Assembly (NCBI GenBank): GCA_963727835.1
Contig: CAVSIB010000016.1
Coordinates: forward strand, 20,511-84,510
Source: an uncultured delta proteobacterium
Lineage (GTDB): Bacteria > Desulfobacterota > WTBG01 > JAGOGO01
Direction of reading: 5' to 3'
Length of the DNA: 64,000 nt
In this document: positions 1 through 64,000 of the stretch, in pieces
Layout of the letters: every line of letters begins with the position of its first letter
How positions within the stretch are numbered: the stretch's first letter is position 1
Notes under the pieces: generated by a model
Told to the model about the DNA's origin: nothing
The model's input: the letters and a program-made list of their open reading frames with translations, nothing else
Databases searched by the model: none
Made by a program: the position numbers and the translations under genes

Positions 1-1036
1 TACGTGGCCGCCGCTTTCCCGTCGGCCTGCGGCAAAACCAATCTTGCCATGCTGATTCCCACCGTCCCCGGCTGGAAGGTGGAAATGCGTCGGTGACGAT
101 ATCGCCTGGATGAAATTCGGCGAGGACGGCCGTTTGTACGCCATCAATCCCGAAGCCGGCTTCTTCGGAGTTGCTCCGGGCACGTCGCTGGATTCCAATT
201 ACAACGCCATGAAAGCAATAGAAAAGAACACCATCTTTACCAATGTTGCTTTGACAGAAGACAAAGACGTCTGGTGGGAAGGTATTGGATACGATGCGCC
301 TGCCGGCAAAATTATCGACTGGACGGGCAATGTCTGGACCAAAGACAGCGGTAAGGTTGCCGCTCATGCCAACTCCCGGTTCACGGCCCCGGCCAGACAG
401 TGTCCCGCGATCGACCCCGACTGGGAAAACCCCAAAGGCGTGCCCATCAGCGCATTTTTGTTCGGCGGCCGTCGCCCTTCCACCATTCCGCTGGTGCATC
501 AGTCGTTTAACTGGAATCACGGCGTATTCCTCGGATCGATTGTCGGCTCCGAAATTACCGCCGCCGCCATTTCCGCCAATATCGGACAGGTCCGGCGCGA
601 TCCGTTCGCCATGCTGCCTTTCTGCGGATACAACATGGGAGATTATTTCAAACACTGGATCAGCATCGGCACGAAAACGACGGAAGACAAACTGCCGAAA
701 ATCTTTTACGTCAACTGGTTTAGAAAAACGGCGGACGGCAAGTGGCTGTGGCCCGGCTACGGCGAAAACAGCCGCGTGTTGAAGTGGGTCTTCGAACGGT
801 CGGCCGGAAAGGGAAAAGCCAAGGAAACGCCGATCGGCTTTATGCCCACTGAAGATGCCATCGACACGACCGGACTGAGTGTAAGCGCAGCGGATATGAA
901 GGAACTTCTGGATGTCAATAAAGACGAGTGGAAGAAAGAAGTCCCCAGCATCCGCGAACATTACGCCAAGTTCGGCGATCGTCTGCCGGAAGAACTTAAA
1001 AAAGAACTCGACGCTCTGGAAAAACGTCTGAGCTAG
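1..1036 (+). CDS. pckG: GTP-dependent phosphoenolpyruvate carboxykinase, C-terminal part (5' end outside window); one reading-frame break near nt 83-85
   Basis: Frame 1 (nt 1-96) reads [28 protein letters not shown] then hits TGA. The frame starting ~nt 90 continues [33 protein letters not shown]...[10 protein letters not shown]...[15 protein letters not shown]. This is near-identical in pattern to eukaryotic/bacterial PEPCK-GTP. The two pieces join if one A is removed from the AAA run at 83-85. Confidence 0.85.
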
Positions 1037-1080
1037 TCAAAAAGGACGTCAGGCGTCAGTCAAAACTGACGAATCATGCA

Positions 1081-1132
1081 AAAGGCAGGGTATATTTGAA
1101 CATTTCATCAAGTGTGCCCTGCCTTATTTGTT
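1081..1132 (+). terminator. Possible intrinsic terminator after pckG (9-bp stem AAGGCAGGG/CCCTGCCTT, large loop, T-rich tail)
   Basis: Inverted repeat aaggcaggg...ccctgcctt is directly followed by atttgttg. The loop is long (~25 nt), so the call is weak. Confidence 0.25.
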
Positions 1133-1399
1133 GCGTCATGCCGGTCCGGTGTTCTTCAGGGAATATCCGGAATGTAAAAATATCTGTTTTATAATTATTT
1201 TGGTGACTTTAACCGGTTGGTAAAATTTTTCATTTTGTTCCGCAGAAGTGAGGAAATAATCAAAAACTTTCGCTCGTGATGTAACCGCATCGTATTTAAT
1301 TAAAGCACTTAAGCTTGCCCATTAGGTAACCTGCATAATTTTCCAAATATTTTTGGGCTTACCCCAGATAACAATCACCTATTTTTAGTGATCTTAAAT

Positions 1400-1985
1400 T
1401 AAGTAACTATAAAAAGGAGACGTCAAATGGAAAGCGCAGTGAGTTACCCCGCCCACAGGGCGGGGCATCTTAAAATAGTTTTAATTGCTTAGGAGATTTC
1501 GAGATGTTCACGATGGTATTTTATGTATTTGCTAATCACTTCTTTTGTCACCTTATCCCCAACCGTACGCACAAAATATCCATCCTCCCAAAATTCTCCT
1601 CCCCAAAGCTCTTCCTTTACTTCCGGATTCTCCTGAAATATTACACTGCACTGATTCCCTACTACCTTGGAAATACTGTGCCTCGGTGGAAACGAAAGAA
1701 AAATATGAACGTGATCTTCTGCTACCTCCAGCGTATCTATCTCGAAATCATGATTATTGGAAATCTCCTTAAATATTTCTTTTATTCGCACTCGAATATC
1801 TCTTCTCAAAATCAATTTTCGATACTTCGGAACCCACACCAGATGATATTTCGTGTCATATACCGCATGACTGATTCTTTTCAGTTCCATGCGTTAACTA
1901 TAACACGTTTTTCCCTGCCTTCGGCAGGAGAACTTTTCATCCCCGTTTACAAAACGGGGTATTCAAGTTCTGATTTTGCATAAAA
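1400..1985 (-). mobile_element. IS200/IS605-family insertion sequence (tnpA only) with subterminal hairpins
   Basis: Carries a Y1 HuH transposase ORF. Flanking GC-rich hairpins sit at 1447-1465 (ccccgccc acagg gcgggg), 1924-1938 (cctgcc-ttcg-ggcagg) and 1951-1969 (ccccgt-ttacaaa-acgggg). These are typical of IS200/IS605 ends and lie in an otherwise AT-rich intergenic region. Confidence 0.7.
1489..1890 (-). CDS. tnpA: IS200/IS605 family transposase TnpA (Y1 HuH tyrosine transposase)
   Basis: 133 aa. It has the YHLVWVPKYRK motif, the HuH motif HVHIFLSFPP and the catalytic Y-region (YFVRTVG...YIKYHRE), i.e. the classic IS200 TnpA architecture. Confidence 0.9.
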   Translation of the reverse strand: MELKRISHAVYDTKYHLVWVPKYRKLILRRDIRVRIKEIFKEISNNHDFEIDTLEVAEDHVHIFLSFPPRHSISKVVGNQCSVIFQENPEVKEELWGGEFWEDGYFVRTVGDKVTKEVISKYIKYHREHLEIS

Positions 1986-2098
1986 AAATTGCTCGGGTGA
2001 GTCTCTAAGGTCTGATTGATTTTTTTGGGTTTAAGGAAGCTAGAAGAGCATAATCTTTAAGGATAAATAAAATGAAGCTCCGACCAAACGGTGGGGCT

Positions 2099-2437
2099 TC
2101 ATTTTATGCGCTTTAGCTTGGGCGGGTCATCTTTGGGTTTATCCTTGTCCTCTTTTTCACCCTCGTTCGGAAAATTTACCACTGCTTTGCGGGAGATCAT
2201 TGCCCGCACCGAAGCCCAAGGGAAATAACAGGCAAATCTAGTTTCTCCAAACCGCAAAGGAGCAGTAACTCCGCTTTCATCCGCAAGCAGACGGGGCGAA
2301 GAGACATTTCCAAGGATAAAGTTGTGGAGTTTCCCGTAAAGATAGGGAGGAACCTTTACCCCACCCACATTGGTATCAACCACCAGATTGATATCCCCTT
2401 CGTCAAAAAGGACGTTGAAGATTGTCAGTTTTACCAT
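2099..2437 (-). CDS. Hypothetical protein (112 aa) with an acidic/lysine-rich C-terminal tail
   Basis: ORF with a plausible RBS context. No family recognised from sequence alone. Confidence 0.4.
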   Translation of the reverse strand: MVKLTIFNVLFDEGDINLVVDTNVGGVKVPPYLYGKLHNFILGNVSSPRLLADESGVTAPLRFGETRFACYFPWASVRAMISRKAVVNFPNEGEKEDKDKPKDDPPKLKRIK

Positions 2438-2605
2438 ATCTATTCTTCCTCAGGTGACCATTCTATCAGGAAAAGCTTAAAAGATAAAGTGTTTTCAAAA
2501 ATTTCTTTAACCAAGCTTTTTTTGACATAAAACATTCCCCAGTTGCCAACCTTCCCTTCCTGTGATAAGGAAATGCTTTATAAATCATTTTTTGGAGTAA
2601 TACCT

Positions 2606-3790
2606 ATGCCCATCGCTGATAAAATCCGTGATTTTATTGACCATGCCTCTTGGATCAGGCGGATGTTTGAGGAAGGCCGGCAGATGAAAACCCAATACGG
2701 GGAGAAAAATGTTTTTGATTTTAGTCTCGGAAACCCCATCCTTGAACCTCCCTTGGAATTCTCCGAAACACTCATGCACGTGGTTCAGGATAAAACTCCC
2801 GGCCGGCATGTGTATATGCCGAATGCTGGCTACCCTGAAACCAGGATGGCCATTGCTGATTATGTTTCCCATGAGCAGATGACCGCGGTTCCCTGGGATA
2901 ACATTGTGATGACCTGCGGCGCAGCCGGCGCCATCAATGTTATTTTTAAATCCTTACTCAACCCCGGAGAAGAAGTAATTCTTTTTACCCCCTACTTTGC
3001 GGAATATTATTTTTATGTGGACAACGCTGGCGGAAAACCGATACTGGTTCCTACTAAGGAGGACTTTTCGATTGATGTGGCAAAGCTCGAAACGTTTTTA
3101 AATTGTCAAACCAGAGCAGTGCTTATCAACTCTCCGAATAACCCCACCGGGAAAGTCTATTCTGAAAACAACTTAAAGGAATTAGCCCAGCTTCTTGCCC
3201 AAAAGAGCAAAGCATTCGGAAAACCCATCTACCTGATTTCTGATGAGCCTTACAAAAAGATCATTTATGATGGCGTGCGGGTCCCGGCGGTTTTACCCCT
3301 CTACCCCTACAGTTTTATTGCCACCTCGTATTCCAAAACGCTTTCCTTGGCCGGCGAGCGGATTGGCTATATTGCCGCCCACCCTGCGATTGACGATGTC
3401 AAAAAAATCATCGATGGTTTTATTATCTGCCTCCGGATATTGGGTTTTGTTAATGCCCCTGCGCTTATGCAGCGAGTAATCGCAAAGGTTACTGAATTAG
3501 CCTGTGATCCGACTGAGTATAAAAAGAAACGCGATCTCCTTTGCGAAGGATTAGCCGCCCGTGGCTATCAGTTTTACAAGCCAGAAGGAGCGTTTTATCT
3601 TTTTCCCAAAAGTCTCATCCCGGATGATGTCCAGTTTGTCCGGTTGCTGCAAAAGGAACGAATCCTCACCGTCCCAGGCTCTGGATTTGGTACGTCTGGC
3701 TACTTCCGGATTTCGTACTGTGTGGCAGATGAAACGATCGCGAGGTCAATGGAGGGGTTTAAGACGGTTGCTGAGAGGTTTCTACGCTAA
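2606..3790 (+). CDS. PLP-dependent aminotransferase, class I/II fold (AspC/alanine-aminotransferase-like)
   Basis: Contains NPTGKVY and the PLP-lysine context SYSKTLSLAGERIGY, with overall aminotransferase class I length. The start is taken at MPIADKIRDF; the ORF extends 5' to 2543. Confidence 0.8.
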   Translation: MPIADKIRDFIDHASWIRRMFEEGRQMKTQYGEKNVFDFSLGNPILEPPLEFSETLMHVVQDKTPGRHVYMPNAGYPETRMAIADYVSHEQMTAVPWDNIVMTCGAAGAINVIFKSLLNPGEEVILFTPYFAEYYFYVDNAGGKPILVPTKEDFSIDVAKLETFLNCQTRAVLINSPNNPTGKVYSENNLKELAQLLAQKSKAFGKPIYLISDEPYKKIIYDGVRVPAVLPLYPYSFIATSYSKTLSLAGERIGYIAAHPAIDDVKKIIDGFIICLRILGFVNAPALMQRVIAKVTELACDPTEYKKKRDLLCEGLAARGYQFYKPEGAFYLFPKSLIPDDVQFVRLLQKERILTVPGSGFGTSGYFRISYCVADETIARSMEGFKTVAERFLR

Positions 3791-4235
3791 AATTTTCTCA
3801 TCAATAAAATAAAGCGCGGCAATGGGCCATGTGTTCCAAAGTTGATTGCTTTCGTCAGTTTGGATGAAGAGTGAGCACCGCCCGGATAATTCGATCTTTG
3901 CTCTCCTGACCATAGAAATCTTGATTCCAAAGCCTAATGATACAAAAAAAGAATTGCCATCCTCTTTCACAAAAATAAAAAAATCCAAGACCAGTATATC
4001 TTATTCCCTATTTTGCGGACATTTTGCGAAAAGAAGGCAAGAAGGTTATTTTTTTATTCGGCACCAAAAAATTGGTGTTCGTTGATACTAACAAAACAAC
4101 CAGCATGGGAACAGCCACGTATGCCCTGAAGGTAAAACCGTTTGATAACCGCCGGACTGGAGGAATCTATTTTTATTTTTAAATCTCTGATTCTTGTTAA
4201 ATCAATACTCACTATTAAAGTCAATCGCCTAAGCA

Positions 4236-5195
4236 ATGACTAAAGCTAATACACAGATTGCTTGTGGAGTTATTCTCTTTGCCTTTGCGGAAATCTTCAT
4301 GCTCCAGAGAGTAGAGCCGTTTGCCTCCTGGTTTTATCCTCTTGCGTGGTGGTGTTATATCTTCATTGTTGATGGGATCATCTTTCGCATCCGGGGAAAC
4401 TCCCTCATATTAAGCCGGAGGCGTGAATTTTTGGTCATAATCCCCTGGTCAGTTGCCTTCTGGCTTTTTTTCGAAATGATCAACCTTCGTATGCAAAACT
4501 GGCAATACGTAAATGTAATCGGAACCCTTTGGCTACGCTGGGTTGGCTATTTCATATCTTTTGCCACGGTCTTACCCGGCATGTTTGAAACCTATGAGCT
4601 TCTTGGTTGCCTTAATCTTTATTTAAAAGTTAAAACCCGCCGACTGGTTTTTTCCAATTCCTGGATTTCCGTCTTTTCTATTTTGGGCGCCCTGTTTCTG
4701 CTTGCCCCGCTTATTTTTCCCCGATATTGTTTTCCGCTTATCTGGCTTGGGGTCTTTTTTCTCTTGGACCCCATAAACTATCTCCACGGAAGTCCTTCTT
4801 TGATTCGAGACTTGGAGAAAGGAAATTTTCGTAGACTGTTGCTCTTGCTTACTGCAGGTTTAATCTGCGGGTTCCTCTGGGAATTTTGGAATTTTTGGGC
4901 GGCTTCTAAATGGGTTTACACAGTCCCCTTTTTTGAAAGACTTAAAATCTTTGAGATGCCTTTAGCAGGATTTCTCGGGTTTCCTCCTTTGGCTTTAGAA
5001 GCTTTCGTCTTTTACAATTTTATCTCTTTATTCCGCTTTAAGCGAAACTGGGATAAAGACGGTTCCCTCATATCTCCTGAAAAGAAACTGAGCAAAAAGG
5101 CAATTTTTGTGGTCGCAATAATTCTTTTGGGTTTCTATGTCTTAGCTTTTCATGCTCTTGATGTTTGCACCGTAAAATCCTATTCCTACCCATAG
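4236..5195 (+). CDS. Hypothetical polytopic membrane protein (~8 TM helices)
   Basis: Multiple hydrophobic segments rich in W/F. No recognisable catalytic motif. Confidence 0.5.
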   Translation: MTKANTQIACGVILFAFAEIFMLQRVEPFASWFYPLAWWCYIFIVDGIIFRIRGNSLILSRRREFLVIIPWSVAFWLFFEMINLRMQNWQYVNVIGTLWLRWVGYFISFATVLPGMFETYELLGCLNLYLKVKTRRLVFSNSWISVFSILGALFLLAPLIFPRYCFPLIWLGVFFLLDPINYLHGSPSLIRDLEKGNFRRLLLLLTAGLICGFLWEFWNFWAASKWVYTVPFFERLKIFEMPLAGFLGFPPLALEAFVFYNFISLFRFKRNWDKDGSLISPEKKLSKKAIFVVAIILLGFYVLAFHALDVCTVKSYSYP

Positions 5196-5374
5196 AATTT
5201 TTACACCTCCCCCTGCCAAATAAATAGTCTTCCTTAACGTCAAATCAATGAATTGATGGGCTTGAGCGAGGTGATAAATGGATTGCAAGGCATCCGAAAT
5301 AATGTTAGACAACCTTTCTGAAAAGTGTTAACATATTAATATATATTTAATATAGTTGAATTAACGGTTATTTT

Positions 5375-6232
5375 TTGCATCTGGGAAAGGAAATCTTGCG
5401 CATGTTAAATGCTGAACAGATTAAAAAATTAGAGTCTCTTGCCAAGACCATTCGCGTTGATATTCTAAAAATGCTCAACCAAGCTTCCTCCGGCCATACA
5501 GGTGGCTCTCTTTCTACAGTTGAGATTATCGTTTCTTTATATTTTCATAAAATGCGGCACAACCCTAAAGATCCAACCTGGCCTGATCGGGACCGTTTTG
5601 TTCTTTCTAAAGGACATGGGGCACCGGCTCTCTATACTGTCTTAGCCCGAAGTGGTTACTTTGATCTTTCTGAGCTTATGAATTTAAGAAAATTAGGGAG
5701 TATTCTCCAAGGTCATCCGGACATGAAGGTGACGCCGGGAATTGATATTTCGACTGGCTCCCTCGGCCAGGGTCTTTCCATGGCCAATGGAATGGCATTG
5801 GCGTTAAAGCTTGATAAACGTCCTTCGCGTGTCTATGTACTTATGGGAGACGGAGAAAACCAGGAAGGTCAAATTTGGGAAGCTGCGATGGCAGCGGCTC
5901 ACTATAAGTTGGATAATGTATGCGGGATTCTTGATCATAATGGACTCCAAATTGATGGCCCGGTAAACGAAATTATGGAGATAGAACCAATTGCCGATAA
6001 GTGGGCCTGTTTCGGGTGGGAAGTTTTTCGTGTCAATGGACATGATTTTCAGGAGATTATCTCTGCTTTGGATAAAGCCGAAACCGTAAAGAACAAACCT
6101 TCCGTGATCGTTGCGAGAACGATAAAAGGTAAAGGCGTGTCTTTTTTTGAAGGTAAAGTTGAATATCATGGGATCCCCCCCACGGACGAGGAGTTGGCAA
6201 AAGCATTAATTGAGTTAGGAATAAAATCGTAA
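5375..6232 (+). CDS. tkt: Transketolase, N-terminal (TPP-binding) subunit
   Basis: GHTGGSLS, LSKGHGAPALY and GDGENQEG (TPP-binding GDG) motifs. This is the split transketolase arrangement. Confidence 0.9.
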   Translation: MHLGKEILRMLNAEQIKKLESLAKTIRVDILKMLNQASSGHTGGSLSTVEIIVSLYFHKMRHNPKDPTWPDRDRFVLSKGHGAPALYTVLARSGYFDLSELMNLRKLGSILQGHPDMKVTPGIDISTGSLGQGLSMANGMALALKLDKRPSRVYVLMGDGENQEGQIWEAAMAAAHYKLDNVCGILDHNGLQIDGPVNEIMEIEPIADKWACFGWEVFRVNGHDFQEIISALDKAETVKNKPSVIVARTIKGKGVSFFEGKVEYHGIPPTDEELAKALIELGIKS

Positions 6233-6247
6233 GAAAGGGGTAAGGTC

Positions 6248-7207
6248 TTGAAGTTAACAGGAATACGAGAAGCTTACGGAGAAACCTTAGCTGCGCTGGG
6301 TGAACTCTATCCCGAAATTGTGGTCTTAGATGCTGATTTATCTGGTTCTACCAAAACCAGCCTGTTTGCCAAAAAATTTCCCGGCCGCTTTTTCAACATG
6401 GGTGTAGCGGAGCAAAACCTGATGGGTACAGCAGCCGGATTGGCGGCAAGCGGGAAAACAGTTTTCGCAAGCACGTTTGCTATTTTTGCCAGTGGTAGAG
6501 CTTGGGAACAAGTCAGATACAATATCGCTTACAACAAGCTCAACGTAAAGATTGTGGCCAGTCATGGCGGTGTTACGGTAGGGGAGGATGGGGGGTCGCA
6601 CCAGTCGGCGGAAGACATAGCAATAATGAGAGTACTGCCGGGGATGCACGTTATTGTTCCCATGGATGGGAAAGAGATGCAGGAAGTCATCAGGACCGTA
6701 GTAAAAATACCTGGGCCTTTTTATATCCGTTCATCCCGGGTTAAGTTTCCCCTTATTTTAGGCGATGACTACACCTTTGAACTCGGTAAAGGAAAAATTC
6801 TCAGAGAAGGCAAAGATATATCCCTTATTGGGTGCGGCCTTATGGTTTCGCAATGTCTGGAAGCTGCTGAAACCTTGGCGAAGGAAGGCATCACCGCGCG
6901 GGTAGTGAGCCTCTCCACCATCAAACCTATCGATGAAGAACTGCTGGTTGACTGCTCCTTAAAGACCCGTGGTATTGTGACGGCCGAAGAACACTCAGTT
7001 ATTGGTGGTCTGGGCAGTGCGGTTGCCGAGGTGCTTTCGGGGAAAAACCCTACCCGTATTGCAAGAATTGGGGTTCAGGATAAATTTGGAGTATCGGGGA
7101 GTGCCCCTGATCTGCTCAAATATTTGGGGTTAACTCCCGGCAATATTGTGAAAGCCGCTCAACAAATAATGGAACACAGAAGCCAGAAGACGGCACCGGT
7201 GGTCTGA
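6248..7207 (+). CDS. tkt: Transketolase, C-terminal (pyrimidine-binding/C-terminal domain) subunit
   Basis: FNMGVAEQNLMGTAAGLA...HGGVTVGEDGGSHQ is typical of transketolase subunit B. It lies immediately downstream of subunit A. Confidence 0.9.
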   Translation: MKLTGIREAYGETLAALGELYPEIVVLDADLSGSTKTSLFAKKFPGRFFNMGVAEQNLMGTAAGLAASGKTVFASTFAIFASGRAWEQVRYNIAYNKLNVKIVASHGGVTVGEDGGSHQSAEDIAIMRVLPGMHVIVPMDGKEMQEVIRTVVKIPGPFYIRSSRVKFPLILGDDYTFELGKGKILREGKDISLIGCGLMVSQCLEAAETLAKEGITARVVSLSTIKPIDEELLVDCSLKTRGIVTAEEHSVIGGLGSAVAEVLSGKNPTRIARIGVQDKFGVSGSAPDLLKYLGLTPGNIVKAAQQIMEHRSQKTAPVV

Positions 7208-7281
7208 GCAGTAAAGTGATTGGGGTACACCACAACATAAGAAGGATGAAAAGCAATCTGGGTTGACGCTTTTTACACGAG

Positions 7282-8004
7282 ATGAGCAGCATGATTCAGA
7301 TGTTCCATGTTTATAAAAACTATTCTCCTAAATACTCCGCTCTATCTGATATCAGCCTGAAGATTGAGAAGGGAGAATTTGTCTTTATTTTTGGTCCAAG
7401 TGGGGCTGGAAAGAGTACTCTCTTAAAACTAATTTTTGGAGCGGAACACCCGTCCAAGGGACAGATAATCGTTAATGGAATGAATTTCGGGAGGATCAAA
7501 AAATCAACTCTTCCTTTGTTGCGACGGCGGATGGGATTTGTTTTTCAGGACTTTAAGCTTTTAAATCACCGGACGGTGTTTGATAATGTTGGTTTGGCTT
7601 TGGAAGTGGTTGGACTTAAACAAACTGAAATCAAACGCAAAGTCCAACAGGTCTTAAAACATGTTGGGCTGTCAACCCGGATCAACACCCTGCCCTTAGT
7701 TCTCTCCGGTGGTGAACAACAGCGGGTTGCTATTGCCCGGGCGATTGTTAACGAACCCACACTCCTTTTGGCCGATGAACCCACCGGTAATTTAGATGCC
7801 GAACTTACCAAAGAAATCATGAAACTTTTTAAAATAATCAATGCCTGGGGAACAACCATCGTCATCGCCACCCATGATAAAAATCTTTTAAACTTTCACC
7901 CCACCAAAGTGGTAGCCTTGGAGAAAGGTAAAATCAAAGGAGTCTTTGTTGCCGGTCGAAAAGGTGCAGAAGACGCGGCCACCCGGGAAGGTTCAATAAA
8001 TTAG
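7282..8004 (+). CDS. ftsE: Cell-division ABC transporter ATP-binding protein FtsE
   Basis: Walker [13 protein letters not shown] signature [14 protein letters not shown], Walker [13 protein letters not shown]. Followed by ftsX. Confidence 0.9.
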
Positions 8005-8014
8005 GGCACTCATC

Positions 8015-8911
8015 GTGAAGCGATTTTATTATTTTATTAAAAAAGCTTTTCAAAACTTAAGACACTTTTTTCTTATCAACCTTATTACTGTTGGCATCAT
8101 CAGCCTTTCTTTGCTAGTGCTCAGCACCTTTTTTATGGTATTTTTAAACCTCCAAACTTACCTGAATAAATGGAAGGACCAAATCCAGGTTTCCGTTTAC
8201 TTGGCGGATAGCAATACGCCTGAAGATATTCCTTTAATCCAAAAAAAAATAAACTCATTTCCACAGGTGAAAAAATTGTCCCTTATCACCAAAGAAGAAG
8301 CGCTCAGTTTTTTTAAAGACAGCTTTCCCGGACAAAAGAAGGCGTTAGAAAGTTTGAAAGATAATCCTCTTCCTGCTTCAATGGATATTCAACTGCAGGA
8401 TGAGTATCGAGGTCCTGAGGAAGTAAAATTTTTTGCCCTCCAGATTAAAAAAATACCCGGCGTTGAAGACGTGGAGTATGGTCAAACCTGGATTGAGGGG
8501 TATGCAAATTTTCTAAGATTCATGCGATCAGCAGGATTAGCAGTGGGAGTTGTTATTTTGCTGGCCACAATCTTTATTATCTCCAATACCATAAAACTTA
8601 CGCTTTTTGCCCGAAAAGATGAGATCGAGATAATGAAACTCGTAGGCGCAACCAATTTTTTTATAAGAGTCCCTTTCTTTCTGGAGGGAATTCTCCAAGG
8701 TCTCTTGGGCGCTTTTTTTGCACTCATTGTCCTGTTCGTTTCCTATCAACTCTTTAGCAACTGGATCGCCCAATCATCGTATTTCTCGTTAAAATTTTTT
8801 AAAATATTTTTTCTTCCGCTTCCTTACCTTCTTCTTATTACTGCGGTGGGGGTGGCAACAGGATTCTTGGGGAGTTTTTTCTCTTTGGGCAGATATTTAA
8901 AGTATGAATAA
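8015..8911 (+). CDS. ftsX: Cell-division permease FtsX
   Basis: N-terminal TM helix, periplasmic domain, then three C-terminal TM helices. Position after ftsE. Confidence 0.85.
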   Translation: MKRFYYFIKKAFQNLRHFFLINLITVGIISLSLLVLSTFFMVFLNLQTYLNKWKDQIQVSVYLADSNTPEDIPLIQKKINSFPQVKKLSLITKEEALSFFKDSFPGQKKALESLKDNPLPASMDIQLQDEYRGPEEVKFFALQIKKIPGVEDVEYGQTWIEGYANFLRFMRSAGLAVGVVILLATIFIISNTIKLTLFARKDEIEIMKLVGATNFFIRVPFFLEGILQGLLGAFFALIVLFVSYQLFSNWIAQSSYFSLKFFKIFFLPLPYLLLITAVGVATGFLGSFFSLGRYLKYE

Positions 8912-10079
8912 AAAGTTATTGTTTTTTTTAGCGTTAGTCTTTTCTGGTTTTTTTGCCCTTTCTGGAGACTTAAAAGCTGAGGAAAAAAAAGCACCTAAGG
9001 AAAAAAATGAATTAAAAGAGATTCAAAAAAAAATTGAAGCTAAACAGGCCCGAATCAAAAAAGCTGAAAAAACGGAAGAAAAAGTCATTTCTGATTTAGA
9101 CGACATCGAAGAAGTGCTTTCCCAAAAACAACAAGAACTTAAACATTATGGGGTCAACTTAAAAAATCAGGAGAAAAAGATTACTGCTTTAAATCAGGAA
9201 ATTGACAAACTAAAGGCAGAAATAATTCAAGAGGAAAGGTTTTTGGCTGATCGGGTAAAGGTTCTTTACCAACTGGGACGCTTGAGTTTTTCAAAAGCAA
9301 TTTTTTCTTCTGAGTCTTTTTCTACATTGATGCGACGGTATGGTTACCTAACCCGATTAATTGATTATAATGTGGGCACAATTAATGATTATTCCCAAAA
9401 ACTCGATCTGCTCCAACACGACAAACAAAGACTCAAGGAGACCGAAAATGCACTGGAAGTTTTGACCCAACAAACCCGTTCCGTTCAGAAAACAATTCTT
9501 AACCATCAAGAAGAAAAAACTAGTTTATTAGTCAGGGTCAGATCGGAAAAGCAACTCCAGCTTAAGGCGCTCGAAGAACTTAAGCAGGCTTCCCAACGGC
9601 TCCAGAGATTGATTGATAAGTTGGATAAGCAAAAAGCCATAACGTCTCTTCCTTCTGAAAAGTTTCCCTCGGAATACCCTTTTTCCTTACGGGGAAAGCT
9701 CGATTTCCCCGTGGAGGGCAAAGTCATTACTTTCTTTGGCGAGCATGAAGACCAAGAATTTGCCACCGTCTCTTTCAATAAGGGAATTGAAATAACTGCC
9801 CGACTCGGAAGCCCGATAAAGGCAGTCTTAAAGGGTACTGTTATTTATTCCGGGTGGTTTAAAGGTTACGGAAATATTATTATCATTGATCATGGTGCTG
9901 GGCTTTATACCCTTTCTGGTCATGTTTCCGAGCTTTTAAAACCGGTGGGCACCCCAGTGAAAACCGGAGAGACAATCGCCCTTGTGGGTGATACTGGATC
10001 GCTTAAGGGCTCTAACCTTTACTTTGAAATTAGGCACCACGGCCAGCCCTTAAATCCGCTGGAGTGGTTAAAAAAATAA
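8904..10079 (+). CDS. envC: EnvC-like murein hydrolase activator (coiled coil + degenerate M23/LytM domain)
   Basis: Signal peptide, long K/E/Q-rich coiled coil, and a C-terminal LytM domain (IIIDHGAGLYTLSGH...LYFEIRHHGQPLNPLEWL) lacking the HxH metal motif, as in EnvC. Encoded directly after ftsEX. Confidence 0.8.
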   Translation: MNKKLLFFLALVFSGFFALSGDLKAEEKKAPKEKNELKEIQKKIEAKQARIKKAEKTEEKVISDLDDIEEVLSQKQQELKHYGVNLKNQEKKITALNQEIDKLKAEIIQEERFLADRVKVLYQLGRLSFSKAIFSSESFSTLMRRYGYLTRLIDYNVGTINDYSQKLDLLQHDKQRLKETENALEVLTQQTRSVQKTILNHQEEKTSLLVRVRSEKQLQLKALEELKQASQRLQRLIDKLDKQKAITSLPSEKFPSEYPFSLRGKLDFPVEGKVITFFGEHEDQEFATVSFNKGIEITARLGSPIKAVLKGTVIYSGWFKGYGNIIIIDHGAGLYTLSGHVSELLKPVGTPVKTGETIALVGDTGSLKGSNLYFEIRHHGQPLNPLEWLKK

Positions 10080-10105
10080 ACGGATAAGCATAAGGAGAGG
10101 AAAAA

Positions 10106-11434
10106 GTGAAATTGAAAAAACTTAGATCGCCGTGGCTTCTGATTTTTGGTTTTTTTATTATCGGCTATATGGTCGGTGAACACGGAGAGCGCATTGTCTC
10201 CGCGGTTACGGACAAAAATTACGAAAACCTGAAACTCTTTAGCGATGTGCTCTATATCGTTCAGAAGGACTACGTGGAGGAACCTAAGGTTGACCAGCTG
10301 GTTGAAGGGGCGATAAACGGCATGTTAAACACTTTAGATCCCCATTCCTCCTATATGCCCCCTGATGTTTATAAAGAGATGCAGGTTGAAACTCAAGGCA
10401 AATTTGGTGGATTAGGAATAGAAATTACCATCAAAGATGAAATGCTTACCGTTGTCTCTCCGATTGAAGACACCCCTGCTTATCAAGCAGGAATAAAGGC
10501 TGGAGACCAGATTGTAAAGATAGAAGAGGAGTTTACCAAAAATATGACCATGTTCGACGCAGTAAAAAAGCTCAGAGGTAAAGAAGGAACGAAAGTGACC
10601 CTTACGATTATGCGAGAAGGTTTTACGCAACCAAAAGATTTCACGCTTACCCGAGCGACTATTCAAATAAAGAGTGTCAAGTCTAAAATAGTAGACGAAA
10701 GGATTGGCTATATCCGGATAACTCAGTTCCAGGAGCAGACAACGAGAGACTTCCGGAAAGCTTTGGCTGAACTTGAGTCTAAAGTGACTTCGCTTCAAGG
10801 CCTTATCCTGGATTTGCGCAATAATCCGGGAGGGTTGCTCGACTCAGCGGTGGAGGTAAGTGACGAGTTTATTGATTCGGGCCTCATTGTTTATACTGAA
10901 GGCCGCTCTGAGGGACAAAAGATGGAGTTTAAAGCAAAAAATAATGGGCCCAAACATCACCACCCAATGATCGTCCTCGTCAATGCAGGAAGCGCGAGTG
11001 GATCAGAAATTGTGGCCGGTGCTTTACAAGACTATGGGCTGGCTGTTTTGCTCGGGACCAGGACCTTTGGTAAAGGCTCGGTCCAGACCGTGATCCCGCT
11101 GGACAATGGAGCAGGCCTGCGGCTCACCACCGCCAAGTATTTCACACCCAAGGGCCGCTCAATTCACGCTAAAGGCATTGAACCTGATGTGATAGTAGAA
11201 GACAAAACTGAGGCTGAAGAGGCTTCATCGCCAAAAGTCAAAATCATGCGGGAAAAAGATTTGGAAAATTTCTACCGGAACGCTAAACCAAAAGAGAAAT
11301 CCGATGATGTCTCTAAAGAAGTCCCGGAAAAAAATCAAGGGAAAAATGCAGATGATCCCCAGCTTAACCGGGCGATCGGGATTCTAAAAAGCTGGGAGAT
11401 TTTTAAGGGAAAAGATAATAATAAACCTGCCTAA
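10106..11434 (+). CDS. ctpA: Carboxyl-terminal processing protease (S41, PDZ-containing)
   Basis: PDZ region (GGLGIEI...SPIEDTPAYQAGIKAGDQIVKI) and S41 catalytic region (LILDLRNNPGGLL...GSASGSEI...GKGSVQTV). Confidence 0.9.
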   Translation: MKLKKLRSPWLLIFGFFIIGYMVGEHGERIVSAVTDKNYENLKLFSDVLYIVQKDYVEEPKVDQLVEGAINGMLNTLDPHSSYMPPDVYKEMQVETQGKFGGLGIEITIKDEMLTVVSPIEDTPAYQAGIKAGDQIVKIEEEFTKNMTMFDAVKKLRGKEGTKVTLTIMREGFTQPKDFTLTRATIQIKSVKSKIVDERIGYIRITQFQEQTTRDFRKALAELESKVTSLQGLILDLRNNPGGLLDSAVEVSDEFIDSGLIVYTEGRSEGQKMEFKAKNNGPKHHHPMIVLVNAGSASGSEIVAGALQDYGLAVLLGTRTFGKGSVQTVIPLDNGAGLRLTTAKYFTPKGRSIHAKGIEPDVIVEDKTEAEEASSPKVKIMREKDLENFYRNAKPKEKSDDVSKEVPEKNQGKNADDPQLNRAIGILKSWEIFKGKDNNKPA

Positions 11435-11461
11435 ATCATATTAAACGCACGAGGTTGCCTT

Positions 11462-11851
11462 ATGATAGAATTACATGTTTGGGAACTTGTATTGTTAGTT
11501 TTAATAGTAGTGTTCTTGGGGGGGATATTTATCTTTATTCTGGTCTCACTGCTCCCCCTCACAAAACAACTTAAAAAGACCTCTCAACAGCTCGAAATAG
11601 CTGCTTCCAGTTTGAACAAAGTCATCAATGTTGACTTCAAGGGTTTGTTAAACCGGGGCGAAAGAGTTTTGGGAAACTGGGAAGAAGAGCTTCAGCCTTT
11701 AATAGTGGAGAAGGTCAGAAATATTCCTTCCGCAACCGCACAGTTTGCCTTTTCCGAAGTGGGTAGCCGACTTTTCCGGGTTCTGATCCTTTGGGCCCTG
11801 AAAGAAGCGTGGGGAAAGATACGGGGAAAGCGAAAACAAAAGAGTTCTTGA
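11462..11851 (+). CDS. DUF948/YtxG-like small membrane protein
   Basis: N-terminal TM helix followed by a helical region; resembles Bacillus YtxG. Lies directly upstream of a YtxH-like gene, as in the ytxGH operon. Confidence 0.55.
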   Translation: MIELHVWELVLLVLIVVFLGGIFIFILVSLLPLTKQLKKTSQQLEIAASSLNKVINVDFKGLLNRGERVLGNWEEELQPLIVEKVRNIPSATAQFAFSEVGSRLFRVLILWALKEAWGKIRGKRKQKSS

Positions 11852-11917
11852 TTGAAATAATGTTGTTTGTGATAAGGGTAGGAGCAATTTATCACGTGAG
11901 AGAAAGGGGGTGATTAT

Positions 11918-12214
11918 ATGAATTCTGATCGGACGGAGTATGGTTTTGCTGCTCTCACCTTAGCCTTTGTCGCTGGAGGTCTTATCGGTGCAACTCTTGG
12001 GGTGCTTTTTGCTCCCCGTCCAGGAGTTGAGACGAGAGAAAAAATAAAAGAGCGAGCAGAGGAAGCCCGGGAAAAACTAAGGGGTGCCGTTGAGACGATC
12101 CGGGATAAAGCAGAGGGGTTAGGGGAAACAGGAAAAGAAAAATATGCGGAGGTCTGCGGAAAAGTCCGAGACTCGGTAGACAAAATTAAAGAAAAGGTTC
12201 ACCATTCAGAGTAA
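11918..12214 (+). CDS. YtxH-like protein (glycine-zipper TM + charged helical domain)
   Basis: FAALTLAFVAGGLIGATLGVLFAPRPGVETREKIKE is the characteristic YtxH N-terminus. Confidence 0.65.
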   Translation: MNSDRTEYGFAALTLAFVAGGLIGATLGVLFAPRPGVETREKIKERAEEAREKLRGAVETIRDKAEGLGETGKEKYAEVCGKVRDSVDKIKEKVHHSE

Positions 12215-12246
12215 CCGAAGAATAAATTCGTTTTCGGCAGTTTTAC

Positions 12247-12695
12247 TCACCACGCGCCCGATGGAGGTAATGGTAATACTCTCACGGGGACAAGCTTCTT
12301 TTGTTGAAAAAAAGAGGTTTGTCCCTTTCTTTTACAAGCGGGTTTGTTTTTATGTTTTCTGTTTTTTGAAGCCTTCTTAAACTTTTTAAGCAAAACGTCA
12401 AGATCTTCGCTCGTTATCTTGTTCATCTCAACCAGTATTTCCCCAAGCAAAGGCCGGCTTATTTTTTGCCTTTCGAGTAACCTTTCAACCTCTTTGTTTT
12501 TCAAAAATCCTTTTTCAACCGCAAGCTCTCCAAATAGCTTAGCAGTGCTAATCCGGGCATTGAGAACCTCAAAGACCTGGTTGATGGAAAGAATTCTTTC
12601 CTGAAGTGCGATCTAGCCGACAGCGATACTTCTTTTTTCTGAAGGTTAAGGGCTTCAAGTGCTGCTGCGACATCAACAATACCATGCTTAACCAA
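12247..12695 (-). CDS. Small MshEN/T2SSE_N-like domain protein, reading frame disrupted (frameshift or mis-assembly)
   Basis: One minus-strand frame encodes two tandem half-repeats KLFGELAVEKGFLKNKEVERLLERQ and RPLLGEILVEMNKITSEDLDVLLKKFKK. These match the (R)LGExLVexGxIT/SxExLxxxL pattern of the c-di-GMP-binding MshEN domain, plus a K-rich tail. That frame has a TAG upstream and no start. The upstream piece (VKHGIVDVAAALEALNLQKK) is in another frame behind a strong AAGGAGGAG RBS. Confidence 0.45.
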
Positions 12696-12759
12696 AAATT
12701 GACAAAATCTCTCTGCCCCGTTCTCCTCCTTCCCTTAAAAACAAACATTGATGGCAAAA

Positions 12760-13059
12760 CTAAAGAACCTTCGTAATCTCCCTTTTGGTTCTTCCTTTAA
12801 ATTGAGAGCTGAAAGAAGGCACATCTCCCATATTTTCGTCAAGGTAACAGCGCACAACTCGATGCATGGGGAAAAAAACGGTGGTGGGAAAAATGATGGT
12901 TGTCGGTTGTCTTTGGGTAAACTGCTTCGTCCAGTCGCTAAACGAGTTTACATCCACTCCCTTAATGGTAATCCCAGAAGGTGAAATGCTAAGGAGTTTT
13001 CCGACGATCTTTTCTTTCGGGTCCTGGAGATTGAGGATTATTATGCTTCCGTTTTCCAT
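12760..13059 (-). CDS. Hypothetical protein, possibly a non-canonical PilZ-like domain
   Basis: 99 aa. The motif LSISPSGITIKG resembles the PilZ D/NxSxxG motif, but the N-terminal RxxxR is absent. Co-oriented with and directly upstream of the MshEN-like ORF. Confidence 0.35.
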   Translation of the reverse strand: MENGSIIILNLQDPKEKIVGKLLSISPSGITIKGVDVNSFSDWTKQFTQRQPTTIIFPTTVFFPMHRVVRCYLDENMGDVPSFSSQFKGRTKREITKVL

Positions 13060-13242
13060 GTTTGCTTTTTTATTGCAAAAGTACCTCTTGCTGCCCTTTT
13101 AACGAAAGGAATTGAATTTTTTCTATCTTAGCAAAAAATCATTATTTGTAAAAAAATTATCTTCCTCTATTTCACATTACCATACAAAAAAAGGATAGAA
13201 ACAATCCCTGTGATTCATTAAAGATATACAACCCATATTGCT

Positions 13243-14233
13243 CTATTCAATATGGTGAAGGATCCTTTGAACCACATGATCATACGTATGGTGTTCATGA
13301 ACATAGTGATATCCTTCTCTGCTAATCCTTTCTCTTTCCTCATCTTTTTTGAGATATTCAGCAATAAGATTGAGGCACTCCTCAACACTATGATACCAAA
13401 CCAGATGCTTTTTATTGATAAAAATTTTTTCCAGACCCGGAACATAGCGGGTAAGGAGAAACCCCCCGCACCCCAACGTTATCCAGGTTCGGTTGGAGAA
13501 GTATCCTTCTACCTGATACGGACACATCAATGCCCAAAATTATTTTTGTCCCTGAACAAATCCTTGCAAATTCATCCGGATAGACATTGCGCTTATGACA
13601 TTTTAATCCGTGCCTTTTCCACCTCCCCCCCCAAACTTTGAGGTTAAAATGTTTAACAACCTCCTTTATAAGGTTAATCCTCTCACGCCCCTCAGCTCCG
13701 CCGATAAAAGCCACGTCGCTTTTCCATTTCTTACTTTTACTTTTAATAATTCGGTGCGCTTCTCGATCGCATCCCTGAGTAATGAAAATAGGGTTTTTTA
13801 TCCCCTGCTCCTTCAAAAAAGAAATCTGCCCCTGGTTAGTAATAAAAAAATAGTCGACTAATTTCCCCCGTTCAATCATCTCTTCTTTATAAGGAGTAAT
13901 AAACTCCGAAAACTCGCTACTATCAGAAAGAGCTATTAAGTCCGGAAGGTAAATGGCAACCTTGGTCTTCCTGGCGATCTGGGACAACATCTTAAATGGG
14001 ATATCAATACTATTGATAAAAACCAATTGAGGTTGGAAACGATTCAAGGTGGAAAAAAGATATTTTTCCGTAAGCCATTTTCCCCAGCGCCGCTCTATCC
14101 TTCGATAATTGATAGCGCGCACTGTGATGCCCTGGTTACGAAAGGCTTTTATGAAAAATGAGGTGGTTTGGGTGCGTTTTCGTGTCTTTCCAAAAAAAAG
14201 AAGCCGGTTAATTTTTTCGGACATGGTTAACAT
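13243..14233 (-). CDS. CgeB-like glycosyltransferase (DUF3880 + glycosyl transferases group 1), one frameshift
   Basis: N-terminal part (13412-14233) and C-terminal part (13243-13530: GGFLLTRYVPGLEKIF...EEERERISREGYHYV..HTYDHVVQRIL) overlap in different frames. A C6/G6 run at 13462-13467 lies in the overlap. The C-terminus matches the CgeB/spore-maturation GT family. Confidence 0.7.
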
Positions 14234-17043
14234 CTCTGTCCAGCAATCATTTTTTGATAAACTTTAATATTGCCTTCAACCATACCATCAGCGCTAAACT
14301 TTTCCACGACCTTCATTCTGCCTTCTTTTGCCATTTCCTTGGCTTTATCATAGTTATTTAAGGTCCAGATGATCCCATGAGCCAAAGCATCCGGATCAGC
14401 AGGCGGAACCAGAAGGCCTGTTTCTTCATGAGTAATAATTTCAGGAATCCCACCAACACGAGTGGCGACAACCGGAACATCTAAAGCAAGGGCGTCGATA
14501 ATTGTAGTACAAAAGCCTTCATCCAGACTCGAAAACACCGATACAGTAAAAATGTTCATAAACACACCCACATCATCGCGAAAACCTGTAAAAGTTATGT
14601 TTTTGGCTAAACCTAAACGTGAGGTAATTTCTTTTAATTCATTTTCAAGTTCCCCTTTGCCAATGATAAAAAGATGAGCCTGCGGAAATTTTTTTACCAC
14701 TTTCTCCATTGCCTCGATAAGCCATCTTTGCCCTTTGACTTCCAGCAGATTGGCCACATTTCCGAGAATTGGAATACCGGGTGGCAAAGAGAATTCACGG
14801 AAGACACAATCCCCCTTGAGTCCCTGATAGCAATCCATATCTGTGCCGCTATGCACTACCGATATCTTTTTCAATGGGATGCCATCTTTGGTAAGCACAT
14901 CTTTAATACTCTGCGACACCGCAATGATATGGTCGATACATTTTGTGTACTTAATAACATTCAATCCCAAAAAATTGTGTCGAAAGATACTGAAATTTAC
15001 TCGGCGGGTAACAATACGTATCGGTGGTTTTTTCAGAAAGCACGATGCCCACGCCACCAGAGCCTGCGCATGGGGAGTATGGCAATGAATTATATCATAG
15101 TTTTCTTTTTTTATTTTCAGGGCAAGCTTAAAAGCAGCGAAAAAATCTATTTCTCCTCTCATCTTAAGGGGAAAAGTGATAATGCTTTTCTGAAGAGCGC
15201 GTTGGTAGAGACTTCCATCAGGTTGGCAGATCAGGTGTGCAAAATGGCCACGATTATTGAGCCCCTCCATGAGATACATCACTTGCCGCTCTCCCCCTCC
15301 CATGGATAACTCAGAATTGATGTGGAGAATTTTAAGAAAACGGTCTCCGATAGAGGGGGGATGTTTTCTCTTAAAACTCACACCATATTGGGCTTGTTTG
15401 AAGGCGTTTGTACTGGAGCTGCAGATGGTTAAAATTCGACGGTAGATTGTTTTTCTCTGTTTGCGGGTCCATTTATTTTTTTCACTGTAATCTTTAAAAA
15501 ATTTAATTCGGTCAGAAGGAGATAGGCATTGCTCAATCGTAGCATTGAGTTGAGCGAAGTTTTTAATCCGGTGAGAAAGCGAAACCCCTTTGCCAAAATA
15601 TACCCGGTCAGTATCTACGATTAAGCATTCCCACTCTTTTTCTCCCTTTTCTTTAATCAAAAAATTGTCCGACTTTAAGTCACCATGATAAATCCTTTTC
15701 TGATGAAGGGTCCGAATAAAAATCGCCATAAAAGAAATGAAAGCCCTTTTCTTTTGAAAAACTTCGGGATTGGAGGGAGCTTTAAAAATTTGGACATAGT
15801 AGCGAAGGGGAATCGCACCTTCCGCGTATTCCATAATTAAAAAGCTTCTCATCCGAACACCCAATCTCTTCTCTTCAAGAAGAGCTAAGCCACGGGGAGT
15901 GGGAATTTTTTTGATAATTAATTTATTACTATTAGCCCAGGATCGCCGGTTTCGTAACTGCGCTATCAAAAACCGAAACGAAAACCGCAACGCGTCGTTT
16001 CTACCTTCTTTCACGAGAAAGGTCTGACCTTTTATATCAATTTTCGTGACAATAGCTTTGCGGGAAGTTTTGAGAATAGCGGGAGAAAGTTGATCACAAC
16101 GGGGATGAATAATTCCCCGGATGGGCGTGGTAATCTCCTCATGCTCCTTAAGAATATCCGGAATAAGTTTAGGGTCGAATTCCCAGCGATAAATTAAAAA
16201 CTTCCCCTTCCCTTTAATAATGTTAAAAAATTTACCTGTCCGGAAGCTTTTTCTTCCCCAGCTGAGGAATCTTTGGTCCCTTAGTTTTTTGATCTGGGAA
16301 AAAATTTTTTTAGTCATGGAATTGAGTTTTTCCTCAGAAAAATCATCTTCGGAGTAATAAAGCCGGATAAACTTTTCTTGATCATTCGGTCCAAAAAGAT
16401 TTACTTCAGAAATGTCAAAAATGAGAAGAGCAAGGTTAAGCATTTTTTCTTTTTCGCTCGGGTTTCTCTTAATTCGCGTTTTATATAAGTCAACAAGAAA
16501 AAAAGCGAGCGGGTCTACCCGCTCGCTTGGGACGATAATGTTTTCAAGGTGGATATCATGATGAAGGATACCTTTATGGTGAAGCAACCGCAGGTACGTG
16601 GCTAATAATTTTATAAAGGTTTCTTTTTCAAGGTCGTTTTTTATATTCTCCTTATAAAATCTATGTAAATCTATCATTTCTCCCAAAGACTGAGTTATGA
16701 GAAATGCTTCCTTTAAAAACCCAAACTTTCGGTTGATTCCCAAGGCCACAGGATAGGGTATAGAGATATCCAGCCCCATTAACTGATTCATGATTCGCCA
16801 TTCAGTAAAAATTTTTCTGGGAAGGAAAAAATATTTCGCGGTGGTTTCCCAACCCTTAATTTTAATATGTTTGACAAAAAAAGATCCCTTCCCCTCAAGC
16901 TCCAATTTCTTCACCGTTCTTCGAGGCTTATCCTTTTTAACCTCACCTTTTCCCCTCATAAATTCCGAGACCAAATACTCCATGTCCTGAGGGTTGAGGT
17001 AAGGGAAAAGCTGCTTATTAATCTGCCAGTTGATGTGATTCAT
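14227..17043 (-). CDS. Tri-domain fusion: two lipopolysaccharide kinase (Kdo/WaaP-family, protein-kinase-like) domains + C-terminal GT4 (GT-B) glycosyltransferase
   Basis: 938 aa. Domain 1 (~aa 40-260) has catalytic loop HHDIHLENIIV and DLY. Domain 2 (~aa 380-560) has HGDLKSDNFLI...VDTD. The C-terminal ~370 aa is a GT4 glycosyltransferase with the EX7E-type motif EGFCTTIIDALALDVPVVATRVGGIPEI. The start overlaps the stop of the CgeB-like GT (ATG..TGA). Confidence 0.8.
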   Translation of the reverse strand: MNHINWQINKQLFPYLNPQDMEYLVSEFMRGKGEVKKDKPRRTVKKLELEGKGSFFVKHIKIKGWETTAKYFFLPRKIFTEWRIMNQLMGLDISIPYPVALGINRKFGFLKEAFLITQSLGEMIDLHRFYKENIKNDLEKETFIKLLATYLRLLHHKGILHHDIHLENIIVPSERVDPLAFFLVDLYKTRIKRNPSEKEKMLNLALLIFDISEVNLFGPNDQEKFIRLYYSEDDFSEEKLNSMTKKIFSQIKKLRDQRFLSWGRKSFRTGKFFNIIKGKGKFLIYRWEFDPKLIPDILKEHEEITTPIRGIIHPRCDQLSPAILKTSRKAIVTKIDIKGQTFLVKEGRNDALRFSFRFLIAQLRNRRSWANSNKLIIKKIPTPRGLALLEEKRLGVRMRSFLIMEYAEGAIPLRYYVQIFKAPSNPEVFQKKRAFISFMAIFIRTLHQKRIYHGDLKSDNFLIKEKGEKEWECLIVDTDRVYFGKGVSLSHRIKNFAQLNATIEQCLSPSDRIKFFKDYSEKNKWTRKQRKTIYRRILTICSSSTNAFKQAQYGVSFKRKHPPSIGDRFLKILHINSELSMGGGERQVMYLMEGLNNRGHFAHLICQPDGSLYQRALQKSIITFPLKMRGEIDFFAAFKLALKIKKENYDIIHCHTPHAQALVAWASCFLKKPPIRIVTRRVNFSIFRHNFLGLNVIKYTKCIDHIIAVSQSIKDVLTKDGIPLKKISVVHSGTDMDCYQGLKGDCVFREFSLPPGIPILGNVANLLEVKGQRWLIEAMEKVVKKFPQAHLFIIGKGELENELKEITSRLGLAKNITFTGFRDDVGVFMNIFTVSVFSSLDEGFCTTIIDALALDVPVVATRVGGIPEIITHEETGLLVPPADPDALAHGIIWTLNNYDKAKEMAKEGRMKVVEKFSADGMVEGNIKVYQKMIAGQRC

Positions 17044-17061
17044 CGGGACTTTTACAAGAAA

Positions 17062-17310
17062 TCAATAGGTAACGTATGATTCCCTTTTAGAGATTATCAA
17101 ATAATAGGTTGCTTCTTTATAATACTTTATGGGATAGACTTCAAGATTTTTTGGAGAGAGGCCTTGTGAAATTTGAGTAAATTCTTTCTGCGACGTTAGG
17201 CAGGCATGGGGTTCATATTTTTTAGTCAGAAAATTTACAACGTCCGATTCGCCAGAAAACTTTGGAGCCACTGTATCCAAATAAAAATCGATTAAAATCG
17301 CTTTTCCCAA
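17062..17310 (-). CDS. Hypothetical small protein (82 aa), TTG start
   Basis: ORF 18 nt upstream of, and co-directional with, the kinase-GT fusion gene. No recognisable domain and a weak RBS. Confidence 0.3.
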   Translation of the reverse strand: MGKAILIDFYLDTVAPKFSGESDVVNFLTKKYEPHACLTSQKEFTQISQGLSPKNLEVYPIKYYKEATYYLIISKRESYVTY

Positions 17311-17552
17311 ACTTTTTCCAAGTCAAAGTTGTTGTGAGAAGAAAAAAATAACGAATGAGGGTTTAATTTTATTTGGCTCATGTCGAAAAATTAGGTTTTT
17401 AGGGTGGGGAAGTTATATGTTACCTTTTGACAGCCTGATGACTGAGACTCAGTTACAAAATATTTTTTGCGGAATAATTTCCCGTCAAATTATTTTATTG
17501 GTTTAACGTGGTCTCCTCTCCGAAAAAAATAAGCAACCCCGGTGAACTAAAA

Positions 17553-17590
17553 TGCATAACAAAAAAAAATTATTTTTTTGTTATGCATGA
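17553..17590 (-). terminator. Near-perfect AT-rich palindrome (ATGCATAACAAAAAAA..TTTTTTTGTTATGCAT), candidate bidirectional terminator after the LAB_N gene
   Basis: The two 16-nt arms are exact reverse complements with a ~5-nt spacer. It lies ~60 nt downstream of the minus-strand stop at 17651. Confidence 0.4.
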
Positions 17591-17650
17591 AGTTGCCTAT
17601 CTATAACCTCTTTCAAGGGTTTCGTGCGCTTAAACTTTAGCCCCTTTGAG

Positions 17651-17962
17651 TTAGCCTTCCTTCTTACGAAAAATGAGAACCAGATTCCGAATATAAACAA
17701 AGGCCCCCGCGCCTTGTCCAAGGATAAAGACAGCATCGCGGATATAAATCGCATACGCAAGTAAGATAAGTCCCCCGGCTAAGCTGAAATACCAGAAAGA
17801 AACAGGCACGACAGTCTCCCCTTTCCGTTCCGAGGCAATCCACTGCACCAGAAACCTCATAAAAAACAAAGCTTGTCCAACATATCCGATAACGCTCCAC
17901 CTATCCATTTTCATGCAAGACAAAGTTTGTCCAATATATCCGATAATGTTCCACCTATTCAT
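17651..17962 (-). CDS. Lipid-A-disaccharide synthase N-terminal domain (LAB_N) family small membrane protein; 5' end carries an in-frame 54-bp tandem duplication
   Basis: MDRWSVIGYVGQALFFMRFLVQWIASER...FWYFSLAGGLILLAYAIYIRDAVFILGQ matches the LAB_N family. It is preceded by a degenerate duplicate MNRWNIIGYIGQTLSCMK. The likely native start is the second Met (~17908). Confidence 0.75.
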   Translation of the reverse strand: MNRWNIIGYIGQTLSCMKMDRWSVIGYVGQALFFMRFLVQWIASERKGETVVPVSFWYFSLAGGLILLAYAIYIRDAVFILGQGAGAFVYIRNLVLIFRKKEG

Positions 17963-17963
17963 T
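17866..17963 (-). repeat. 54-bp in-frame tandem duplication (2 copies, ~89% identical) covering the start codon region of the LAB_N gene
   Basis: acaaagcttgtccaacatatccgataacgctccacctatccatt (17866-17909) versus acaaagtttgtccaatatatccgataatgttccacctattcatt (17920-17963). Period 54 nt = 18 codons. Confidence 0.8.
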
Positions 17964-18330
17964 CAACACCTCCCTAACGATCTTTTAGGTCCCTCCTCAG
18001 GGAATTAATGCGGTCAAAAAATATCCAAAGCCCAAGGGCAATAAAAAGTTAAAAATAATAAAATTAATACTCTCTTTTGTCAAACGCTCACTTGTTTTCG
18101 AAAATATAATGTAAAAAGCCACTCAACCGCACTGGAAAAAACGGCAAACCCAAGCAATTGATTACTGGGGTTAGTTTTTGTTACGCTCCTTCGCCCCTAT
18201 CTACCGTTAAAACCCAAGCAAAGCATCGGGGAAATAGCCCCTCAGAAATAACTTCTTATCAGGTATTACCTTTCAAAAAAAATATACTGCTACGCTACGC
18301 GGTTACCTTCCTTGGCTCGGTACGCCTTTA

Positions 18331-19989
18331 TTATTTTTCCTGAGGATCATCATAGAATTGGGCAAATACGAAGCCGCGGTCACTATCCACAAACGCTGGT
18401 TGTGGAAGCTGGAGCTTATCGTCCCTATAGCGTTTTTCGCGGGTAATAAGCGTTATACGTCGAGAAGGTTGCGAAACCAGCTCCCGAAACTGATCAAGGC
18501 TAAATAAACGGTTCTTCTCGGGTGCGCGAGATACTCCGTAGTCGAGTTCTCCGGGTTTGCCGAGCAGGCATACGTCGCTTCGCTTATAAAACCAGCAAAC
18601 CGCAGACACGAGGTAGTTATCAGAAACCAAGGTCGTGTCCGGGCTTATCCTGTCTGTATGACGCAGTAAAAACTCACCCGGGACGAGATCATCTTTAAAT
18701 CTATCCGGCATGGCAACGTGCGAGATCAGCATGAGCAACAAGGGTCCAAGACAAAACAAGACAAGTTTTTGCTTAACATCCGAGGTTGCCGCGGCAACCA
18801 TAAAAAACACCGTCCAAGTCACAAGTCCCAAAAATAGGAAAACAAGTTTCCAGATTTCACCTGGCTCAAAAATTTTCCAATCCGGCGAAACCGGTAGCAC
18901 CTGACTGAGAAGCAGGCCGACTGCGCATAATCCCATTACCACCGCCAAAAAAAATGCGCCAATTGTTACCCATTTTGTTTCCTTTTTGAGGTAGTCAAGA
19001 AGACCCGCAGTAATAAGAATTACCAGAGGCTGAAAACAGGGGAGGATGTAAGTGCCGAGCTTGCCCCGTGAGGCGGAGAGGAACAAGAAAGGAAAGAGTA
19101 ACCAGCAGAAGGCAAACCGGAGAAGTGAATCCTTGAGAGCTCTCTCCTTGAGGCCTGAAAATGCAGCCGGAATGAATACCGTCCAGGGCAGCCCGCCCAG
19201 AAACAACAAGGGAATAAAGTAGTAGAAAGGCTGCGGATGCTGTGCGTCCTCTGACATAAACCGTTTGATGTGTTCTACCCAAAAAAAGTAGTGCCAGAAA
19301 TCAGGCTCCCGTTGATGGATTATCACGCTCCAAGGCAAAGCAACAAGGAGAGCAGCCACAAGGGGTACCCAGCAAATCCTGACAAGTTCCTGCCATCGGC
19401 GTTCCCAGATCATAAACGGCACAATCGTCATTACTGGTATCGCAAAAGCAAGAAATCCCTTGGCAAGGAACGCGAGACCGCAGAAGACTCCGAAAATCAC
19501 CAGAAAGCCAATCTTTCTCCCGGCCTGCTTCTCACTATGGGCAAAAAAGAAAGAAACCATCGCGCCAGCCAAAAATAGGGAAAATATGCTATCTAAAACA
19601 TTGAAACATCCAACCCCGAAGACTTCCATAGAGGTAAGAAAAACTGCAGCAGTGCTGATGCCTGCTAAAGATCCGCCTCCGAACTTTCGGACGAGCAAAA
19701 AAAGCAGTAGCGCAGACATGCCCATGGTGAGAGCGGACGGCAGACGCACCGCAAAGGCGTTTTGGCCAAAAAGAAACATCGCGGCTGCATTAAACCAATA
19801 TCCCATCACCGGTTTTTCAAAATACCGGAGTCCATCAAGATGGGGCACAACCCAATCTCCCGAAACGAGCATCTCCCGGGGAATCTCAGCGTACCGGGTC
19901 TCGTCGGGGAGGACGATCGGTCGAAGGCCGAGCGGCACGATGTAAATCAAAATAAAAAGTCCGATTACAACAAGAGATAATTTTTTCAT
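18331..19989 (-). CDS. arnT: Undecaprenyl-phosphate-alpha-L-Ara4N : lipid A arabinosyltransferase ArnT (GT83)
   Basis: 552 aa. N-terminus PDETRYAEIPREMLVSGDWVVPHLDGLRYFEKP and the internal QREPDFWHYFFWVEHIKRF are near-identical to the E. coli ArnT signature regions. ~12 TM helices plus a C-terminal periplasmic domain. Confidence 0.9.
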   Translation of the reverse strand: MKKLSLVVIGLFILIYIVPLGLRPIVLPDETRYAEIPREMLVSGDWVVPHLDGLRYFEKPVMGYWFNAAAMFLFGQNAFAVRLPSALTMGMSALLLFLLVRKFGGGSLAGISTAAVFLTSMEVFGVGCFNVLDSIFSLFLAGAMVSFFFAHSEKQAGRKIGFLVIFGVFCGLAFLAKGFLAFAIPVMTIVPFMIWERRWQELVRICWVPLVAALLVALPWSVIIHQREPDFWHYFFWVEHIKRFMSEDAQHPQPFYYFIPLLFLGGLPWTVFIPAAFSGLKERALKDSLLRFAFCWLLFPFLFLSASRGKLGTYILPCFQPLVILITAGLLDYLKKETKWVTIGAFFLAVVMGLCAVGLLLSQVLPVSPDWKIFEPGEIWKLVFLFLGLVTWTVFFMVAAATSDVKQKLVLFCLGPLLLMLISHVAMPDRFKDDLVPGEFLLRHTDRISPDTTLVSDNYLVSAVCWFYKRSDVCLLGKPGELDYGVSRAPEKNRLFSLDQFRELVSQPSRRITLITREKRYRDDKLQLPQPAFVDSDRGFVFAQFYDDPQEK

Positions 19990-20086
19990 TGGTTATTTTT
20001 TGTTGCCAGCGGGAACTGCGTTAACGCCTGAAAGGAGTATCGGCCTATGCGGATTTTGGGTGAACTTTTCGCAGCGTTCACATCTT

Positions 20087-20473
20087 TTACCCACTTCGGG
20101 TGATCAGAAAAACTCCACAACAAATGACAAGAATGCCCATCCACCGTGCAAAACCAAGAACCTCTCCAAAAAAAATTTGTCCTACTAATGCAGTCACGAT
20201 ATACCCTACGCTTAACAGCGGATACGCATAACTTACATCCACCCGAGACAGAACCATGAGCCACACAACGATACTAAAAGCATAGCACGCCATACCCAGG
20301 AGGATATGCGGATTAAGTGCCACCTTCAGCCCAACCGATATAAAGTTTTTTGCGACAAAAGAAAACGGCCCAATGGCTCGCATTCCTTGCTTGAGAAAAA
20401 GTTGGGCTGAGGCATTCAAAAGCACACCACATAAGGCCAACGGAAGATAGCGATTCATAGGGTATCCTCGCAA
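20087..20473 (-). CDS. arnF: ArnE/ArnF-family (SMR/EamA-like, 4-TM) Und-P-Ara4N flippase subunit
   Basis: 128 aa with four hydrophobic helices, similar in size and pattern to E. coli ArnF. Located between arnD and arnT. Only one such subunit is present in the locus. Confidence 0.75.
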   Translation of the reverse strand: MRGYPMNRYLPLALCGVLLNASAQLFLKQGMRAIGPFSFVAKNFISVGLKVALNPHILLGMACYAFSIVVWLMVLSRVDVSYAYPLLSVGYIVTALVGQIFFGEVLGFARWMGILVICCGVFLITRSG

Positions 20474-20479
20474 TTTATA

Positions 20480-21400
20480 TTAAGATACTGTTGCCTGGCA
20501 AGAAACCCATCCCTCACGGCCAGGAATTGTTTTGGGAATCATGGGAGAACATTCATACTGGGAAGCATCAGCAAGCAAACCTCCTAAGGGGCTAAACGTG
20601 GCCCCCTGGGATTGGGCTTGTTTCAAAAACTGCTCAAACATCTTAAGACAGATCATTCCTTCTACTTCCGCGTGAATGGTCAACACATTAAGCCCATGGG
20701 GTTGCAGTAGAGAAAGAATATACTCATTGTAATTGTGGTTTGAAATCCCCTTACGTCCAATAACTTCATCATACGTTGGTAAGGTAACGGGAATTTGGGG
20801 TTGGGAAAGTGTTATTCCATTCACCAGGGGGAAAAATATGCTTTTCCCCCGGCAGTCACTGTTGTAGGTAAAAGGAAATGTGGCTTTCTCCTTTAAGACC
20901 TGATCGTTACATTTCCATCCCGGAACCGCAGAACATGATGGTGGCCGGTCCACAATCGCGGTAAGCAATGCGATACCTCTTTTAAACGTATCATGGATGA
21001 CATCACTGCTCATGTTGTGAAGATACCTCTGCCATGCGTAATGATCCCAGGAATGAAAGCCAATTTCATGGCCTGCCCCTGCTGTCGCTCGAATAAGAGG
21101 CCCCAATTTTTCCCCAATAACTGGTCCCGGCCAGAACACCCCCTTGAGAAGGATATCCCACCCATACAGTTTCGTTGCCTGGGAACGCAGCATCTTTTTT
21201 AAAAATGCGGGACGAAACAATCGCCACAGATGACGCCCCATATTATCCGGCCCCACAGAAAAAAAGAATGAGGCGGTGATACCGAACTCCGCTAAAAGTT
21301 TACCTAGACTGGGCACGCCGAAACGGGTACCTCTAAAGGTGTCAACGTCAATGCGCAGGCCTATCTTCATGGCATCGTGATTATAACGGCTCATTCGCAA
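20480..21400 (-). CDS. arnD: 4-deoxy-4-formamido-L-arabinose-phosphoundecaprenol deformylase ArnD
   Basis: KIGLRIDVDTFRGTRFGVPSLGKLL...SFFFSVGPDNMGRHLWRL...GWDILLKG...NSDCRG...IPVTLPTYDEVIG...TIHAEVEG is collinear with E. coli ArnD (polysaccharide deacetylase fold). Confidence 0.92.
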   Translation of the reverse strand: MRMSRYNHDAMKIGLRIDVDTFRGTRFGVPSLGKLLAEFGITASFFFSVGPDNMGRHLWRLFRPAFLKKMLRSQATKLYGWDILLKGVFWPGPVIGEKLGPLIRATAGAGHEIGFHSWDHYAWQRYLHNMSSDVIHDTFKRGIALLTAIVDRPPSCSAVPGWKCNDQVLKEKATFPFTYNSDCRGKSIFFPLVNGITLSQPQIPVTLPTYDEVIGRKGISNHNYNEYILSLLQPHGLNVLTIHAEVEGMICLKMFEQFLKQAQSQGATFSPLGGLLADASQYECSPMIPKTIPGREGWVSCQATVS

Positions 21401-23404
21401 TCACTGGTTGTCTTCATGGTATCGACCAGAGCCGATAGCTTCCCGCAAGAAAAAATCGAGGGTTTGCTCTACCGATTGCTCAAGCTCTATCGAAGGTTCC
21501 CACTGCAAGAGCTGCTTGGCTTTCCGAATGCTTGGTCTTCGGTGTTGCAGATCCTGATAACCACTTCCATAATATACTGAGCTTTCTACCTCCTGAAAAC
21601 CGGCAAATGGCGGGAAGTTTGACCGAAGGGGATGTTTTTCAAATTTTTTCACCAACATCTCTCCCAGCGCTTTGATGCTCGCCTCATTATCCGGGTTGCC
21701 AATATTGATGATCTGCCCATCACAACAGTGGTTAGGATTTTCGATAATGCGAAACAAGCATTCGATCCCGTCGGAAATATCGGTAAAACAACGTTTCTGA
21801 TTTCCGCCGTCAATGAGCTTAATCGGTGTTCCTTCTACCAGGTTAAGGATGAGTTGGGTAATAGCGCGAGAACTCCCGATCCGTGCCGAGTTCAAGCTGT
21901 CCAAGCGCGGCCCGATCCAATTAAAAGGACGAAAAAGTGTAAAATGAAGCCCTTCCTGCTGACCGTATGCCCAGATAACCCGGTCAAGCAATTGCTTGCT
22001 GCAGGAATATATCCAGCGCTGCATGCGGATGGGGCCTAACACTAATTTCGAAGTATCTTCATTAAACTCGCCTTCATCGCACATGCCATAAACTTCAGAC
22101 GTTGAGGGGAAAATAATCCGTTTTTTATATTTTACACAGTATCGGACAACTCTCAGATTTTGTTCAAAATCGAGTTCAAAAACTTGGAGTGGTCTGCGCG
22201 TATATTCGATGGGTGTGGCGATGGCCACGAGCGGGATGACTATATCGCATTTTTTTATGTGGTACTCGATCCATTCGCGGTGAATGGCAATATCCCCTTC
22301 ATGAAAGTAAAATCCTGGTTTTCCCAAAAAACGTTGGATAGAGTTGGATTGGAGGTCTAACCCGTGTACTTCATAGTTTCCGTTATCCAGAAGCTTTTCA
22401 CTTAAGGCGTTACCGATAAAACCATCCATTCCTAAAATGAGAATTTTTTTCTTTTTTACCATCTCGATGTATTTGCTAGTAGAAAGTCCAAAGGTCATCC
22501 CCTCAACAAGATTGAATTCACGGGCAAGCTGAGTGCCACCCATGTAAATACCATTTTCAGCCTGGCCGAAATCAACACGGATGGCGCCTTTCCCGCACTG
22601 AATCACCAAAGGATCAAGAGAAATAATGGTGCCGGGATTCGCTTTTTTTTCATAATCCGGCATTTCAGTAACCATCCAAAAAAAACATTTGCGGTCACCG
22701 ATATAGCTGAATGCGCCCGGATAAGGAATGGTCACCGCCCGCACCAGATTTTTTACCTGGGAGGCCGTGGCAGCCCAGTTGATTTCACCGTCTTTGGGCC
22801 TGCGTCCGCCATAATAGGTTGCCTGAGAATGCTCCTGAGGTTGGCGCGTTACCGTTCTTTTTTTTATCTGGGGAAGAATTTCATCGAGCAATTGGCGCGA
22901 AGCCACAACCATTTTTTCGTAAAGCGACCGCGCAGTGTCATAATCAGAAATTGGGATTCGCTTCTGACCGACAATGTCTCCATCGTCAGCCCGGGGAGTC
23001 ATGTAATGAAGCGTAACCCCGGTTTCTTTCTCACCGTTGATCAGCACCCAGTTTATCGGACAACGTCCACGGTACTTGGGAAGGAGCGATCCGTGAAGAT
23101 TGAAGCATCCCGCAGGTGGGATGTTAAGGATAGGAGGACGTATAAGGTAGCGGTAATAGAAAGAAAAAATAATATCCGGCGCGAGTTCTTGAATCTTTTT
23201 TACCCAGAGGGGGTGATTGATATCATCGGGTGCATAAACGAGAAGATTATGGCTCGCAGCGCATTCGGTAACCGAATTAAACCAAAGGTTTTCATGAGGA
23301 TCATCCTTATGGGTAAAAACCGCAGCAATCTCGAACCCGTTTCGCACCAGGGCTTCAATGCCAGCACAGCCGATGTTATGATAGGCAAAAACTACAGCTT
23401 TCAT
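21401..23404 (-). CDS. arnA: Bifunctional UDP-glucuronate decarboxylase / UDP-Ara4N formyltransferase ArnA
   Basis: 667 aa. N-terminal formyltransferase ([13 protein letters not shown]...SFYYRYLI...[33 protein letters not shown]). C-terminal SDR dehydrogenase ([12 protein letters not shown]...[13 protein letters not shown]...[11 protein letters not shown]...[19 protein letters not shown]...[18 protein letters not shown]). Near-collinear with E. coli ArnA. Confidence 0.95.
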
Positions 23405-23484
23405 TTTGTCACCTTAAAATTAATTTTAATCAAATTTAGCTCCATAGAGCTCTTTGCTTTAGCCTCATAATAAAAAAATATAGT

Positions 23485-25172
23485 TTATCCTCCTTCTCTT
23501 TTAATCTCCCAAGCCACAAGCTTCTTTTCAGAGTTCTTCTCCCAAGGGAAGATCTTTTCGTTCACGCTCGGTTGCCCCAAGGTTCCGGCAGGAAGCTCTC
23601 GGAACAGATACTTGAGGTCACGACGGGTCGAAATCAGCACTTTGGTGTCTTTCCCTGATCGGAGAAAATTTGTGACTGATTCAGGAGACTTCACTACCCG
23701 CACAAAGCCGGGGACATCCAAATAGAACAGAACAGTGGTCTCGATTTCGCGATAGAACGCGATATCTGTGGGCATGATATTCGTTACCTGGGTTTGTATC
23801 TCCCGAGCAAATGGTTTTTTTGTACGGTAATCTTCAAACCTTACCTGCTGCCAGCAGAAAAAGCCTCCCATGAGAATAGCTGCTGTGGCAACCAAACAAG
23901 CTGCCTTTTGATTGATCCCCGTAACCTTGACCAGCAGGTTGAGACGCCATCTTTTTATAATCCAGGGGGTTAAGGCAAAAAAGCTTACTATGAGCGTAGC
24001 AAGCTTAATACCCCCGGAACTACAAAATCTATGCGTTTTTGAAGAAAGAAGCAAATCGCCGGACTCAAAAACCCAAAAAGTACAATAAGGGCAAAGAGTC
24101 CTTCCTGGATGCCAAGCCCCAAACGTTTCCACCCTTCTTCGCCGACAGTCTTTAAATAAACTGCAACAATTAGAGCGCAGAAGGGGAGGATCGGGAGAAT
24201 GTAGTAACTCCTCCTTGAACCGGAAGCAGTAAACAAGAGAAAAATGAGAAGCGTGGCCTCTACAAGCCACCTAGTTTTGCCATCAAGGTTCTTTATCGAG
24301 GCAGTCGTTCTGAAAATCGCCACGAGAAGTAATGGGGTCCAGGGCAAAAAGAGGACAGGGAGATAATAGAAATACACATAAAAAGGTTCCACATGATCAA
24401 AGGGATGGAAAAAGCGCTGAATATTTTCCTGGAACACCAGGGCAAGTCCAGTTTCCTGATATGATCCTTGGGTCAGGTTAGCATAAATAAATGGAGCCAG
24501 ATAAAGGGCAAGGCCGATAATAAGGGACATAGCGTGGGAAGGCGAAAGGAGTGCCCGCCACCGCCGTTCTCGAAGAACATCCGGCAATAGCGCTACCATT
24601 GGCACTACCACTGCGGTAAGCCCTTTGGTTTGGGCGCCAATAAAGCAAATGAGATAAAAAACGAGATAGGTCAAAAAATTTTCTCTTCCCCGCCAAGTCC
24701 AATACCAGGCGATAGATAGGATGACCGTGGCAAGGTTTTCCATGTCTGCGGTCCCTGACCTTGACCAAAAAAGAAATCCAAATGCAGTAAGAAGAATCCA
24801 GCCGGATGTCCTTCCAGCTTCCTCTGACCATAATCTTCTCCCCAGAAACACTGTTGCCCAAAGCACCATTATGCCTGCAATTGCGCTTGGAAGCCTTACC
24901 GTCCATTCATTGAGTTTGCCCGTGAGGGCAGAGACTAGAGCGATAAGCCAGTAGGTAAGAAGGGGCTTGTCAAAGTAGGGTTCGCCATTGATAGTGGGGT
25001 GGAAGAAATTCCCCGAAAGAAACATCTCTCGGGTGACCTCAGCCCAACGGTCCTCGGAGGCCCAGAGGCCTCGGTTACCAAGTACCCAGAAAAGAAAAAA
25101 CAATGCAACTACCCAAAAGATGATATCCGAAATTCGTATCCGTACCTTTGCTTTTGAGACACTACTATCCAC
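23485..25172 (-). CDS. ArnT/PMT-family (GT83/COG1807) membrane glycosyltransferase, paralog 2; one frameshift
   Basis: N-terminal part (23988-25172) has SEDRWAEVTREMFLSGNFFHPTINGEPYFDKPLLTYW and multiple TM helices. The C-terminal part (23485-24270 frame) continues after a C5/G5 run at 24011-24015: reading ..DFVVPGV then GIKLATLIV.. joins if one G is inserted. Confidence 0.75.
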
Positions 25173-26106
25173 GATGGATCTTCCTCAAGAGGTATGGTGG
25201 TCGCCTCCTAACCGCCTGGAAAATTCTTCCGATGTACTCGCCCAGAACCCCGAGCGCAAAAAGCTGAGCACCGATAAAGCAGAAAAGTACGGCAAAGAGA
25301 GTAAATACTCCTTGTCCCGCCCATTGTGCCCCGTAATAAAATCGGAGAAACAGTATAAGCATCCCAAGCAGGAGACCCAGTATAGCAATCACGGTTCCTA
25401 CAAAGAAAAGAACCCGGAGAGGCAACAGAGAAAACCCAGTCACAAGATCAAGTTGCAAGCTGAAAAGCTTCAGGAGTGAGTACTTTGATTCTCCCGCACA
25501 TCTTTCTTTATGAAGAACAGGGATCTCTATTGGATTTCTCGCAAACAAGGTAGCTAAAGCAGGAATAAATGTCCGGTACTCAGGATTCGCCAGTATCGCT
25601 TCCACAACTTCCCGACTGTAACCCCGAAGCATACAACCGAAATCATCCAGAGATATGCCGGATATTTTTTTTACAAGCTTGTTCGTAAATTTCGATGCCC
25701 ATCTCCTAAAGAACGTATCTTGCCGGTTAATTCGGATGCTTCCCACGAGATCGTGCCCTTTGTTAAAGGCCTCGACTAACTTCGGAATCTCTTCCGGAGG
25801 ATTCTGCAAGTCAGCGTCGAGGGTAACGACAAACTCGCCTCGCGACTCAGCAAATCCAGCCAAAACCGCAGCGTGCTGTCCATAATTTCGGTTTAGCAGG
25901 ATCCCAATGACTTTACCCGGGTTCTGTTCGGCAGCCTCAGTAATAAGTTGGGCAGATCGGTCAATACTGCCATCATCCACCAGAATAATCTCGAAGGTCT
26001 TCCCCAGGTTGTTACAGGCTGTCAAGCAACGGCTGATAAGTTCCTTAAGGTTTGCCTCCTCGTTAAACGCAGGAATAACAACCGATAACAAAGGTGATGC
26101 ACTCAT
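25165..26106 (-). CDS. arnC: Undecaprenyl-phosphate 4-deoxy-4-formamido-L-arabinose transferase ArnC (GT2)
   Basis: LSVVIPAFNEE...IILVDDGS.DRS...NRNYGQHAAVLAGF...VVTLDADLQNPPEEIPKLV...GCMLRGYSR..TFIPALA...ESKYS, plus two C-terminal TM helices. Collinear with E. coli ArnC. Confidence 0.92.
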   Translation of the reverse strand: MSASPLLSVVIPAFNEEANLKELISRCLTACNNLGKTFEIILVDDGSIDRSAQLITEAAEQNPGKVIGILLNRNYGQHAAVLAGFAESRGEFVVTLDADLQNPPEEIPKLVEAFNKGHDLVGSIRINRQDTFFRRWASKFTNKLVKKISGISLDDFGCMLRGYSREVVEAILANPEYRTFIPALATLFARNPIEIPVLHKERCAGESKYSLLKLFSLQLDLVTGFSLLPLRVLFFVGTVIAILGLLLGMLILFLRFYYGAQWAGQGVFTLFAVLFCFIGAQLFALGVLGEYIGRIFQAVRRRPPYLLRKIHRG

Positions 26107-27254
26107 CGCTTTAACACCTCTTTTATTGTATCCACAACCTCATCCACATCTTCACTGGTCATGTCCGGGAAAAGCGGGAGAGAGCAGATCCGGTCGGAGT
26201 TCCACTCTGTGTTCGGCAGCATGCCCCGGCACGTGCCCATTGATTCCCGAAAATATTTTTGAAGGTGAACCGCCCGAAAATGAAGTCCGGTGCCGATATT
26301 TCTCTTTTTTAATTCTTCCATAAACGCATCCCGGGATAGGCCTGCCTTATCAATATTTAAGCGAATAATAAAAAGATTCCAGGAGTGCTTCATCGAATAC
26401 AATGGATCAGAGAGGGGCGTGATTTCATCAAGTTCGACAAGCCGTTCACGGTATCGCAGAGCTAATGCGGTTCGTTTTTTAATCAACTCCTCGAGCCGGG
26501 CCAGTTGTTTCAGTCCCAAAGCAGCAGCAATGTCGGTGAGGTTATACTTATATCCGGGGACAAGAACTTGGGCTTGGGGAGAACGGCCGCGGGTAAAACG
26601 ATCATACGCATCCACGCCCAGCCCGTGGAACTTCAGTTGGCGGATACCCTCCAGAAGCTCGGGGTTGTCCGAACAAAACATACCTCCCTCACCCGTGGTA
26701 ATATTTTTTATGGGGTGAAAAGAAAAAATTGCTGTTCCGGTTTGGCCAATACGGGTATCCTTATACTCAGTTCCCAACGCGTGGGCTGCATCATCAGCAA
26801 GAAAAATATTATTCCGTGCAGCGAGCCGGCGAATAGAATCTATATCCGCAGGAGCCCCAGCAAAATGAACCGGAACAATTAACCGTGTTCGCTCGCTCAG
26901 GCATTCCCTCATTGAATCACCAGATACCATCAACGTGTCCCGTTCAATATCCGCAAACACGGGTTTCGCACCTGCGAGGACAATAAGATTCACCGTAGAA
27001 ACCCAGGTCATTGACGGCGTAATAACCTCATCTCCCGGGCCGATACGTAAAGCGTGCAGCAAAAGATGCATGCCCGCAGTCGCGGAAGTGAGCGCTACCG
27101 CCCCCGAACAACCAACGTACTTGCAGAAATTCTCTTCAAAGTCAGTACATTTCACCCCGGTTGTTATCCATCCTGACCGCAGCACCCCGGCAATGGCGGT
27201 GATATCTTCCTCAGTAATGGAGGGACGCGAAAATGGCAAAAATTCTTTTCTCAT
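26103..27254 (-). CDS. arnB: UDP-4-amino-4-deoxy-L-arabinose--oxoglutarate aminotransferase ArnB (DegT/DnrJ/EryC1 family)
   Basis: EFLPFSRPSITEEDI...GWITTG...SATAGMHLLLHAL.IGPGDEVITPSMTWVSTVN...HFAGAPADID...SFHPIKNIT.GEGG...LKFHGLGVDAYDR...PGYKYNLTDIAAA...NTEWNSDRICSLPLFPDMT. Very close to E. coli ArnB. Confidence 0.95.
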   Translation of the reverse strand: MRKEFLPFSRPSITEEDITAIAGVLRSGWITTGVKCTDFEENFCKYVGCSGAVALTSATAGMHLLLHALRIGPGDEVITPSMTWVSTVNLIVLAGAKPVFADIERDTLMVSGDSMRECLSERTRLIVPVHFAGAPADIDSIRRLAARNNIFLADDAAHALGTEYKDTRIGQTGTAIFSFHPIKNITTGEGGMFCSDNPELLEGIRQLKFHGLGVDAYDRFTRGRSPQAQVLVPGYKYNLTDIAAALGLKQLARLEELIKKRTALALRYRERLVELDEITPLSDPLYSMKHSWNLFIIRLNIDKAGLSRDAFMEELKKRNIGTGLHFRAVHLQKYFRESMGTCRGMLPNTEWNSDRICSLPLFPDMTSEDVDEVVDTIKEVLKR

Positions 27255-27364
27255 CAGTTTTTTCGTTACCGTCTGTTTTTCAGAACTTTTTTAACTTCAA
27301 CGCTTTCTGCAGCGGTCATTTTTCTTTTTTAGCACACCGCCGTTGGGAGAAGCAATACTTATTT

Positions 27365-29158
27365 TCACTTCGCGCTAAGAGCGCTCCATGCATAAAGACA
27401 ATAGGCACGACGATCCCCGAGATGCCAGCATCGAAGTACCTGAAGCCGCGAGCGAACGTCATCCGGAAGATTGGGAAAAACCGCTTCGAACACGAGAAGT
27501 TTTCCCCGGGGAGTTGTCACTATATAACGGTCAAGTTCTTCAGAGGTAGCTATGTTCTTTGGCACAAAACCGGTGTCATACGGAATAACTCCCATCGTCG
27601 TTTCATCCAGACGATAGCCGATAAGCTCCGGGAAAGTGGCTTTCATAGTCTGGAGGTCTCTGGTAAAATAATGGAGATTTTTGACACCATCTCCCAAACG
27701 GAAAAACAGCGAGCCACCACACACAAAAAAAATAAAGACCAAACAAGCGCAGACCAATCCCACTCGTGGAGAGCCGCTTTTCCAGAGACGCATACCATAC
27801 GTAGTCAATCCTATACTCATGATCAAAAGTAACCCAAAGAGCATGAAAAACATTAACGCGGAAGGTTTGGCCTGCAACACCGCATGAAACCGGGCGAAAA
27901 AGCTCGCGCCGCCGAAATAGGCGACCGGCATGGCCACCAAAGTGGCTAAAACAGACAAAGCTAAAATCATAAGCATAATGACGTGCGTAGCGTGATCAAT
28001 TTTTTGCGAGTATTCCCTTTTAGCGGTTGCCGCAACCCACGCGCCGATAACGGCGCCAAGCGGGGCAAAGAGCGGCAAAAGGTAAAGCATGCGCTTGGTT
28101 GCTGGAAGACTTAGAAGAATAACGCCAATTGGAAATATTGAAGCAAGGGAAAATAACGCCGGACCATTCCATTCCGAAGGCCAGCATTTGCGCCAAAGCC
28201 AGTGACCAACCGCGGGAAGCGCAATCACCCACGGAATAATTTCGCTCGGAAATTGCAGGTAGTACCAGAAAGGGTGACGGTGCCCCCCTTCGTGGTATTG
28301 TCCGAATGCCGGGGAAATACGACCAAATACGTTGGGGCGTATAAAGCCGTCGAAAAGAAGCTCTTTGCCCCCCCGAAAATAAAGCATTAAAGGCCACCAC
28401 AGGCACAAAGCCAAAAAAATAACTATGCCCGGAATGTGCACCCACGAGCGAAAGAAGTTCCATCGCCGTGTTATCAGAGCAGCCACAAACAACGGTACCG
28501 CAACAAGACCCGGGCCAACCGGCCCTTTAACAAGGAAAGCAAGTCCGCCGGCAAGATAGATCACAAAAATGCCCCATGCGGAAGGCTTGATCGCTTTCTC
28601 ATCATCTAAATCTTTTTTACTGAAGACAGCAACCACAAAGCCCCAATAGCCTAGCATGACAAAAAGGGCAAGCCAGGGGTCAACCACCACCCTATGGAAA
28701 TGGTGATAAAAACCAGACAGGGTGGCCGTCACGATGGTAGCCATAAGGCCGGCAAACGGGTTTGCAATCCGCCTAGCCACATCAAATACCAAAATCAGCG
28801 TCATAACTCCGGCAAGAGCACTCGTGCTGCGCGCCACTCCGTCTGAAACCCCAAAGAGGTGGTACATTCCCGCCATGGCCCACCAGTAAAGCGGAGGTTT
28901 TTCCAGGAATGGTTTTCCTGCCAAGGTGGGAACAACAAAGTCGCCGCTCACCAACAGCTCCCGTCCAACCTCGGCATCGCGGGGTTCATCAGGAGTCCAG
29001 AGCGCATGATCAAAGACTCCGGTGAAAGAAATGAGAAGGCTTGCGGCAAGTGCCACCAAAAACGCCTGCCGATTAGTCAAGACAGTTAACTTCTCAACAA
29101 GGCTACCGATCAGTTTTAAAATCCAACTATTCATTATAACACTCGATTTTTTAAACAA
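27365..29158 (-). CDS. ArnT/PMT-family (GT83/COG1807) membrane glycosyltransferase, paralog 3
   Basis: 597 aa. PDEPRDAEVGRELLVSGDFVVPTLAGKPFLEKPPLYWW is followed by ~12 TM helices and a C-terminal soluble domain. Confidence 0.8.
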   Translation of the reverse strand: MFKKSSVIMNSWILKLIGSLVEKLTVLTNRQAFLVALAASLLISFTGVFDHALWTPDEPRDAEVGRELLVSGDFVVPTLAGKPFLEKPPLYWWAMAGMYHLFGVSDGVARSTSALAGVMTLILVFDVARRIANPFAGLMATIVTATLSGFYHHFHRVVVDPWLALFVMLGYWGFVVAVFSKKDLDDEKAIKPSAWGIFVIYLAGGLAFLVKGPVGPGLVAVPLFVAALITRRWNFFRSWVHIPGIVIFLALCLWWPLMLYFRGGKELLFDGFIRPNVFGRISPAFGQYHEGGHRHPFWYYLQFPSEIIPWVIALPAVGHWLWRKCWPSEWNGPALFSLASIFPIGVILLSLPATKRMLYLLPLFAPLGAVIGAWVAATAKREYSQKIDHATHVIMLMILALSVLATLVAMPVAYFGGASFFARFHAVLQAKPSALMFFMLFGLLLIMSIGLTTYGMRLWKSGSPRVGLVCACLVFIFFVCGGSLFFRLGDGVKNLHYFTRDLQTMKATFPELIGYRLDETTMGVIPYDTGFVPKNIATSEELDRYIVTTPRGKLLVFEAVFPNLPDDVRSRLQVLRCWHLGDRRAYCLYAWSALSAK

Positions 29159-29392
29159 TTATAGCAAATTTGTTTCAAAGACTCTTAAAAATATTATTAA
29201 TAACTCAATGAAGATTAACGGTGCATTAATTAAAAATTAATTTTTCTTAAGAAATATATACTACGAAAGGTTATCTCTGGTGAACTGATGCTCGTTACGG
29301 ATGCGAGAAAAAATTTTTGAATCACCTTCGCGGGTTATAACAGTCAATGGTATCGTTTTTTTATCTGAGCCATGCCTTTTCCCTTCCAACCA

Positions 29393-30981
29393 CTACCGAG
29401 CAACAAAATGCACCAAGAGCAGAGGTATGGCATTATTTTTTTCCGAACTCTCATGGCTGAGAACCACCTCAAACATGAGTTGATCTTTTCCTAAAGCCGA
29501 AAGCATTTCATAGATGTCTTGAGCGACAAGAAAGTAACCTTGTTTTCTGGAAGCCAGCGCGGAAACAACCGCCCGGGGTTGTGGATCAAGATCCAACCTT
29601 CGAAACTCGCGTCGCGCGTAGAAAGGAAGAGCGTCTTTCGTTTGAGTGAAATATATCGGTTCATTCCTGGGCACAAGGCGGTTAATGCCCTGGGCAAAGC
29701 TAACAATGCTCCTCCGAGCGCTCACCGGTGGTTCAATCCAGCCAGAAATCGTGATTATACATAGCACGCCGGTTAAAACGAAAAGTTTGAAAGCCCTTTG
29801 AGGGCGTGAAAAAAGAAAACAGGAACCTATGGATGCTGGAATGGCAAGACAGCAGCCCACGGCAAGTGCCACCGTGAGGCTCGCAATTCCGCGGGAATAG
29901 ATAGAGAAACCGACCCCGAAAGAGAAGAGCACACAGCACAGTGAAAGCAACCCAGCCAAAACCCAGCCAAAACGATCTATATTCCTGCTCTCAATTATTT
30001 TCAAAAACTGCCTCAGCAGCACAGCCTCAATCACGCCCACGGAAGGAATCACCGGCAAGAGGTGATGGATCGGCTGTTTGGCACACGCTGCGAAGAAAAC
30101 GAAGTTTCCGGTCAACCACAAGGAACAAAACCGCAGTCGTGACCAGCTTTGCAATTTTCGTCCCCAGGCCGGCAAAAAAAGTGCCCCAATGCCGAAAATA
30201 CTCCAGGGGTAAGTGAACCACGGCCAATTGCCCAGGTGTTGGAAATAACTCCAGCCATTATGCTCCTGGCTCGGAACCACAGACCGTTTTACGTCAGCAA
30301 TCACCTGCAGCAGAAAGTCTTTTTCCATAACCAAAGCATTATCGGCCAGGCAAATGCGAACCCTATCACCATGAGCAGTCCCCACCACGGTCGCATCCGC
30401 ACCCCCAGCTGCCATTGATGCGACACCCATAGTTCCAGCACAATAGGTATACTCACAATAACCAGTGCCAACGGCCCCTTGAACAAGCAGGCTAACGACA
30501 GGCTAACATAAAACCCCCACCACGAAGCTGACCACGCTCGGCCCTCCTTTTTCCATACCAGCCACAACAGCAGAGCAAGGCCTGTAAAAAAGCTCAGCAA
30601 TAAATCTTGGCTCGGCGAATGACATTCGGAAATAAAATAAGGTGTGACGGCCAAAATCAGGGCGGCAATCCGTCCGGTTTCCCTGTCAAAAAGTCGGCGC
30701 GTTATCGCCCAGGCCACAAAGATAATCCCCAGGCCGGCGAGCGCAAACGGCAGTCGGAAGCCCAACTCATTTCGTCCCAGCAGCCGCATGCTTCCCACCA
30801 CGATCCAATCCGCAAACGGGGGTTTCAAAATCCGCGGTTTACCTTCCAATTGCGGCAACAGCCAATGGCCGTTGTCAGCTACATCCGCCGCCGTGCCGGC
30901 GATTCTCCGTTCACGCACATCCGCGATATCGCGCGACCCAAGAAAACAGAACACCGATACGATGCAGACGATGCCAACCAA
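29393..30981 (-). CDS. ArnT/PMT-family (GT83/COG1807) membrane glycosyltransferase, paralog 4; one frameshift in 30301-30430
   Basis: N-terminal ORF (30301-30981) has RERRIAGTAADV...HWLLPQLEGKPRILKPPFADW. The C-terminal ORF (29393-30430) is in another frame. Homopolymers at 30320-30324 and 30402-30406 lie in the overlap. This stretch is visibly more GC-rich than the neighbouring arn genes. Confidence 0.7.
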
Positions 30982-31641
30982 CAGGTCAGCATATTGTGCC
31001 CAGAACAGATATGTCTGCGCGTTCTTTCTGAGAAACTCGCAAAGCCTGCGATTTGGCGCAGCGGGGCAGAAATCTAATAAAAGCTTGCTGTTTAGCTGAC
31101 AAAAGAATATCTAACCAATGTTTATAAAAATGAATAAAAACTATTTTTATGCTGGCAACCTCAGAACTATACTTATGAATCTGGCGAGATACCAGGAATT
31201 AAGGGGACCACCACTAAAGATAACATTTTACGATGTCTTTTCTTCTTCCGTTATTTTTTAAAAGAAGCATGCGGTAGAGCATCAGCAAAATCAGCGATAG
31301 CAACAAACTAAAAAAAACCTCCCAGGACTGCAACCACCAAAGACTCCTTTAGAATTTCTGGTCAATAAGTCCGAATATATCTATTTATGATAGTGTACAT
31401 GAATTAAAAATTCAAATCCTTTTTTTACCTATTGCTCCCTGTAACATTCTAAAGATTTTTTAAATTAAATTTTTTTAATGGTGAGAACTTTTTTAATTAC
31501 TACTTGTCACCAAAGTATGCTAAGTTGACTTTTTTTACTTTCTTTCGATTAAAGTGATTATGAAAAAATTTTTAAAAAAGATCCAAGAGATAATTTAGTT
31601 TTACGGCACTTAAAAAACGCGGAACTTCAGGAGTATAATCT

Positions 31642-32532
31642 ATGTCGGTTGTTATACGGTTTTCTTCGCCAAATCTTGTTGCCGCTGGTTCAGTCGCCGC
31701 GAGTGTTGAAGAAAAGCTTTATTTTCAAGGGACAAACGGCCGGGCTGTTCTTTTAGTACATGGGCTTACCGGCTCGCCTTATGAGATGAAATATTTGGCG
31801 CATTTTTTTCATGAACGCGGCTATACAGTGTCGTGTCCCAGGCTGGCAAATCATGGACAGCCGCTGGATGTGTTAAAACAGACAAAATGGACTGAATTTT
31901 ATGATTCAGTCCGTAAAGCTTTTTTTGATTTAACATCCGGCCATGATAAGATTTTTGTCGCCGGATTATCGATGGGGGCGTTGTTATCGCTGGCCCTGGC
32001 TGAAGAGTATCCGGATGCGGTCGCCGGAGTAAGCTGTTTGTCACCGACTTTATTTTATGATGGCTGGAACGTTCCCTGGTCGCGAATCTTTTTGCCGCTG
32101 GTCTGCGCTACGCCGCTTAAAGATTTTTTTTATTTTAAAGAAGAACCTCCGTATGGTATTAAAAACGAAAAAATACGCCAGTTAATCCATAGGTATTACA
32201 GCCGGGCAACTTTGGATAACATGAAAGAAGTGGCAAGGCACGGTTATCCGTATTTTCCAGTGGTGTTATTAAACCAGCTAAAGTTATTGATCGTTTTTTT
32301 GCGTAAACGTTTTAATAAGATAATTACTCCGGTGCAGATGATCCAGGCTAGATATGATGACATGACCAGCCCTCGTAATGCACGGTTTATATATGACCGG
32401 GTCAGTTCAAAGAAAAAAGAGATCGTGTATTTGGAAGATTCGTATCATGTGATTACGGCTGATCAGGAGAAAGATAAGGTGGCTTATGTGATGGATGAGT
32501 TTTTTGGGAACATCCGAGGAGCCAGTTCATGA
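31642..32532 (+). CDS. Alpha/beta-hydrolase fold esterase/lipase-like protein
   Basis: VLLVHGLTGSPYEM, nucleophile elbow GLSMGA and a downstream D/H region. Its stop overlaps the next start (ATGA). Confidence 0.75.
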   Translation: MSVVIRFSSPNLVAAGSVAASVEEKLYFQGTNGRAVLLVHGLTGSPYEMKYLAHFFHERGYTVSCPRLANHGQPLDVLKQTKWTEFYDSVRKAFFDLTSGHDKIFVAGLSMGALLSLALAEEYPDAVAGVSCLSPTLFYDGWNVPWSRIFLPLVCATPLKDFFYFKEEPPYGIKNEKIRQLIHRYYSRATLDNMKEVARHGYPYFPVVLLNQLKLLIVFLRKRFNKIITPVQMIQARYDDMTSPRNARFIYDRVSSKKKEIVYLEDSYHVITADQEKDKVAYVMDEFFGNIRGASS

Positions 32533-33254
32533 TGCCGAAAAAAGCTGATGATCAGGAACTGAAACTTCTTTTGGAAGCAGGCAACCTTGATATTTCCGCC
32601 TGTGGGGTATTTTTTGATTTTGATAACACTATTACTTCCTATGACGTGCTGGACGAGATAATCAAGCGGTTTGCTGTAGACAGCGAGTGGGAGGAATTTG
32701 AAAAGGCCTGGGCTGAAGGAAAGATTGGTTCGCGTGAATGCCTTAAGGGGCAGTTAAAGTGTTTGCGGGCAACAAAAGACGATCTGATCAAGTATGTTTC
32801 TGAGGTAAAGGTCGATCCATATTTTAGCAATATAATTAACTTATTAGTGGTTGCCGGGATTGAGCCGGTACTAACCAGCGATAGTTTTACTTTTGTGATA
32901 AACCAGATATTGCGCTGTAACGGGATCAAAGGGGTCAAAGTCTACGCCAACCAATTGCGGTTTTCAGGTAAAAATCTGATCCCGGTGTTTCCGCTTTCCG
33001 ACCCGCTTTGCAGTAAATGTGCGCATTGCAAGAGAAACCGTTTGTCTGACAGCCGAAGCCGCTCGAGATTCCTGGTCTATGTCGGCGATGGGCGTTCGGA
33101 TATTTGTCCGGCTCAGGCCGCGGATTTGGTATTTGCGAAAGACAGCCTGATCCGTTATTGTGCGGATATGAATAAGCCTTGCGTTGAGTTTAAAGACCTC
33201 AGCGAAGTATATAACCATTTAAGGAGGCAGCCCAATGGCACAAACGTTAAGTGA
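32529..33254 (+). CDS. HAD-superfamily phosphatase, MtnX-like (DxDxT, with a CxxC..C cysteine cluster)
   Basis: FFDFDNTIT (motif I), GDGRSD (motif IV) and SKCAHCKRN. Resembles 2-hydroxy-3-keto-5-methylthiopentenyl-1-phosphate phosphatase-type HADs. Translationally coupled to its neighbours. Confidence 0.65.
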   Translation: MMPKKADDQELKLLLEAGNLDISACGVFFDFDNTITSYDVLDEIIKRFAVDSEWEEFEKAWAEGKIGSRECLKGQLKCLRATKDDLIKYVSEVKVDPYFSNIINLLVVAGIEPVLTSDSFTFVINQILRCNGIKGVKVYANQLRFSGKNLIPVFPLSDPLCSKCAHCKRNRLSDSRSRSRFLVYVGDGRSDICPAQAADLVFAKDSLIRYCADMNKPCVEFKDLSEVYNHLRRQPNGTNVK

Positions 33255-34623
33255 TAAAGAATTGCTTGAATTAGAAGCTAAATATTGTTCCTGGGGTGAT
33301 ACGGTCCACTATACCGAAAAGCTGGATATTTTTGAACGCTCAGAAGGTATTTATCTGTATGATAATCACGGTACGCAGTATTTGGATCTTCAGATGTGGT
33401 ATTCAGCGGCGAATTTCGGTTATAAAAATTCGCGGCTTAATGAGGCGTTAATAAAACAGATCAACACCTTGCCGCAGTTGGCTTGTCAATATTTGCATAA
33501 AGAAAAGATCTTGTTGGCGGCTAAGATAGCCCAGAATATGGAACAAACCTTCAATGTAAAAGGCAGAGTCCATTTTAACGTCGGCGGCGCTTCAGCTGTC
33601 GAAGATTCTATGAAACTAGTCCGTAATCATACCGGCAAGACGCTTGCCTTCGCGTTTATGGGCGGTTATCACGGCCGGACCTTAGGGGTATCCGCGATAA
33701 CTTCCAGCTATCGTTATCGTGAACGTTACGGCCATTTTTCCGATCGAGCAAATTTTATTCCGTATCCTTATTGTTTTCGTTGTTTCTATGAAAAAAAGCC
33801 GGAGTCTTGCGGCTTATACTGTTTAAAGCAATTTGAAAAACTTTTTGAGACGGAATACTACGCGGTAGTGAATAAGAAAAACAGCAATTGCGAATTCGGA
33901 GCGTTTTATGTCGAAGCGTTGCAGGGTACCGGCGGATATATCGTGCCGCCGATGAATTATTTTAAAGAACTCAAGAAGATACTGGACCAGTATAAGATCC
34001 TTTTTATTGATGACGAGGTCCAGATGGGTTTTTATCGTACCGGTAAATTATGGGCGATCGAACATTTTGGCGTAACGCCGGATGTTTTGGTTTGCGGCAA
34101 ATCTCTGACTAACGGGCTTAATCCGCTATCCTGTATCTGGGCAAAAGAAGAATTGATCTCGCCGAAAGTATTCGGGCCAGGTTCTACGCATTCTACATTT
34201 TCTTCGAACTCTTTAGGCACCACGGTCGGGTTAGAAGTCATGAAGGTGATCGAAGAATCGGATTTCGCGGTATCGGTTCCGGCTAAAGGAAAATATTTTG
34301 TCGAACGGTTAAAACAATTGCAGAAAAAATACCCCTATATCGGGCATGTCGAAGGTTTGGGCTTGGCGATCCGTGTGGAGATCTGCGAAAAAGACGGCTA
34401 TAAGCCGAGCAAAAAACTTACTGACGCGATATTTGACATCGGCTTAGGCGGCGAGTTGACTGCCGGCGGTAAAAAACGCGGATTGATCCTGAATGTCGGC
34501 GGGTATTATAAAAACGTGTTTACTTTGGTACCGTCATTGTACATCACTGAGAAAGAAATCGATACCGCGATAGAGCTGTTTGAAGAAGCTCTGCAAAAAG
34601 GTATCGCTCAAGTCTGCACTTAA
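33235..34623 (+). CDS. Class-III (fold type I) PLP-dependent aminotransferase
   Basis: GGYHGRT, FIDDEVQMGFYRTGKLWA and lysine context VCGKSL. Its 5' end overlaps the HAD gene by 20 nt. Confidence 0.8.
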   Translation: MAQTLSDKELLELEAKYCSWGDTVHYTEKLDIFERSEGIYLYDNHGTQYLDLQMWYSAANFGYKNSRLNEALIKQINTLPQLACQYLHKEKILLAAKIAQNMEQTFNVKGRVHFNVGGASAVEDSMKLVRNHTGKTLAFAFMGGYHGRTLGVSAITSSYRYRERYGHFSDRANFIPYPYCFRCFYEKKPESCGLYCLKQFEKLFETEYYAVVNKKNSNCEFGAFYVEALQGTGGYIVPPMNYFKELKKILDQYKILFIDDEVQMGFYRTGKLWAIEHFGVTPDVLVCGKSLTNGLNPLSCIWAKEELISPKVFGPGSTHSTFSSNSLGTTVGLEVMKVIEESDFAVSVPAKGKYFVERLKQLQKKYPYIGHVEGLGLAIRVEICEKDGYKPSKKLTDAIFDIGLGGELTAGGKKRGLILNVGGYYKNVFTLVPSLYITEKEIDTAIELFEEALQKGIAQVCT

Positions 34624-34690
34624 GGCGATATGCTGAAAAAGGAAACTCATCACTTACTTTTACGGTTATAGCGCTTTTATTAGCTACTGA

Positions 34691-34992
34691 TTTGGCGGAA
34701 ATGGCCGCGGAAGCATTGTTTACACAGATAAATTTCACGACTATGATTCTCTGGTATTCTGTGGTTACCGCCACATCAAGATTGACCATGGCAAGTACTT
34801 CGCTTCCGGCAAAGTGTATATTAATGACCTTGAAGGGTTCTGGACTTTCGCCAAAGAACGCCTAATGAAATATCATGGAGTTTCACAAAAGAAATTTCCC
34901 TTGTAGTTAAAAGAGCTGGAATTCCATTATAATAACAGATACAAAAATATGTTCGCTTTATTAACTCAATTACTGGCTGAGTTCGAACCAAA
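34691..34992 (+). pseudogene. IS1595-family (ISXO2-like) transposase C-terminal remnant with an internal stop
   Basis: Translation GSIVYTDKFHDYDSLVFCGYRHIKIDHGKYFASGKVYINDLEGFWTFAKERLMKYHGVSQKKFPL*LKELEFHYNNRYKNMF matches the conserved C-terminus of IS1595 DDE transposases. The N-terminal ~200 aa is not present. Confidence 0.7.
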
Positions 34993-35132
34993 TCTTTTAT
35001 AATCACCTAAAATTTGATATTGCATACAAAAATGAAATTCAGCGGCGTGGTTGAGTAGGTATAAAGGGGAAATCCCAGGTGCTATAATTTTCCGGTAAAG
35101 CTTTGTCAGCATCGGCATGAATAGAATCGAAA

Positions 35133-35885
35133 GTGAGCAGAGTGATGGGCACACGGGTCTTTGAGCGCACGGAACATTTCAACCCAGTAGTGGTCGCTCC
35201 CACATTCAACAATGTATCAACACTGATCCAAGTCCTCAATCGAATAATTGTACTCAATTTACCGCTGATCGTCGTTAATGACGGCTCAACTGACCGGACC
35301 GGGGATTTATTAAAAACCTGGTATCAGGATCAACCGCGCCGAGAGCATATCCATATTTTCGACCACATTCAAAATCGCGGCAAAGGGCAGGCTTTACGGA
35401 CCGCCTTTTCCATGACCGAGGGGCTTGGTTTCACGCACGCCGTCACCATCGACACGGACGGCCAACTCGATCCTGAACAAATACCGGATCTCCTTTTAGC
35501 CGCTTCGGCAAATCCCGATGCGCTGATACTTGGGTTCCGCGATGATACTGCTTTTGATTATCCCAAAAAAAGCAGAGTAGGCCGACGACTTTCAAATTTT
35601 TTCATCCGGGTGGAATGCGGCCTGTCTCTCGGAGACAGCCAATGCGGGTTTCGGGTGTATCCGATCAGGCTTGTCCAAAATATCACCTGCGGCGCGGGAC
35701 GTTACGGTTACGAGACTGAGATAATTGTGAGGGCAGTATGGGCGGGATGTCCGATTGTGGAAGTGCCGGTTCGATGCCGCTATTTTTTTGGCGAAAATCA
35801 CCGTACTCATTTTAAACCATGGCAGGACACATTCAGACACGTCAGCTTACACGCACGCATGTTAGCCAGACGCTTTTGCCGGTGA
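35133..35885 (+). CDS. GT2-family glycosyltransferase (polyprenyl-phosphate sugar transferase-like, ArnC/LgmA-like), soluble
   Basis: VVAPTFNNVSTL...VVNDGSTDRTGDLL...TIDTDGQLDPEQIP; GT-A DxD present. GTG start at 35133 or ATG at 35145. GC-rich codon usage distinct from the flanks. Confidence 0.75.
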   Translation: MSRVMGTRVFERTEHFNPVVVAPTFNNVSTLIQVLNRIIVLNLPLIVVNDGSTDRTGDLLKTWYQDQPRREHIHIFDHIQNRGKGQALRTAFSMTEGLGFTHAVTIDTDGQLDPEQIPDLLLAASANPDALILGFRDDTAFDYPKKSRVGRRLSNFFIRVECGLSLGDSQCGFRVYPIRLVQNITCGAGRYGYETEIIVRAVWAGCPIVEVPVRCRYFFGENHRTHFKPWQDTFRHVSLHARMLARRFCR

Positions 35886-36020
35886 CTCATACAAGGATAG
35901 TTAAAAAAACAGCGATGATTCACCACTGTTAAAGAACACCTGACGGCAGTGAGAGCAAACCCCCGCCAGATCCTGACAGGAATTTTGTCAAAATCCCCAT
36001 GACCGGAGAGCTTTGTCGCA

Positions 36021-36878
36021 GTGCACCAAAAATCGTGTGAATTAAAAAACCAGTATGCCATCAGTTGCAAAGAGCTGACATTCGCTCTCATCATCGTAGG
36101 GCTTTCATGTGCAGTGCGAATTCTTTATTCACTGCATTGCCAGCTCTGTAGCGATGAGCCGCAGCATCTTCATGTGATCTGGGGCTGGTATCATGGCCTT
36201 GTGCAATATCGGGATATCTTTGATAATCACATGCCGCTCTTTCATATACTCCTGAGCCCGCTTTTCTCGGCTATCGGCGAGCGGCCCACCCTCATGATCT
36301 GGATGCGTCTGGCGATGCTACCGCTCTTTGCCGTAATCATTTTTTGCATTTACGTGATTGGGGCGTCTGTTTTCAGCAAGCGGGTTGGTCTCTGGGCGGC
36401 AGTGTGGACAACGGTTTTTCCATCAATGAGCCTGTTTATTGAATTCCGAACCGACATTCTCTGGGCACTGTGCTGGTTTTCCTGTATCGCGATTCTGGTA
36501 AGCGGCCGGCTGACCATACGGCGTAGTGCGGTTGCCGGATTTTTTGCCGGATTGACGTTCGCAACCTCTCTTAAAACATCATTTCTGGCAGTCGCGTTAG
36601 CCGCTTCAATTGTCGCAACCATCCTCATAACCCGTAAATCTTACCATTGGGCCGGCCAAGCTTCTCAATTGATCCTAAAAGGTTGCGCATTTATTGTTTG
36701 CCTCTTAATTCCCCCTGCGGTGCTCGTTGCTTATTTTTACGCCCGCGGTGCTGCTGATTCGATGTATTACTGCGTGGTTGCGCATAATCTTGTCTTAGAA
36801 CGCGAATTTTTTTTTCGACATTTAATATCCATGAGCTATAGCAATATCTGTTTCATTGGTCTGTTCGGTAGGTCTTAA
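36021..36878 (+). CDS. Polytopic membrane protein, probable N-terminal portion of a GT-C (ArnT/PMT-like) glycosyltransferase
   Basis: ~8 TM helices. The first loop has DEPQHLHV...YRDIFDNHMPLF, resembling the GT-C DEx motif. Its 3' end overlaps the next ORF by 23 nt in a different frame. Confidence 0.55.
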   Translation: MHQKSCELKNQYAISCKELTFALIIVGLSCAVRILYSLHCQLCSDEPQHLHVIWGWYHGLVQYRDIFDNHMPLFHILLSPLFSAIGERPTLMIWMRLAMLPLFAVIIFCIYVIGASVFSKRVGLWAAVWTTVFPSMSLFIEFRTDILWALCWFSCIAILVSGRLTIRRSAVAGFFAGLTFATSLKTSFLAVALAASIVATILITRKSYHWAGQASQLILKGCAFIVCLLIPPAVLVAYFYARGAADSMYYCVVAHNLVLEREFFFRHLISMSYSNICFIGLFGRS

Positions 36879-37716
36879 GCGACTTGAACAGTCCGATACA
36901 AAGATGCTCCGGAAAACTTTCATCATGCTTCTGGCAGGGTTCTCGTTTGCAATGCTGCAACTCTGGCCTGTTCTGACTCAGCAGGACTATGCTGTCATCC
37001 TGCCGGCATTTCTGGTGGTTGGGGCTGCGCTAATCGAGTTTGCACAGGTATCCGCTTTAAAGCGCCGGCCTTTTTTACCTCTTCGCCAGCTCTTTCCGGT
37101 TATCATGGCCATCCAACTTGGTATGATGGCGATCTTTGCGCCCTGGCACAGCGCTCTGACATATAACCTTCAGCAATGGCGTGATGTGTTGCGCATGACC
37201 GATCCCGATCAAACGGTAATGGATCTTAAGGGTGAATTAATTTTCAGACCCCGGCCGTACTATTATGTTGTCGAAACATTCACCAGTAAAAGGATCCACC
37301 AAGGCCTGCTGAAAGATGATATTCCAGAGCAGATGGTAGCCCGCGGAACGTGTGTTGCAAACCATCCGATGGGCTGGGAAGGCCGCATGCCCGCGCGGAC
37401 CGGCGAATTCATAAAACGCAATTACGTTTCTGTTGGAACGCTGCTGGTGGCCGGGAAAGTCCTTGAAAGGACCTCTCCAACCGATCGCATTGAATTTGAA
37501 ATTGAATTGCCGGCACAGTATTCTCTCGTTTCCGCATCTGGACCAGCAACGGGTCTGCTCGATAACGAGCCGGTTGGGCAAACGGTTTTGCTCAAACCTG
37601 GACGACATTTTTACCAGCCTCGCACAACGGAAACTAAATTTGCTCTCGTGTGGTCACAGGCTCTTGAGCGAGGTTTCTGGCCCGTGAAAATAGTAAAACG
37701 GAATCCCCAGCCATGA
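36856..37716 (+). CDS. Membrane-anchored protein with C-terminal soluble domain; possibly the C-terminal half of the preceding GT-C gene
   Basis: Three N-terminal TM helices then a ~190-aa hydrophilic domain. The ORF-track start is TTG at 36856; the first ATG is at 36904. The stop overlaps the PIG-L gene start (ATGA). Confidence 0.5.
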   Translation: MVCSVGLKRLEQSDTKMLRKTFIMLLAGFSFAMLQLWPVLTQQDYAVILPAFLVVGAALIEFAQVSALKRRPFLPLRQLFPVIMAIQLGMMAIFAPWHSALTYNLQQWRDVLRMTDPDQTVMDLKGELIFRPRPYYYVVETFTSKRIHQGLLKDDIPEQMVARGTCVANHPMGWEGRMPARTGEFIKRNYVSVGTLLVAGKVLERTSPTDRIEFEIELPAQYSLVSASGPATGLLDNEPVGQTVLLKPGRHFYQPRTTETKFALVWSQALERGFWPVKIVKRNPQP

Positions 37717-38798
37717 CCGGGGCCATTTTTGACACCAACAGCAGGGTGCTGGTAATGGCGCCTCATCCTGATGATGAATCCCTTGCTGCTGGCGCCCTTC
37801 TCCAGTATGCACATCAAGCCGGCGCCCAAATCCGGATTCTGTTTATGACCAACGGAGAAAATAATCCCTGGCCTCAGCGCGTGCTGGAACGACGCTGGCG
37901 AATTCGCCCGGAAGATAAAATTCGCTTCGGCCTGCTCCGCAAAGCTGAAGCGCAATCCGCAATCGAGACCTTGGGATTAGATTGCGCCTGCGCTCAATTC
38001 CTTGGGTTCCCTGATCGGGGGATAACGCATCTCCTGCTCACCGCGGCCCCGCAGACAATTATTCCGGCACTGGTCCAGAACTTCGAACAATTCGGGCCCA
38101 GCCATATCGTTTACCCTTCGGGATTTGACCTTCATCCGGACCACAATGGCCTGAATGTGCTGGTGGAAATGGCTTTGCGGCAATCCAAAAACCACCCGCC
38201 ATCGGGTATGACCTATATTGTGCACCGGAGAAAACACAGAGAGAACGCTCCTGCTACTATAATACTAAACGTAACTCCTAGCCAGATACAGATTAAACGT
38301 GGCGCAATCCTCTGCCATACGTCACAGCTTACATTAAGGCCCTGGAGTCTTCTCGCCAGGGCAAAAGATACCGAGGAATTCCTTGCGGTCGAAAAACCCC
38401 AGGTTTATTGTCCATACCATCCCGTCCGTAACGCACAAATTCAGGACGACAGACTTCAGGCCGCGCTTGCCTTGCAACCTCACCCCAGCGCATTTGGCAA
38501 ACCTTACCTTTACCTGATAGGGATTTTGGAGAATGGAATGGTCAGCGCCTATAAATTGCTGTTCGATGCTAGCCCGATGCCGTGGTCCGGAATTTCCAAG
38601 GTCGAACTTGTTGATCTGGCCTCAAATTCAGTTCGTGGGCAGGGCCACTATCGCGGTAATTTTAAATCGGGATTGATTGAGATGGATTGTGAGCCGATTT
38701 CGCAGTTTCAACGAGTGTTTATCAAACTTAATCGGCCATTCGGTTTCTTTGATGAGGCAGGGTGGCGTGAATTGCCAATCGACCCATGCAAGGATTAG
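37713..38798 (+). CDS. PIG-L/LmbE-family N-acetylglucosaminyl deacetylase-like protein
   Basis: RVLVMAPHPDDESLAAGALL...ILFMTNGE...HPDHN is the LmbE/PIG-L zinc-deacetylase signature. 361 aa with an extra C-terminal domain. Confidence 0.8.
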   Translation: MTGAIFDTNSRVLVMAPHPDDESLAAGALLQYAHQAGAQIRILFMTNGENNPWPQRVLERRWRIRPEDKIRFGLLRKAEAQSAIETLGLDCACAQFLGFPDRGITHLLLTAAPQTIIPALVQNFEQFGPSHIVYPSGFDLHPDHNGLNVLVEMALRQSKNHPPSGMTYIVHRRKHRENAPATIILNVTPSQIQIKRGAILCHTSQLTLRPWSLLARAKDTEEFLAVEKPQVYCPYHPVRNAQIQDDRLQAALALQPHPSAFGKPYLYLIGILENGMVSAYKLLFDASPMPWSGISKVELVDLASNSVRGQGHYRGNFKSGLIEMDCEPISQFQRVFIKLNRPFGFFDEAGWRELPIDPCKD

Positions 38799-39180
38799 AG
38801 GCAGATCTGGAGAAAGCAGTATAATAGGCAACGACCCCACAGCTCTTTAAGCGGGTTAACACCGTATGCATTTATCAAAGAACAACAAAACAAAAACCTT
38901 ACTAAGGAAGAAACTGTCAATGTGAAACTGGCCCACACTACGGGGTAAGGTCAGGTTACGTATCCAGAATATCCCATGAGAAAACAAGGGCAAAAAATCG
39001 TATTAAAATTTTACCATTTGGTTTCTTGGTTACCTGCGTGTAATGAGGCCAAGCCCTGGCAACTATTTTACTCCATAAAATTATAACTGATTGTTTTTTT
39101 TATTTACTTGAACTAATCCATTGGCAACGTCTTTGTTTTTATGTAGTTTGCGCCGATAGTAACTGAGGATTAAGATAAGA

Positions 39181-40645
39181 TTAGTTTTTCTTAATGGTTG
39201 GTGAAATCCCGATAGGTTTTGTGGGAAGCGTAACGGTAAACGTGGTCCCCTGATGTAACTGACTTTTTACGTCAATGGTTCCGTGATGAGCCTTTACAAT
39301 CCATTGACAAATACTTAAGCCAAGACCTACTCCGCCCGATAGCCGGGAGCGGGATGTATCTACCCGGTAAAATCGGTCGAATATATGGGGTAAATCATCG
39401 CTGGGTATTCCTATGCCCGTGTCTTTTAGGACAACTGTTACCTGGCCTTTTCCCGGTTGTACTAGCAGGCTAATATTCCCTCCATTAGGGGTATATTTTA
39501 TGGCATTATCAATGAGGTTGCTGAAAAGCTGTTTCAGCTTTATACTGTCGAAATTTATCAGTACCTCCTCGGGTGCCGAAAGGGTAAAACTAATTTTTTT
39601 CTGCATTACCACAATATTGAAGGCCTCATAGAGTTCTTTAAGCAGTTCGGAAAAATTTAGATTTTCAATCTTGAGGCTTGCCTTGCCTTCGTCTGCTTGA
39701 GAGAGAATGAGGAGATCATTAACGAGCTTGATCAAGAAATCAAGCCGTTCGAGGTTATTAGTCAGAGCCTCTTGGTAGTCTTCTGAAGACCGTTTTCGAG
39801 AAAGCAAAACTTCAGTCTCCCCCTTAAGCGAAGCGAGCGGCGTGCGCAACTCATGGGCGGCATCACCAGTAAACCGGGAGAGTTTTTCAAAAGATTCTTC
39901 CAGACGTTCCATCATCTGATTGATAGTCGTGACCAGCCTATCCAGATCATCGCCAGTCCCTTGGAGGGGTAGTCGTTCGCTCAGGTTGTTGGCCGTTATT
40001 CGTTTGGTAGCTTCCGTTATTTTATCAATAGGCTTCAGGGATTTGCCGGGATAAGAACCACCCCCCGATGGAGCCAAAAAACAAAGCCAGAAAAAATGCG
40101 ATAAAAAGATGTTCCCGAAAATTTTCGATGCTTTTGCGCATGGTGCGGAGATGGGTTGCGATTTGAACAACATATTTTAATTCCCCACCTTCCCTATAAA
40201 AATAAGTGCAGAGGCGAAAAGGGGTTGTCCCGTGGTGATAAACATTCAATGTTGTATTAATAGGTTTTTGATAACTAACATGATCTAAAAAAACTTTGGG
40301 GAAAGAAAGATCCGACAATGTTGCGGAGGAAAAAATGATCTTACCTTTTTGATCGAGCACCCGGAAAGCGATCGGGTAATACCTGTGATTAGAAACAACC
40401 TTCTCATAGTCTTTTAACTGATCATTGAAACTTCCTGATTTTTTAATTCCCTCCTTTATGATTTCTTGCGCCTCATCCGCAAGCATCCGGTCAATCTCCT
40501 TAAGGAGATTCCGACGAAGGCGATAGTCTAAAAATCCAAAGATGAGAATTATAATGGTCAAGAACGTTATCGTGTACCATAACGCCATCCTTACATCGAG
40601 TCGTTGATAAAACCTAATCCTTCTCTTTAAAAACATAACCAACAC
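39181..40645 (-). CDS. Sensor histidine kinase (2 TM + periplasmic loop, HisKA, HATPase_c), one frameshift
   Basis: The N-terminal ORF (40025-40645) has two TM helices flanking a ~150-aa loop. The C-terminal ORF (39181-40173) has H-box AAHELRTPL and the N/G1/G2 boxes (NLIDNAIKYT, DTGIGI, GGVGLGLSI). A C6 run at 40061-40066 sits in the 40025-40173 overlap. Confidence 0.8.
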
Positions 40646-41288
40646 CCTTAACAGTATGAATTAGTTTCGGAGAGAAGTCGTTGTCAATTTTGGAGCGGAG
40701 ATGATTTATATGAACATCAATTACATTGGTCATGGTGTCAAAATTATAATTCCAGATGTGCTCAGAAAGCATGGTGCGAGTTAGCACCTGGTCAGGATTC
40801 TTCATAAAATATTCGAGTAAAGCGTATTCTTTTGGGGTAAGGTCAATAAGAGCATCCCCCCGCCGGACCTCACGGCTGATTTGATTCAAACTTAAATCAG
40901 CATACTGTAAAGTTGGAGATACTACCTCTTTGCCCCGACGCAGTATAGCCCTTATTCGCGCCAACAGTTCATAGAAAGAAAAGGGCTTAACGATATAATC
41001 GTCAGCCCCTAAATTTAATCCATTCACTATACTTCCTTCGGAATCTTTTGCAGTGAGAAATATGACTGGAGTAGTATTTCCCCTTTCTCTTAAATGAAGA
41101 AGAATTTTATCCCCGCTCAAAAGAGGGAGCATAATGTCCAAGATAATGAGGTCATAATTTTCTTGGGTTGCCAAATGAAGACCATCTTCGCCATTTTCCG
41201 CAATGTCCACGCTAAAAGAGTTTTCTTTTAACCCTTTTTCGATAAAACGGGCCACATTTTTATCGTCTTCGACTAATAAAATTTTCAC
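40614..41288 (-). CDS. OmpR/PhoB-family response regulator (PmrA/BasR-like)
   Basis: MKILLVEDD...DLIILDIMLP..SG...PVIFLTAKD...GADDYIVKPFSFYELLARIRAILRR, plus a winged-helix C-terminus (TPKEYALLEYF...VKGVGYVF). Confidence 0.9.
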   Translation of the reverse strand: MKILLVEDDKNVARFIEKGLKENSFSVDIAENGEDGLHLATQENYDLIILDIMLPLLSGDKILLHLRERGNTTPVIFLTAKDSEGSIVNGLNLGADDYIVKPFSFYELLARIRAILRRGKEVVSPTLQYADLSLNQISREVRRGDALIDLTPKEYALLEYFMKNPDQVLTRTMLSEHIWNYNFDTMTNVIDVHINHLRSKIDNDFSPKLIHTVKGVGYVFKEKD

Positions 41289-41297
41289 AATACCCGC

Positions 41298-42224
41298 CTA
41301 ATTGGTCCCCAGTATTTCTCTTGCCTCAGATACGTCATTGGCTATCTGTGCCATAAGCTCATCCGAAGATGCAAAAGTTTTTTCCTTTCTAATGCGTGCG
41401 ACAAAAGAAATTTCTATTTCTTTTCCATAGAGGTCTCGATTAAAATCAAGAATATGAACTTCAAGGGAAAGCCCCTGCCCAGAGAATGTAGGATTATATC
41501 CGATATTCATCGCCCCGGGAAATTGATTGTTCTCACATTTTACCCAGACGGCATACACGCCAACCCCTGGGTGAAGAGCTTTATTGGGCCTTATATTTGC
41601 CGTCGGATACCCGAGGGTTATCCCTCGTCCTCTTCCTTTTATTACCTGGCCAGTAATACTATAGTCTCTGCCGAGAAGGCGATGAGCGACCTCTACTTTT
41701 CCCATTTGAATAAATTCTCGAATTTTACTGCTTTTTACTATGATGTTGTCCTTAATCTGTGATTCAATAATTTTAACCCGAAAATTGAGACTTTTACCCA
41801 TCGTTGTGAGAAAATAAATATTTCCCTGACGCTTACTCCCAAAAGTGTAATCCTCCCCCACAAAGATCTCTTTTGTTCCGATTTTCCCCCAGAGAATATT
41901 TTTAACGAATTCTTCAGCCGTGAGCCGAGAAAATTCTAAAGTAAAAGGCTCACAAATTACTACATCAATACCAGCCTTCTCAATAAGTTTTAATTTTTCC
42001 TCTAATGTGGTAATATTTAAAAATTGTCTTCCCCGTGTCAGCACGGAGAGAGGATGAGGATGAAAAGTGTAGACCAAAGAAGTCCCTTGTATCTCTTTTG
42101 CCCTTTCTCGTATGCGAGAAAAGATTTCCTGATGACCCAAGTGGACTCCATCAAAATTGCCCAAGGTCACAACCGGGTTCAAAAATTTTTGGTTTAGATC
42201 TTTATAACCTTCAAAGACTTCCAT
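41298..42224 (-). CDS. ribF: Bifunctional riboflavin kinase / FMN adenylyltransferase
   Basis: VVTLGNFDGVHLGHQEIF (FAD synthetase) plus the C-terminal riboflavin kinase region (GRGRGITLGYPTANI...GVYAVWV). Confidence 0.9.
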   Translation of the reverse strand: MEVFEGYKDLNQKFLNPVVTLGNFDGVHLGHQEIFSRIRERAKEIQGTSLVYTFHPHPLSVLTRGRQFLNITTLEEKLKLIEKAGIDVVICEPFTLEFSRLTAEEFVKNILWGKIGTKEIFVGEDYTFGSKRQGNIYFLTTMGKSLNFRVKIIESQIKDNIIVKSSKIREFIQMGKVEVAHRLLGRDYSITGQVIKGRGRGITLGYPTANIRPNKALHPGVGVYAVWVKCENNQFPGAMNIGYNPTFSGQGLSLEVHILDFNRDLYGKEIEISFVARIRKEKTFASSDELMAQIANDVSEAREILGTN

Positions 42225-42262
42225 ATCTTTTTAAAGTTCAAAAACTTACGGGTAGATACCGC

Positions 42263-42291
42263 TTGACTATCGAAGCTTACTATTATAAAAT
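42263..42291 (+). promoter_or_regulatory. Sigma70-like promoter for tRNA-Leu: -35 TTGACT (42263-42268), 17-bp spacer, -10 TAAAAT (42286-42291)
   Basis: Near-consensus hexamers at canonical spacing, ~18 nt upstream of the tRNA 5' end. Confidence 0.5.
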
Positions 42292-42308
42292 TTCTCCTAA
42301 AAAGAAAC

Positions 42309-42393
42309 TGCCGAAGTGGCGGAATTGGCAGACGCGCTAGGTTCAGGGTCTAGTGAGGGTAGCCTCGTAGGGGTTCAAATCCCCTCTTCGGCA
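42309..42393 (+). tRNA. tRNA-Leu (anticodon CAG), class II with long variable arm
   Basis: GCCGAAG...CTTCGGC acceptor stem with discriminator A, D-arm GCGGAATTGGCAGACGC, anticodon stem-loop CTAGG-TTCAGGG-TCTAG (anticodon CAG), a long variable arm and T-arm GGGGTTCAAATCCCC. Confidence 0.85.
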
Positions 42394-42673
42394 TGGTAAA
42401 CTTTCCGATAGTTAATTTTTTTCGTTCTTCTGAAAAATATCTTTTTTCCTCCATGCAAAAGAAAGAAGGTTTACTTTACTCCTTTTTTTAATTTTTTTCT
42501 ATACTCTTGACATTATTTTTATATTAGATTAAAAAGTTACCGATCAAAAAATGGCTAAGGCCATTTAAATTTTAGAGGTTGATAAATAAGTATTAAGATA
42601 TCTAAAAAGATATAGAAGAAAATAAAGAGCACAACGTAATAGATAAGATTTCAGAAGTAAAGGAGAAATTAAG

Positions 42674-42928
42674 ATGGCGCATAAAAAAGGACAGGGTAGC
42701 TCCCGAAATGGTCGCGACAGTCAAAGCCAGAGGTTTGGAGTTAAACGCTTTGGCGGCCAATCAGTACTCGCCGGAAATATCCTGGCTCGCCAGGTGGGCA
42801 CTAAATGGCATCCTGGGAACAATGTTGGGTTGGGAAAAGACTTCACTCTCTTTGCCAAAATTGATGGAAAAGTAAAATTTGAAAGACTTGGCCGAGACCG
42901 AATAAAAGTAAGTGTTTATGCTAACTAA
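42674..42928 (+). CDS. rpmA: 50S ribosomal protein L27
   Basis: [57 protein letters not shown] is the L27 signature. Confidence 0.95.
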
Positions 42929-42944
42929 CCAATCTTACAAATAA

Positions 42945-43949
42945 ATGCGGTTCGTAGATGAAGCCAAGATCTGGGTACAGTCAGGCGATGGAGGTCGCGG
43001 TTGTGTAAGCTTTCGCCGTGAAAAATTTGTTCCTCGAGGCGGTCCTGATGGCGGCAATGGAGGAAAAGGTGGGGATGTAATTTTAGTTGCCTCCAACAAA
43101 CACCCAACCCTGTTGGATATCGCTCTTCAGCAGCATTACCGGGCTAAGCGGGGACAACACGGAAAAGGTAAGCTGCAGCAAGGCAAACAAGGTGAAGACC
43201 GTGAGATTTTTGTTCCCTTAGGAACAATAGTGCGAGATAGTCAAACAAACAACATTCTCAAAGATTTAGTTTCAGAGGGAGAACGCTTTATCGTTGTCCG
43301 AGGCGGAAGAGGTGGACGAGGCAATGCTTCTTTTAAGTCTTCTACCAACCAGGCGCCCAGAACAGCTCAAGAAGGGCAGAAGGGTGAAACTGCGTGGCTT
43401 AAGCTGGAACTTAAACTTTTAGCTGATGTCGGGATTATTGGCCTACCCAATGCAGGAAAATCAACGCTCATTTCTAACATATCTTCAGCCCATCCCAAAA
43501 TTGCTGATTATCCTTTCACTACGTTAACTCCTAACCTGGGGGTGGTACAGGGTAAAAATTTTGAAAATTTTGTGGTAGCTGATATTCCGGGACTCGTTAA
43601 GGGTGCTCACACCGGATCAGGCCTTGGGCTTAAGTTCCTCAAACATATCGAAAGAACAAACCTTTTAATATATTTACTTGATGCGAGTCTTATGGATGGT
43701 GATGATCCAGGAAGAGATTACACCATTATTCTTAATGAGTTAGAAAGCTATAATCCTATCCTTTTGAAAAAACCGCGAATTATCGCCTTGAATAAGTTGG
43801 ATTTACTTTCCCCACCCGTGCTTCCTGATGCCATCGAGTCTTATTACAAAAAACTTTCCGTCCCTTTTGTTTCTCTTTCTGCCCTTACGGGAGAAGGAAT
43901 AAAAAAATTACTAACCCTGGTAAAAAGCACGTTAAAGCAAAAGCCATGA
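42945..43949 (+). CDS. obg: GTPase Obg/CgtA
   Basis: MRFVDEAKIWVQSGDGGRGCVSFRREKF.PRGGPDGGNGGKGGDVIL (Obg fold) followed by the G-domain GLPNAGKSTL...DIPGL. Confidence 0.95.
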   Translation: MRFVDEAKIWVQSGDGGRGCVSFRREKFVPRGGPDGGNGGKGGDVILVASNKHPTLLDIALQQHYRAKRGQHGKGKLQQGKQGEDREIFVPLGTIVRDSQTNNILKDLVSEGERFIVVRGGRGGRGNASFKSSTNQAPRTAQEGQKGETAWLKLELKLLADVGIIGLPNAGKSTLISNISSAHPKIADYPFTTLTPNLGVVQGKNFENFVVADIPGLVKGAHTGSGLGLKFLKHIERTNLLIYLLDASLMDGDDPGRDYTIILNELESYNPILLKKPRIIALNKLDLLSPPVLPDAIESYYKKLSVPFVSLSALTGEGIKKLLTLVKSTLKQKP

Positions 43950-45082
43950 CCACTGATAACCTGCGCGCGGAAATAATTAAAAAAGTTCGAAGAGTAGTCA
44001 TCAAGATTGGAAGCAGCATCTTGACTGATTCCGCAATCACCATTAATTTTAATGCGTTTGCCAGTATTGTTGATCAAATTGCCTGGATCAAAGAGCATGG
44101 GATTGAACCGGTCATTGTCTCTTCGGGCGCTATTGCGATCGGTATGCAAAAAATAGGTCTCAAACAACTGCCCAAAAGCATTCCTCTTAAGCAAGCGGCA
44201 GCTGCGGTTGGGCAGTCCGGTTTAATGGAAAATTATGAGCGGTTTTTTAAAGAAAAGAATTTAAAAATCGGCCAGGTTCTGCTTACCAACCTAATTCTCA
44301 AAGAACGCCCCTTGTTTTTAAATGCCCGTAATACCCTTTTTGCCTTGCTTGAATTGGGAATCATCCCGATTATTAATGAAAATGATTCGGTCGTAGTCGA
44401 TGAAATTAAACTTGGGGATAATGATAACTTAGCCACCATTACCACGAACTTAGTTGAAGCCGATCTCCTTATTATTCTCACAGATCAGGATGGGCTGTTT
44501 GAGGCTGATCCCCAAACATATAAGGATGCCCGATTGATTCCCTTGGTAAAAAAAATTGATAAAAAACTTGAATCCTTAGCAAGCACAAGAAAAAGCGCCT
44601 ACGGGGTGGGCGGAATGGAAACAAAACTTGCTGCCGCAAAAAATGCCACCACCTACGGAATTCCTGTTGTTATGGCGAATGGCCGGGTCCATGGTATCCT
44701 GGAAGCAATTTTTCAGGGAAAAGAGGTCGGCACCCTTTTTCTTCCTCAAACATCAAAGCTCAAGAGCCGAAAGCACTGGATCGCCTTTACTCTCAAGCCC
44801 AAGGGTAAAATCTTTATCGATCATGGGGCAGAGGAAGCAATTCTCAAAAAAGGAAAGAGCCTTTTAGCCATCGGAATCACTAAAGCAGAAGGCGAGTTTC
44901 AGTTTGGCGATTCAGTGAGCATCCTGAATCAACACCAGCACGAGATTGCCCGCGGACTGGTAAATTATGGTTCTTTAGAGATTAAAAGGATCAAGGGAGC
45001 ACCAACCAAGGAGATTGAACGAATATTGGGTTATAAATATTATGATGAGGTCATCAACCGGGATGATCTGGTTGTTTTATAA
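43946..45082 (+). CDS. proB: Glutamate 5-kinase (with C-terminal PUA domain)
   Basis: RVVIKIGSSILTD..., an amino-acid-kinase fold and a C-terminal PUA region. Adjacent to proA. Confidence 0.9.
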   Translation: MTTDNLRAEIIKKVRRVVIKIGSSILTDSAITINFNAFASIVDQIAWIKEHGIEPVIVSSGAIAIGMQKIGLKQLPKSIPLKQAAAAVGQSGLMENYERFFKEKNLKIGQVLLTNLILKERPLFLNARNTLFALLELGIIPIINENDSVVVDEIKLGDNDNLATITTNLVEADLLIILTDQDGLFEADPQTYKDARLIPLVKKIDKKLESLASTRKSAYGVGGMETKLAAAKNATTYGIPVVMANGRVHGILEAIFQGKEVGTLFLPQTSKLKSRKHWIAFTLKPKGKIFIDHGAEEAILKKGKSLLAIGITKAEGEFQFGDSVSILNQHQHEIARGLVNYGSLEIKRIKGAPTKEIERILGYKYYDEVINRDDLVVL

Positions 45083-45093
45083 GGAACAATTCT

Positions 45094-46353
45094 ATGACGT
45101 CTATTCAAGAACAAGTCCTCACTATTGCTCAAGGCGCAAAAAAGGCTTCGCGCATTGTTGGCCGTCTTTCCACCGAGAAAAAAAATAAAGCCTTATGTCG
45201 GATGGCAGAGGCGCTTATTGACAATGCTGCCCGATTAAAAGAAGAAAACAGTAAAGATGTAAGCCTTGCTCAAAAAAGTGCTTTAAGCAGCGCGCTTATT
45301 GACCGGCTCTTGATCACCGATAAAACCATAACAGAAATGGCTTCAGGATTACGAGAGGTGGCGAACCTTCCTGACCCGGTGGGAGAAGTGACCGGAATGT
45401 GGCGAAGGCCAAATAATCTTTTGGTAGGAAGGATGCGGATCCCGCTCGGGGTAATCGGAATAATTTATGAGGCCCGGCCAAATGTTACTGCGGACGCAGC
45501 CGGACTTTGTTTAAAATCAGGCAATGCCGTTATTTTGCGAGGAGGGTCCGAAGCGTTTCACTCAAACGTTTTCATAGCCGATATCCTCCAAAAAGAAGCT
45601 GAGAAAGAAGGGATCCCGCGCGAGGCTATTTCATTTCTTCCGATTACTGACCGGGAAGCGGTGTATGAGCTTTTACAATTAGAAGATCTGATTGATGTAA
45701 TTATCCCGCGGGGAGGAGAAGAACTTATCCGCGCAGTAGTGGAAAAATCAAAGATCCCCGTCATAAAGCACTATAAAGGCACCTGCCATATTTTTATCGA
45801 TCGCACAGCAGATTGTGAGATGAGTGAAAAAATCGTTCTTAATGCGAAATGTCAGAGACCCGGAGTCTGTAATGCCGTTGAAACTCTTTTGGTTCATCAG
45901 GATATTGCCCCCCAAATTCTTCCCCTCCTTATTTCACAGCTCCAGAAAGCGGGAGTGGAAATTCGAGGATGTTCTCAAACCCTAACCCTTGTGCCGGATT
46001 TAAACAAAGCCACAGAAGACGACTGGTACGCCGAATACTTAGCTCTCATTTTAGCAGTCAAGATAGTAAAAAATATTGACGAGGCAATTGAACATATTGA
46101 AACCTATGGCTCCCTCCATACGGAAACAATCATTACCCAATCCTATGAAAATTCCCAGAAATTCCTTAAAGAGGTGAATTCTTCAACGGTATTGGTCAAT
46201 GCCTCCACTCGTTTTAGCGATGGATTTCAGCTCGGCTTGGGTGCGGAAGTAGGAATCAGCACTACCAAGCTCCATGCCTTCGGGCCCATGGGGCTTAAAG
46301 AACTTACAACCACTAAATTTATTGTCTTTGGAGAAGGACAGGTTCGAGAGTAA
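45094..46353 (+). CDS. proA: Gamma-glutamyl phosphate reductase
   Basis: Aldehyde-dehydrogenase-family protein of ~419 aa with GKTCHIFID..CNAVETLLVH. Position after proB. Confidence 0.9.
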   Translation: MTSIQEQVLTIAQGAKKASRIVGRLSTEKKNKALCRMAEALIDNAARLKEENSKDVSLAQKSALSSALIDRLLITDKTITEMASGLREVANLPDPVGEVTGMWRRPNNLLVGRMRIPLGVIGIIYEARPNVTADAAGLCLKSGNAVILRGGSEAFHSNVFIADILQKEAEKEGIPREAISFLPITDREAVYELLQLEDLIDVIIPRGGEELIRAVVEKSKIPVIKHYKGTCHIFIDRTADCEMSEKIVLNAKCQRPGVCNAVETLLVHQDIAPQILPLLISQLQKAGVEIRGCSQTLTLVPDLNKATEDDWYAEYLALILAVKIVKNIDEAIEHIETYGSLHTETIITQSYENSQKFLKEVNSSTVLVNASTRFSDGFQLGLGAEVGISTTKLHAFGPMGLKELTTTKFIVFGEGQVRE

Positions 46354-46480
46354 ATCTGAATTTAAGGGGTTACTGAAAAAGACGATCTCTTGTTATTACC
46401 CCCATAACGGGGGGACAAAAAATTTTCGCACGCTACCACGCAAAAAACAAAGAATGATTTTGAAAGCAAAAGAAAACGAC

Positions 46481-47161
46481 ATGGAGAAAACAGAGGAATT
46501 AGAAACCGCACAGGAGCGGATCGGCCTTTTTGGTGGAACCTTCAGTCCCATTCACTTCGGTCATCTTCGAGCATCTGAAGAAGTCCAAGAGTTCTTTCAT
46601 CTGGATAAAATTATTTTCATCCCCGCTCGAATTCCGCCCCATAAAACGGAAAAAACAATTGTTGCCCCGGAACATCGTTTAAACATGGTTAAACTGGCTA
46701 TCCAAGACAATCCTTGTTTTGAAATCTCTGACTTTGAGATCCAAAGAAATTCGAAATCTTATTCAATCATAACCATCGAGCATTTTCAAAAAAAACTGGG
46801 CTTTGATACTTCTCTTTTTTTCTTAATGGGCATGGATGCTTTTCTCGAAATCAATACCTGGAAAGACTTTGCCCGATTGTTTTTTCTGACAAATTTTATT
46901 ATTATGTCGCGGCCTGGGTATCCCAAAAAAGCAAGCGCTGATCTGCTTCCCATTGACGGAAATAAAAATTTTGCTTATAATTCTGATGGAAATTACTATA
47001 TTCATTCATCAGGCCATAAACTGTTTTTTCAAGCAATAACATTGTTAGATTTTTCATCCCGGGCAATTCGAAGCCGATTAAAAGGCAAGCGGTCAATCCG
47101 TTATTTAGTGCCGCCGGTAATTGAGCATTACATAAAAAAACATGGCCTTTATCAGGATTAG
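46481..47161 (+). CDS. nadD: Nicotinate-nucleotide adenylyltransferase
   Basis: RIGLFGGTFSPIHFGHL...FIPARIPPHK (HxGH-type nucleotidyltransferase). Start uncertain (ATG 46454 or 46481); the ORF extends 5' into proA. Confidence 0.85.
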   Translation: MEKTEELETAQERIGLFGGTFSPIHFGHLRASEEVQEFFHLDKIIFIPARIPPHKTEKTIVAPEHRLNMVKLAIQDNPCFEISDFEIQRNSKSYSIITIEHFQKKLGFDTSLFFLMGMDAFLEINTWKDFARLFFLTNFIIMSRPGYPKKASADLLPIDGNKNFAYNSDGNYYIHSSGHKLFFQAITLLDFSSRAIRSRLKGKRSIRYLVPPVIEHYIKKHGLYQD

Positions 47162-47167
47162 CTTTTT

Positions 47168-47629
47168 TTGTATAAAAACAAGTTGTGTGAGATTAAAAAA
47201 CAAAACAAATTAAAGGAGGGAACTATTCCAAAAACGAAACTCGCAAAAGATCCCAAAGAAAAATTTCCTCTCTGCGTTCAAAGCGCCCTCGATAAAAAAG
47301 CAAAAAAATTGGTCGTTTTAAAAGTTGCAGAGATTTCATCATTTGCTGATTATTTTCTTATTTGTCACGGAGATTCAAGCCGACAGGTTCAAGGGATCGC
47401 CAGAAATATTGAAGAAAAGTTGAAAAAAACAGGCATTGCCCCTCTCGGCATTGAAGGTTATCAAGAAGGCAACTGGATACTCATGGATTATGGCGATGTT
47501 ATCATTCATATCTTTCAAAAACCGGTCAGGGAGTTCTATGACCTTGAACGCCTTTGGGTTGATGCCCCCCGGCTTGACATGGACGAAGAGAAACCAATTA
47601 CCACGCTTTTGGACTGGTGGGGTAGCTAA
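47168..47629 (+). CDS. rsfS: Ribosomal silencing factor RsfS (Iojap-like), with N-terminal extension
   Basis: LVVLKVAEISSFADYFLICHGDSSRQVQGIARNIEEKL...ILMDYGDVIIHIFQKPVREFYDLERLW. The start codon is uncertain (TTG at 47168). Confidence 0.85.
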   Translation: MYKNKLCEIKKQNKLKEGTIPKTKLAKDPKEKFPLCVQSALDKKAKKLVVLKVAEISSFADYFLICHGDSSRQVQGIARNIEEKLKKTGIAPLGIEGYQEGNWILMDYGDVIIHIFQKPVREFYDLERLWVDAPRLDMDEEKPITTLLDWWGS

Positions 47630-48353
47630 AGTAATCTCCTTAGCGCTCAACTTCCTGTTTCCCCCAGTTTGTTTACTCTGTGGCTCTAAGGACTTATACC
47701 AAGCAGGGTGCCTTATATGTAAAGATTACTTCAATTCAATTTCTTTTATTTCCCACCCCGTTTGTGTGCGCTGTGGTAAGCCATTTTTGACTGAAACGAC
47801 TCGTGATCATGTCTGTGGCAATTGTTTAACTCAAGAACCTTCCTTCAATCTCGTCCGCGCGCTCGGCAGATAGGAAGGCGCTCTGGAGACAATCATTTAT
47901 AAGCTTAAATATAGACAGAAATTTTCCATGGTGAATCTTTTTAACTTCCTACTTGATCATATGCACAACCACGCGATTACCTTTTCCTCCTACGATCTTC
48001 TGATACCCGTACCGCTCCATAGGAGTCGTCTTCGGCAAAGAGGATTTCACCAGACAGTAATTTTAGAAAATATCCTTAAGAAAAAATATCACCTGTCCTT
48101 GCACACCACTATCCTGCAAAGGATAGCACAGACCCTGCCTCAGGTAGCCCTACCCGTTAAAGCAAGAAAAGTTAATATACGAAACGCTTTTAAGGTTAAA
48201 GAGCCACGATCCGTTGAAGGGAAAGCTATTCTCCTTCTTGATGATGTGTACACAACGGGAGCGACGATGAATGAACGTGCCCGGATTTTGAAAAAAATCC
48301 GGCGCTTCCCGAGTAGATGGATTTGTTTATCGCCCGCGCAGTATAGAGGATAA
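47559..48353 (+). pseudogene. comF: ComF-family (ComFC) phosphoribosyltransferase-domain protein interrupted by an in-frame TAG (47871-47873)
   Basis: LFPPVCLLCG...CKDYF...HPVCVRCGKPF...HVCGNCL (Zn-finger N-terminus) then *EGALETIIYKLKYRQKF... and the PRTase motif ILLLDDVYTTGATM, all in one frame. The stop replaces the residue normally Tyr before the conserved E-G. Confidence 0.75.
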
Positions 48354-48356
48354 GAA

Positions 48357-49331
48357 ATGAACATTGAGTCGGTTTACAGGATGATCGCTCGAGACCTTCA
48401 AGCAGTAGAACGAGAGCTGGATAAAAACATTCAATCGAAAATAGCTCTGGTCCCAACCATGGGGAGGTATATTCTTAATAGTGGAGGCAAGCGTTTTCGT
48501 CCTTTGCTCCTTATCTTGTCCGCCCGGTTGTGCGGATATAAAGGCAAGGGACACATCCAACTCGCCTGTATTTTGGAATTTATTCACACTGCCACGCTTC
48601 TCCATGACGATGTGGTCGATAACGCGAATATCCGGAGAGGAAATACGTCAGCGAACACGTTATGGGGAAACCAGGCAAGCATCCTCATCGGAGATTTATT
48701 TTTTGCTCAGTCATTTTCCCTGATCGCCCAAACCCGGAATTGGCGGGTACTTAAGGTATTGACGGGAGCAACCACAAAATTAGCGCAAGGGGAAGTATTA
48801 GATTTGGTGCAAGAAAGCGATCTTGCTTGTGATGAGGCAGGATATTTAGCCACGATTACCTATAAAACTGCGAGTTTGATCAAAGCCGCCTGCCACATCG
48901 GCGCTATTTTAGGAAATGTGGATCAAAAAAAAGAAAAGGCCATGAAGAATTTCGGTAACAATCTTGGTGTTGCCTATCAGCTTATGGATGACACTCTGGA
49001 TTATGTTTCAACCGAAGAAGAGTTTGGAAAAACAATCGGAAAAGACCTGGAAGAAGGGAAAATTACCCTCCCGCTTATTTACACCTTACAGAAATGCGCT
49101 CCCGAAGATCGGGGGTTTATTATTTCTGCCTTAAAAAAAGAAAAATTAACCAAAAAGCTCCTTACGAAAATTCTGCATTTAATAAAGCACTATCAGGGAT
49201 TAGAATATACGGCACAAAGAGCAAGAGAGTACGCGCTTAAAGCAAAAAAAGAACTAAAAAGCTTTCTCCCTTCTCTTGAAAAGGAAGCGTTGATGGCAAT
49301 GGCTGATTATGTAGTAGACCGTCGTCACTAA
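48357..49331 (+). CDS. ispB: Polyprenyl (octaprenyl/heptaprenyl) diphosphate synthase
   Basis: First DDxxD motif LLHDDVVDNANIRRG and second DD motif QLMDDTLDY, in a trans-IPPS fold. Confidence 0.9.
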   Translation: MNIESVYRMIARDLQAVERELDKNIQSKIALVPTMGRYILNSGGKRFRPLLLILSARLCGYKGKGHIQLACILEFIHTATLLHDDVVDNANIRRGNTSANTLWGNQASILIGDLFFAQSFSLIAQTRNWRVLKVLTGATTKLAQGEVLDLVQESDLACDEAGYLATITYKTASLIKAACHIGAILGNVDQKKEKAMKNFGNNLGVAYQLMDDTLDYVSTEEEFGKTIGKDLEEGKITLPLIYTLQKCAPEDRGFIISALKKEKLTKKLLTKILHLIKHYQGLEYTAQRAREYALKAKKELKSFLPSLEKEALMAMADYVVDRRH

Positions 49332-49550
49332 TGAAGCCCTTGCCACAGGCCAGAGCCAGCAACACTTTTGCTCTTGGGGAAAGAGGAGGGAAGACATCAC
49401 GTGTTGAGATGGTTATCATCTTAAATTATTCTCCAACAACCATCGGGGAGAAGGATCTCATTTAAATTGTCCCACAGTTTCTTTCTCTCCCTCTTTCTCG
49501 ATCGTAAGCGAGAATGAGATTCTGGGAAAAACCTCGAAAAAAGAATACCA

Positions 49551-50123
49551 ATGCTTGAACTACTTAATAATCTTGATATTAAGCTTTTTCTGTTTCTAAA
49601 TGGGTTTCATTCCCCTTTTGGGGATACGCTCATGCTTTATTTGAGCAAAACGGTGGTCTGGTTACCATTGCACCTCTTTACGATGTATTTAATTTTCAGA
49701 AAATTTCATTGGAAGGGGTTCTGGGTTCTTTTGTTTATAGCAGTGTGCGTAACCCTTACCGACATGTTGTCATTCCACGCATTCAAAGAAGTTTTTCACC
49801 GGCTACGCCCCTGTTACGATCCTTCCATTTCTCACCTGGTTCATATGGTGGGTAAAAAAGGGGGCGGACTGTATGGTTTTGTATCCTCACATGCAGCCAA
49901 CGTTTTTGGGGTGGCGATGTTTACAAGCTTTCTATTGAAAAATAAGTGGTTTATCATAATAATTTTCCTCTGGGCTTTTTGGGTTTCCTACAGCAGAATA
50001 TACCTGGGTGCTCATTTTCCGGGCGATATTGTAGGCGGGGCTTTTCTGGGTATGCTTGTTGGATGGTCTGTCTACTGGCTCCAAAAAATACTCATTGCCC
50101 AATTACCTCCCTCTAAAAAATAA
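49551..50123 (+). CDS. PAP2-family membrane phosphatase (lipid phosphate/Und-PP/lipid A phosphatase-like)
   Basis: KX6RP (KEVFHRLRP), SSH (FVSSHAANV) and SRX5HX3D-like (SRIYLGAHFPGDIVGG) acid-phosphatase motifs. ~6 TM helices. Confidence 0.8.
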   Translation: MLELLNNLDIKLFLFLNGFHSPFGDTLMLYLSKTVVWLPLHLFTMYLIFRKFHWKGFWVLLFIAVCVTLTDMLSFHAFKEVFHRLRPCYDPSISHLVHMVGKKGGGLYGFVSSHAANVFGVAMFTSFLLKNKWFIIIIFLWAFWVSYSRIYLGAHFPGDIVGGAFLGMLVGWSVYWLQKILIAQLPPSKK

Positions 50124-50392
50124 AAAAATAAGCAGTCTCCGGACAAAAAAGTACTCATGACAATTTCTGATAAGGAGCTTGATTGCCCGGGGAAATAAAA
50201 AAACAAGATACGGGTGGTGGGTAATAATATTGTGATGTACTTAAAAAAATATTGCAGTTTCAAAATCTTGAAAAAATTACACAGAGCTTTACTTGATTTT
50301 ATCCTAATACCATGAAATTATATTCTTTATAAAAGACGTAATAAAACAAACAAAACTTCATGCAAACAATAAATTAATCGAAAGCTACTTTT

Positions 50393-52045
50393 TTGTTTTT
50401 GCGAAGGATAATTGAGGTGGAGAAAAAAAGGATGGATTGTGTTTCCCAATGTTATAAAAATTTCCTATCGAAACGTGCTATTTCCCATATTCTTTGCTTT
50501 TATTTGTCAATTGGTTTTACCCTTGGTTGGCTTTTAATCTTTCCAGGTTCAACATTATCGGCCAATGCCCCCAAAGTAAAAAAACCCTTTACTTTTGAAA
50601 ATGTCGTTGCCAAAGCCCGTGATCTTGCTAACCAGTCATTTCAACTCTCGGCAGAAGAGGTTCCGGAGTTTTTGTTAAAAATCAATTACAACGCCTGGAG
50701 AAACATTCGGTTTAAACCGGAAAAAGCTCTTTGGGGAAAAGAAAAGCTTCCCTTTACTGCTCAATTCTTTCATCCTGGTTTTTATTACAACCGCCTTGTT
50801 GCCATTAATGTCGTTGAACCTTCAGGAGTAAAACAAATCCCGTTTTCTCCTGCTTTGTTTGACTATGGCAAAAATGATTTTCAAGATAAGGTTCCGCCTC
50901 ACTTGGGGTTTGCGGGGTTTCGTTTACATTACCCGATTAATACTAAAGCCTATTATGATGAAGTCGTCGTATTTCTTGGTGCCAGCTATTTTCGCGCAGT
51001 TGCTCAAAACCAGAATTATGGTCTGTCCGCCCGAGGTCTTGCAATCAACACCGCTCTGCCTAACGGAGAGGAATTCCCTTACTTTAAAGAATTCTGGCTC
51101 GTAAAACCGCCTCCTGGTGCTAAGCAAATGACGGTCTTTGCATTGCTTGACAGCCCAAGCGTAACCGGGGCGTATACTTTTATTATCGTTCCGGGAAAAG
51201 AAACCTCTATCCAAGTAAAAAGCACCCTGTTTATGCGACACAAAGTAGAAAAGCTCGGTATCGCCCCTTTAACCAGCATGTTTTTTTATGGAGAAAATAC
51301 CAGCATAAAGCCGGTTGATGATTTTCGTCCTGAAATTCATGATTCTGATGGATTGATGATCGCTCTACGCTCTGGTGAATGGCTCTGGCGCCCCTTGAAA
51401 AACCCCCGAACCCTTCTCATCAATTCCTTTATGGCTACAAACCCAATTGGTTTTGGGCTTATGCAACGTGATCTTGACTTTGATCACTACCAAGACCTTG
51501 AAGCCCACTATGAAAAACGACCCAGCACCTGGATCACCCCAATCGGTTCATGGGGCGATGGCCATATCGAACTCACCCAAATCCCGATGGATAACGAATG
51601 GAATAACAATATTATTGCTTTTTGGGTTCCCTCTGTTCAAACAGTACCAGGCCAAAAGCTTTCTTTTGCTTATACTATGAACTGGCAATTTTCTGGAGAT
51701 ATCCGTCCGCCGGATGGCCGAGTCGTTGCAACTCGAACCGCACAAGGGAAAGATGATCTTACGAAAAAATTTATTATTGATTTTGCGGGGGGAAAGCTGG
51801 AGTCGCTTCCTCCAAAAAAGAAACTCGATGCGGTGATTACGGTAGATCCGAGAGCGATACTGGTGGAACACCAGCTCATAAAAAACGAGATTACCAAGGG
51901 ATGGCGATTGGTGTTTCAAGTCCGTTTTGAAGAAGAAGGCTTGATGCAACGAATACTCACGGGTAAGAAACCTGCGCTTGAGCTGCGAGCCTTTTTAAAA
52001 GAGGGTGATAAAGTCCTTACCGAAACGTGGAGTTATGCCTATTAG
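50393..52045 (+). CDS. opgG: Periplasmic glucan biosynthesis protein OpgG/MdoG family
   Basis: Signal peptide then GFAGFRLHYPIN...VVVFLGASYFRAVAQNQNYGLSARGLAINTA...EEFPYFKEFWLVKP, the characteristic MdoG/MdoD core. Start probably at MDCV (~50432). Confidence 0.9.
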   Translation: MFLRRIIEVEKKRMDCVSQCYKNFLSKRAISHILCFYLSIGFTLGWLLIFPGSTLSANAPKVKKPFTFENVVAKARDLANQSFQLSAEEVPEFLLKINYNAWRNIRFKPEKALWGKEKLPFTAQFFHPGFYYNRLVAINVVEPSGVKQIPFSPALFDYGKNDFQDKVPPHLGFAGFRLHYPINTKAYYDEVVVFLGASYFRAVAQNQNYGLSARGLAINTALPNGEEFPYFKEFWLVKPPPGAKQMTVFALLDSPSVTGAYTFIIVPGKETSIQVKSTLFMRHKVEKLGIAPLTSMFFYGENTSIKPVDDFRPEIHDSDGLMIALRSGEWLWRPLKNPRTLLINSFMATNPIGFGLMQRDLDFDHYQDLEAHYEKRPSTWITPIGSWGDGHIELTQIPMDNEWNNNIIAFWVPSVQTVPGQKLSFAYTMNWQFSGDIRPPDGRVVATRTAQGKDDLTKKFIIDFAGGKLESLPPKKKLDAVITVDPRAILVEHQLIKNEITKGWRLVFQVRFEEEGLMQRILTGKKPALELRAFLKEGDKVLTETWSYAY

Positions 52046-52586
52046 CCATAAAACAATCAATAGCAGCAGGTCACAAACGCCTCCCCTCGATAGTTTTGGT
52101 GCCGACAACCCCACCGTTCATTGTGAGCGGAAACCCGGCTTAATTTTCCCGGACTGGCAGGAGGCTTTTCACCGAGTTTTTCTTTATCTTCAAACGCTCA
52201 ATGTCCCAGAAGACAAAGCTTTGGAACTCACTCGCGAGGCATTACGGCTTGCCAGCAGCAACCAAAGAGATACCGCCGGAAGCCTCTCCATCCCGGAAGC
52301 GATGCGTGCTCTCCGCGAGCTTTTAACAAAACAACTTTCCCTCTTAAGGAAAGAATCATTCAGCCAAAAAGACGTGTTCCTTCATGAAAATCTGAACGGA
52401 CTAAGCTCCATGCCGCCACTAAACCGGGGCTTTATGGTTCCGGATGCGATTGATTTAATCCCCTGGCTCACTTTTCTCGTCCGTTCCTTAAAAAGTGCTG
52501 TTACCATTGTTTCCCGGCCATTAATTTTTTTGATTCTTTTTATCTTTCTTCTCCTTTTGTTCGTTTTTCTTACCCTTTGGAAATAA
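52035..52586 (+). CDS. Hypothetical protein with C-terminal TM anchor, inserted between opgG and opgH
   Basis: ORF overlapping the opgG stop. Hydrophilic N-terminal ~150 aa then LIFLILFIFLLLLFVFLTLW. No family recognised. Confidence 0.4.
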   Translation: MPISHKTINSSRSQTPPLDSFGADNPTVHCERKPGLIFPDWQEAFHRVFLYLQTLNVPEDKALELTREALRLASSNQRDTAGSLSIPEAMRALRELLTKQLSLLRKESFSQKDVFLHENLNGLSSMPPLNRGFMVPDAIDLIPWLTFLVRSLKSAVTIVSRPLIFLILFIFLLLLFVFLTLWK

Positions 52587-52603
52587 TCTATTAGAGGAGG
52601 CTC

Positions 52604-54715
52604 ATGAATCAAATATTTGTCAATGCTGCCTGGGAAAAGGTTTCACGAACACGACGTATCTTCTTGATAACCATTATCCTTATTACCACTGTTGTTGCCT
52701 GCTTGTTTATGTCTAATATTCTGCCCCACAAAGGCTCTACCGGGTTGGAGGTTGCTATGGTCCTGGTTTTTGGAGCTTTATTTGCCTGGATCTCAATCGG
52801 GTTCTGGATGGCAACGGCAGGTTTTGTGACTTTGATGCGTAAGCATGATCCTTTTGCCATTACGTCTACCTGCGTAGAGAACAATCGCCAGGGGGGACTC
52901 CCCGGCCGCACCGCCATCCTGATCCCCATCTGTAATGAAGAAGTTGAACGGGTATTTGCCCGCCTGCGGATTACTTATCAGTCTCTTGAAGCAACCGGCA
53001 AGCTGCAAGATTTCGACTTCTTTATTCTCAGCGATTCGACCAATCCTGATACCTGGATTGAGGAAGAGGCTGCCTGGGCTGCGTTATGTCAAACGCTCGG
53101 AGCTGTTAATCGAATTTTTTACCGGCACCGAAGAGTTAATCTCAAGTATAAAAGTGGCAATATTGCTGATTTTTGCCGACGTTGGGGCAAGAACTACTAT
53201 TATATGATTGTTTTTGATGCGGACAGCATGATGACCGGTCACAGCCTGATCCAAATGCTTCAGGTGATGGAACAAAATCAAACCATTGGGATTCTCCAGA
53301 CCGCCCCGCTTGGGGTTAACCGAGAAAGCGCCATTGCCCGGGTCCAGCAATTTGCTAATCATGTTTACGGGCCAATTTTTGGAGCAGGTCTGAATTTTAT
53401 CCAGCTGGGGGACTCTTTCTTCTGGGGACACAATGCCATTATTCGGGTTGCTCCTTTCATGAAACACTGCTCTCTTCCTCGTCTTTCTGGCAACCCTCCT
53501 CTCGGAGGAAATATTCTCAGTCATGATTTTGTAGAAGCAGCATTGATGCGTCGAGCTGGATGGGAGGTGTGGTTAGCCTACGACCTTGAAGGCAGTTATG
53601 AGGAGATGCCCCCAACGTTGCTGGAAGAGTTGAAACGCGACCGGCGATGGTGTCAGGGGAATATTCAGCATATGCGTCTGCTTTTCTCCAAGGGCTTGTT
53701 TCCGGCCCACCGAGCCCTTTTCCTTCACGGCGCTATGGCTTATGTATCCGCGCTCCTTTGGTTTTTGTTTCTGAGCTTAAGCACTGCAGAAGCGATTGTG
53801 GAAGCAATTCGTGTGCCCGATTATTTTCCAATCATGCGGAGTCTCTTTCCCACGTGGCCGGTTTGGCATCCGCAATGGGCTTTAACCCTTTTAGCGTCAA
53901 CCGGAATAATTTTATTTTTGCCAAAATTTTTAAGCTTACTTTTAATAATTTTCCGGCAAAAACGATCCAAGGAGTTCGGGGGGATAATAAAACTGTTTTT
54001 GGGTGTTATAGCAGAGATAATTTTTTCTTTCCTGTTTGCGCCGATCAGGATGCTTTTCCACAGCAAATTCGTTTTTATAACCCTGATGGGACGGCAGGTT
54101 GGCTGGACATCGCAGCAGCGGAGCGAACACGAGACGTCCTGGTTTGAGGCGATCCGCTTTCATGGACCCGGGATGGTTTTAGGATTAATCTGGGGAACAG
54201 CCCTTTTTTTTATTAACCGGTCTTTTTTCTGGTGGAATATACCCATTATTGTTCCGCTTATCCTTTCGATTCCGCTCTCGGTATTGTCTAGCAGCATCGG
54301 TCTGGGAAAACTTTTTCAAAAAATAGGCCTCTTTCTCATCCCTGAGGAAATTAATCCTCCCCGGGAACTCCACCTCTTGCAAACGATGACGCAAAACCAA
54401 GAAACCTCTTTTGCGCCCACTTCAATTTCCGCAAAGGAAGGTTTTACCAGGGCGGTGGTGGATCCTAATATAAATGCCTTACATCGATCCTTGCTCCGAA
54501 AAAAACGAAAACTCATGCCTTCCATAATGAAGCGCCGCCAAGAACTTCTAGAAAAAGCGCTCACCCAGGGGCCAAAGACCTTAAGCCCCAAAGAAAAAAA
54601 AGAACTTTTACTCGATCCTCAGTGTCTTCTCCAACTTCACGAGCGTTTATGGGAAACCCTTGACTACACGATCGCGCAAAAGTGGGGGTTTTCCCCAGAG
54701 AGGAATTCTCTTTAG
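52604..54715 (+). CDS. opgH: Glucans biosynthesis glucosyltransferase H (GT2)
   Basis: GNIADFCRRWG..YMIVFDADSMMTG...YGPIFGAGLNFIQLGDSFFWGHNAIIRVAPFMKHC...SHDFVEAALMRRAGWEVWLAYDL.GSYEEMPPTLLEELKRDRRWCQGN is nearly collinear with E. coli MdoH. Confidence 0.93.
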   Translation: MNQIFVNAAWEKVSRTRRIFLITIILITTVVACLFMSNILPHKGSTGLEVAMVLVFGALFAWISIGFWMATAGFVTLMRKHDPFAITSTCVENNRQGGLPGRTAILIPICNEEVERVFARLRITYQSLEATGKLQDFDFFILSDSTNPDTWIEEEAAWAALCQTLGAVNRIFYRHRRVNLKYKSGNIADFCRRWGKNYYYMIVFDADSMMTGHSLIQMLQVMEQNQTIGILQTAPLGVNRESAIARVQQFANHVYGPIFGAGLNFIQLGDSFFWGHNAIIRVAPFMKHCSLPRLSGNPPLGGNILSHDFVEAALMRRAGWEVWLAYDLEGSYEEMPPTLLEELKRDRRWCQGNIQHMRLLFSKGLFPAHRALFLHGAMAYVSALLWFLFLSLSTAEAIVEAIRVPDYFPIMRSLFPTWPVWHPQWALTLLASTGIILFLPKFLSLLLIIFRQKRSKEFGGIIKLFLGVIAEIIFSFLFAPIRMLFHSKFVFITLMGRQVGWTSQQRSEHETSWFEAIRFHGPGMVLGLIWGTALFFINRSFFWWNIPIIVPLILSIPLSVLSSSIGLGKLFQKIGLFLIPEEINPPRELHLLQTMTQNQETSFAPTSISAKEGFTRAVVDPNINALHRSLLRKKRKLMPSIMKRRQELLEKALTQGPKTLSPKEKKELLLDPQCLLQLHERLWETLDYTIAQKWGFSPERNSL

Positions 54716-54836
54716 CTTTGACTTGGCTCAAGAGTTTATGGTATTTTTTCTTGCAAAGTTATTTTTTTTTTGCTAAAAGCAATGCTTTCTTTAAATCATT
54801 ATAAATTTTAGCCTTGGAAAAATATGGAGAATCACA

Positions 54837-56072
54837 ATGAGCATCAAAATTATGATCGATAAAATCAATTCAACCCCGGTGCCGAAAGTTAAAAAAGTAG
54901 CCTTGGCGTATTCTGGGGGTTTGGATTCTTCTCTGGCTGTAGCTTTGCTCAGACGAGTATATAAAGCTAAAGAGATTGTTCCCATAACCGTGGATATTGG
55001 ACAGGGAGAGGAAGAAATCATCGAAGGAAATAAAAAGGCCAAAGTTCTTGGTATCGAACCGATTATAGTGGATATGAAAAAAGAATTTACTCAGAACTGG
55101 CTTACCCGCGCTATCCATGCCAACTCTGACTATTTAGGTTATCCCGTATCAACCTCCATGACCAGGCAAATTATCGCCAGGAAAGTTGCAGAAATGGCAG
55201 TGGAAAAGGGATGTGACGCCATCGCCGAAGGGTCCACAGGAAAAGGAAATGATCAATATCGAATGCATAATGTTTTCAAGACGTTTGCCCCTGCCCTCAC
55301 CATCTTAGTGCCGGTGCGTGACTTTGATCTTACCCGTGTGGAAGAAGAAGACCTTTGCCGCCACTGGGGTGTTCCCGTAACTGAAACAATCCGCGGAGGA
55401 GATGATAAAACCATGTGGTGCCGATCTATTGCCAGCGGAGCAATTGACCTTAACCAAGCGTTGCCGGATGATGTGTGGCTGTGGTACCTCCCCCCAGAAA
55501 AAGCGCCGGATAAACCGGAAATAATCTCTCTCGAATTTAAGGAAGGCATACCGGTTGTACTGAATGGTAAGAAAAAAAAATTAGCTCAAATAATCTTTGA
55601 CCTCAATGTAATCGGGGGCCGGAATGCGGTTGGAAAAATTGATATGTTTGAGGATGGCATTATGGATATTAAGAGCCGGGAAATTTACGAAGCACCGGCA
55701 GCTACGATTATCTTGAAGCTTCATCGTGATTTAGAGCAGTTCTGCTTAACCAAAGATGAGATTCAGTATAAAAAAATGGTGGAGCAGAAGTGGGCCTATC
55801 TCGTTTATCACGGCATGGCTTATCATCCTTTACGAGCCGCTCTGGATGCGTTTTTGAAGACTACCCAAAATGTAGTGAGTGGGAAATATCAGGTGAAACT
55901 TTATAAAGGAAATATCGACATCCTTACGCGCGAATCAACCACCAGTCTTTTTGCTCCCGAGATTCGGTCAATCGCCAGTAAGAGCTTTAACCAGAAAATG
56001 TGTGCGGATGCTGCTCAAGTGAGAGGAGTTCCTTTTGAAATTCTGGCTAAACGGGGAATCATCCCGTCTTAA
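54837..56072 (+). CDS. argG: Argininosuccinate synthase
   Basis: VALAYSGGLDSS (PP-loop SGGxDS) and the argininosuccinate synthase core. Confidence 0.93.
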   Translation: MSIKIMIDKINSTPVPKVKKVALAYSGGLDSSLAVALLRRVYKAKEIVPITVDIGQGEEEIIEGNKKAKVLGIEPIIVDMKKEFTQNWLTRAIHANSDYLGYPVSTSMTRQIIARKVAEMAVEKGCDAIAEGSTGKGNDQYRMHNVFKTFAPALTILVPVRDFDLTRVEEEDLCRHWGVPVTETIRGGDDKTMWCRSIASGAIDLNQALPDDVWLWYLPPEKAPDKPEIISLEFKEGIPVVLNGKKKKLAQIIFDLNVIGGRNAVGKIDMFEDGIMDIKSREIYEAPAATIILKLHRDLEQFCLTKDEIQYKKMVEQKWAYLVYHGMAYHPLRAALDAFLKTTQNVVSGKYQVKLYKGNIDILTRESTTSLFAPEIRSIASKSFNQKMCADAAQVRGVPFEILAKRGIIPS

Positions 56073-56178
56073 TAAAGTTTCGCGTTGAGATGTTGTAGAG
56101 GCACGCGAAACCGTAAATGCAAACCCGATGAGTTGTGTTTCTCCTTATTCATCAAACATATTGAGTGGGGAACTTCCA

Positions 56179-57696
56179 TGAAGGTTGAACGGCTCTGGGG
56201 ATCAAGACTGAACCAAGCACCCGATAAAGAATTTATTAAATTTATTTCTGGCCGAGACATCCAGGGATTACCTCCCTGTGACGAGCTGCTTATCCCCTTT
56301 GACATCTGGGGCAGTCGCGCCCATACTATCATGCTCTGGAAACAGGGAATTATTTCGCAAAAAGATGCTCACTTAATCATCACGGGCCTTAAGGAAATCA
56401 ATCAATTATTTGAGCAGGACAAATTCCCTTTAGATCCCTCTAAAGAGGATGTTCACACCAACATTGAAAGCTTTCTGATCGAAAAATATGGAATTGCCGT
56501 CGGGGGGAAGCTCCATACTGCTCGAAGCCGCAATGATCAGGTTACGCTGGATATGACCCTGTTCTTGCGCGGAAAAAACCTCGATTTCTTGAAGCGGATC
56601 CTTCTTCTCGAAGATTCCATCGTAAACTTGTCAAGAACTCACGCGGAAACTATCATCCCGGGCTATACTCACCACCAACATGCCATGGTAACCACCTTTG
56701 GTCATCTTATCTTCGCTTACGGAGAATCCTTCTTCCGGGATCTCTTGCGACTTAAACACTGGCATACCCTTTTTAATGCTAACCCCTTGGGTGGTGCTGC
56801 CTCCTATGGAACCAGTTTTCCGATCGATCGGGAACTCACTTCCCAGTTGTTAGGTTTTGACCGACCATCATTAAGCTCTCTTGACCTCATAACCAACCGA
56901 TGGGAAGCTGAGACTGAGTTTGCATATGCGATCTCCACTGTTATGAACCATTTAAGTGGTTTGGCTCAGACGCTCCTTTTATTTACTACCACGGAATTCG
57001 GCTTTGTTACTTTAAGCGATCGATACTGCGGGGGAAGTTCCATCATGCCGCAGAAACGAAACCCCAGCGCCTTAGAAGTAAGCAAGGCCAAAACTGCGTT
57101 AGCGCAGGGACTATTGAGTACTCTCCTCTCGTTGAGCCGAGGATTCTTTGTAGGTTACAACCGAGACTCTCAATGGACAAAATATGTCATTATGGATTTA
57201 ATCTATGAATGCTCAGAAGCTCCGACAATCATGGCTTCAGTGCTCAACACACTCACTATCAACCAAGAGAGGGCAAAGGAACTCTGCCAAAAGGGCTTTA
57301 TTACTGCCACGGATTTGATGGAGGCCTTGGCCCATGACTTTTCTCTCCCTTTACGGCAAGCAAAGATGGTTATTGAAAGAGCGGTGAAATATTCTGCATC
57401 GCACACCGCAGAAACCGTATCCTGGGAAGGGTTTAAGGAGGGCCTTAAAAGAAATGAACCTTACCTTGGATATTTCCCCGAATTTTGTAAAGGAACAGCA
57501 AGAACCAGAAGTAGTGGTTCGCCGCCGAAAAGCGATTGGGGGCCCTGCGCCGGAAGTCTTGTTGAAAGCCGTTGATACTCTGAGATCCCACGTACAGGAC
57601 GTTAAAGTGTGGCTTGCGGAAAAAGAAAACCAGCTTCAATCATCATACAAAAGCCTGGAGGATCTTGAAAAAGGTTTATTAAACCTTACGCCATGA
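56179..57696 (+). CDS. argH: Argininosuccinate lyase; C-terminal ~75 codons in a different frame (frameshift at A4 run 57447-57450)
   Basis: MKVERLWGSRL.. and the fumarate-lyase signature GSSIMPQKRNP. The true C-terminus (AIGGPAPEVLLKAVDTLRS, matching the ArgH ...GGTAPEQV... tail) is in ORF 57454-57696. Deleting one A gives ..GLKEMNLTLDISPNF.. Confidence 0.85.
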
Positions 57697-59054
57697 CTAC
57701 CACCACCCGGCGGATTGCCCTTGAGATTCTCAATACTCTTGACAAAGAAGGAGTCCACGCTGATCAGTTCCTGGGTAAAGGATTTAAAAACAAACCCGAA
57801 TTAACCTCTCGAGAAAAAGCTTTTATTACTGAGCTGGTCTATGGTGTCCTGAGATGGCGTGATAGCATTGACTGGGTGATAAGTACTTTTTCTACGCAAC
57901 CCCACCGACCAACGAGCCGGCTCCTCCATAACTTCCTCCGGCTCGGAATCTATCAAGTGCTCTACTTAACCCACATTCCGGTTCCGATATCGGTTTCGGA
58001 AACCGTTGAAGTAGCAAAAGAAGTATTCAACGAGAAAATCGCGAAGTTGGTCAATGGCGTCCTCCGCACCGTGGAGCGCAACCGCGAGGCGCTCCCCTAC
58101 CCTTCTTTTCACGATGATCCTCGCAAGGCGATAGCGATCCAGTATTCGCATCCCTTATGGTTAGTAGAAAAATGGGTTGAACAGTATGGGGTGGAAACAA
58201 CCCTCTCCCTTTGTAAAGCTAATAATACTTCTCCACCCCTCATTATTCGCACCAATACGTTAAAAATAACCAGAGCAAAGCTGATTGAGAGCCTCCATAA
58301 GGAAGGCTTGTCCTGTGAACCAACCGCATATTCTCCCGAAGGCATCCGCGTCCATCACCCTGCTGATATTACCCGCCTTTCCTCTTTCCAAAAAGGATGG
58401 TTTTTGGTGCAAGATGAGGCTGCCCAATTAATTGCCTATTTAGTTAACCCAAAGCCCGGGGAACATCTTTTAGACCTCTGTGCAGCACCCGGAGGAAAAA
58501 CTACTCACATAGCTCAATTAATGCATAATGAGGGGCATATAATCGCAATAGATATCCGACAAGATAACACTCGTCTTCTCAAAGAAAACCAATGTCGCCT
58601 CGGGATAGGAATTATTGATCTTTTTTTGGCAGACGCTACTCGACCACTTCCCTTGTTGAAGGAAACGAGGCTCTTTGATAAGGTCCTCCTGGACATACCC
58701 TGCTCTGGCCTTGGAATCTTAAGGCGCCATCCTGATGGAAAATGGAGAAAATCGTTGGCAACCATCGCAAAACTGAAAAAAACCCAATGGGAAATTCTCA
58801 AAATTGCTTCCCAGTATGTTAAACTAGGAGGAATAATGGTTTACAGCACCTGCACGCTGAATTCTGAAGAAAACGAAGTCATGATCGAGCAATTTCTCTC
58901 GCGCCCGAGAAATGATTTCAGGGTTGAAAATCCGCTTCCTGACTTACCTCCTCACTGTTATTCTCTCATCACCGCACAAGGGTATCTCCAGACCTTTCCC
59001 CACCGGGATTTCATGGACGGTTTTTTTGGCGTGCGACTCCAGAAAAAGGGCTGA
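57693..59054 (+). CDS. rsmB: 16S rRNA (cytosine967-C5)-methyltransferase RsmB/Sun (NusB-like N-domain + SAM MTase)
   Basis: NusB-like N-terminus. MTase motifs DLCAAPGGKT, DIPCSGLG and the catalytic-Cys region VYSTCTL. Confidence 0.9.
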   Translation: MTTTTRRIALEILNTLDKEGVHADQFLGKGFKNKPELTSREKAFITELVYGVLRWRDSIDWVISTFSTQPHRPTSRLLHNFLRLGIYQVLYLTHIPVPISVSETVEVAKEVFNEKIAKLVNGVLRTVERNREALPYPSFHDDPRKAIAIQYSHPLWLVEKWVEQYGVETTLSLCKANNTSPPLIIRTNTLKITRAKLIESLHKEGLSCEPTAYSPEGIRVHHPADITRLSSFQKGWFLVQDEAAQLIAYLVNPKPGEHLLDLCAAPGGKTTHIAQLMHNEGHIIAIDIRQDNTRLLKENQCRLGIGIIDLFLADATRPLPLLKETRLFDKVLLDIPCSGLGILRRHPDGKWRKSLATIAKLKKTQWEILKIASQYVKLGGIMVYSTCTLNSEENEVMIEQFLSRPRNDFRVENPLPDLPPHCYSLITAQGYLQTFPHRDFMDGFFGVRLQKKG

Positions 59055-59055
59055 T

Positions 59056-60084
59056 TTATTTCGGCGGGTAATGCTTCTTGATTTCTTCTCTGATACATAT
59101 TAACTGCCTGATTATGTTCAGCCAGAGTAGAAGAGAAGCAGTGAGTACCATCATTCCTGGAGACAAAAAAAGGTAGTTAACATCCGCGGGATAGAGGGCC
59201 GCTTTAATCGAATCTAAGCCTGGACTTGCAATCGGCGTAGGAGGAAATCCGCAGATAAGATAGGTATTATAAGGGGTCTTTAATTTTAAATCTTCTTTGG
59301 TAAGATTGCCGTTAAAATTTTTAAGCCCAAATATTACCGTGGGATCACACTGGAGAGGCATATGGAGTTTCAATCGATTGTAAAACACTGCGGAGATAAT
59401 TGGTCGTTCTTGAGGGCAGGCCGCCTCTTTTTCAATCAGGGAAGCAAGGATTATCACTTCCCTTTGAGAAAGATTTAGTTCTTGTCCCCTTTTCTTAAAT
59501 TCTTCCCCATAAACTCCGTTAAAGCGCTGCACCATGCTTCGAATGATATTTTTCTCCCCGATGTTCCGAATAAATTTATACGTATCCGGAAAGAGATATC
59601 CTTCCAAGGTTTTTGCTTGCATCCCCAGCGAGGCGATAAAGTTTGGATTATTCGCCAGGTTAATAAATCGATTTTTTTCAGCCATCCCCAGTTTTTCATA
59701 TAGGGCAGCTATTTGCGCAATCGTCAACCCTTCCGGAATAGTAATACTGTAGTTGATTTGCTCTCCCCGAATTAATTTATTCAAAACCTCATGGGGAAGC
59801 ATCCGGTTGGTGAGTTGATATTCCCCAGATTTTATCTGTGTATCCGCCCTCAGACTCCGGACCAAGAGATTAAAAAGAGTTTGACTGCGGATGATGCCTT
59901 TCGAGAAAAGAAGATGAGTTACCTCATGCAGACTTATCCCCGGGGGTATCGTAATTACTTCAACAACCTCCATTTGCGGGGGAGGGGGAGCTGCAAATGA
60001 TAATAATATCCCGATGAGAGCAGGAATCCCCAAAGTCAGAATTAAACACGTAGTATTAGTAAAAACCTTTTTCATCGTGAGCAA
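59056..60084 (-). CDS. mltG: Endolytic murein transglycosylase MltG (YceG-like)
   Basis: N-terminal TM, then the YceG-like domain with LIEKEAACPQERPIISAVFYNRLK..MPLQCDPTVIFG. Confidence 0.9.
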   Translation of the reverse strand: MLTMKKVFTNTTCLILTLGIPALIGILLSFAAPPPPQMEVVEVITIPPGISLHEVTHLLFSKGIIRSQTLFNLLVRSLRADTQIKSGEYQLTNRMLPHEVLNKLIRGEQINYSITIPEGLTIAQIAALYEKLGMAEKNRFINLANNPNFIASLGMQAKTLEGYLFPDTYKFIRNIGEKNIIRSMVQRFNGVYGEEFKKRGQELNLSQREVIILASLIEKEAACPQERPIISAVFYNRLKLHMPLQCDPTVIFGLKNFNGNLTKEDLKLKTPYNTYLICGFPPTPIASPGLDSIKAALYPADVNYLFLSPGMMVLTASLLLWLNIIRQLICIREEIKKHYPPK

Positions 60085-60098
60085 GGATAGGCGAAAAA

Positions 60099-60518
60099 TC
60101 AGTTGAGCCGCCTATGGTTATCCAAAAATCCCTGCAGGATATACACTGCGGCTAATTTATCCACAACTTCTTTCCGGCGGCGACGGCTGACATTGGCACT
60201 TATCAGGGTGCGGGTTACCGCCACAGTAGAAAATCGTTCATCCCAAACATCAACGGGTATTGCTGTTTTAACCTTCATCTCTTGGATAAAGGCTAAAACC
60301 TGCTCAGCAGATTTTCCCAAGGTACCATTCATATTTTTTGGAAGCCCAATGACAATTTTTTCCACTTTATGCTGGCTGGCAATTTCCAAGAGTTTCCGAA
60401 TATCATTCTTAGGAGTGGTGCGGTTTAAGGTCGGGAGGCCTTGGGCAGTTATACCCAATTCATCACTTAAGGCTAATCCGATCCGCTTACTACCAATATC
60501 CAGTCCCAAAAATCGCAT
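60099..60518 (-). CDS. ruvX: Putative pre-16S rRNA nuclease / Holliday-junction resolvase-like YqgF (RuvX)
   Basis: MRFLGLDIGSKRIGLALSDELG...KIVIGLPKNMNGT is the YqgF signature. Confidence 0.9.
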   Translation of the reverse strand: MRFLGLDIGSKRIGLALSDELGITAQGLPTLNRTTPKNDIRKLLEIASQHKVEKIVIGLPKNMNGTLGKSAEQVLAFIQEMKVKTAIPVDVWDERFSTVAVTRTLISANVSRRRRKEVVDKLAAVYILQGFLDNHRRLN

Positions 60519-60834
60519 ATTTTTACTATCCTAATGAATTTATTATCTATTTTAGTTACATAGTGTTTGAAAAAACAATAAAAAATTTTGGACTAAAATT
60601 TATACAATTTCCTTTCATAAGTCAATTTATTCTTGCCCATAGCACCCCTATAATAATATCGTCATAAGGGTCTAAAAGCCCAAGGCGGAAAAGAACCCAG
60701 CCTTATATATTTTTGGGTTGTTTTTTACGGCAATAATGAGTAAAATTAAAAAATTTCTTACCCTCGGACGAATTCTCAGGACATTTATCTTTGGAGAATT
60801 TCGCCATACCCTCCTTGAAACCAGAGGTTTGATG

Positions 60835-61356
60835 AAACTTAACAAGGGATATGTCCATATTTATACCGGCGATGGAAAGGGGAAAACCACGGCTGCTATC
60901 GGTCTTGCCTTACGGGCAGTCGGCGCAGGCATGAAAGTATTTATTGTTCAATTTCTTAAAGGGAAGGCCTCAAGCGAATTTATTCCCTTAGCAAAGCTAA
61001 ACGATTCAATCGTGTTCGTTCACTATGGGCGAGGCTGTTTAATCAAAGATAAACCAACCAAAGAAGATAAGGATTTAGCCCTTCAAGGGCTCAAAGAGGC
61101 CCGCAAAGCCATCGTCTCAGGGAAGTATGATCTCGTCATTCTGGATGAGGCCATTGTTGCGGTGTTATTCGATCTTCTTTCTCTTGATGATCTTCTCGAT
61201 TTGATCAAAAAAAAGGCGGATCATGTCGAATTGGTCTTCACGGGCCGAAAAGCTCCTCCCAAACTGATTGAGGCCGCTGACTTGGTAACCGAGATGAAGG
61301 AGATTAAGCATTATTACACGCAAGGAGTTTTAGCGCGATCCGGAATTGAGGATTGA
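60835..61356 (+). CDS. cobO: Cob(I)yrinic acid a,c-diamide adenosyltransferase (CobA/CobO/BtuR family)
   Basis: GYVHIYTGDGKGKTTAAIGLALRAVGAGMKVFIVQFLKG...DLVILDE. The ORF extends 5' to 60718. Confidence 0.85.
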   Translation, partial: KLNKGYVHIYTGDGKGKTTAAIGLALRAVGAGMKVFIVQFLKGKASSEFIPLAKLNDSIVFVHYGRGCLIKDKPTKEDKDLALQGLKEARKAIVSGKYDLVILDEAIVAVLFDLLSLDDLLDLIKKKADHVELVFTGRKAPPKLIEAADLVTEMKEIKHYYTQGVLARSGIED

Positions 61357-61385
61357 GAGCAACGGTCAAGGGTGCAAAGTTTAAA

Positions 61386-61401
61386 AACGTGGGTTCACGT
61401 T
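61386..61401. terminator. Short palindromic hairpin (AACGTG-ggtt-CACGTT) between convergent cobO and metG; candidate bidirectional terminator
   Basis: 6-bp stem with a 4-nt loop, flanked by A/T runs on both sides. Confidence 0.35.
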
Positions 61402-61415
61402 AAAAGGTTCCCGTT

Positions 61416-62936
61416 TCAAAGGATACGGGGAAAGAGAGGAGGGATCTTTTTGAGCTCTGCTCCAGAGGGAAGATCACCCCACCTATATTTTTGGGATAAG
61501 TCTTGTTGAGTAATTTTTTCTTTTATCCCCAGCGAATCCCACATTTTTTCTGCCGCGGCAGGCATAAAAGGAAAGACGAAAAGAGTAATGACCCGAAGAG
61601 CATCAAGAATATTGTAGATAACCATGCTCAACTCACCTTTTTTCCCTTCGTCTTTTGCTAAGGTAAAAGGTGCAGACTCGACAATATACTTATTTACTGC
61701 TGATACCAGCTCGCCGATAGCAATAAGCGCTTTCTGAAAGGCAAGCTCATTGAGAGCGTTATCAACCTGAATAAAGGTTTTTTCCTGGATATCCCTCAGT
61801 CGGTCATTTCCCTGACCGCGAGCAGGAACCACCCCTCCAAAATACTTACTCGCCATAACGAGGCTTCGGTTCAACAAGTTTCCAAGGTCATTGGCCAAAT
61901 CGCTGTTTATCCGATTAACCATGGCTTTATGGGAAAAATCCGCATCCAGGCCAAACGGGACCTCCCGCATGAGAAAGTATCGAACCTGGTCAACTCCATA
62001 GTCATCAATTAATTTTACGGGTTCGATAAAATTTCCCAGGGACTTAGACATCTTTTTCCCTTCATGGGTCCACCAACCGTGGGCAAAAACCTTTTTAAAC
62101 AGAGGAATGCCCACCGACATAAGAAAAGTAGGCCAGTAAATAGTGTGATGACGGAGTATATCTTTTCCAATGAGGTGCACATCAGCTGGCCAGTAGCGGG
62201 TAAATTTATCCGAATCATTCAGATATCCAGCGCCGGAGATATAATTAACCAGCGCATCAATCCAGACATAGATAATATGCCGGGCATTTCCTGGTACTGG
62301 CACACCCCATTGAAATGACGTGCGGCTCACGCTTAAATCCCTTAACCCTTCTTTAATAAAACTGATTATTTCATTTCGCCTGCTCTCGGGCTGGATAAAT
62401 TCCGGGTGATTTTCGATGTGGGTCAAGAGGTTATTTTGATACTTGGACATGCGAAAGAAATAACTCTCTTCTTTTAATTTTTCCACCTCCCGACCACAAT
62501 CAGGGCACTTCCCCTCAAGTAACTGGTTTTGCGTCCAAAACGTTTCACAGGGCGTGCAATACCAATCTTCATAGTAACCCAAGTAGATATCTCCATTATC
62601 CAGTGCTTTTTTGAAAAGGAATTGCACTACCTGTTTATGCCGCTCCTCTGTGGTTCTAATAAAGTCATTATTGCTGATATTGAGTCTTACCCATAGGTCC
62701 TGGAACCTTTTTACCACTCGGTTAGCCAAGTCGATTGGTTTCTCCCCAAAGGCTTCTGCTGATTTTTCAACTTTGTGGCCATGTTCATCAGTCCCGGTCA
62801 AAAAGAAAACGTCATACCCGGTTAACCGTTTATACCGAGCCACTATATCCGCTGCAATAGTAGTATAAGCATGACCAATATGGGGTACATCGTTGACATA
62901 ATATATGGGAGTAGTAATATAAAAAGTTTTTGTCAT
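61416..62936 (-). CDS. metG: Methionyl-tRNA synthetase (short form, no C-terminal tRNA-binding domain)
   Basis: HIGH motif PHIGHAYT, Zn-knuckle CPDCG, KMSKS motif KMSKSLGN. Confidence 0.95.
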   Translation of the reverse strand: MTKTFYITTPIYYVNDVPHIGHAYTTIAADIVARYKRLTGYDVFFLTGTDEHGHKVEKSAEAFGEKPIDLANRVVKRFQDLWVRLNISNNDFIRTTEERHKQVVQFLFKKALDNGDIYLGYYEDWYCTPCETFWTQNQLLEGKCPDCGREVEKLKEESYFFRMSKYQNNLLTHIENHPEFIQPESRRNEIISFIKEGLRDLSVSRTSFQWGVPVPGNARHIIYVWIDALVNYISGAGYLNDSDKFTRYWPADVHLIGKDILRHHTIYWPTFLMSVGIPLFKKVFAHGWWTHEGKKMSKSLGNFIEPVKLIDDYGVDQVRYFLMREVPFGLDADFSHKAMVNRINSDLANDLGNLLNRSLVMASKYFGGVVPARGQGNDRLRDIQEKTFIQVDNALNELAFQKALIAIGELVSAVNKYIVESAPFTLAKDEGKKGELSMVIYNILDALRVITLFVFPFMPAAAEKMWDSLGIKEKITQQDLSQKYRWGDLPSGAELKKIPPLFPRIL

Positions 62937-62950
62937 CGAAACGTTCCTTG

Positions 62951-63751
62951 TTATGAAGCCTTTTCTTTAATTTCTTCCGCCTTTATCGTGAGCAGCCGAC
63001 CATCATCGAACTCTACTAACAATGTTTTTGCGAGAACATTCTGTTTAATGACCTTGCCTTCCCCAAACGATGTCGCTATTCGACTTCCGCATTTTGGAAG
63101 ATCCTTGAGAAATTCACTATAGGTACTTGCTTCATACTCTAAACAGCACAAAAGCCGTCCGCATAATCCAGAGATTTTTGTGGGATCCAAGGAAAGTCCT
63201 TGGTCTTTAGCCATCCGAATGGTAACAGGCTCAAAATCCGGAAGGAAAGAGACACAACAAAGAGGCCGTCCGCAGCAACCAACGCCACCCATCATTTTGG
63301 CTTCGTTACGAGCGCCGATCTGCCTCATTTCTATCCGGGCATGAAACTCCGAAGCTAATTGTTTAACCAATTCGCGGAAATTGATTCTGGTCTCCGCAGT
63401 AAAAAAAAAGGTGACCTTTTCTCCGCCCGATTGAAAGTCCACACCCACAACCTTCATGGGAAGCGCAAGTTGCTCAGCTTTCTCCTTGCATTTTTTCATG
63501 GTTTCTGCCACCTTTTTTTCTTCCTCTTCTTGCTTTTTGCGGTCCTCATCTGTCGCTAAACGGATAACCGGAGGGGTGGGATTAGAAAAAATTGCGGTGT
63601 TGAAATCCTGGGGTTCAGAAATGACCCTTCCCATCTGCGGGCCCCCCTTGGTTTCTACCACAACCAAGTCTCCAAGGTTAAAGTTCTCCTCTTTTGTATC
63701 GCATCTCAATACAATATGTCGTTTTTCCAATTTTACCTGTGCTACTCGCAT
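62951..63751 (-). CDS. ricT: PSP1 C-terminal domain protein (RicT/YaaT-like)
   Basis: N-terminal PSP1-type fold and the Cys cluster GGVGCCGRPLCC...GLCGRLLCCLEYE typical of YaaT/RicT. Confidence 0.8.
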   Translation of the reverse strand: MRVAQVKLEKRHIVLRCDTKEENFNLGDLVVVETKGGPQMGRVISEPQDFNTAIFSNPTPPVIRLATDEDRKKQEEEEKKVAETMKKCKEKAEQLALPMKVVGVDFQSGGEKVTFFFTAETRINFRELVKQLASEFHARIEMRQIGARNEAKMMGGVGCCGRPLCCVSFLPDFEPVTIRMAKDQGLSLDPTKISGLCGRLLCCLEYEASTYSEFLKDLPKCGSRIATSFGEGKVIKQNVLAKTLLVEFDDGRLLTIKAEEIKEKAS

Positions 63752-63868
63752 AACCAGTCTTTTCTATTAATCCTTATCATTAAAATTTCTTACCCCAAAA
63801 AAAATTCGCTCTTGGGGTTTAACGTCATGAGAATGGCTTCCAACGTTAATTGAGGGTTGGCATTGTAC

Positions 63869-64000
63869 TCAAGCAAGTTTACTGCTGTATTTCTCGATCC
63901 CGAGTAAAGCGTTTAAAAGTCTTTCGAGACTAAAGGCACTGCTTTGCGAAGCAATGTCTTCTGTTTTATCTTTATTTAAAACACAATCAACATTCCCATA
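63869..64000 (-). CDS. 3' end of an unidentified gene (partial; continues beyond window)
   Basis: Open frame to the window edge, ending ...LERLLNALLGIEKYSSKLA*. Not identifiable from 43 residues. Confidence 0.3.
   Translation of the reverse strand, partial: YGNVDCVLNKDKTEDIASQSSAFSLERLLNALLGIEKYSSKLA

Follow-up and report, generated by a model that had tools for sequence, protein, structure and literature searches.

A reading frame joining two Kdo/WaaP-family kinase domains to a GT4 glycosyltransferase near the Ara4N genes of an uncultured deltaproteobacterium

In E. coli, the inner core of lipopolysaccharide (LPS) is built by separate proteins that act in order: WaaG (a GT4 glycosyltransferase), then WaaP, then WaaQ and then WaaY. 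One GT4 enzyme and two Kdo-family kinases work on the same region of this core, and these are the three module types that are found here in a single protein. The phosphates of the core control how stable the outer membrane is and how well cells resist cationic peptides. WaaP (RfaP) of P. aeruginosa and E. coli (PDB 6DFL; PMC6147952), which has PF06293 in common with both kinases of the fusion, is a stand-alone protein of ~260 aa, whereas the fusion kinases reside in a protein of 938 aa. Precedent for a sugar-phosphorylating kinase and glycan-assembly modules in one polypeptide is provided by ORF6 of K. pneumoniae O7 and WbdD of E. coli O9a, which act on undecaprenyl-linked O-polysaccharide termini (PMC11231755, PMC3482155); O7 ORF6 is a methyltransferase-kinase-coiled coil-GT2-GT2 protein (PMC11231755). 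These enzymes differ from the fusion in that their kinase, of which there is only one, and their GTs belong to other families, and in having a coiled-coil ruler and a methyltransferase partner.

The fusion of the window (the whole 64,000-nucleotide stretch of DNA analysed here) is encoded by 938 codons and a stop (TAA, 14227-14229), with no internal stops (Table 1). An earlier note on this DNA had claimed two LPS-type kinase domains and a complete GT4 module in one stop-free ORF, built from modules that are normally separate proteins. Pfam and the translation agree with the first claim, and the second is likewise supported. HMM searches place two Kdo kinase domains and both GT4 halves, all above the cut-offs, and the motifs quoted for the kinases occur at aa 161 (HHDIHLENIIV) and aa 453 (HGDLKSDNFLI). 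Kdo PF06293 matches the whole protein in two stretches (1.6e-32) and, with the halves scanned separately, scores 65.7 bits for kinase 1 and 53.5 bits for kinase 2 (gathering cut-off 21.3 bits). The linker between kinase 2 and GT4 has a pLDDT below 50 for aa 542-567, a pI of 10.45 and, compared with the nearest orthologues (P0002, P0003 and P0005), an indel of four codons. The protein as a whole has a pI of 9.7 and no predicted transmembrane segment.

Table 1. Features of the fusion gene and its neighbours in the window.
Feature	Position	Strand	Basis
Kinase-kinase-GT4 fusion CDS, complete	14227..17043	(-)	ORF list and translation, Pfam domains, full-length orthologues
Kinase domain 1, Kdo/WaaP family, aa 1-262	16258..17043	(-)	Kdo PF06293, WaaP alignment, invariant residues
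Kinase domain 2, Kdo/WaaP family, aa 263-545	15409..16257	(-)	Kdo PF06293, WaaP alignment, invariant residues
Linker kinase 2/GT4, basic, low-confidence, aa 546-570	15334..15408	(-)	pLDDT, alignment, pI
GT4 glycosyltransferase module, GT-B fold, aa 571-938	14230..15333	(-)	Pfam, AF2 model, Foldseek
Recombinant block, GT4 cassette	14236..15320 (about)	(-)	Sliding identity, per-domain identity, dS
Glyco_trans_1_2 (CgeB-like) glycosyltransferase gene, downstream, frameshifted	13243..14224	(-)	DNA alignment to L001 and L002; PF13524
ArnT-paralogue GT-C ('PMT2') remnant, last 75 codons	17080..17304	(-)	tblastn with L011 PMT2
LAB_N (lipid A biosynthesis N-terminal domain) small membrane protein gene	17651..17962	(-)	Pfam PF07578 7e-31
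arnT, last gene of canonical Ara4N cluster	18331..19989	(-)	NCBIfam top match ArnT
arnE/F	19986-20473		Pfam EamA-type matches only
arnD	20480-21400		NCBIfam equivalog
arnA	21401-23404		NCBIfam equivalog
arnC	25165-26106		NCBIfam top match
arnB	26103-27254		NCBIfam top match

All of the catalytic residues are present in kinase 1 (K58, E81, H161-H-D163, N168 and D185), which aligns to residues 26-233 of WaaP (6dfl), while kinase 2 has K345, H453-G-D455-L-K457-x-x-N460 and D477 but lacks the αC glutamate, with S368 in its place. The catalytic residues of both domains are invariant in 13 aligned sequences of fused proteins and stand-alone tandem kinases; the catalytic Lys and Asp, which the earlier note had proposed to check, are kept in each (K58/D163/D185 and K345/D455/D477). 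By comparison with the WaaP mutagenesis study (PMC6147952), K51/E78/H161/D163/D188 of WaaP have nearly the same positions as K58/E81/H161/D163/D185 of kinase 1, and the WaaP substrate residues Y165 and H168 correspond to H165 and N168 of the fusion. The study notes a departure of WaaP from the classic kinase Asn, whereas the canonical Asn is found in both fusion domains (N168 and N460). The αC Glu of WaaP (E78) is missing from kinase 2. WaaP 6dfl is the best PDB sequence match of the kinase part and among the best by fold (Foldseek of the kinase region, 6dfl_A: E 1.6e-12, TM (target) 0.64; PRPK/Bud32: TM 0.70-0.74; model pLDDT 80-93). The equivalog cut-offs for WaaP/RfaP (NF011703, 95.2 vs 170 bits) and KdkA (NF002475, 77.7 vs 142 bits) are both missed; thus, the kinases are members of the Kdo family but orthologues of neither RfaP nor KdkA.

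Double phosphorylation by the fusion is plausible, yet the missing αC Glu suggests that kinase 2 may be weak or inactive. S368 lies opposite WaaP E78 in a phmmer alignment, Ser, Gly or Ala occupies this position in kinase 2 homologues, and the predicted αC helix of kinase 2 (aa 356-377) has no acidic residue in the window protein. The two kinases, moreover, share just 22% identity (E 5e-13). These features would fit a rather unlikely alternative in which only kinase 1 is catalytic, and kinase 2 is a degenerate scaffold, acceptor-binding or allosteric domain that positions kinase 1 and the GT4. The WaaP precedent cuts both ways, as the E78A variant is severely impaired, its EDTA MIC shifting 128-fold, but still supports growth (PMC6147952). 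An absence of catalysis is hard to reconcile with the invariance of K345, H453, D455, K457, N460 and D477 across fused and stand-alone proteins that are only ~25% identical overall, and the ω of kinase 2 (0.33-0.39 among close orthologues, 0.46 vs L016 and 0.15-0.17 for distant pairs, which are saturated) also argues against this alternative.

GT4 enzymes bind their donor through a Gly-rich loop with a Glu, a Lys and an E-x7-E motif. The GT4 module of the fusion matches Glyco_transf_4 PF13439 (aa 581-737, 2.4e-24, 86.7 bits; cut-off 28.5) and Glycos_transf_1 PF00534 (aa 754-909, 7.2e-38, 130.2 bits; cut-off 26.4). Its conserved residues are G583-G584-E585, K770, E842-x7-D850 and G864-G865-x-x-E868, and across 90 homologues G583-G584-E585, K770, E842 and E868 do not vary; this subfamily uniformly has Asp (D850) as the second acidic residue of the E-x7-E motif. 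The AF2 model (pLDDT 94.2, pTM 0.89) is matched by Foldseek at TM 0.85-0.87 to a Rickettsia GT4 (7mi0), HepE and BshA, and the TM range over the entries 7mi0, 4xso, 6n1x and 3mbo is 0.84-0.88. The module had been described as WaaG-like, a label that is not borne out: neither WaaG nor any other equivalog model is matched at its cut-off, a WaaG model is absent among the best 25 of 46 NCBIfam matches, and WaaG of P. aeruginosa (8b62) is at Foldseek rank 49 with a TM of 0.71. The GT4 is, thus, not specifically like the WaaG that the E. coli pathway uses, and its best NCBIfam matches are instead exopolysaccharide-type or small-molecule GT4s (stp2 PEP-CTERM, BshA and EpsE).

Judged from identity and divergence along the gene, the GT4 module alone was swapped by recombination for a diverged version that derives from a remote fused homologue. 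In 100-nt windows, the DNA of the GT4 cassette is 59-79% identical to L001, while the flanks are ~87-100% identical, and a conserved island (14331-14395) lies inside the block. Per-domain identity is 89-91% for the kinases vs 64-65% for the GT4, and synonymous divergence (dS) is 0.16-0.22 for the kinase halves vs 2.07-2.35 for the GT4. A donor-type allele is represented by P0169, which is 85% identical in the GT4 and 66% identical in the kinase-2 tail. So clean an exchange shows that domains within a fused envelope enzyme can be traded like O-antigen cassettes, and provides a small, concrete case of how surface glycans evolve in a modular way in uncultured anaerobes.

The gene neighbourhood includes a downstream CgeB-like glycosyltransferase that abuts the fusion, with an ATG at 14224 or 14233. 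Translational coupling to this gene had been claimed; the abutment is borne out, but the CgeB-like frame is broken in the window by a 1-nt insertion near 13521, as seen in DNA alignments to L001 and L002. Protein identity is 89% up to the frameshift, the gene is intact in L016, L001, L002, L011 and L013 (326-329 aa), and an intact orthologue matches PF13524 at 7e-29. Upstream, the PMT2 remnant matches residues 479-553 of L011 PMT2 with 84% identity (tblastn); the deletion junction is near 17308, with ~1.3 kb absent vs L001, and L016 keeps 446 nt more of the region than the window. The only NCBIfam match of PMT2 is ArnT (93 bits, below cut-off). A frameshifted PMT paralogue is also present near 30300 in the window.

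The fusion lies downstream of arnBCADEFT on the same strand. Of the Ara4N genes, arnA and arnD score above the NCBIfam equivalog cut-offs (1099 vs 777 bits and 397 vs 382 bits, respectively), while ArnT, ArnC and ArnB are top matches below them (519 vs 567, 417 vs 529 and 574 vs 631 bits). The fusion had been placed at the distal end of the Ara4N operon, but it is separated from arnT by 1.29 kb that contain the LAB_N gene, the PMT2 remnant and promoter- and terminator-like sites, and in relatives it follows the second GT-C, not arnT. The LAB_N gene, conserved in L011 and L012, is preceded by a promoter-like site (18083-18055, 11/12 match) and followed by a terminator-like hairpin (17588-17552). 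The fusion protein is homologous to no Arn protein, and a scan of the ORFs in ~4.2-34.6 kb of the window yielded neither a heptosyltransferase nor a Kdo transferase gene.

In relatives, the order ArnT paralogue (GT-C), fusion and Glyco_trans_1_2 glycosyltransferase is conserved (L002, L011, L012, L013, L015 and L018). As the window has lost the first of these partners and carries a frameshift in the third, its pathway may have changed or be in partial decay. L017 has the same parts as separate genes of one cluster, where a tandem kinase of 556 aa and a GT4 with 60% identity lie together with a GT1_2-like gene, a sulfotransferase and PMT_2. Stand-alone tandem Kdo-Kdo kinases of ~530-570 aa occur in uncultured bacteria (P0008-P0014, P0168 and L017 9447-11117); their operons also carry GT4 or GT1 glycosyltransferases and, in many cases, a PMT_2 GT-C. 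They align end to end with the two-domain module of the fusion and keep all of its catalytic residues, but are ~26% identical and lack the GT4 and the ~11-residue insertion (~aa 312-322) of the fused proteins. One of them (P0009) neighbours two GT9 heptosyltransferase-family genes and four GT4 genes, and others are flanked by GT-B genes. As the parts occur elsewhere as separate neighbouring genes, a shared pathway is indicated, which is most likely cytoplasmic LPS core assembly and phosphorylation.

The best explanation, for which the chances appear about even, is that the fusion is a soluble cytoplasmic enzyme that glycosylates and phosphorylates a lipid-linked glycan, with nascent lipid A-core as the likeliest candidate. 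The strongly basic protein would act on the cytoplasmic side of the inner membrane, where the GT4 module, as a retaining GT-B enzyme, would transfer one sugar from a nucleotide sugar, and the WaaP-family domains would use ATP to place phosphates on sugar hydroxyls of the GT4's acceptor. Steps performed in E. coli by separate WaaG, then WaaP and later WaaY proteins would, thus, be united. Family membership and gene neighbourhood point to the inner core or lipid A as the acceptor. The analysis establishes the domain architecture, the conserved residues and folds, the synteny, purifying selection and the recombination; the substrates, the reaction order, LPS as the target and the tie to the ArnT paralogue are inferred. 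The abutting CgeB-like glycosyltransferase would act together with the fusion and, in most relatives, the upstream periplasmic ArnT paralogue would cooperate and may glycosylate the product as ArnT does the phosphates of lipid A. In the lineage of the window, the replaced GT4 and the lost ArnT paralogue suggest that the glycan made differs from that of sister lineages.

The Kdo family includes members with unknown or non-LPS function. A rather unlikely alternative is that the same tri-domain enzyme acts on a non-LPS glycoconjugate, such as a capsule or exopolysaccharide, a phosphoglycolipid, or a glycoprotein whose synthesis involves a PMT-family GT-C. The kinases would then phosphorylate a polymer, as WbdD or O7 ORF6 do on O-polysaccharide termini, a setting in which kinase and GT modules in one polypeptide are known (PMC11231755). 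The best NCBIfam matches of the GT4, which are not core enzymes, the sulfotransferase, methyltransferase and GT2 genes in relatives, which are typical of polysaccharide clusters, and the Pfam PMT matches, as PMT-family enzymes also glycosylate proteins, all fit such a role. The observations that support an LPS-core reading are set against it: the kinases score above the Kdo thresholds, with the LPS-kinase family and WaaP as their best matches, ArnT is the only named relative of PMT2, arn genes adjoin the locus, and tandem kinase P0009 is beside GT9 genes. Coiled-coil ruler, ABC transporter and Wzx/Wzy genes are, likewise, absent beside the fusion in the loci read.

If the LPS-core assignment is true, one polypeptide would perform one glycosylation and one or two core phosphorylations for which textbook systems use three proteins, and the position beside the Ara4N genes would fit a combined charge-remodelling locus. 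No principle is overturned by such an enzyme. The fusion serves as a Rosetta stone that ties the tandem-kinase family, the large family of stand-alone deltaproteobacterial GT4s, the CgeB-like glycosyltransferase and the ArnT paralogue to a single pathway, and, thus, provides testable functional hypotheses for all of these families. More speculatively, and with a low probability, the four could form an undescribed envelope-glycan route of Thermodesulfobacteriota, in which core-sugar building and double phosphorylation (or pyrophosphorylation) in the cytoplasm would be followed by periplasmic sugar capping of the phosphate(s) by the ArnT paralogue, with the GT4 cassette, bordered by conserved stretches of the kinase and the downstream gene, passing between lineages and thereby varying the surface structure as a form of serotype switching inside one multidomain gene.

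The fusion is genuine and not an assembly artefact, as continuous orthologous ORFs occur in independent assemblies. Orthologues of 934-956 aa are uninterrupted in L016, L001, L002, L011/L012, L013/L014 and L015, and residues 1-937 are spanned by a single tblastn alignment in L018. While the broken genes nearby (the frameshift at 13521, the deleted PMT2 and the frameshifted PMT paralogue) might suggest a decaying pseudogene or separate genes merged by sequencing or assembly error, this is highly improbable given the same continuous ORF in at least seven independent assemblies from different samples (identity down to 53%), 938 codons without a stop, an ω well below 1 in each of the three modules (0.1-0.5, with 0.10-0.11 for the imported GT4) and the retention of all family-invariant residues.

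The tri-domain architecture is rare and confined to a few uncultured relatives of sulfate reducers, and among 1.84 billion representatives clustered at 50% identity, the fusion family makes up a single cluster. The earlier note's view that the architecture is uncharacterised agrees with a literature search, which found no paper describing it; the tandem kinase by itself is no novelty, as it exists stand-alone. A GT4 and a Kdo-family kinase also share one polypeptide in P0048 (648 aa), a distant protein (kinase E 7e-11) that differs from the fusion in its reverse domain order (GT4 at aa 14-350, kinase at aa 470-613) and its single kinase.

The kinase-kinase-GT4 fusion is encoded by an ORF with an ATG start and no internal stops, and its modules are located by Pfam (see table). 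The Kdo/WaaP lipopolysaccharide kinase family (PF06293) matches two separate stretches of the 938-aa protein (E 1.6e-32), the second of which also carries a weaker Pkinase signal, and the two halves of a GT4 enzyme follow. Scanned singly, the kinase halves score 65.7 and 53.5 bits, both above the curated Kdo threshold of 21.3; they share 22% identity with each other (E 5e-13). With all four Pfam features placed by the HMM search for domain boundaries, both halves above threshold and both quoted motifs found, the object described in the earlier note, two kinase domains and a GT4 in one stop-free ORF, is thus present. At the Pfam and fold level, each of the three modules falls in a known family. 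None fits the orthologue-level models (WaaP, KdkA, WaaG), and every NCBIfam equivalog score, including those for RfaP, KdkA, BshA, stp2 and EpsE, lies under its cut-off; thus, no specific function is transferable. The protein has no transmembrane segments and a pI of 9.7 (10.3 for kinase 2), as would be expected for a cytoplasmic enzyme acting on an anionic membrane-bound substrate.

Positions of the fusion, its modules and associated features (window coordinates unless a relative's locus or protein residues are indicated)
Feature	Position	Strand	Detail
Fusion ORF	14227..17043	minus	938 codons
Kinase 1	aa 1-262		motif HHDIHLENIIV at aa 161
Kinase 2	aa 263-545		motif HGDLKSDNFLI at aa 453
GT4 module, N-terminal half	aa 581-737		PF13439
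GT4 module, C-terminal half	aa 754-909		PF00534
GT4 region of low DNA identity	~15320 to 14236		59-79% to locus L001
Hairpin in kinase 1	16503..16528	minus	codons 172-181
CgeB-like gene	13243..14224	minus	1-nt insertion near 13521
PMT2 remnant	17080-17304		last 75 codons, 84% identity
PMT2 deletion, window	17080..17308		deletion junction near 17308
PMT2 deletion, locus L016	1..840
LAB_N gene	17651..17962	minus
LAB_N gene, 5' end	17805..18003		apparent short duplication
PMT_2-family gene between arnC and arnA	23485..25172	minus	two overlapping ORFs (394 and 261 aa)
ArnT-like GT-C gene	27365..29158
PMT_2/ArnT-like GT-C gene	29393..30981	minus	two overlapping ORFs; frame change near 30300
Sulfotransferase gene, locus L011	13875..14735
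Sulfotransferase gene, locus L012	10514..11374
Sulfotransferase gene, locus L017	4963..5790
arnT and PMT2, locus L001	5757..9967		several ORFs each

Over aa 1-545 the AF2 model has high confidence (pLDDT mostly 80-93); in the PDB, this kinase part is closest to WaaP (6dfl, E 1.6e-12) and to atypical kinases of the Bud32/PRPK type, and WaaP is likewise the best sequence match of each half. An alignment of six fused and seven stand-alone tandem kinases, the latter only ~25% identical, includes residues invariant in all 13 sequences, namely K58, E81, H161, D163, N168 and D185 of kinase 1 and K345, H453, D455, K457, N460 and D477 of kinase 2. For P. aeruginosa WaaP, the published study reports K51, H161, D163 and D188 as essential and E78A as strongly impaired (PMC6147952). 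Kinase 1 carries this full catalytic set at nearly identical positions, whereas kinase 2 lacks the αC glutamate and places S368 opposite WaaP E78, a position occupied by Ser, Gly or Ala in the stand-alone tandem homologues. Thus, the catalytic Asp and Lys anticipated for both domains are retained, but the catalytic set of kinase 2 is incomplete. Kinase 2 is probably catalytic, though atypical. The alternative of a non-catalytic kinase 2, compatible with either an LPS or a non-LPS target, gains from the missing glutamate and from a predicted αC helix (aa 356-377) devoid of acidic residues in the window protein, but appears doubtful given that the six remaining residues are invariant in fused and stand-alone tandem kinases alike.

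The full-length AF2 model was built from only 13 aligned sequences, which sufficed for the kinases and left the GT4 half unusable (pLDDT < 50); the GT4 module (aa 571-938) was modelled again by itself with 90 homologues, reaching a pLDDT of 94.2. The resulting model aligns with the structures of retaining GT4 enzymes (Rickettsia GT 7mi0, HepE and BshA) at TM scores of 0.84-0.88, and the residues invariant in the 90 homologues (G583-G584-E585, K770, E842, G864-G865 and E868) are all kept in the window. The module is, by fold and conserved residues, predicted to be a bona fide GT4. It is not demonstrably WaaG-like, as had been proposed, since the TM score to P. aeruginosa WaaG is only 0.71 and no NCBIfam equivalog fits.

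HMMER, run exhaustively against 1.84 billion 50%-identity cluster representatives, returned one full-length representative (P0005, 1229 bits), and all matches ranked below it were stand-alone or multi-GT4 proteins. When all 166 retrieved proteins were re-scanned with the kinase half, the kinase was found only in the fused clade, in stand-alone tandem kinases, in one 261-aa kinase-1-only sequence and in P0048, a 648-aa protein of reversed domain order (GT4-kinase). Thus, a fusion of GT4 to LPS kinase is not unique as a kind, while the kinase-kinase-GT4 order is restricted to one narrow clade, of which one member bears the automatic NCBI name 'lipopolysaccharide kinase InaA family protein, partial'. 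A full-text literature search returned no paper on tandem LPS kinases, kinase-GT4 fusions or the kinase-kinase-GT4 architecture (the 'tandem kinase' matches were plant immune receptors and irrelevant), in agreement with the suggestion that the architecture is uncharacterised. The fusion is a rare, clade-restricted domain architecture without prior characterisation that is built from known families.

The arn genes lie upstream of the fusion on the same strand. ArnA and ArnD score above the cut-offs of their NCBIfam equivalogs; for ArnB, ArnC and ArnT the top match is clear yet slightly under the cut-off, and arnE/F are assigned by Pfam alone. To call the fusion the distal end of this Ara4N operon, as the earlier note did, is too simple: past arnT, a stretch of 1.29 kb holds, in order, a σ70-like promoter match (11/12 positions), the LAB_N gene (a small membrane protein with a lipid A biosynthesis N-terminal domain), a terminator-like hairpin and a 225-nt gene remnant, and relatives hold a separate triad. 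The conserved triad consists of PMT2 (an ArnT-paralogue GT-C of ~553 aa), the fusion and a Glyco_trans_1_2 (CgeB-like) glycosyltransferase of 317-329 aa, with short gaps or overlaps between genes in L002, L011, L012, L013, L015 and L018. Both partners are whole in L011, PMT2 at 8203-9864 and the GT1_2 gene at 12808-13797. The sole NCBIfam match of PMT2 is ArnT (93 bits, under cut-off); the 551-aa gene 5' of the fusion in L002 was considered as arnT and rejected, as tblastn assigns it to the paralogue PMT2. An extra sulfotransferase gene occurs in the L011 and L012 loci and in L017, but the window has none; lineages that carry it may make a sulfated glycan. In L001, arnT and PMT2 are frameshifted, possibly by assembly indel errors, and the 934-aa fusion ORF is whole; this record is thus unfit for judging pseudogenes.

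L017, which shares its metagenome sample with L018, encodes the parts of the fusion separately within one cluster. Its stand-alone GT4 is 60% identical to the window GT4 module, as near as the GT4 of fused orthologues, and is accompanied by the sulfotransferase, a GT2, a single Kdo kinase, a GT1_2-like gene and a 556-aa tandem Kdo-Kdo kinase with an abutting PMT_2 GT-C. Among the stand-alone tandem kinases, P0009 neighbours two GT9 (heptosyltransferase-family) and four GT4 genes, and two others have GT-B genes alongside. With the parts separate yet clustered, the fused modules thus share one pathway. Their target may be lipid A-core, with about even confidence, judging by the GT9 neighbours, the ArnT-like partner and the nearby arn genes.

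The fusion may be a cytoplasmic enzyme, peripheral at the membrane, in which the GT4 module would put one sugar on a lipid-linked core acceptor and both kinase domains would phosphorylate sugars on that same acceptor. The adjacent CgeB-like enzyme would attach a further residue and, in most relatives, the ArnT paralogue would then modify the product in the periplasm, possibly at the newly installed phosphate(s). The closest functional analogy is the E. coli sequence of WaaG, WaaP and WaaY. We hold the chances of this LPS-core reading to be evenly balanced; a non-LPS glycan as the target is unlikely. Kinase and GT modules are joined in one multidomain enzyme of O-polysaccharide termination, ORF6 of K. 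pneumoniae O7 (PMC11231755), which along with WbdD offers a precedent, but the families and logic differ from those of the fusion.

Unbroken orthologous ORFs of 934-956 aa are found in independent metagenome/MAG assemblies, with protein identities to the window fusion of 98% (L016), 79-80% (L001 and L002, whose MAGs bear the labels uncultured delta proteobacterium and Thermodesulfobacteriota), 77% (L011/L012), 59% (L013/L014), 57% (L015) and 53% (L018, where one tblastn alignment spans residues 1-937, although a scaffold gap had limited the gene call to the final 405 aa). The scan of genome contigs gave L001 and L002 as the only true relatives; L003-L009 were ordinary GT4/kinase matches and were left out. 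In all three modules, Nei-Gojobori ω lies between 0.1 and 0.5. Given the continuity of the ORF in several independent assemblies and these ω values, an artefactual or decaying fusion is very unlikely. The fusion, with its informative gene neighbourhood and clear module swap, is less striking than the earlier note implied, yet genuine and experimentally testable.

The module swap concerns the GT4. In 100-nt windows, DNA identity to L001 is ~87-100% in most of arnT, both kinases and the downstream gene, dips to 59-82% in the arnT interior and LAB_N surroundings, and is low across the GT4. Against P0002, the kinases are 91% and 89% identical at the protein level and the GT4 64-65%, no higher than to orthologues whose kinases are 52-60% identical. 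The kinases have a synonymous divergence of 0.16-0.22, the GT4 one of 2.1-2.3 (saturated) with ω ~0.1, a combination that only allele import explains; the module has been replaced by a long-diverged functional allele. In the 472-aa fragment P0169, the GT4 matches that of the window at 85% identity and the kinase-2 tail at just 66%, which marks a more distant fused homologue as the donor type. Divergence in situ, by relaxed or positive selection, is ruled out by the >10-fold synonymous jump at sharp boundaries with ω ~0.1 and by the same allele class in the distant lineage of P0169. At 15 positions, each at least 90% conserved, the window/P0169 class departs from the other 88 homologues in the alignment; these positions cluster in the first Gly-rich loop (aa 577-586; TExTWRGGEQQ to SELSMGGGERQ), where P0002, for instance, has TWRGGEQQ. 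An altered GT4 specificity in this class may reasonably be inferred.

In L016, from the same species, PMT2 is 446 nt longer than in the window, with residues 2-182 (frameshifted) and 470-553 left. The deletions are nested: L016 is without residues ~183-469, and the window lacks the further 446 nt. These are two stages in the decay of one gene within one species-level lineage, not an assembly error. The insertion in the CgeB-like gene is private to the window and shifts the frame, the gene being whole in L016, L001, L002, L011 and L013; either an error in sequencing or a recent loss of the gene's function could account for it.

At the LAB_N 5' end, the ORF N-terminus includes an apparent short duplication (NRWNIIGYIGQTL / DRWSVIGYVGQAL), DNA identity to L001 falls to ~60% with indels, and the start codon is tentative. 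The window has four ArnT-like GT-C genes, including arnT, besides the deleted PMT2; that at 29393..30981 appears frameshifted by tblastn with ArnT, and L011 is without a gene between arnC and arnA. Within the kinase-1 coding sequence, the sense strand has a G+C-rich hairpin with a perfect 11-bp stem, then a T-run (AAGCGAGCGGG-TAGA-CCCGCTCGCTT TTTTTCTT; -21 kcal/mol) that looks like an intrinsic terminator. The stem is preserved in L016 (~98% identical) by a compensatory G-C to A-U pair, one change of which alters an amino acid (E174K), and is absent from more distant orthologues.

Follow-up and report, generated by a model that had tools for sequence, protein, structure and literature searches.

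An island-like L-Ara4N locus with additional GT83 transferase genes in an uncultured Thermodesulfobacteriota bacterium

Why should an operon for the addition of L-Ara4N to lipid A carry several genes for ArnT-like transferases, and can those with disrupted reading frames still be at work? We analyzed this question in a 64-kb stretch of DNA (the window) and in related loci.

The arn core and its lineage

The arn locus lies on the minus strand in the order GT83-4, GT83-3, arnB, arnC, GT83-2, arnA, arnD, an ArnE/F-like gene and arnT, followed by LAB_N, so that every gene named in an earlier sequence-only reading was found, with the order and shared direction that it had given. The complete L-Ara4N pathway claimed there was supported by NCBIfam and Pfam matches and by tblastn, in which the five Arn enzymes showed 35-62% identity to those of E. 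coli K-12. These are arnB, the UDP-Ara4O aminotransferase (26103..27254; NF008658, 573.5 bits; 58% identity with E. coli ArnB); arnC, the Und-P Ara4FN transferase of family GT2, here a chimeric allele (25165..26106; NF007986, 417 bits; 54%); arnA, the bifunctional formyltransferase and UDP-GlcA decarboxylase (21401..23404; NF005998, 1098.8 bits, cut-off 777; 62%); arnD, the deformylase (20480..21400; NF011923, 397.3 bits, cut-off 382; 50%); and arnT, the canonical lipid A Ara4N transferase (18331..19989; NF009784, 518.8 bits versus a cut-off of 567; 35%). For ArnB, ArnC, ArnT and the flippase, the scores fall short of the NCBIfam equivalog cut-offs. Judged by its gene content, this is a genuine lipid A aminoarabinose-addition operon of an uncultured Thermodesulfobacteriota bacterium.

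The flippase gene encodes an ArnE/ArnF-like EamA/SMR membrane protein (20087..20473, minus strand; 64.6 bits with the ArnF model and 36.6 with the ArnE model, both under the cut-offs). It stands alone, as had been proposed: no second ArnE/F homolog was detected by tblastn within the 64-kb window at E<1, and the gene is also single-copy in five other loci (L001, L003, L009, L011 and L012). ArnA, ArnB, ArnC and ArnD would convert UDP-GlcA into undecaprenyl-phosphate-Ara4N, the EamA protein, the presumed flippase and probably a homodimer, would bring it to the periplasmic side, possibly helped by the semiSWEET-like LAB_N, and the canonical ArnT would move Ara4N onto a lipid A phosphate. The bifunctional ArnA fusion, an SMR/EamA-type flippase gene and a nearby two-component system are common to this locus and to arnBCADTEF (pmrHFIJKLM) of E. 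coli and Salmonella. However, the gene order is different here, and a single flippase gene replaces the ArnE/ArnF pair. In addition, three GT83 genes beyond arnT and the remnant of a fifth GT83 are interspersed, LAB_N follows downstream, and the island-like locus varies in content among relatives.

The closest complete genome is that of the benzene fermenter ORM2a, where the 14 orthologous genes constitute predicted genomic island #4, and KEGG module M00761 is complete yet undetected in proteomes (PMC13101534 supplement), which fits an inducible accessory system. Genus-level relatives (ORM2a, L002, L011 and L012) hold 3-6 GT83 genes around a constant core, and hence the GT83 expansion is, by this comparison, typical of the lineage; the description of the locus as rearranged and expanded does not single out this genome. 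Related long-read-style contigs have split genes (in L010, and arnT in L011) that seem to be assembly errors.

Four divergent GT83 proteins

The four GT83 proteins share 16-21% mutual identity and fall into four deep clades in a NJ tree, in which arnT clusters with E. coli ArnT; by this divergence they are ancient paralogs. In a PDB search ArnT (5EZM) was the sole structural match for all four (2.6e-40 for arnT and 1.2e-13 for GT83-3), and no protein O-mannosyltransferase was matched by any of them. Since all four match only ArnT, the O-mannosyltransferase kinship that the sequence-only reading had named as its alternative was not observed, and the three extra ArnT-like GT-C genes that it placed in the operon were confirmed. 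Ten positions of CmArnT (D55, E56, Y59, E84, K85, D158, K203, R270, Y345 and E506) were then mapped onto the proteins: arnT keeps the full set, GT83-3 nine, GT83-2 six and GT83-4 four. The RYA and YFEKP motifs, on which Burkholderia and Salmonella ArnT depend (PMC5377068), occur among the four only in arnT, which carries RYA, YFEKP, D158, K203, R270, Y345 and GEL-YG. The dN/dS values between relatives (0.18-0.31 for all GT83 genes) indicate purifying selection.

GT83-3 (27365..29158, minus strand; PMT_2, 56.8 bits) is intact, is constant in the locus core and always heads the core operon within the genus. It retains D55, E56, E84, K85, D158, K203, R270, Y345 and E506, and departs from the RYA motif at Y59, where an Asp replaces the Tyr that was necessary in both ArnT tested (PMC5377068). 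A family member is the sole GT83 of a Brocadiia arn operon (L008, one operon fetched) and another relative adjoins arn genes in a Nitrospirales MAG (L009); because of this genomic context, the arn pathway is backed as the source of its donor. GT83-3 is thus most likely a further transferase for Ara4N, the second of the locus, whose acceptor position differs from that of arnT and could be the other lipid A phosphate, or a Kdo/core phosphate provided by a WaaP-like kinase fusion encoded nearby.

GT83-2 (23485..25172, minus strand; PMT_2, 49 bits) belongs to a Desulfobacterota arn-linked family and is disrupted into two ORF pieces (23988..25172 and 23485..24270), with intact 562-aa alleles in L002 and P0121. 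It lacks D55 and E506, and its dN/dS is 0.18. In Dissulfurimicrobium hydrothermale and an uncultured Desulfobacterium (L003 and L004), homologs with 50-60% identity lie inside arn operons, and relatives directly follow arnC in the arn operons of distant Desulfobacterota; as they are embedded in other Desulfobacterota arn operons, an arn-derived donor is backed for GT83-2 as well. The adjoining arnC carries a recombination breakpoint: residues 1-100 show 80-88% identity with ORM2a arnC, whereas residues 125-313 show 64-86% with Dissulfurimicrobium arnC and 44-54% with ORM2a arnC, and dS versus ORM2a reaches saturation (3.5), against 0.3-0.47 in the neighbouring genes. By this pattern arnC is a chimera and GT83-2 came by recombination inside it, so that a third arn-linked transferase would have entered as a cassette made of the 3′ part of arnC and GT83-2.

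GT83-4 (29393..31102, minus strand; PMT_2, 69 bits; ORF pieces 30301..30981 and 29393..30430) is a rare, divergent and disrupted ArnT-like GT-C gene, with just 9 relatives at ≥50% identity in a search of 5.8 billion proteins. An intact 569-aa allele exists in L002/P0241, dN/dS between relatives is 0.18-0.23, and the 40-codon N-terminal extension is open in five relatives. R270, E84, Y59 and E506 are absent. Because most ArnT functional residues are missing and the distant relatives sit outside arn contexts, Ara4N transfer by GT83-4 is doubtful. The interpretation given in the sequence-only reading is partly supported: conserved residues and arn context suggest an Ara4N donor for GT83-3, context does so for GT83-2, and GT83-4 may fall outside it.

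The closest precedent, by analogy, for one lipid-linked sugar donor used by several ArnT-family GT-C paralogs, each at its own LPS position, is the Rgt system of Rhizobium leguminosarum and Mesorhizobium. RgtE makes dodecaprenyl-P-GalA, the GT83 paralog RgtC acts on the core or Kdo, and lipid A is the target of RgtD (4′) and RgtF (1). The sugar is the anionic GalA, not Ara4N, and the Rgt genes are dispersed, whereas here one operon includes the donor pathway. The targets of the GT83 paralogs RgtA and RgtB are likewise the core or Kdo (PMC4402001). In Burkholderia cenocepacia, Ara4N decorates both lipid A and the inner-core Ko, and a separate core Ara4N transferase was left open (PMC5377068); there one ArnT is recognised, whereas here candidates for further transferases lie within the operon.

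Flanking genes

LAB_N (17651..17962, minus strand; PF07578, 106.5 bits) encodes a small membrane protein of the MtN3/semiSWEET-like clan (PMC4499210). It falls outside the range covered by the sequence-only reading (18331-30981), 368 nt from arnT, and its position 3′ of arnT is conserved in ORM2a and L011. Of the sigma-70-like matches in the region, the best one (TTGACA-17-TATTAT, 11/12, 18083..18055) falls in this gap, and a hairpin (17588..17552) lies near LAB_N. Because the 368-nt gap contains this promoter-like site, the proposed co-transcription with arnT was not supported, and LAB_N may have its own promoter. Further on, a remnant of a fifth gene, GT83-5 (about 17062..17381, minus strand), keeps ~24 N-terminal and 75 C-terminal codons, which match residues 1-24 (79%) and 477-551 (85%) of a 551-aa GT83 of ORM2a by tblastn. 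Directly downstream, and at the same position in ORM2a, a 938-aa protein that joins two WaaP/Kdo-kinase-like domains to a GT4 glycosyltransferase (14227..17043, minus strand; PF06293 in two stretches, Pkinase and Glycos_transf_1) probably acts on the LPS core.

On the other side, Pfam identifies an OmpR-type response regulator (40614..41288) and a sensor histidine kinase (39181..40645) on the minus strand, the latter frameshifted, according to frame analysis, by a 1-nt insertion at ~40042. Their orthologs are directly upstream of the ORM2a arn locus, and the pair may regulate the operon. The kinase is intact in contig L013, in which the regulator is separately frameshifted at 41100. Between this pair and the arn genes lies a divergent seven-gene block (31642..38798, plus strand), absent at the ORM2a locus, that includes an alpha/beta hydrolase, a HAD-IB phosphatase, a class-III aminotransferase, a GT2 similar to polyprenyl-P-sugar synthases (35133..35885; best matches AglJ, PpgS and ArnC), a GT-C gene (36021..37716) that is frameshifted at ~36836 and whose family has no Pfam model, and a PIG-L deacetylase (37713..38798). 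The GT-C family has 1356 representatives at E≤1e-3; it aligns with the GT83 profile (hhalign probability 96%, E 4.3e-9), and all 36 top Foldseek PDB matches of its AF2 model (pLDDT 90.4) are GT-C enzymes. Its association with PIG-L is kept in L014. Francisella FlmF2/NaxD/FlmK and Bordetella LgmA/LgmC/LgmB, which modify lipid A with hexosamine, have the same set of parts: a GT2 that makes polyprenyl-P-HexNAc, a deacetylase and a GT-C. Those deacetylases are YdjC-like or polysaccharide-deacetylase-like, whereas the block has a PIG-L enzyme, and its GT-C is of a remote uncharacterised family and not a recognisable GT83. The module could supply an alternative sugar donor to the extra transferases. 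The GT83-5 remnant, the frameshifted kinase and this GT2/GT-C/PIG-L module had all been overlooked in the earlier reading.

Frameshifts and competing explanations

The frameshifts proposed for GT83-2 and GT83-4 were observed as 1-nt differences from near-identical contigs. Compared with metagenome contig L002, which is 98.95% identical to the window and has both genes intact, 1-nt deletions are found at ~30322 in GT83-4 (GGAA-AAAG in the window, GGAACAAAG in L002) and at ~24010 in GT83-2 (GGGGG-TAT, GGGGGATGT in L002); neither amounts to a mere shortening of a homopolymer, against the origin that had been suggested. A further lesion of GT83-4, the insertion of one nucleotide at ~31008, falls inside the N-terminal extension. 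The five coding indels (31008, 30322, 24010, 36836 and 40042) all affect accessory GT-C genes or the sensor kinase. Alignment against L002 revealed no sign of frameshift in the core arn genes (about 9.7 kb), and ORF layout with Pfam coverage likewise gave none in the housekeeping coding sequence (~35 kb); beyond 17-41 kb the search relied on overlapping ORF pairs and on Pfam coverage. For the proteins of the window, the public index contained no exact match. By these comparisons the indels are real differences from near-identical contigs with intact alleles.

We lean, at somewhat better than even confidence, towards a chromosomal island-like L-Ara4N system with extra GT83 transferases, in which GT83-2, GT83-4, GT83-5, the Pfam-less GT-C and the sensor kinase would be inactivated here and GT83-3, arnBCAD, the flippase gene and arnT intact. 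It is possible, if rather unlikely, that the extra GT83 proteins do not transfer Ara4N but use other polyprenyl-P sugars (e.g., a hexosamine from GT2 and PIG-L), or that they modify acceptors other than LPS, such as periplasmic glucans, proteins or surface polysaccharides, and are only clustered with arn in an island for envelope modification. The AglJ/PpgS/ArnC-like GT2 with PIG-L close by, the residues missing from GT83-4 and the non-arn setting of its distant relatives point that way, as do the GalN, GlcN and GalA donors of known GT83 enzymes (PMC4402001) and, next to the arn core of L012, an oxidoreductase/aminotransferase/GT2/GT83 module of its own. However, the GT2/PIG-L block owns a GT-C gene and is missing in ORM2a, which retains GT83-3 and GT83-4; moreover, a GT83-3 relative is the lone GT83 of the Brocadiia operon, and GT83-2 relatives directly follow arnC in distant Desulfobacterota.

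An assembly or sequencing origin of the frameshifts, which would leave every GT83 gene as well as the kinase and the neighbouring GT-C intact in the organism, is likewise a minority reading that deserves some weight. Contigs that are 98-99% identical to the window carry intact alleles, the broken genes have diverged from L002 at the amino-acid level no more than intact neighbours have, genes are plainly fragmented in related contigs with Flye-like names, and four broken genes per 64 kb is high for a free-living bacterium. The restriction of the five indels to accessory genes, two in one gene, at mostly non-homopolymer sites argues for genuine inactivation, and so does the different frameshift in the partner response regulator of the independent contig L013. 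Furthermore, the loss of GT83-5 is no base-calling error, because the deletion spans 1.36 kb. Expression of the frameshifted genes through recoding or phase variation, which would yield a switchable surface modification, is very improbable. At TGG AAA AAG ACT in GT83-4, a -1 shift past AAA AAG would give WKKDFLLQV, close to the WNKDFLLQV of the intact allele, and the same two-component system is hit by separate lesions in two near-identical sequences. The heptamer, however, is G_AAA_AAG rather than the canonical A_AAA_AAG, no stimulatory element was found with it, no slippery motif is present at the other three sites, two of which would require a +1 shift, and the slip site is not conserved, since intact relatives carry AAC AAA.

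Gene content of the arn operon

The window carries a genuine arn locus, which is a variant of the known system and not a new kind. ORF listing together with Pfam/NCBIfam scans placed all of its genes on the minus strand and confirmed the gene content and order that the sequence-only reading had described: GT83-4 (30301..30981 and 29393..30430), GT83-3 (27365..29158), arnB (26103..27254), arnC (25165..26106), GT83-2 (23988..25172 and 23485..24270), arnA (21401..23404), arnD (20480..21400), an EamA/SMR gene (20087..20473), arnT (18331..19989) and LAB_N. The three extra ArnT-like genes, GT83-2, GT83-3 and GT83-4, each encode a PMT_2 domain. ArnA scored 1098.8 bits over its full length with NF005998 (equivalog cut-off 777; 62% identity to the E. 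coli K-12 protein) and is a bifunctional fusion, with the formyltransferase at the N-terminus and the UDP-GlcA oxidative decarboxylase at the C-terminus. The ArnB aminotransferase (573 bits, cut-off 631; 58% identity to K-12 ArnB) and the ArnC Und-P transferase (417 bits, cut-off 529; 54% to K-12 ArnC) are present with these models as their best matches, but below the equivalog cut-offs, and the ArnD deformylase (397 bits, cut-off 382; 50% to K-12 ArnD) completes this part of the pathway. ArnT (518.8 bits, cut-off 567) is 35% identical to E. coli K-12 ArnT; it carries RYA, YFEKP, R270, Y345 and the Glu of GEL-YG.

A two-gene heterodimeric ArnE/ArnF flippase was not found in the 64-kb window. 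There is one EamA/SMR gene of 123-128 aa, which scores 64.6 bits with the ArnF model and 36.6 bits with that of ArnE, and no second ArnE/F homolog was detected within these limits, which bears out the earlier claim of a single flippase subunit. The flippase gene is single-copy in relatives too.

The additional ArnT-like proteins and the adjacent GT-C module

The four GT83 proteins share 16-21% identity with one another, and neighbour joining together with relatives taken from database searches resolved them into four deep clades, the window ArnT clustering with E. coli ArnT. By these sequence comparisons, the four are old paralogs. An origin by recent duplication was rejected on account of the low mutual identity and of the separate deep clades, each of which has relatives in other taxa. 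The dN/dS values between relatives (0.18-0.31 for all GT83 genes) correspond to purifying selection.

The sequence-only reading had allowed that the extra proteins might be protein O-mannosyltransferase-like enzymes unrelated to lipid A. We rejected this alternative, since PDB sequence searches matched ArnT only: the sole match of all four was Cupriavidus ArnT (5EZM), with E-values of 2.6e-40 for arnT, 1.2e-13 for GT83-3, and 1.3e-14 and 2.3e-11 for the other two, whereas no Pmt chain (GT39) was matched at E<=1 and no MIR domain was found. GT83-2, GT83-3 and GT83-4 have the features of polyprenyl-P-sugar-dependent GT-C enzymes of the GT83/PMT_2 class, namely the PMT_2 domain (PF13231, 49-69 bits), a relative of ArnT-like fold, and conserved D158, K85 and K203. 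When the CmArnT residues and the RYA and YFEKP motifs were mapped onto the alignment, ArnT was found to keep the full set, with no residue changed or lost. GT83-3 kept D55, E56, E84, K85, D158, K203, R270, Y345 and E506, with Y59 changed to D. GT83-2 kept E56, K85, D158, K203, R270 and Y345, with E84 changed to D and with D55, Y59 and E506 changed or lost, and GT83-4 kept E56, K85, D158 and K203, the remaining mapped residues being changed or lost. RYA and YFEKP in their strict form, periplasmic-loop motifs that ArnT of both Burkholderia and Salmonella needs (PMC5377068), occur in none of the three; the variants are RWA and YFDKP in GT83-2, RDA and FLEKP in GT83-3, and RIA and RILKP in GT83-4.

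Relatives of GT83-3 at 40-58% identity were found in Brocadiia, Nitrospirales and Planctomycetota MAGs. In one Brocadiia MAG (L008) the relative is the only GT83 of the locus, and its operon further comprises arnB, arnC, arnA as two halves, and arnD; in one Nitrospirales MAG (L009) its neighbours are arnA, arnC, arnB, an EamA gene and a two-component system. This ArnT-like lineage appears to do the Ara4N job in Brocadiia and Nitrospirales. Relatives of GT83-2 at 50-60% identity are widespread in Desulfobacterota and sit within arn operons that also carry another GT83, immediately after arnC in Dissulfurimicrobium hydrothermale (L003) and immediately after an ArnT-like gene in an uncultured Desulfobacterium (L004). 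GT83-4 belongs to a rare family: a search of 5.8 billion proteins gave nine relatives at >=50% identity, and a distant member (L006) has no arn context. Genomic context thus speaks for a sugar donor from the arn pathway in the case of GT83-3 and GT83-2, but not in that of GT83-4.

The interval between the two-component system and GT83-4 contains seven plus-strand genes that are missing from the corresponding locus of ORM2a, the closest complete genome. Among them are a GT2 of 250 aa, whose best matches are the polyprenyl-phosphate sugar synthases AglJ, PpgS and ArnC, and a PIG-L/LmbE deacetylase, and between these two genes a polytopic membrane protein of 563 aa is encoded (36021..37716, plus strand). 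No significant match to the latter was obtained by Pfam, PDB sequence search or single-sequence hhalign, and its fold was resolved by family profile and predicted structure only. The family is large (1356 cluster representatives); its profile aligned with the GT83 profile (hhalign probability 96%, E 4.3e-9), and with the AlphaFold (AF2) model (pLDDT 90.4) the top 36 Foldseek matches in the PDB were all GT-C, the best TM-score being 0.54/0.56 to ArnT 5F15. The protein is thus predicted to have an ArnT-related GT-C fold. In locus L014, a family member at 42% identity is likewise followed by a PIG-L gene. A large PIG-L-linked GT-C family without a Pfam model was uncovered in this way as a side discovery. 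By analogy with the three-component systems Flm/NaxD of Francisella and Lgm of Bordetella, the GT2/GT-C/PIG-L block looks like a hexosamine-type three-component modification system. As an alternative donor source, this neighbouring block limits the confidence with which all GT83 paralogs can be assigned to Ara4N. A functional pairing of GT83-4 with the block was rejected, because ORM2a has GT83-4 but not the block, which moreover brings a GT-C gene of its own.

Operon variation in the lineage and interrupted genes

The complete genome of ORM2a (CP113000.1; Thermodesulfobacteriota), a benzene fermenter of the Sva0485 clade, was the only match in the species-representative genome collection, with 77-94% amino-acid identity to the window and the same core synteny. 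Its layout, already annotated by KEGG/PGAP, is two-component system, ICMT-like gene, GT83-4, GT83-3, arnBCAD, flippase, arnT, LAB_N and a further GT83 gene, GT83-5. According to its authors, the orthologous 14 genes are predicted genomic island #4, and KEGG module M00761 is complete but, like the ORM2a orthologs, undetected in the published proteomes (PMC13101534 supplement). The main text of that paper does not mention LPS or Ara4N. Among the genus-level relatives, L011 has six GT83 genes, GT83-2 and GT83-5 among them, and L012 is without GT83-2, GT83-4 and LAB_N and has instead a separate oxidoreductase/aminotransferase/GT2/GT83 module. GT83-3, arnB, arnC, arnA, arnD, the flippase gene and arnT form the constant core. 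The multi-transferase layout is therefore normal for the clade, and the GT83 expansion is typical of the lineage and dynamic. In L012 the module (690..6406, upstream of GT83-3) encodes a Gfo/Idh/MocA oxidoreductase, LPG_synthase_TM, a DegT aminotransferase, an ArnC-like GT2 and a GT83, a content that suggests that the island also holds a distinct pathway for amino-sugar modification. The G+C content is higher in the arn locus (0.45-0.48) than in the flanks (0.38-0.44; 18000..32000).

The window arnC (25165..26106, minus strand) is chimeric: residues 1-100 resemble ORM2a (80-88%), whereas residues 125-313 are of the Dissulfurimicrobium type (64-86%, versus 44-54% to ORM2a), and dS against ORM2a is saturated. 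The chimera indicates that a recombination event within arnC brought in GT83-2 along with the 3′ portion of arnC. A remnant of GT83-5 (17062..17381, minus strand) retains about 24 N-terminal and about 75 C-terminal codons (17080..17381) on both sides of an internal deletion of about 1.36 kb; its intact counterpart in ORM2a, next after LAB_N, encodes 551 aa. Hence, arn loci diversify through cassette recombination inside arnC and through the gain, loss and decay of GT-C genes.

Several genes are interrupted by single-nucleotide changes, which could be real inactivations or assembly errors. Compared with L002, a JGI metagenome contig with 98.95% identity to the window over 17.6 kb, GT83-4 has a 1-nt deletion at about 30322 and a 1-nt insertion in its N-terminal tail at about 31008, and GT83-2 has a 1-nt deletion at about 24010; intact alleles of both also exist as database proteins (P0121 for GT83-2, P0241 for GT83-4). 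The gene for the 563-aa protein has a 1-nt insertion at about 36836; it reads through in L002, and an intact relative (P0273) is 95% identical. In the two-component pair (39181..41288, minus strand), an OmpR-type regulator and a sensor kinase (39181..40645) whose ORM2a orthologs lie directly upstream of the arn locus, the kinase has an extra A at about 40042 (CAAATCC versus CAATCC). In L013, a contig with 99.3% identity, the kinase is intact, but the response regulator has a 1-nt deletion of its own, at window position 41100. Split genes do occur in related long-read-style contigs, as an origin by assembly error would have it. The earlier assignment of the frameshifts to homopolymer sites did not hold, since comparison with the intact alleles revealed that none is a clean homopolymer-length change. 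No frameshift was seen in the core arn genes in the alignment to L002, or in about 35 kb of housekeeping genes as judged by ORF layout and Pfam coverage alone. This distribution of the lesions, the occurrence of two in one gene and the true deletion in GT83-5 favour real inactivation over random assembly error, and we consider it the likelier of the two. At the GT83-4 site (30310..30330, minus strand) the sequence reads TGG AAA AAG ACT, and slippage by -1 on AAA AAG would bring the downstream part back into frame; this is probably a coincidence.

A proposed pathway and the flanking genes

All donor and acceptor assignments in the arn locus are ones that we infer. In the pathway that we consider most likely, ArnA, ArnB, ArnC and ArnD would produce Und-P-Ara4N, which would be flipped across the membrane by the single EamA-type protein, probably as a homodimer, with LAB_N as a possible accessory. 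ArnT would modify a lipid A phosphate, and GT83-3 and GT83-2 would transfer Ara4N to other positions, plausibly the second lipid A phosphate, or Kdo/heptose phosphates generated by the neighbouring fusion of two WaaP-like kinase domains with a GT4. The locus is probably under the control of the two-component system. RgtC-F likewise act for GalA in Rhizobium. An equivalent role for GalA has been described for the Rhizobium Rgt paralogs RgtA/RgtB (PMC4402001). A fuller version, which we hold to be rather improbable, would have the operon encode position-specific Ara4N transferases, with GT83-3 as a second, phylogenetically independent ArnT lineage used by Brocadiia/Nitrospirota, GT83-2 or GT83-3 as the long-hypothesised core/Kdo Ara4N transferase, and natural populations that frameshift single modifications and the controlling kinase off; if this were true, frameshift switching would give surface-charge heterogeneity.

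Resistance to polymyxin and cationic peptides arises mainly through the modification of lipid A with Ara4N, which to our knowledge is understood almost entirely from single-ArnT Proteobacteria. The Burkholderia literature left open an extra Ara4N transferase for other acceptor positions (PMC5377068). The locus and the families traced from it provide concrete candidates for such additional transferases; the known mechanism is unchanged, and their value lies in candidate genes for testing rather than in a new principle.

LAB_N (17651..17962, minus strand; PF07578, 106.5 bits, gathering score 26.7) follows arnT after a 368-nt gap, outside the interval that the sequence-only reading had assigned to the locus. 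Its co-transcription with the arn genes, as claimed there, is not established, because the gap holds the region's best promoter-like match, TTGACA-17-TATTAT. A literature search on the function of LAB_N/PF07578 returned a statement of clan membership alone, in the MtN3-like clan (PMC4499210). The ORF opens with a duplicated motif (NRWNIIGYIGQTL / DRWSVIGYVGQAL; 17900..17962, minus strand), and its relatives are called as proteins of 90-94 aa that begin near the second copy, so that translation probably begins about 16-18 codons after 17962.

The next gene downstream of the arn locus (14227..17043, minus strand) encodes a 938-aa protein in which two WaaP/Kdo-kinase-like domains are joined to a GT4 glycosyltransferase. 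Its position is conserved in ORM2a, and near the Dissulfurimicrobium arn operon a Kdo-kinase and a GT4 are encoded by separate genes. When the whole window was compared with Rfam in search of regulatory RNAs, tRNA-Leu was the only match. The rest of the window consists of ordinary chromosomal genes, including ftsEX, envC, obg, proBA, argGH, metG and mdoGH. At 17-24 kb from the locus (48357..54715, plus strand) lie mdoG/mdoH-like periplasmic glucan genes, a polyprenyl synthase gene and a gene for a phosphatase of the PAP2 family, whose substrate could be lipid A or Und-PP.

Follow-up and report, generated by a model that had tools for sequence, protein, structure and literature searches.

The window, i.e., the whole 64,000-nucleotide stretch of DNA analyzed here, belongs to a Candidatus Omnitrophota bacterium and carries three consecutive genes on the + strand: Hyd4, an α/β-hydrolase (31642-32532; 296 aa), a HAD-IB phosphatase (32529-33254; 241 aa), and AT3, a class-III-fold PLP enzyme (33235-34623; 462 aa). 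Direct reading of the sequence locates a 4-nt ATGA overlap between the hydrolase and phosphatase genes (32529-32532), with GAGGAG 8-11 nt upstream, and a 20-nt overlap between the phosphatase and aminotransferase genes (33235-33254; ATG at 33235, TGA at 33252-33254), with AAGGAGG 7 nt upstream. A Shine-Dalgarno site is thus found just 5' of each overlap. The three genes form one translationally coupled operon, as the initial annotation had claimed, with ORF coordinates and both overlaps that match ours exactly. Relative to a 91%-identical homologous locus (L091), dN/dS values are 0.19 for the hydrolase, 0.39 for the phosphatase, and 0.11 for the aminotransferase, indicating purifying selection on all three genes.

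Hyd4 matches Pfam Hydrolase_4 (PF12146; E = 1.5e-19, 70.7 bits vs a cutoff of 27) and retains a GLSMG nucleophile elbow (S110), D239/D240, and H269 across 54 orthologs. Given the GxSxG elbow, the Ser-Asp-His triad, and the score above cutoff, the protein is assigned on sequence grounds to the Est30/bacterial monoacylglycerol lipase group and is predicted to be cytosolic. Its top PDB matches are a Bacillus monoacylglycerol lipase (5xks) and Est30 (1tqh); both alignments fall in two stretches and leave a longer lid in Hyd4, which is conserved (FYDGW...PYG). The second protein belongs to the MtnX/PHOSPHO/phosphoserine-phosphatase group, matching Put_Phosphatase (PF06888, the PHOSPHO1/2 family; E = 2e-14) and, at 97.1 bits, exceeding the 81.55-bit cutoff of TIGR01489 (MtnX-like HAD-IB). 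The DxDxT motif (D30, D32, T34) and the cysteine cluster (C161xxC164xxC167-K168), both pointed out in the initial annotation, are present and invariant in 22 orthologs, as are S117 (followed by D118) and G186-D187-G188-x-S190-D191. The four motifs and the TIGR01489 score place it in HAD subfamily IB as an MtnX-like member. Among solved structures, MtnX (2fea) is the best relative, with phosphoserine phosphatases also represented. The four HAD motifs and the Cys cluster before the motif-III lysine are shared with MtnX, and the wider HAD-IB group (SerB, PHOSPHO1/2) is likewise kin. Identity as MtnX proper was rejected (NF007103, 81.2 vs 292 bits; TIGR03333, 74.6 vs 303.2 bits), as was identity as the phosphoserine phosphatase SerB (TIGR00338, 41.9 bits vs a cutoff of 144.15). 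Unlike MtnX, the phosphatase has no methionine-salvage context, with no mtn genes among the families co-occurring in 80 loci, and its usual partner is a class III PLP enzyme.

AT3 matches Aminotran_3 (PF00202) over residues 32-453 (E = 4.6e-77, 259.8 bits), which by homology makes it a member of the class III (fold type I) PLP-dependent aminotransferase family, within an unnamed subfamily. Routine annotation labels it GABA aminotransferase-like. GABA, ornithine, and acetylornithine aminotransferases and archaeal class-III-fold racemases (7vno, 9wqz, 9wrf) are 30-35% identical to AT3 and share its fold, Schiff-base lysine, D..Q motif, and HGR motif; in alignments, AT3 keeps the catalytic K289, D260/Q263, and HGR148. 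Class-III-fold racemases and a phospho-lyase are among its PDB neighbors. The carboxylate-binding position sets AT3 apart: the arginine on the R..PPL strand of GABA/ornithine-type class III enzymes is replaced by T430, invariant in 180 orthologs, and a valine (V428) occupies the alternative position, where the nearest sister subfamily has its shifted arginine (GYYGNR). We take the xxxRxxPPL arginine (R398 in GabT, R413 in OAT) to bind the α-carboxylate of glutamate/2-oxoglutarate. AT3 further differs from its class III relatives in an invariant N-terminal YCS[WHY]GDTVHY, an insertion of ~10 residues (GL.G.L...GKK), and extreme conservation across phyla, with identities of 73-76% across Omnitrophota and 60-63% to Rhizobium and Xanthomonas orthologs; a CxxC...CxxxC motif is also conserved. 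Every NCBIfam equivalog falls below its cutoff for AT3. The 2-oxoglutarate-dependent omega-aminotransferases were rejected by score (GabT, 207 vs 507; ArgD, 226 vs 410; OAT, 186 vs 378) and again by the threonine on the xxxRxxPPL strand. The ETNPPL/PbfA-type phospho-/ammonia-lyases likewise fall short at the equivalog level (PbfA NF049939, 235.9 vs 525), and human ethanolamine-phosphate phospho-lyase (6tor) aligns at 133 bits, no better than GabT. These scores, far below the cutoffs for the aminotransferase and for MtnX, agree with the earlier view that the genes correspond to no named pathway.

Upstream of the cassette, an AT-rich divergent intergenic spacer (about 31105-31641, no strand; GC 0.33-0.34) extends to a PMT_2 gene on the - strand, corresponding to the AT-rich noncoding stretch previously reported to precede the three genes. 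AGGAG occurs in the spacer 8 nt before the first ATG of the cassette; no Rfam family matches the spacer, and its promoter-like matches are not above shuffled expectation. The upstream flank (18331-31104) is an Arn-like module of DegT/ArnB-like, GT2, ArnA-like, deacetylase, and several PMT_2/ArnT-like genes, and the downstream flank is a GT2-membrane protein-PIG-L module, such that the trio sits among L-Ara4N-type and GalN/GlcN-type lipid-carrier modules. The two flanking Und-P aminosugar modules of the initial annotation are therefore real in the window, but they are lineage-specific and differ from the conserved partners of the cassette described below. The GNAT, arginase-fold, DegT, EamA, fatty-acid-enzyme, OmpR-type two-component, and MipA/OmpV partners of the cassette are all missing from the window; lacking the first four, the trio must be able to work alone or with the flanking modules.

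At the 3' end lies the C-terminal remnant of an IS1595-family transposase (34694-34999, + strand; PF12762 and tblastn), present as a single copy in the window. In frame 3 of 34628-34996, the C-terminal half of the IS1595 DDE domain can be read (PF12762 positions 76-153 of 153, E = 3e-12); the N-terminal half is missing, and one stop interrupts the frame. With half the profile and a stop, an intact element was rejected. The remnant is common to a 98.8%-identical strain (L087) and absent from L091. Nucleotide homology to L091 begins at 31641, which places the spacer outside the mobile block, and stops at 34722, inside the frameshifted fossil 5' end of a gene for an EamA (ArnE/F-like) half-transporter (34630-34722, + strand) that ends at the IS junction. 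Over this fossil, the window reads ...SSLTFTVIALLLATDLAEMAAE and L091 reads MLKKKTSSLTFTVIALLLATDLAAMAAELFFKKG...; in L091, the EamA gene comes after the aminotransferase gene. The comparison shows that an IS1595 event truncated the EamA gene originally 3' of AT3 and removed the EamA genes from the window. Together with the inversion of the cassette relative to the neighboring PMT_2 gene, the end of L091 homology bears out the earlier suggestion that the transposase fragment marks a recombination boundary.

Beyond the window, at least 479 species-level Omnitrophota genomes encode a relative of the phosphatase. AT3 is the next ORF after the phosphatase in 52 of 67 loci, and Hyd4 immediately precedes it in 33 of 71. 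Partner counts were taken from 38 Omnitrophota loci flanked by 8 kb or more in each direction: all three genes were found in 24, an EamA pair in 25, an arginase-fold gene in 17, DegT in 16, GNAT in 14, and KAS in 14. Recurrent partners comprise the arginase-fold protein, two ArnE/F-like EamA half-transporters, a FemAB-like GNAT, a DegT aminotransferase, an OmpR-type response regulator-histidine kinase (RR-HK) pair, MipA/OmpV, and fatty-acid enzymes (KAS, ACP, FabG, FabZ, desaturase, CFA-synthase-like); some clusters enclose dedicated KAS-FabG-ACP-FabZ-KAS sets and a CrtI-like oxidase. The RR-HK pair lies directly 5' of Hyd4-HAD-AT3 in four Omnitrophota loci (L025, L028, L042, L046). Orthologous clusters reside on metagenomic contigs and on plasmids of cultured Rhizobium, Agrobacterium, Sinorhizobium, Phyllobacterium, and Xanthomonas, and the order phosphatase to aminotransferase, with the hydrolase adjacent, is strongly kept in Omnitrophota, Alpha-, and Gammaproteobacteria. 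On alphaproteobacterial plasmids, the RR-HK pair is upstream and MipA/OmpV downstream of the cluster; in one case, A. fabrum, eptA and dgkA adjoin it. In P. aeruginosa and V. cholerae, MipA/OmpV together with a two-component system senses cationic peptides (PMC10936184; PMC12012098). The co-occurrence sought by the initial annotation thus exists across phyla, and the cassette is not a chance juxtaposition.

Based on these neighborhoods, we tentatively regard the trio as the soluble enzymatic core of a widespread, two-component-regulated envelope-remodeling pathway, for which product and chemistry are what we infer. The cassette probably makes an amine-carrying unit from which the cell envelope is built. 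The aminated, phosphorylated head group (amino-lipid or aminosugar) suggested by the initial annotation fits the gene context and is retained as a proposal. Since AT3 lacks the α-carboxylate arginine and keeps the HGR arginine for a distal anion, its proposed substrate is a phosphorylated carbonyl without an α-carboxylate (a DHAP-like or sugar-phosphate-like ketone or aldehyde), which would be aminated to an amino-alcohol phosphate. Next, the HAD-IB phosphatase would strip the phosphate, directly or after attachment of the amine; its characterized relatives hydrolyze small amino-alcohol phosphates (e.g., phosphoserine, phosphoethanolamine, phosphocholine). The lipase-type esterase might act on an acyl ester, removing or transferring it, either on this intermediate or on its lipid acceptor; this is the weakest link of the scheme. 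In complete clusters, the GNAT would N-acylate or aminoacylate the amine, the arginase-fold enzyme would trim it, and the EamA pair would flip it; displayed by a membrane lipid or glycan, the modified amine would reduce the negative charge of the surface, with the sensor system in control. Two points count against this scheme. A transaminase normally needs the missing arginine for its amino-acid donor, so AT3 may not be a transaminase but a lyase, mutase, racemase, or decarboxylase. In some Omnitrophota loci, moreover, the phosphatase gene is accompanied by the arginase-fold gene but AT3 is absent, so the phosphatase and AT3 need not share consecutive intermediates. From the gene neighborhood, a putative role in cationic-peptide resistance may be considered. 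The fullest version of the proposal is more doubtful: the cassette would be the core of an undescribed, horizontally mobile envelope-decoration pathway answering cationic peptides or other envelope stress in Omnitrophota and plant-associated Proteobacteria. In this version, a new class III PLP enzyme acting on substrates without an α-carboxylate would supply the head group (a phosphorylated amino alcohol or amine), and its dephosphorylation, acylation, and flipping to the surface would follow.

Alternatively, the trio could salvage phospholipid head groups, with the esterase deacylating a lysolipid, the PHOSPHO1-like phosphatase freeing ethanolamine or another amino alcohol, and the PLP enzyme removing the amine as a transaminase or an ETNPPL/PbfA-type phospho-lyase. 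The monoacylglycerol lipases nearest to Hyd4, the PF06888 match, the absence from AT3 of an arginine for 2-oxoglutarate/glutamate, its scores against the PbfA ammonia-lyase model (236 bits) and 6tor (133 bits), and the occurrence of the trio alone in the window and at two other loci (L096, L097) are consistent with such a route. We consider it unlikely, because the recurrent partners are of biosynthetic or export type (KAS, ACP, FabG, FabZ, GNAT, DegT, flippase-like EamA), no glycerophosphodiesterase or uptake system recurs among them, the PbfA and ETNPPL scores are not above those of GABA/ornithine transaminases, and a phosphatase and a phospho-lyase would be redundant on one substrate. A second scheme, which also seems improbable, invokes metabolism of polyamines or arginine-derived amines in surface protection: the arginase-fold enzyme would make a diamine from a guanidino compound, AT3 would transaminate diamines or omega-amines, the EamA pair would export the product as MdtIJ does, and the GNAT would acylate it. 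In its favor, the arginase-fold gene lies directly 3' of AT3 in many loci and in all rhizobial operons. It leaves the phosphatase without a role, and the window, L096, and L097 carry the trio without an arginase-fold gene. The arginase-fold match is itself weak (E = 6e-7; a single marginal PDB match, E = 0.42). Class III enzymes typically use omega-amines of ornithine, putrescine, and GABA, and AT3 retains the distal-anion arginine of the HGR motif, but the putrescine-aminotransferase model is not among its best matches. The EamA halves match MdtI/MdtJ spermidine exporter models weakly, alongside ArnE/ArnF NCBIfam scores of 34-36 bits that are below cutoff.

It is quite improbable that the genes form a small biosynthetic cluster whose product, an N-acyl amine or amino-alcohol metabolite (e.g., N-acyl-serinol-like or zeamine-like), is secreted and does not become part of the envelope. 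Such a product would account for the Xanthomonas cluster, with its dedicated KAS and ACP, GNAT, two aminotransferases, and adjacent HlyD/ABC exporter, for the fatty-acid tailoring enzymes in rhizobial operons, and for the patchy distribution of plasmid-borne clusters. Linkage to MipA/OmpV, eptA-dgkA, ArnT-like and GT2 genes, and ArnE/F-like half-transporters points instead to the envelope, and the very high conservation of AT3 across phyla is unusual for specialized metabolism. Adjacency by chance of housekeeping enzymes (methionine salvage with MtnX and a transaminase, a SerC/SerB-like serine pathway, or ArgD/GabT) is highly improbable: the phosphatase is named MtnX-like and also matches SerB models, and the aminotransferase has its GABA-type label, but the MtnX, SerB, ArgD, and GabT scores are all far below cutoff, the co-occurring families include no mtnW, mtnK, mtnA, mtnB, mtnD, ser, or arg genes, AT3 lacks the α-carboxylate arginine that those reactions require, and the rhizobial clusters reside on accessory, often conjugative plasmids.

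The envelope-remodeling reading invites comparison with known systems of surface modification. The Arn (PmrHFIJKLM) system for L-Ara4N lipid A was rejected as an identity, as no cassette protein matches the ArnA/B/C/D/E/F/T models, and the window has its Arn-like genes in a module of their own upstream. Likenesses include an amination step, OmpR-type two-component control, adjacency (in the window and L091) to ArnT-like GT-C genes, N-acylation, whether transient or permanent (GNAT in cassette clusters, the ArnA formyltransferase in Arn), a metal-dependent amidohydrolase (arginase-fold vs ArnD), and, in cassette relatives, a small EamA/SMR-like half-transporter pair weakly resembling ArnE/ArnF. 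In contrast to Arn, the cassette aminotransferase is class III and not of the DegT/ArnB type, the HAD-IB phosphatase and lipase-type esterase have no Arn counterpart, and UDP-sugar dehydrogenase/decarboxylase, GT2, and GT-C are outside the conserved set. Capsule amidation in C. jejuni HS:2 uses the DHAP aminotransferase Cj1437, the amidoligase Cj1438C, and the phosphatase Cj1435 (PMC12096443), and RtxA acts in serinol synthesis (PMC3222319). Here, the likeness is one of logic, and the two systems set a precedent in surface-glycan decoration: transamination of a keto-phosphate gives an amino-alcohol phosphate, whose amine is joined to a surface polymer before a phosphatase takes off the phosphate (PMC12096443; PMC3222319). 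Attachment in C. jejuni is by an ATP-dependent amidoligase, whereas cassette clusters have a FemAB-like GNAT, and the C. jejuni system is without the esterase, EamA pair, and arginase-fold enzyme of those clusters. In V. cholerae CarRS-OmpV with AlmEFG, as in cassette clusters, a two-component system and a MipA/OmpV barrel adjoin an envelope amine-adding operon. Pairing of a FemX-fold transferase with an α/β-hydrolase in cassette clusters is, we presume, LpiA/AtvA-like. These sensor-linked lipid aminoacylation systems (CarRS-OmpV with AlmEFG, and MprF/LpiA with AcvB/AtvA) lack a class III PLP enzyme, a HAD-IB phosphatase, and an arginase-fold protein, and the cassette clusters in turn lack an AlmE-like carrier-protein ligase. 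If the proposal is correct, the cassette would represent a new chemical type of surface-charge modification beside L-Ara4N, phosphoethanolamine, glycine, and lysyl-PG.

Three overlapping genes on the + strand form a cassette at 31642-34623. According to domain scans, the first (31642-32532, 296 aa) encodes an alpha/beta hydrolase (Hydrolase_4), the second (32529-33254, 241 aa) a phosphatase matching PF06888 (Put_Phosphatase) and the MtnX-like HAD-IB model TIGR01489, and the third (33235-34623, 462 aa) a class III aminotransferase (Aminotran_3), hereafter AT3. Read directly, the first junction (...GAGGAGCCAGTTCATGATG...) has an ATGA common to the hydrolase stop codon TGA and the phosphatase start, while at the second (...AAGGAGGCAGCCCAATGGCA...GTGA) the AT3 ATG lies 20 nt ahead of the phosphatase stop. 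A Shine-Dalgarno sequence precedes each junction by 7-11 nt. The operon is sound: the three overlapping ORFs proposed in the initial annotation are exact to the base, and that observation as a whole was borne out in every particular. Relative to L091, a 91%-identical relative, dN/dS values are 0.19 for the hydrolase, 0.39 for the phosphatase, and 0.11 for AT3; all three genes are therefore under purifying selection. For all three proteins, the best homologs are found in metagenome-assembled genomes of Candidatus Omnitrophota, and contig L087, which is 98.8% identical, is arranged like the window.

The cassette is conserved elsewhere. Scanning one genome per species with the phosphatase alignment gave relatives in at least 479 genomes; 80 loci were fetched, and neighborhoods were counted from homology mapping and de novo ORF clustering. 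An aminotransferase was the next ORF 3' of the phosphatase in 52 of the 67 loci with room for one, mostly overlapping or abutting, and the hydrolase was directly upstream of the phosphatase in 33 of 71. Among loci having at least 8 kb on both sides, 24 of 38 held the complete trio. The window's own order of hydrolase, phosphatase, and aminotransferase was the most common one. These counts decisively contradict the possibility, entertained in the initial annotation, that the three genes lack conserved co-occurrence.

Several further genes recur beside the trio. The enzymatic partners are an arginase-fold protein of ~309 aa, a FemAB-like GNAT protein (PF04339/PF13480), a 406-aa DegT aminotransferase, and a FabF-like ketoacyl synthase (KAS); the transport partners are two half-size EamA proteins weakly resembling ArnE/ArnF flippase subunits. 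None of these (arginase-fold, EamA pair, GNAT, DegT, KAS) is present in the 64-kb window. When compared with solved structures, the FemAB-like protein had no match and the DegT partner had only a generic likeness to inosose and sugar aminotransferases. An OmpR-type response regulator (RR) and histidine kinase (HK) lie directly 5' of the trio in several Omnitrophota loci, and some Omnitrophota clusters enclose a dedicated KAS-FabG-ACP-FabZ-KAS set and a CrtI-like flavoenzyme. The former set was seen at four loci (L017, 11735-15661; L033; L049; L040), with the ACP, bearing a DLGxDSM motif, in a 260-nt gap. This embedded arrangement is reminiscent of the AcpXL cluster for very-long-chain fatty acids in rhizobia.

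The cluster also extends to other bacteria. Three metagenomic contigs (L095, L096, and L097) encode AT3 orthologs of 59-64% identity with signature motifs and neighbors in common; on L095 the order is phosphatase-aminotransferase-arginase-EamA-hydrolase-GNAT-EamA, followed by a kinase, a sigma-54 regulator, and MipA. A translated PLSDB search retrieved orthologs, 57-63% identical, from 34 plasmids belonging to cultured bacteria: Rhizobium (16), Agrobacterium (10), Bartonella (5), Xanthomonas (1), Sinorhizobium (1), and Phyllobacterium (1). As annotated in RefSeq, the 5' half of the recurring plasmid operon reads RR, HK, "MtnX-like HAD-IB phosphatase," "aminotransferase class III," "arginase family," and EamA, and the 3' half (fatty acid desaturase), alpha/beta hydrolase, GNAT, EamA, and (CFA-synthase family); beyond it lies a MipA/OmpV gene in convergent orientation. 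The next genes after the operon on Agrobacterium fabrum pAt2788a encode a phosphoethanolamine-lipid A transferase and a diacylglycerol kinase (eptA-dgkA). In Xanthomonas sacchari, the phosphatase and aminotransferase adjoin KAS, ACP, GNAT, arginase-fold, DegT, two EamA, hydrolase, and HlyD/ABC exporter genes. A reduced setting was observed on bat-derived Bartonella plasmids (L101, from Bartonella sp. HY406, 8956-14959), where the AT3 ortholog is accompanied by only the GNAT and arginase-fold genes of the cluster, lacks the phosphatase and hydrolase, and adjoins an MBOAT O-acyltransferase and an AlgX-like SGNH protein. Rhizobium and Agrobacterium strains that are in culture and amenable to genetics carry the cluster on conjugative plasmids, so a question arising from an uncultured genome becomes directly testable in the laboratory.

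AT3 retains the Schiff-base lysine, D..Q motif, and HGR motif. In GabT, OAT, and ArgD, the arginine of the C-terminal "R..PPL" strand binds the alpha-carboxylate of glutamate or 2-oxoglutarate; alignments place an invariant threonine (T430) at this position in AT3. In the nearest sister subfamily, an arginine lies two residues before this position ("GYYGNR"), where AT3 has valine. If AT3 is a transaminase, it needs another mode of amino-donor binding; it may alternatively be a lyase, mutase, racemase, or decarboxylase. An N-terminal YCS[WHY]GDTVHY motif and an insertion of roughly 10 residues are specific to the orthogroup, which forms a single full-length representative in a library clustered at 50% identity, with the next relatives 35-44% identical. 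Neither AT3, its orthologs, nor the nearest sister subfamilies reach any NCBIfam equivalog cutoff. Between the window and proteobacterial proteins, identity is 60-63% for the aminotransferase and only 33-39% for the phosphatase and hydrolase. An enzyme that lacks the carboxylate-binding arginine, yet is 60% identical between phyla where its operon partners reach only about 35%, is of interest to enzymology.

Other features of the AT3 family merit mention. The C180xxC183...C192xxxC196 motif (residues 180-196), which may be a structural metal site, is shared with sister subfamilies at 32-37% identity, and the corresponding segment is Cys-free in archaeal structures. One 36-37%-identical relative (P0254, a cluster of 11 members) has lost both the Schiff-base lysine (GKS to SDL) and GGYHGR and is probably a non-catalytic pseudoenzyme. 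A paralogous class III PLP group, 35-39% identical to AT3 and also without the arginine, stands alone at L092 (10001-16742) and L093/L094 (8943-16355) beside phage-type integrases, large SIR2_2(-nSTAND) proteins, and an FRG/PDC-S15 protein, a setting that looks like a defense island; one of these paralogs is translationally coupled to a NodU/CmcH-type carbamoyltransferase gene. No phage copies of the group were found. We rejected a defense role for the cassette itself: PADLOC holds no model for the three cassette proteins or the paralogous PLP enzyme, and the SIR2_2 and integrase neighbors occur only with the paralogs.

All four HAD motifs are present in the phosphatase, as is the Cys cluster that characterizes the MtnX/PHOSPHO group, and its relatives of solved structure are MtnX and phosphoserine phosphatases. 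Characterized members of this group (SerB, PHOSPHO1/2, and plant phosphoethanolamine/phosphocholine phosphatases) use small amino-alcohol phosphates as substrates. TIGR01489 was the sole curated cutoff passed. The hydrolase has an intact Ser-Asp-His triad and a conserved lid, enlarged relative to Bacillus monoacylglycerol lipase and Est30.

The flanks of the cassette agree with the initial annotation. An Arn-like module lies upstream on the - strand (DegT/ArnB-like, GT2, ArnA-like formyltransferase-epimerase fusion, deacetylase, and several PMT_2/ArnT-like genes), and a GT2-membrane protein-PIG-L module lies downstream. Nucleotide homology between the window and L091 is confined to 31641-34722, from 1 base 5' of the hydrolase ATG to 99 nt past the AT3 stop. 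In L091, AT3 is followed by two EamA genes, a weakly GT2-like 274-aa ORF, and the PMT_2 gene that is upstream and divergent in the window. The window keeps only the first ~30 codons of an EamA gene (34630-34722), frameshifted and running straight into an IS1595 remnant: 3' of the AT3 stop, frame 3 encodes the C-terminal half of the DDE transposase domain, interrupted by one in-frame stop. The EamA stub abutting IS1595, together with the L091 gene order, therefore indicates that an IS event cut the cluster short and left the cassette in inverted orientation to PMT_2. The recombination scar proposed at this remnant was correctly recognized. The placement between two lipid-carrier aminosugar modules is real in the window but is a lineage-specific outcome rather than the ancestral context. 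Both arrangements nevertheless have an ArnT-like GT-C gene close by. Ahead of the L091 cassette, at 3722-5315, are a short NeuB-like gene, a CMP-sugar-type cytidylyltransferase, and a PLD-family gene, where the window has PMT_2.

Within the window, 18331-31104 holds four to five ArnT/PMT_2-type GT-C paralogs with one ArnB-ArnC-ArnA-ArnD-like set and a small EamA-like ORF (about 20099-20404), more lipid-carrier-dependent transferases than a single locus usually has. Relative to L087, single-base indels at 24011, 30323, 36836, and 40041 split two PMT_2/ArnT-like genes (23485-25172 and 29393-30981), a 563-aa membrane protein (36021-37716), and a histidine kinase (39181-40645), and the three cassette genes have none; these could represent strain-specific pseudogenization of envelope genes or assembly errors. 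MdoG/MdoH-type osmoregulated periplasmic glucan genes lie 15 kb downstream (50393-54715), and MdoG/MdoH genes also adjoin the group-2 paralog locus L092, probably by coincidence. The AT-rich region noted ahead of the cassette is present at about 31105-31641, with a GC content of 0.33-0.34 versus 0.42-0.46 for the cassette and about 0.5 for the flanks. A riboswitch or other RNA element was rejected: this 540-nt leader and the surroundings of the cassette contain no Rfam match (E ≤ 1), promoter-like sites not above shuffled expectation, and only low-complexity A/T repeats.

Our best explanation, a tentative one, is that the trio forms the soluble enzyme core of a sensor-regulated pathway for amine decoration of the envelope. 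For its chemistry, we infer a three-step scheme as the simplest consistent with all three enzymes and with precedent. The PLP enzyme would aminate a phosphorylated carbonyl compound without an alpha-carboxylate; the HAD-IB enzyme would remove the phosphate, directly or once the amine is attached; and the esterase, whose role is a guess, would edit an acyl ester on the intermediate or acceptor. The partner genes suggest that the amine might next receive an acyl or aminoacyl group and be trimmed, before it is flipped and exposed on a membrane lipid or glycan. Amination followed by dephosphorylation is also the logic of serine and histidine biosynthesis. Campylobacter jejuni decorates its capsule with serinol phosphate on the same principle, with Cj1437 transaminating DHAP, Cj1438C joining the amine to the capsule, and Cj1435 acting as the phosphatase (PMC12096443); RtxA-dependent serinol synthesis follows comparable logic (PMC3222319). 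A weak point of the scheme is that some loci have the phosphatase without a class III enzyme; at least five of these (L071, L079, L084, L085, and L058-type) have the DegT enzyme. The RR-HK pair, MipA/OmpV, and eptA-dgkA linkage point to a regulated surface-charge response, with a putative link to resistance based on gene neighborhood. In Pseudomonas aeruginosa and Vibrio cholerae, MipA/OmpV barrels act with two-component systems in polymyxin sensing (PMC10936184; PMC12012098).

Other readings fare less well. Catabolic salvage of head groups is unlikely. We consider a polyamine or guanidino route improbable as well, the arginase-fold partner having only a marginal arginase match among solved structures. 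Production of a secreted N-acyl amine metabolite, with the GNAT partner and the X. sacchari exporter as its candidate components, seems quite unlikely. Ordinary housekeeping enzymes are a very improbable explanation, as the phosphatase scores far below the MtnX and SerB equivalog cutoffs and these scores, with gene context, led us to reject methionine salvage and SerC/SerB-type roles. Omnitrophota reportedly lack PLP biosynthesis (PMC10066038), a PLP phosphatase is among the members of the phosphatase family, and AT3 is possibly mutase-like; a tie among these was nonetheless set aside because the cluster is an accessory plasmid trait in rhizobia.

Returning to envelope amine decoration, the superfamilies of all three proteins are well known, but none reaches a named equivalog. 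Literature searches on the gene combination, PF04339/DUF482, and "MtnX-like" found no characterization of the cluster, and this seven-to-nine-gene assembly with hallmarks of surface-charge remodeling appears to be uncharacterized so far. Whether it produces a chemically new surface modification is doubtful, if conceivable. Surface-charge remodeling (L-Ara4N, phosphoethanolamine, glycine, and lysyl-PG) is the main route of resistance to polymyxins and host antimicrobial peptides. The cluster is attractive for study: widespread, mobile, sensor-linked, found in tractable bacteria, and built around an atypical PLP enzyme. Hallmarks held in common with known systems are the OmpR-type sensor pair, the MipA/OmpV barrel, the ArnE/F-like half-transporters, and, on one Agrobacterium plasmid, the eptA-dgkA adjacency. 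Although it contains none of the specific enzymes of the Arn or Cj1437/Cj1435 systems, the cluster has an architecture like that of the Arn pathway (amination, N-acylation, an amidohydrolase, an ArnE/F-like pair, and two-component control) and a chemical logic like that of the C. jejuni system.
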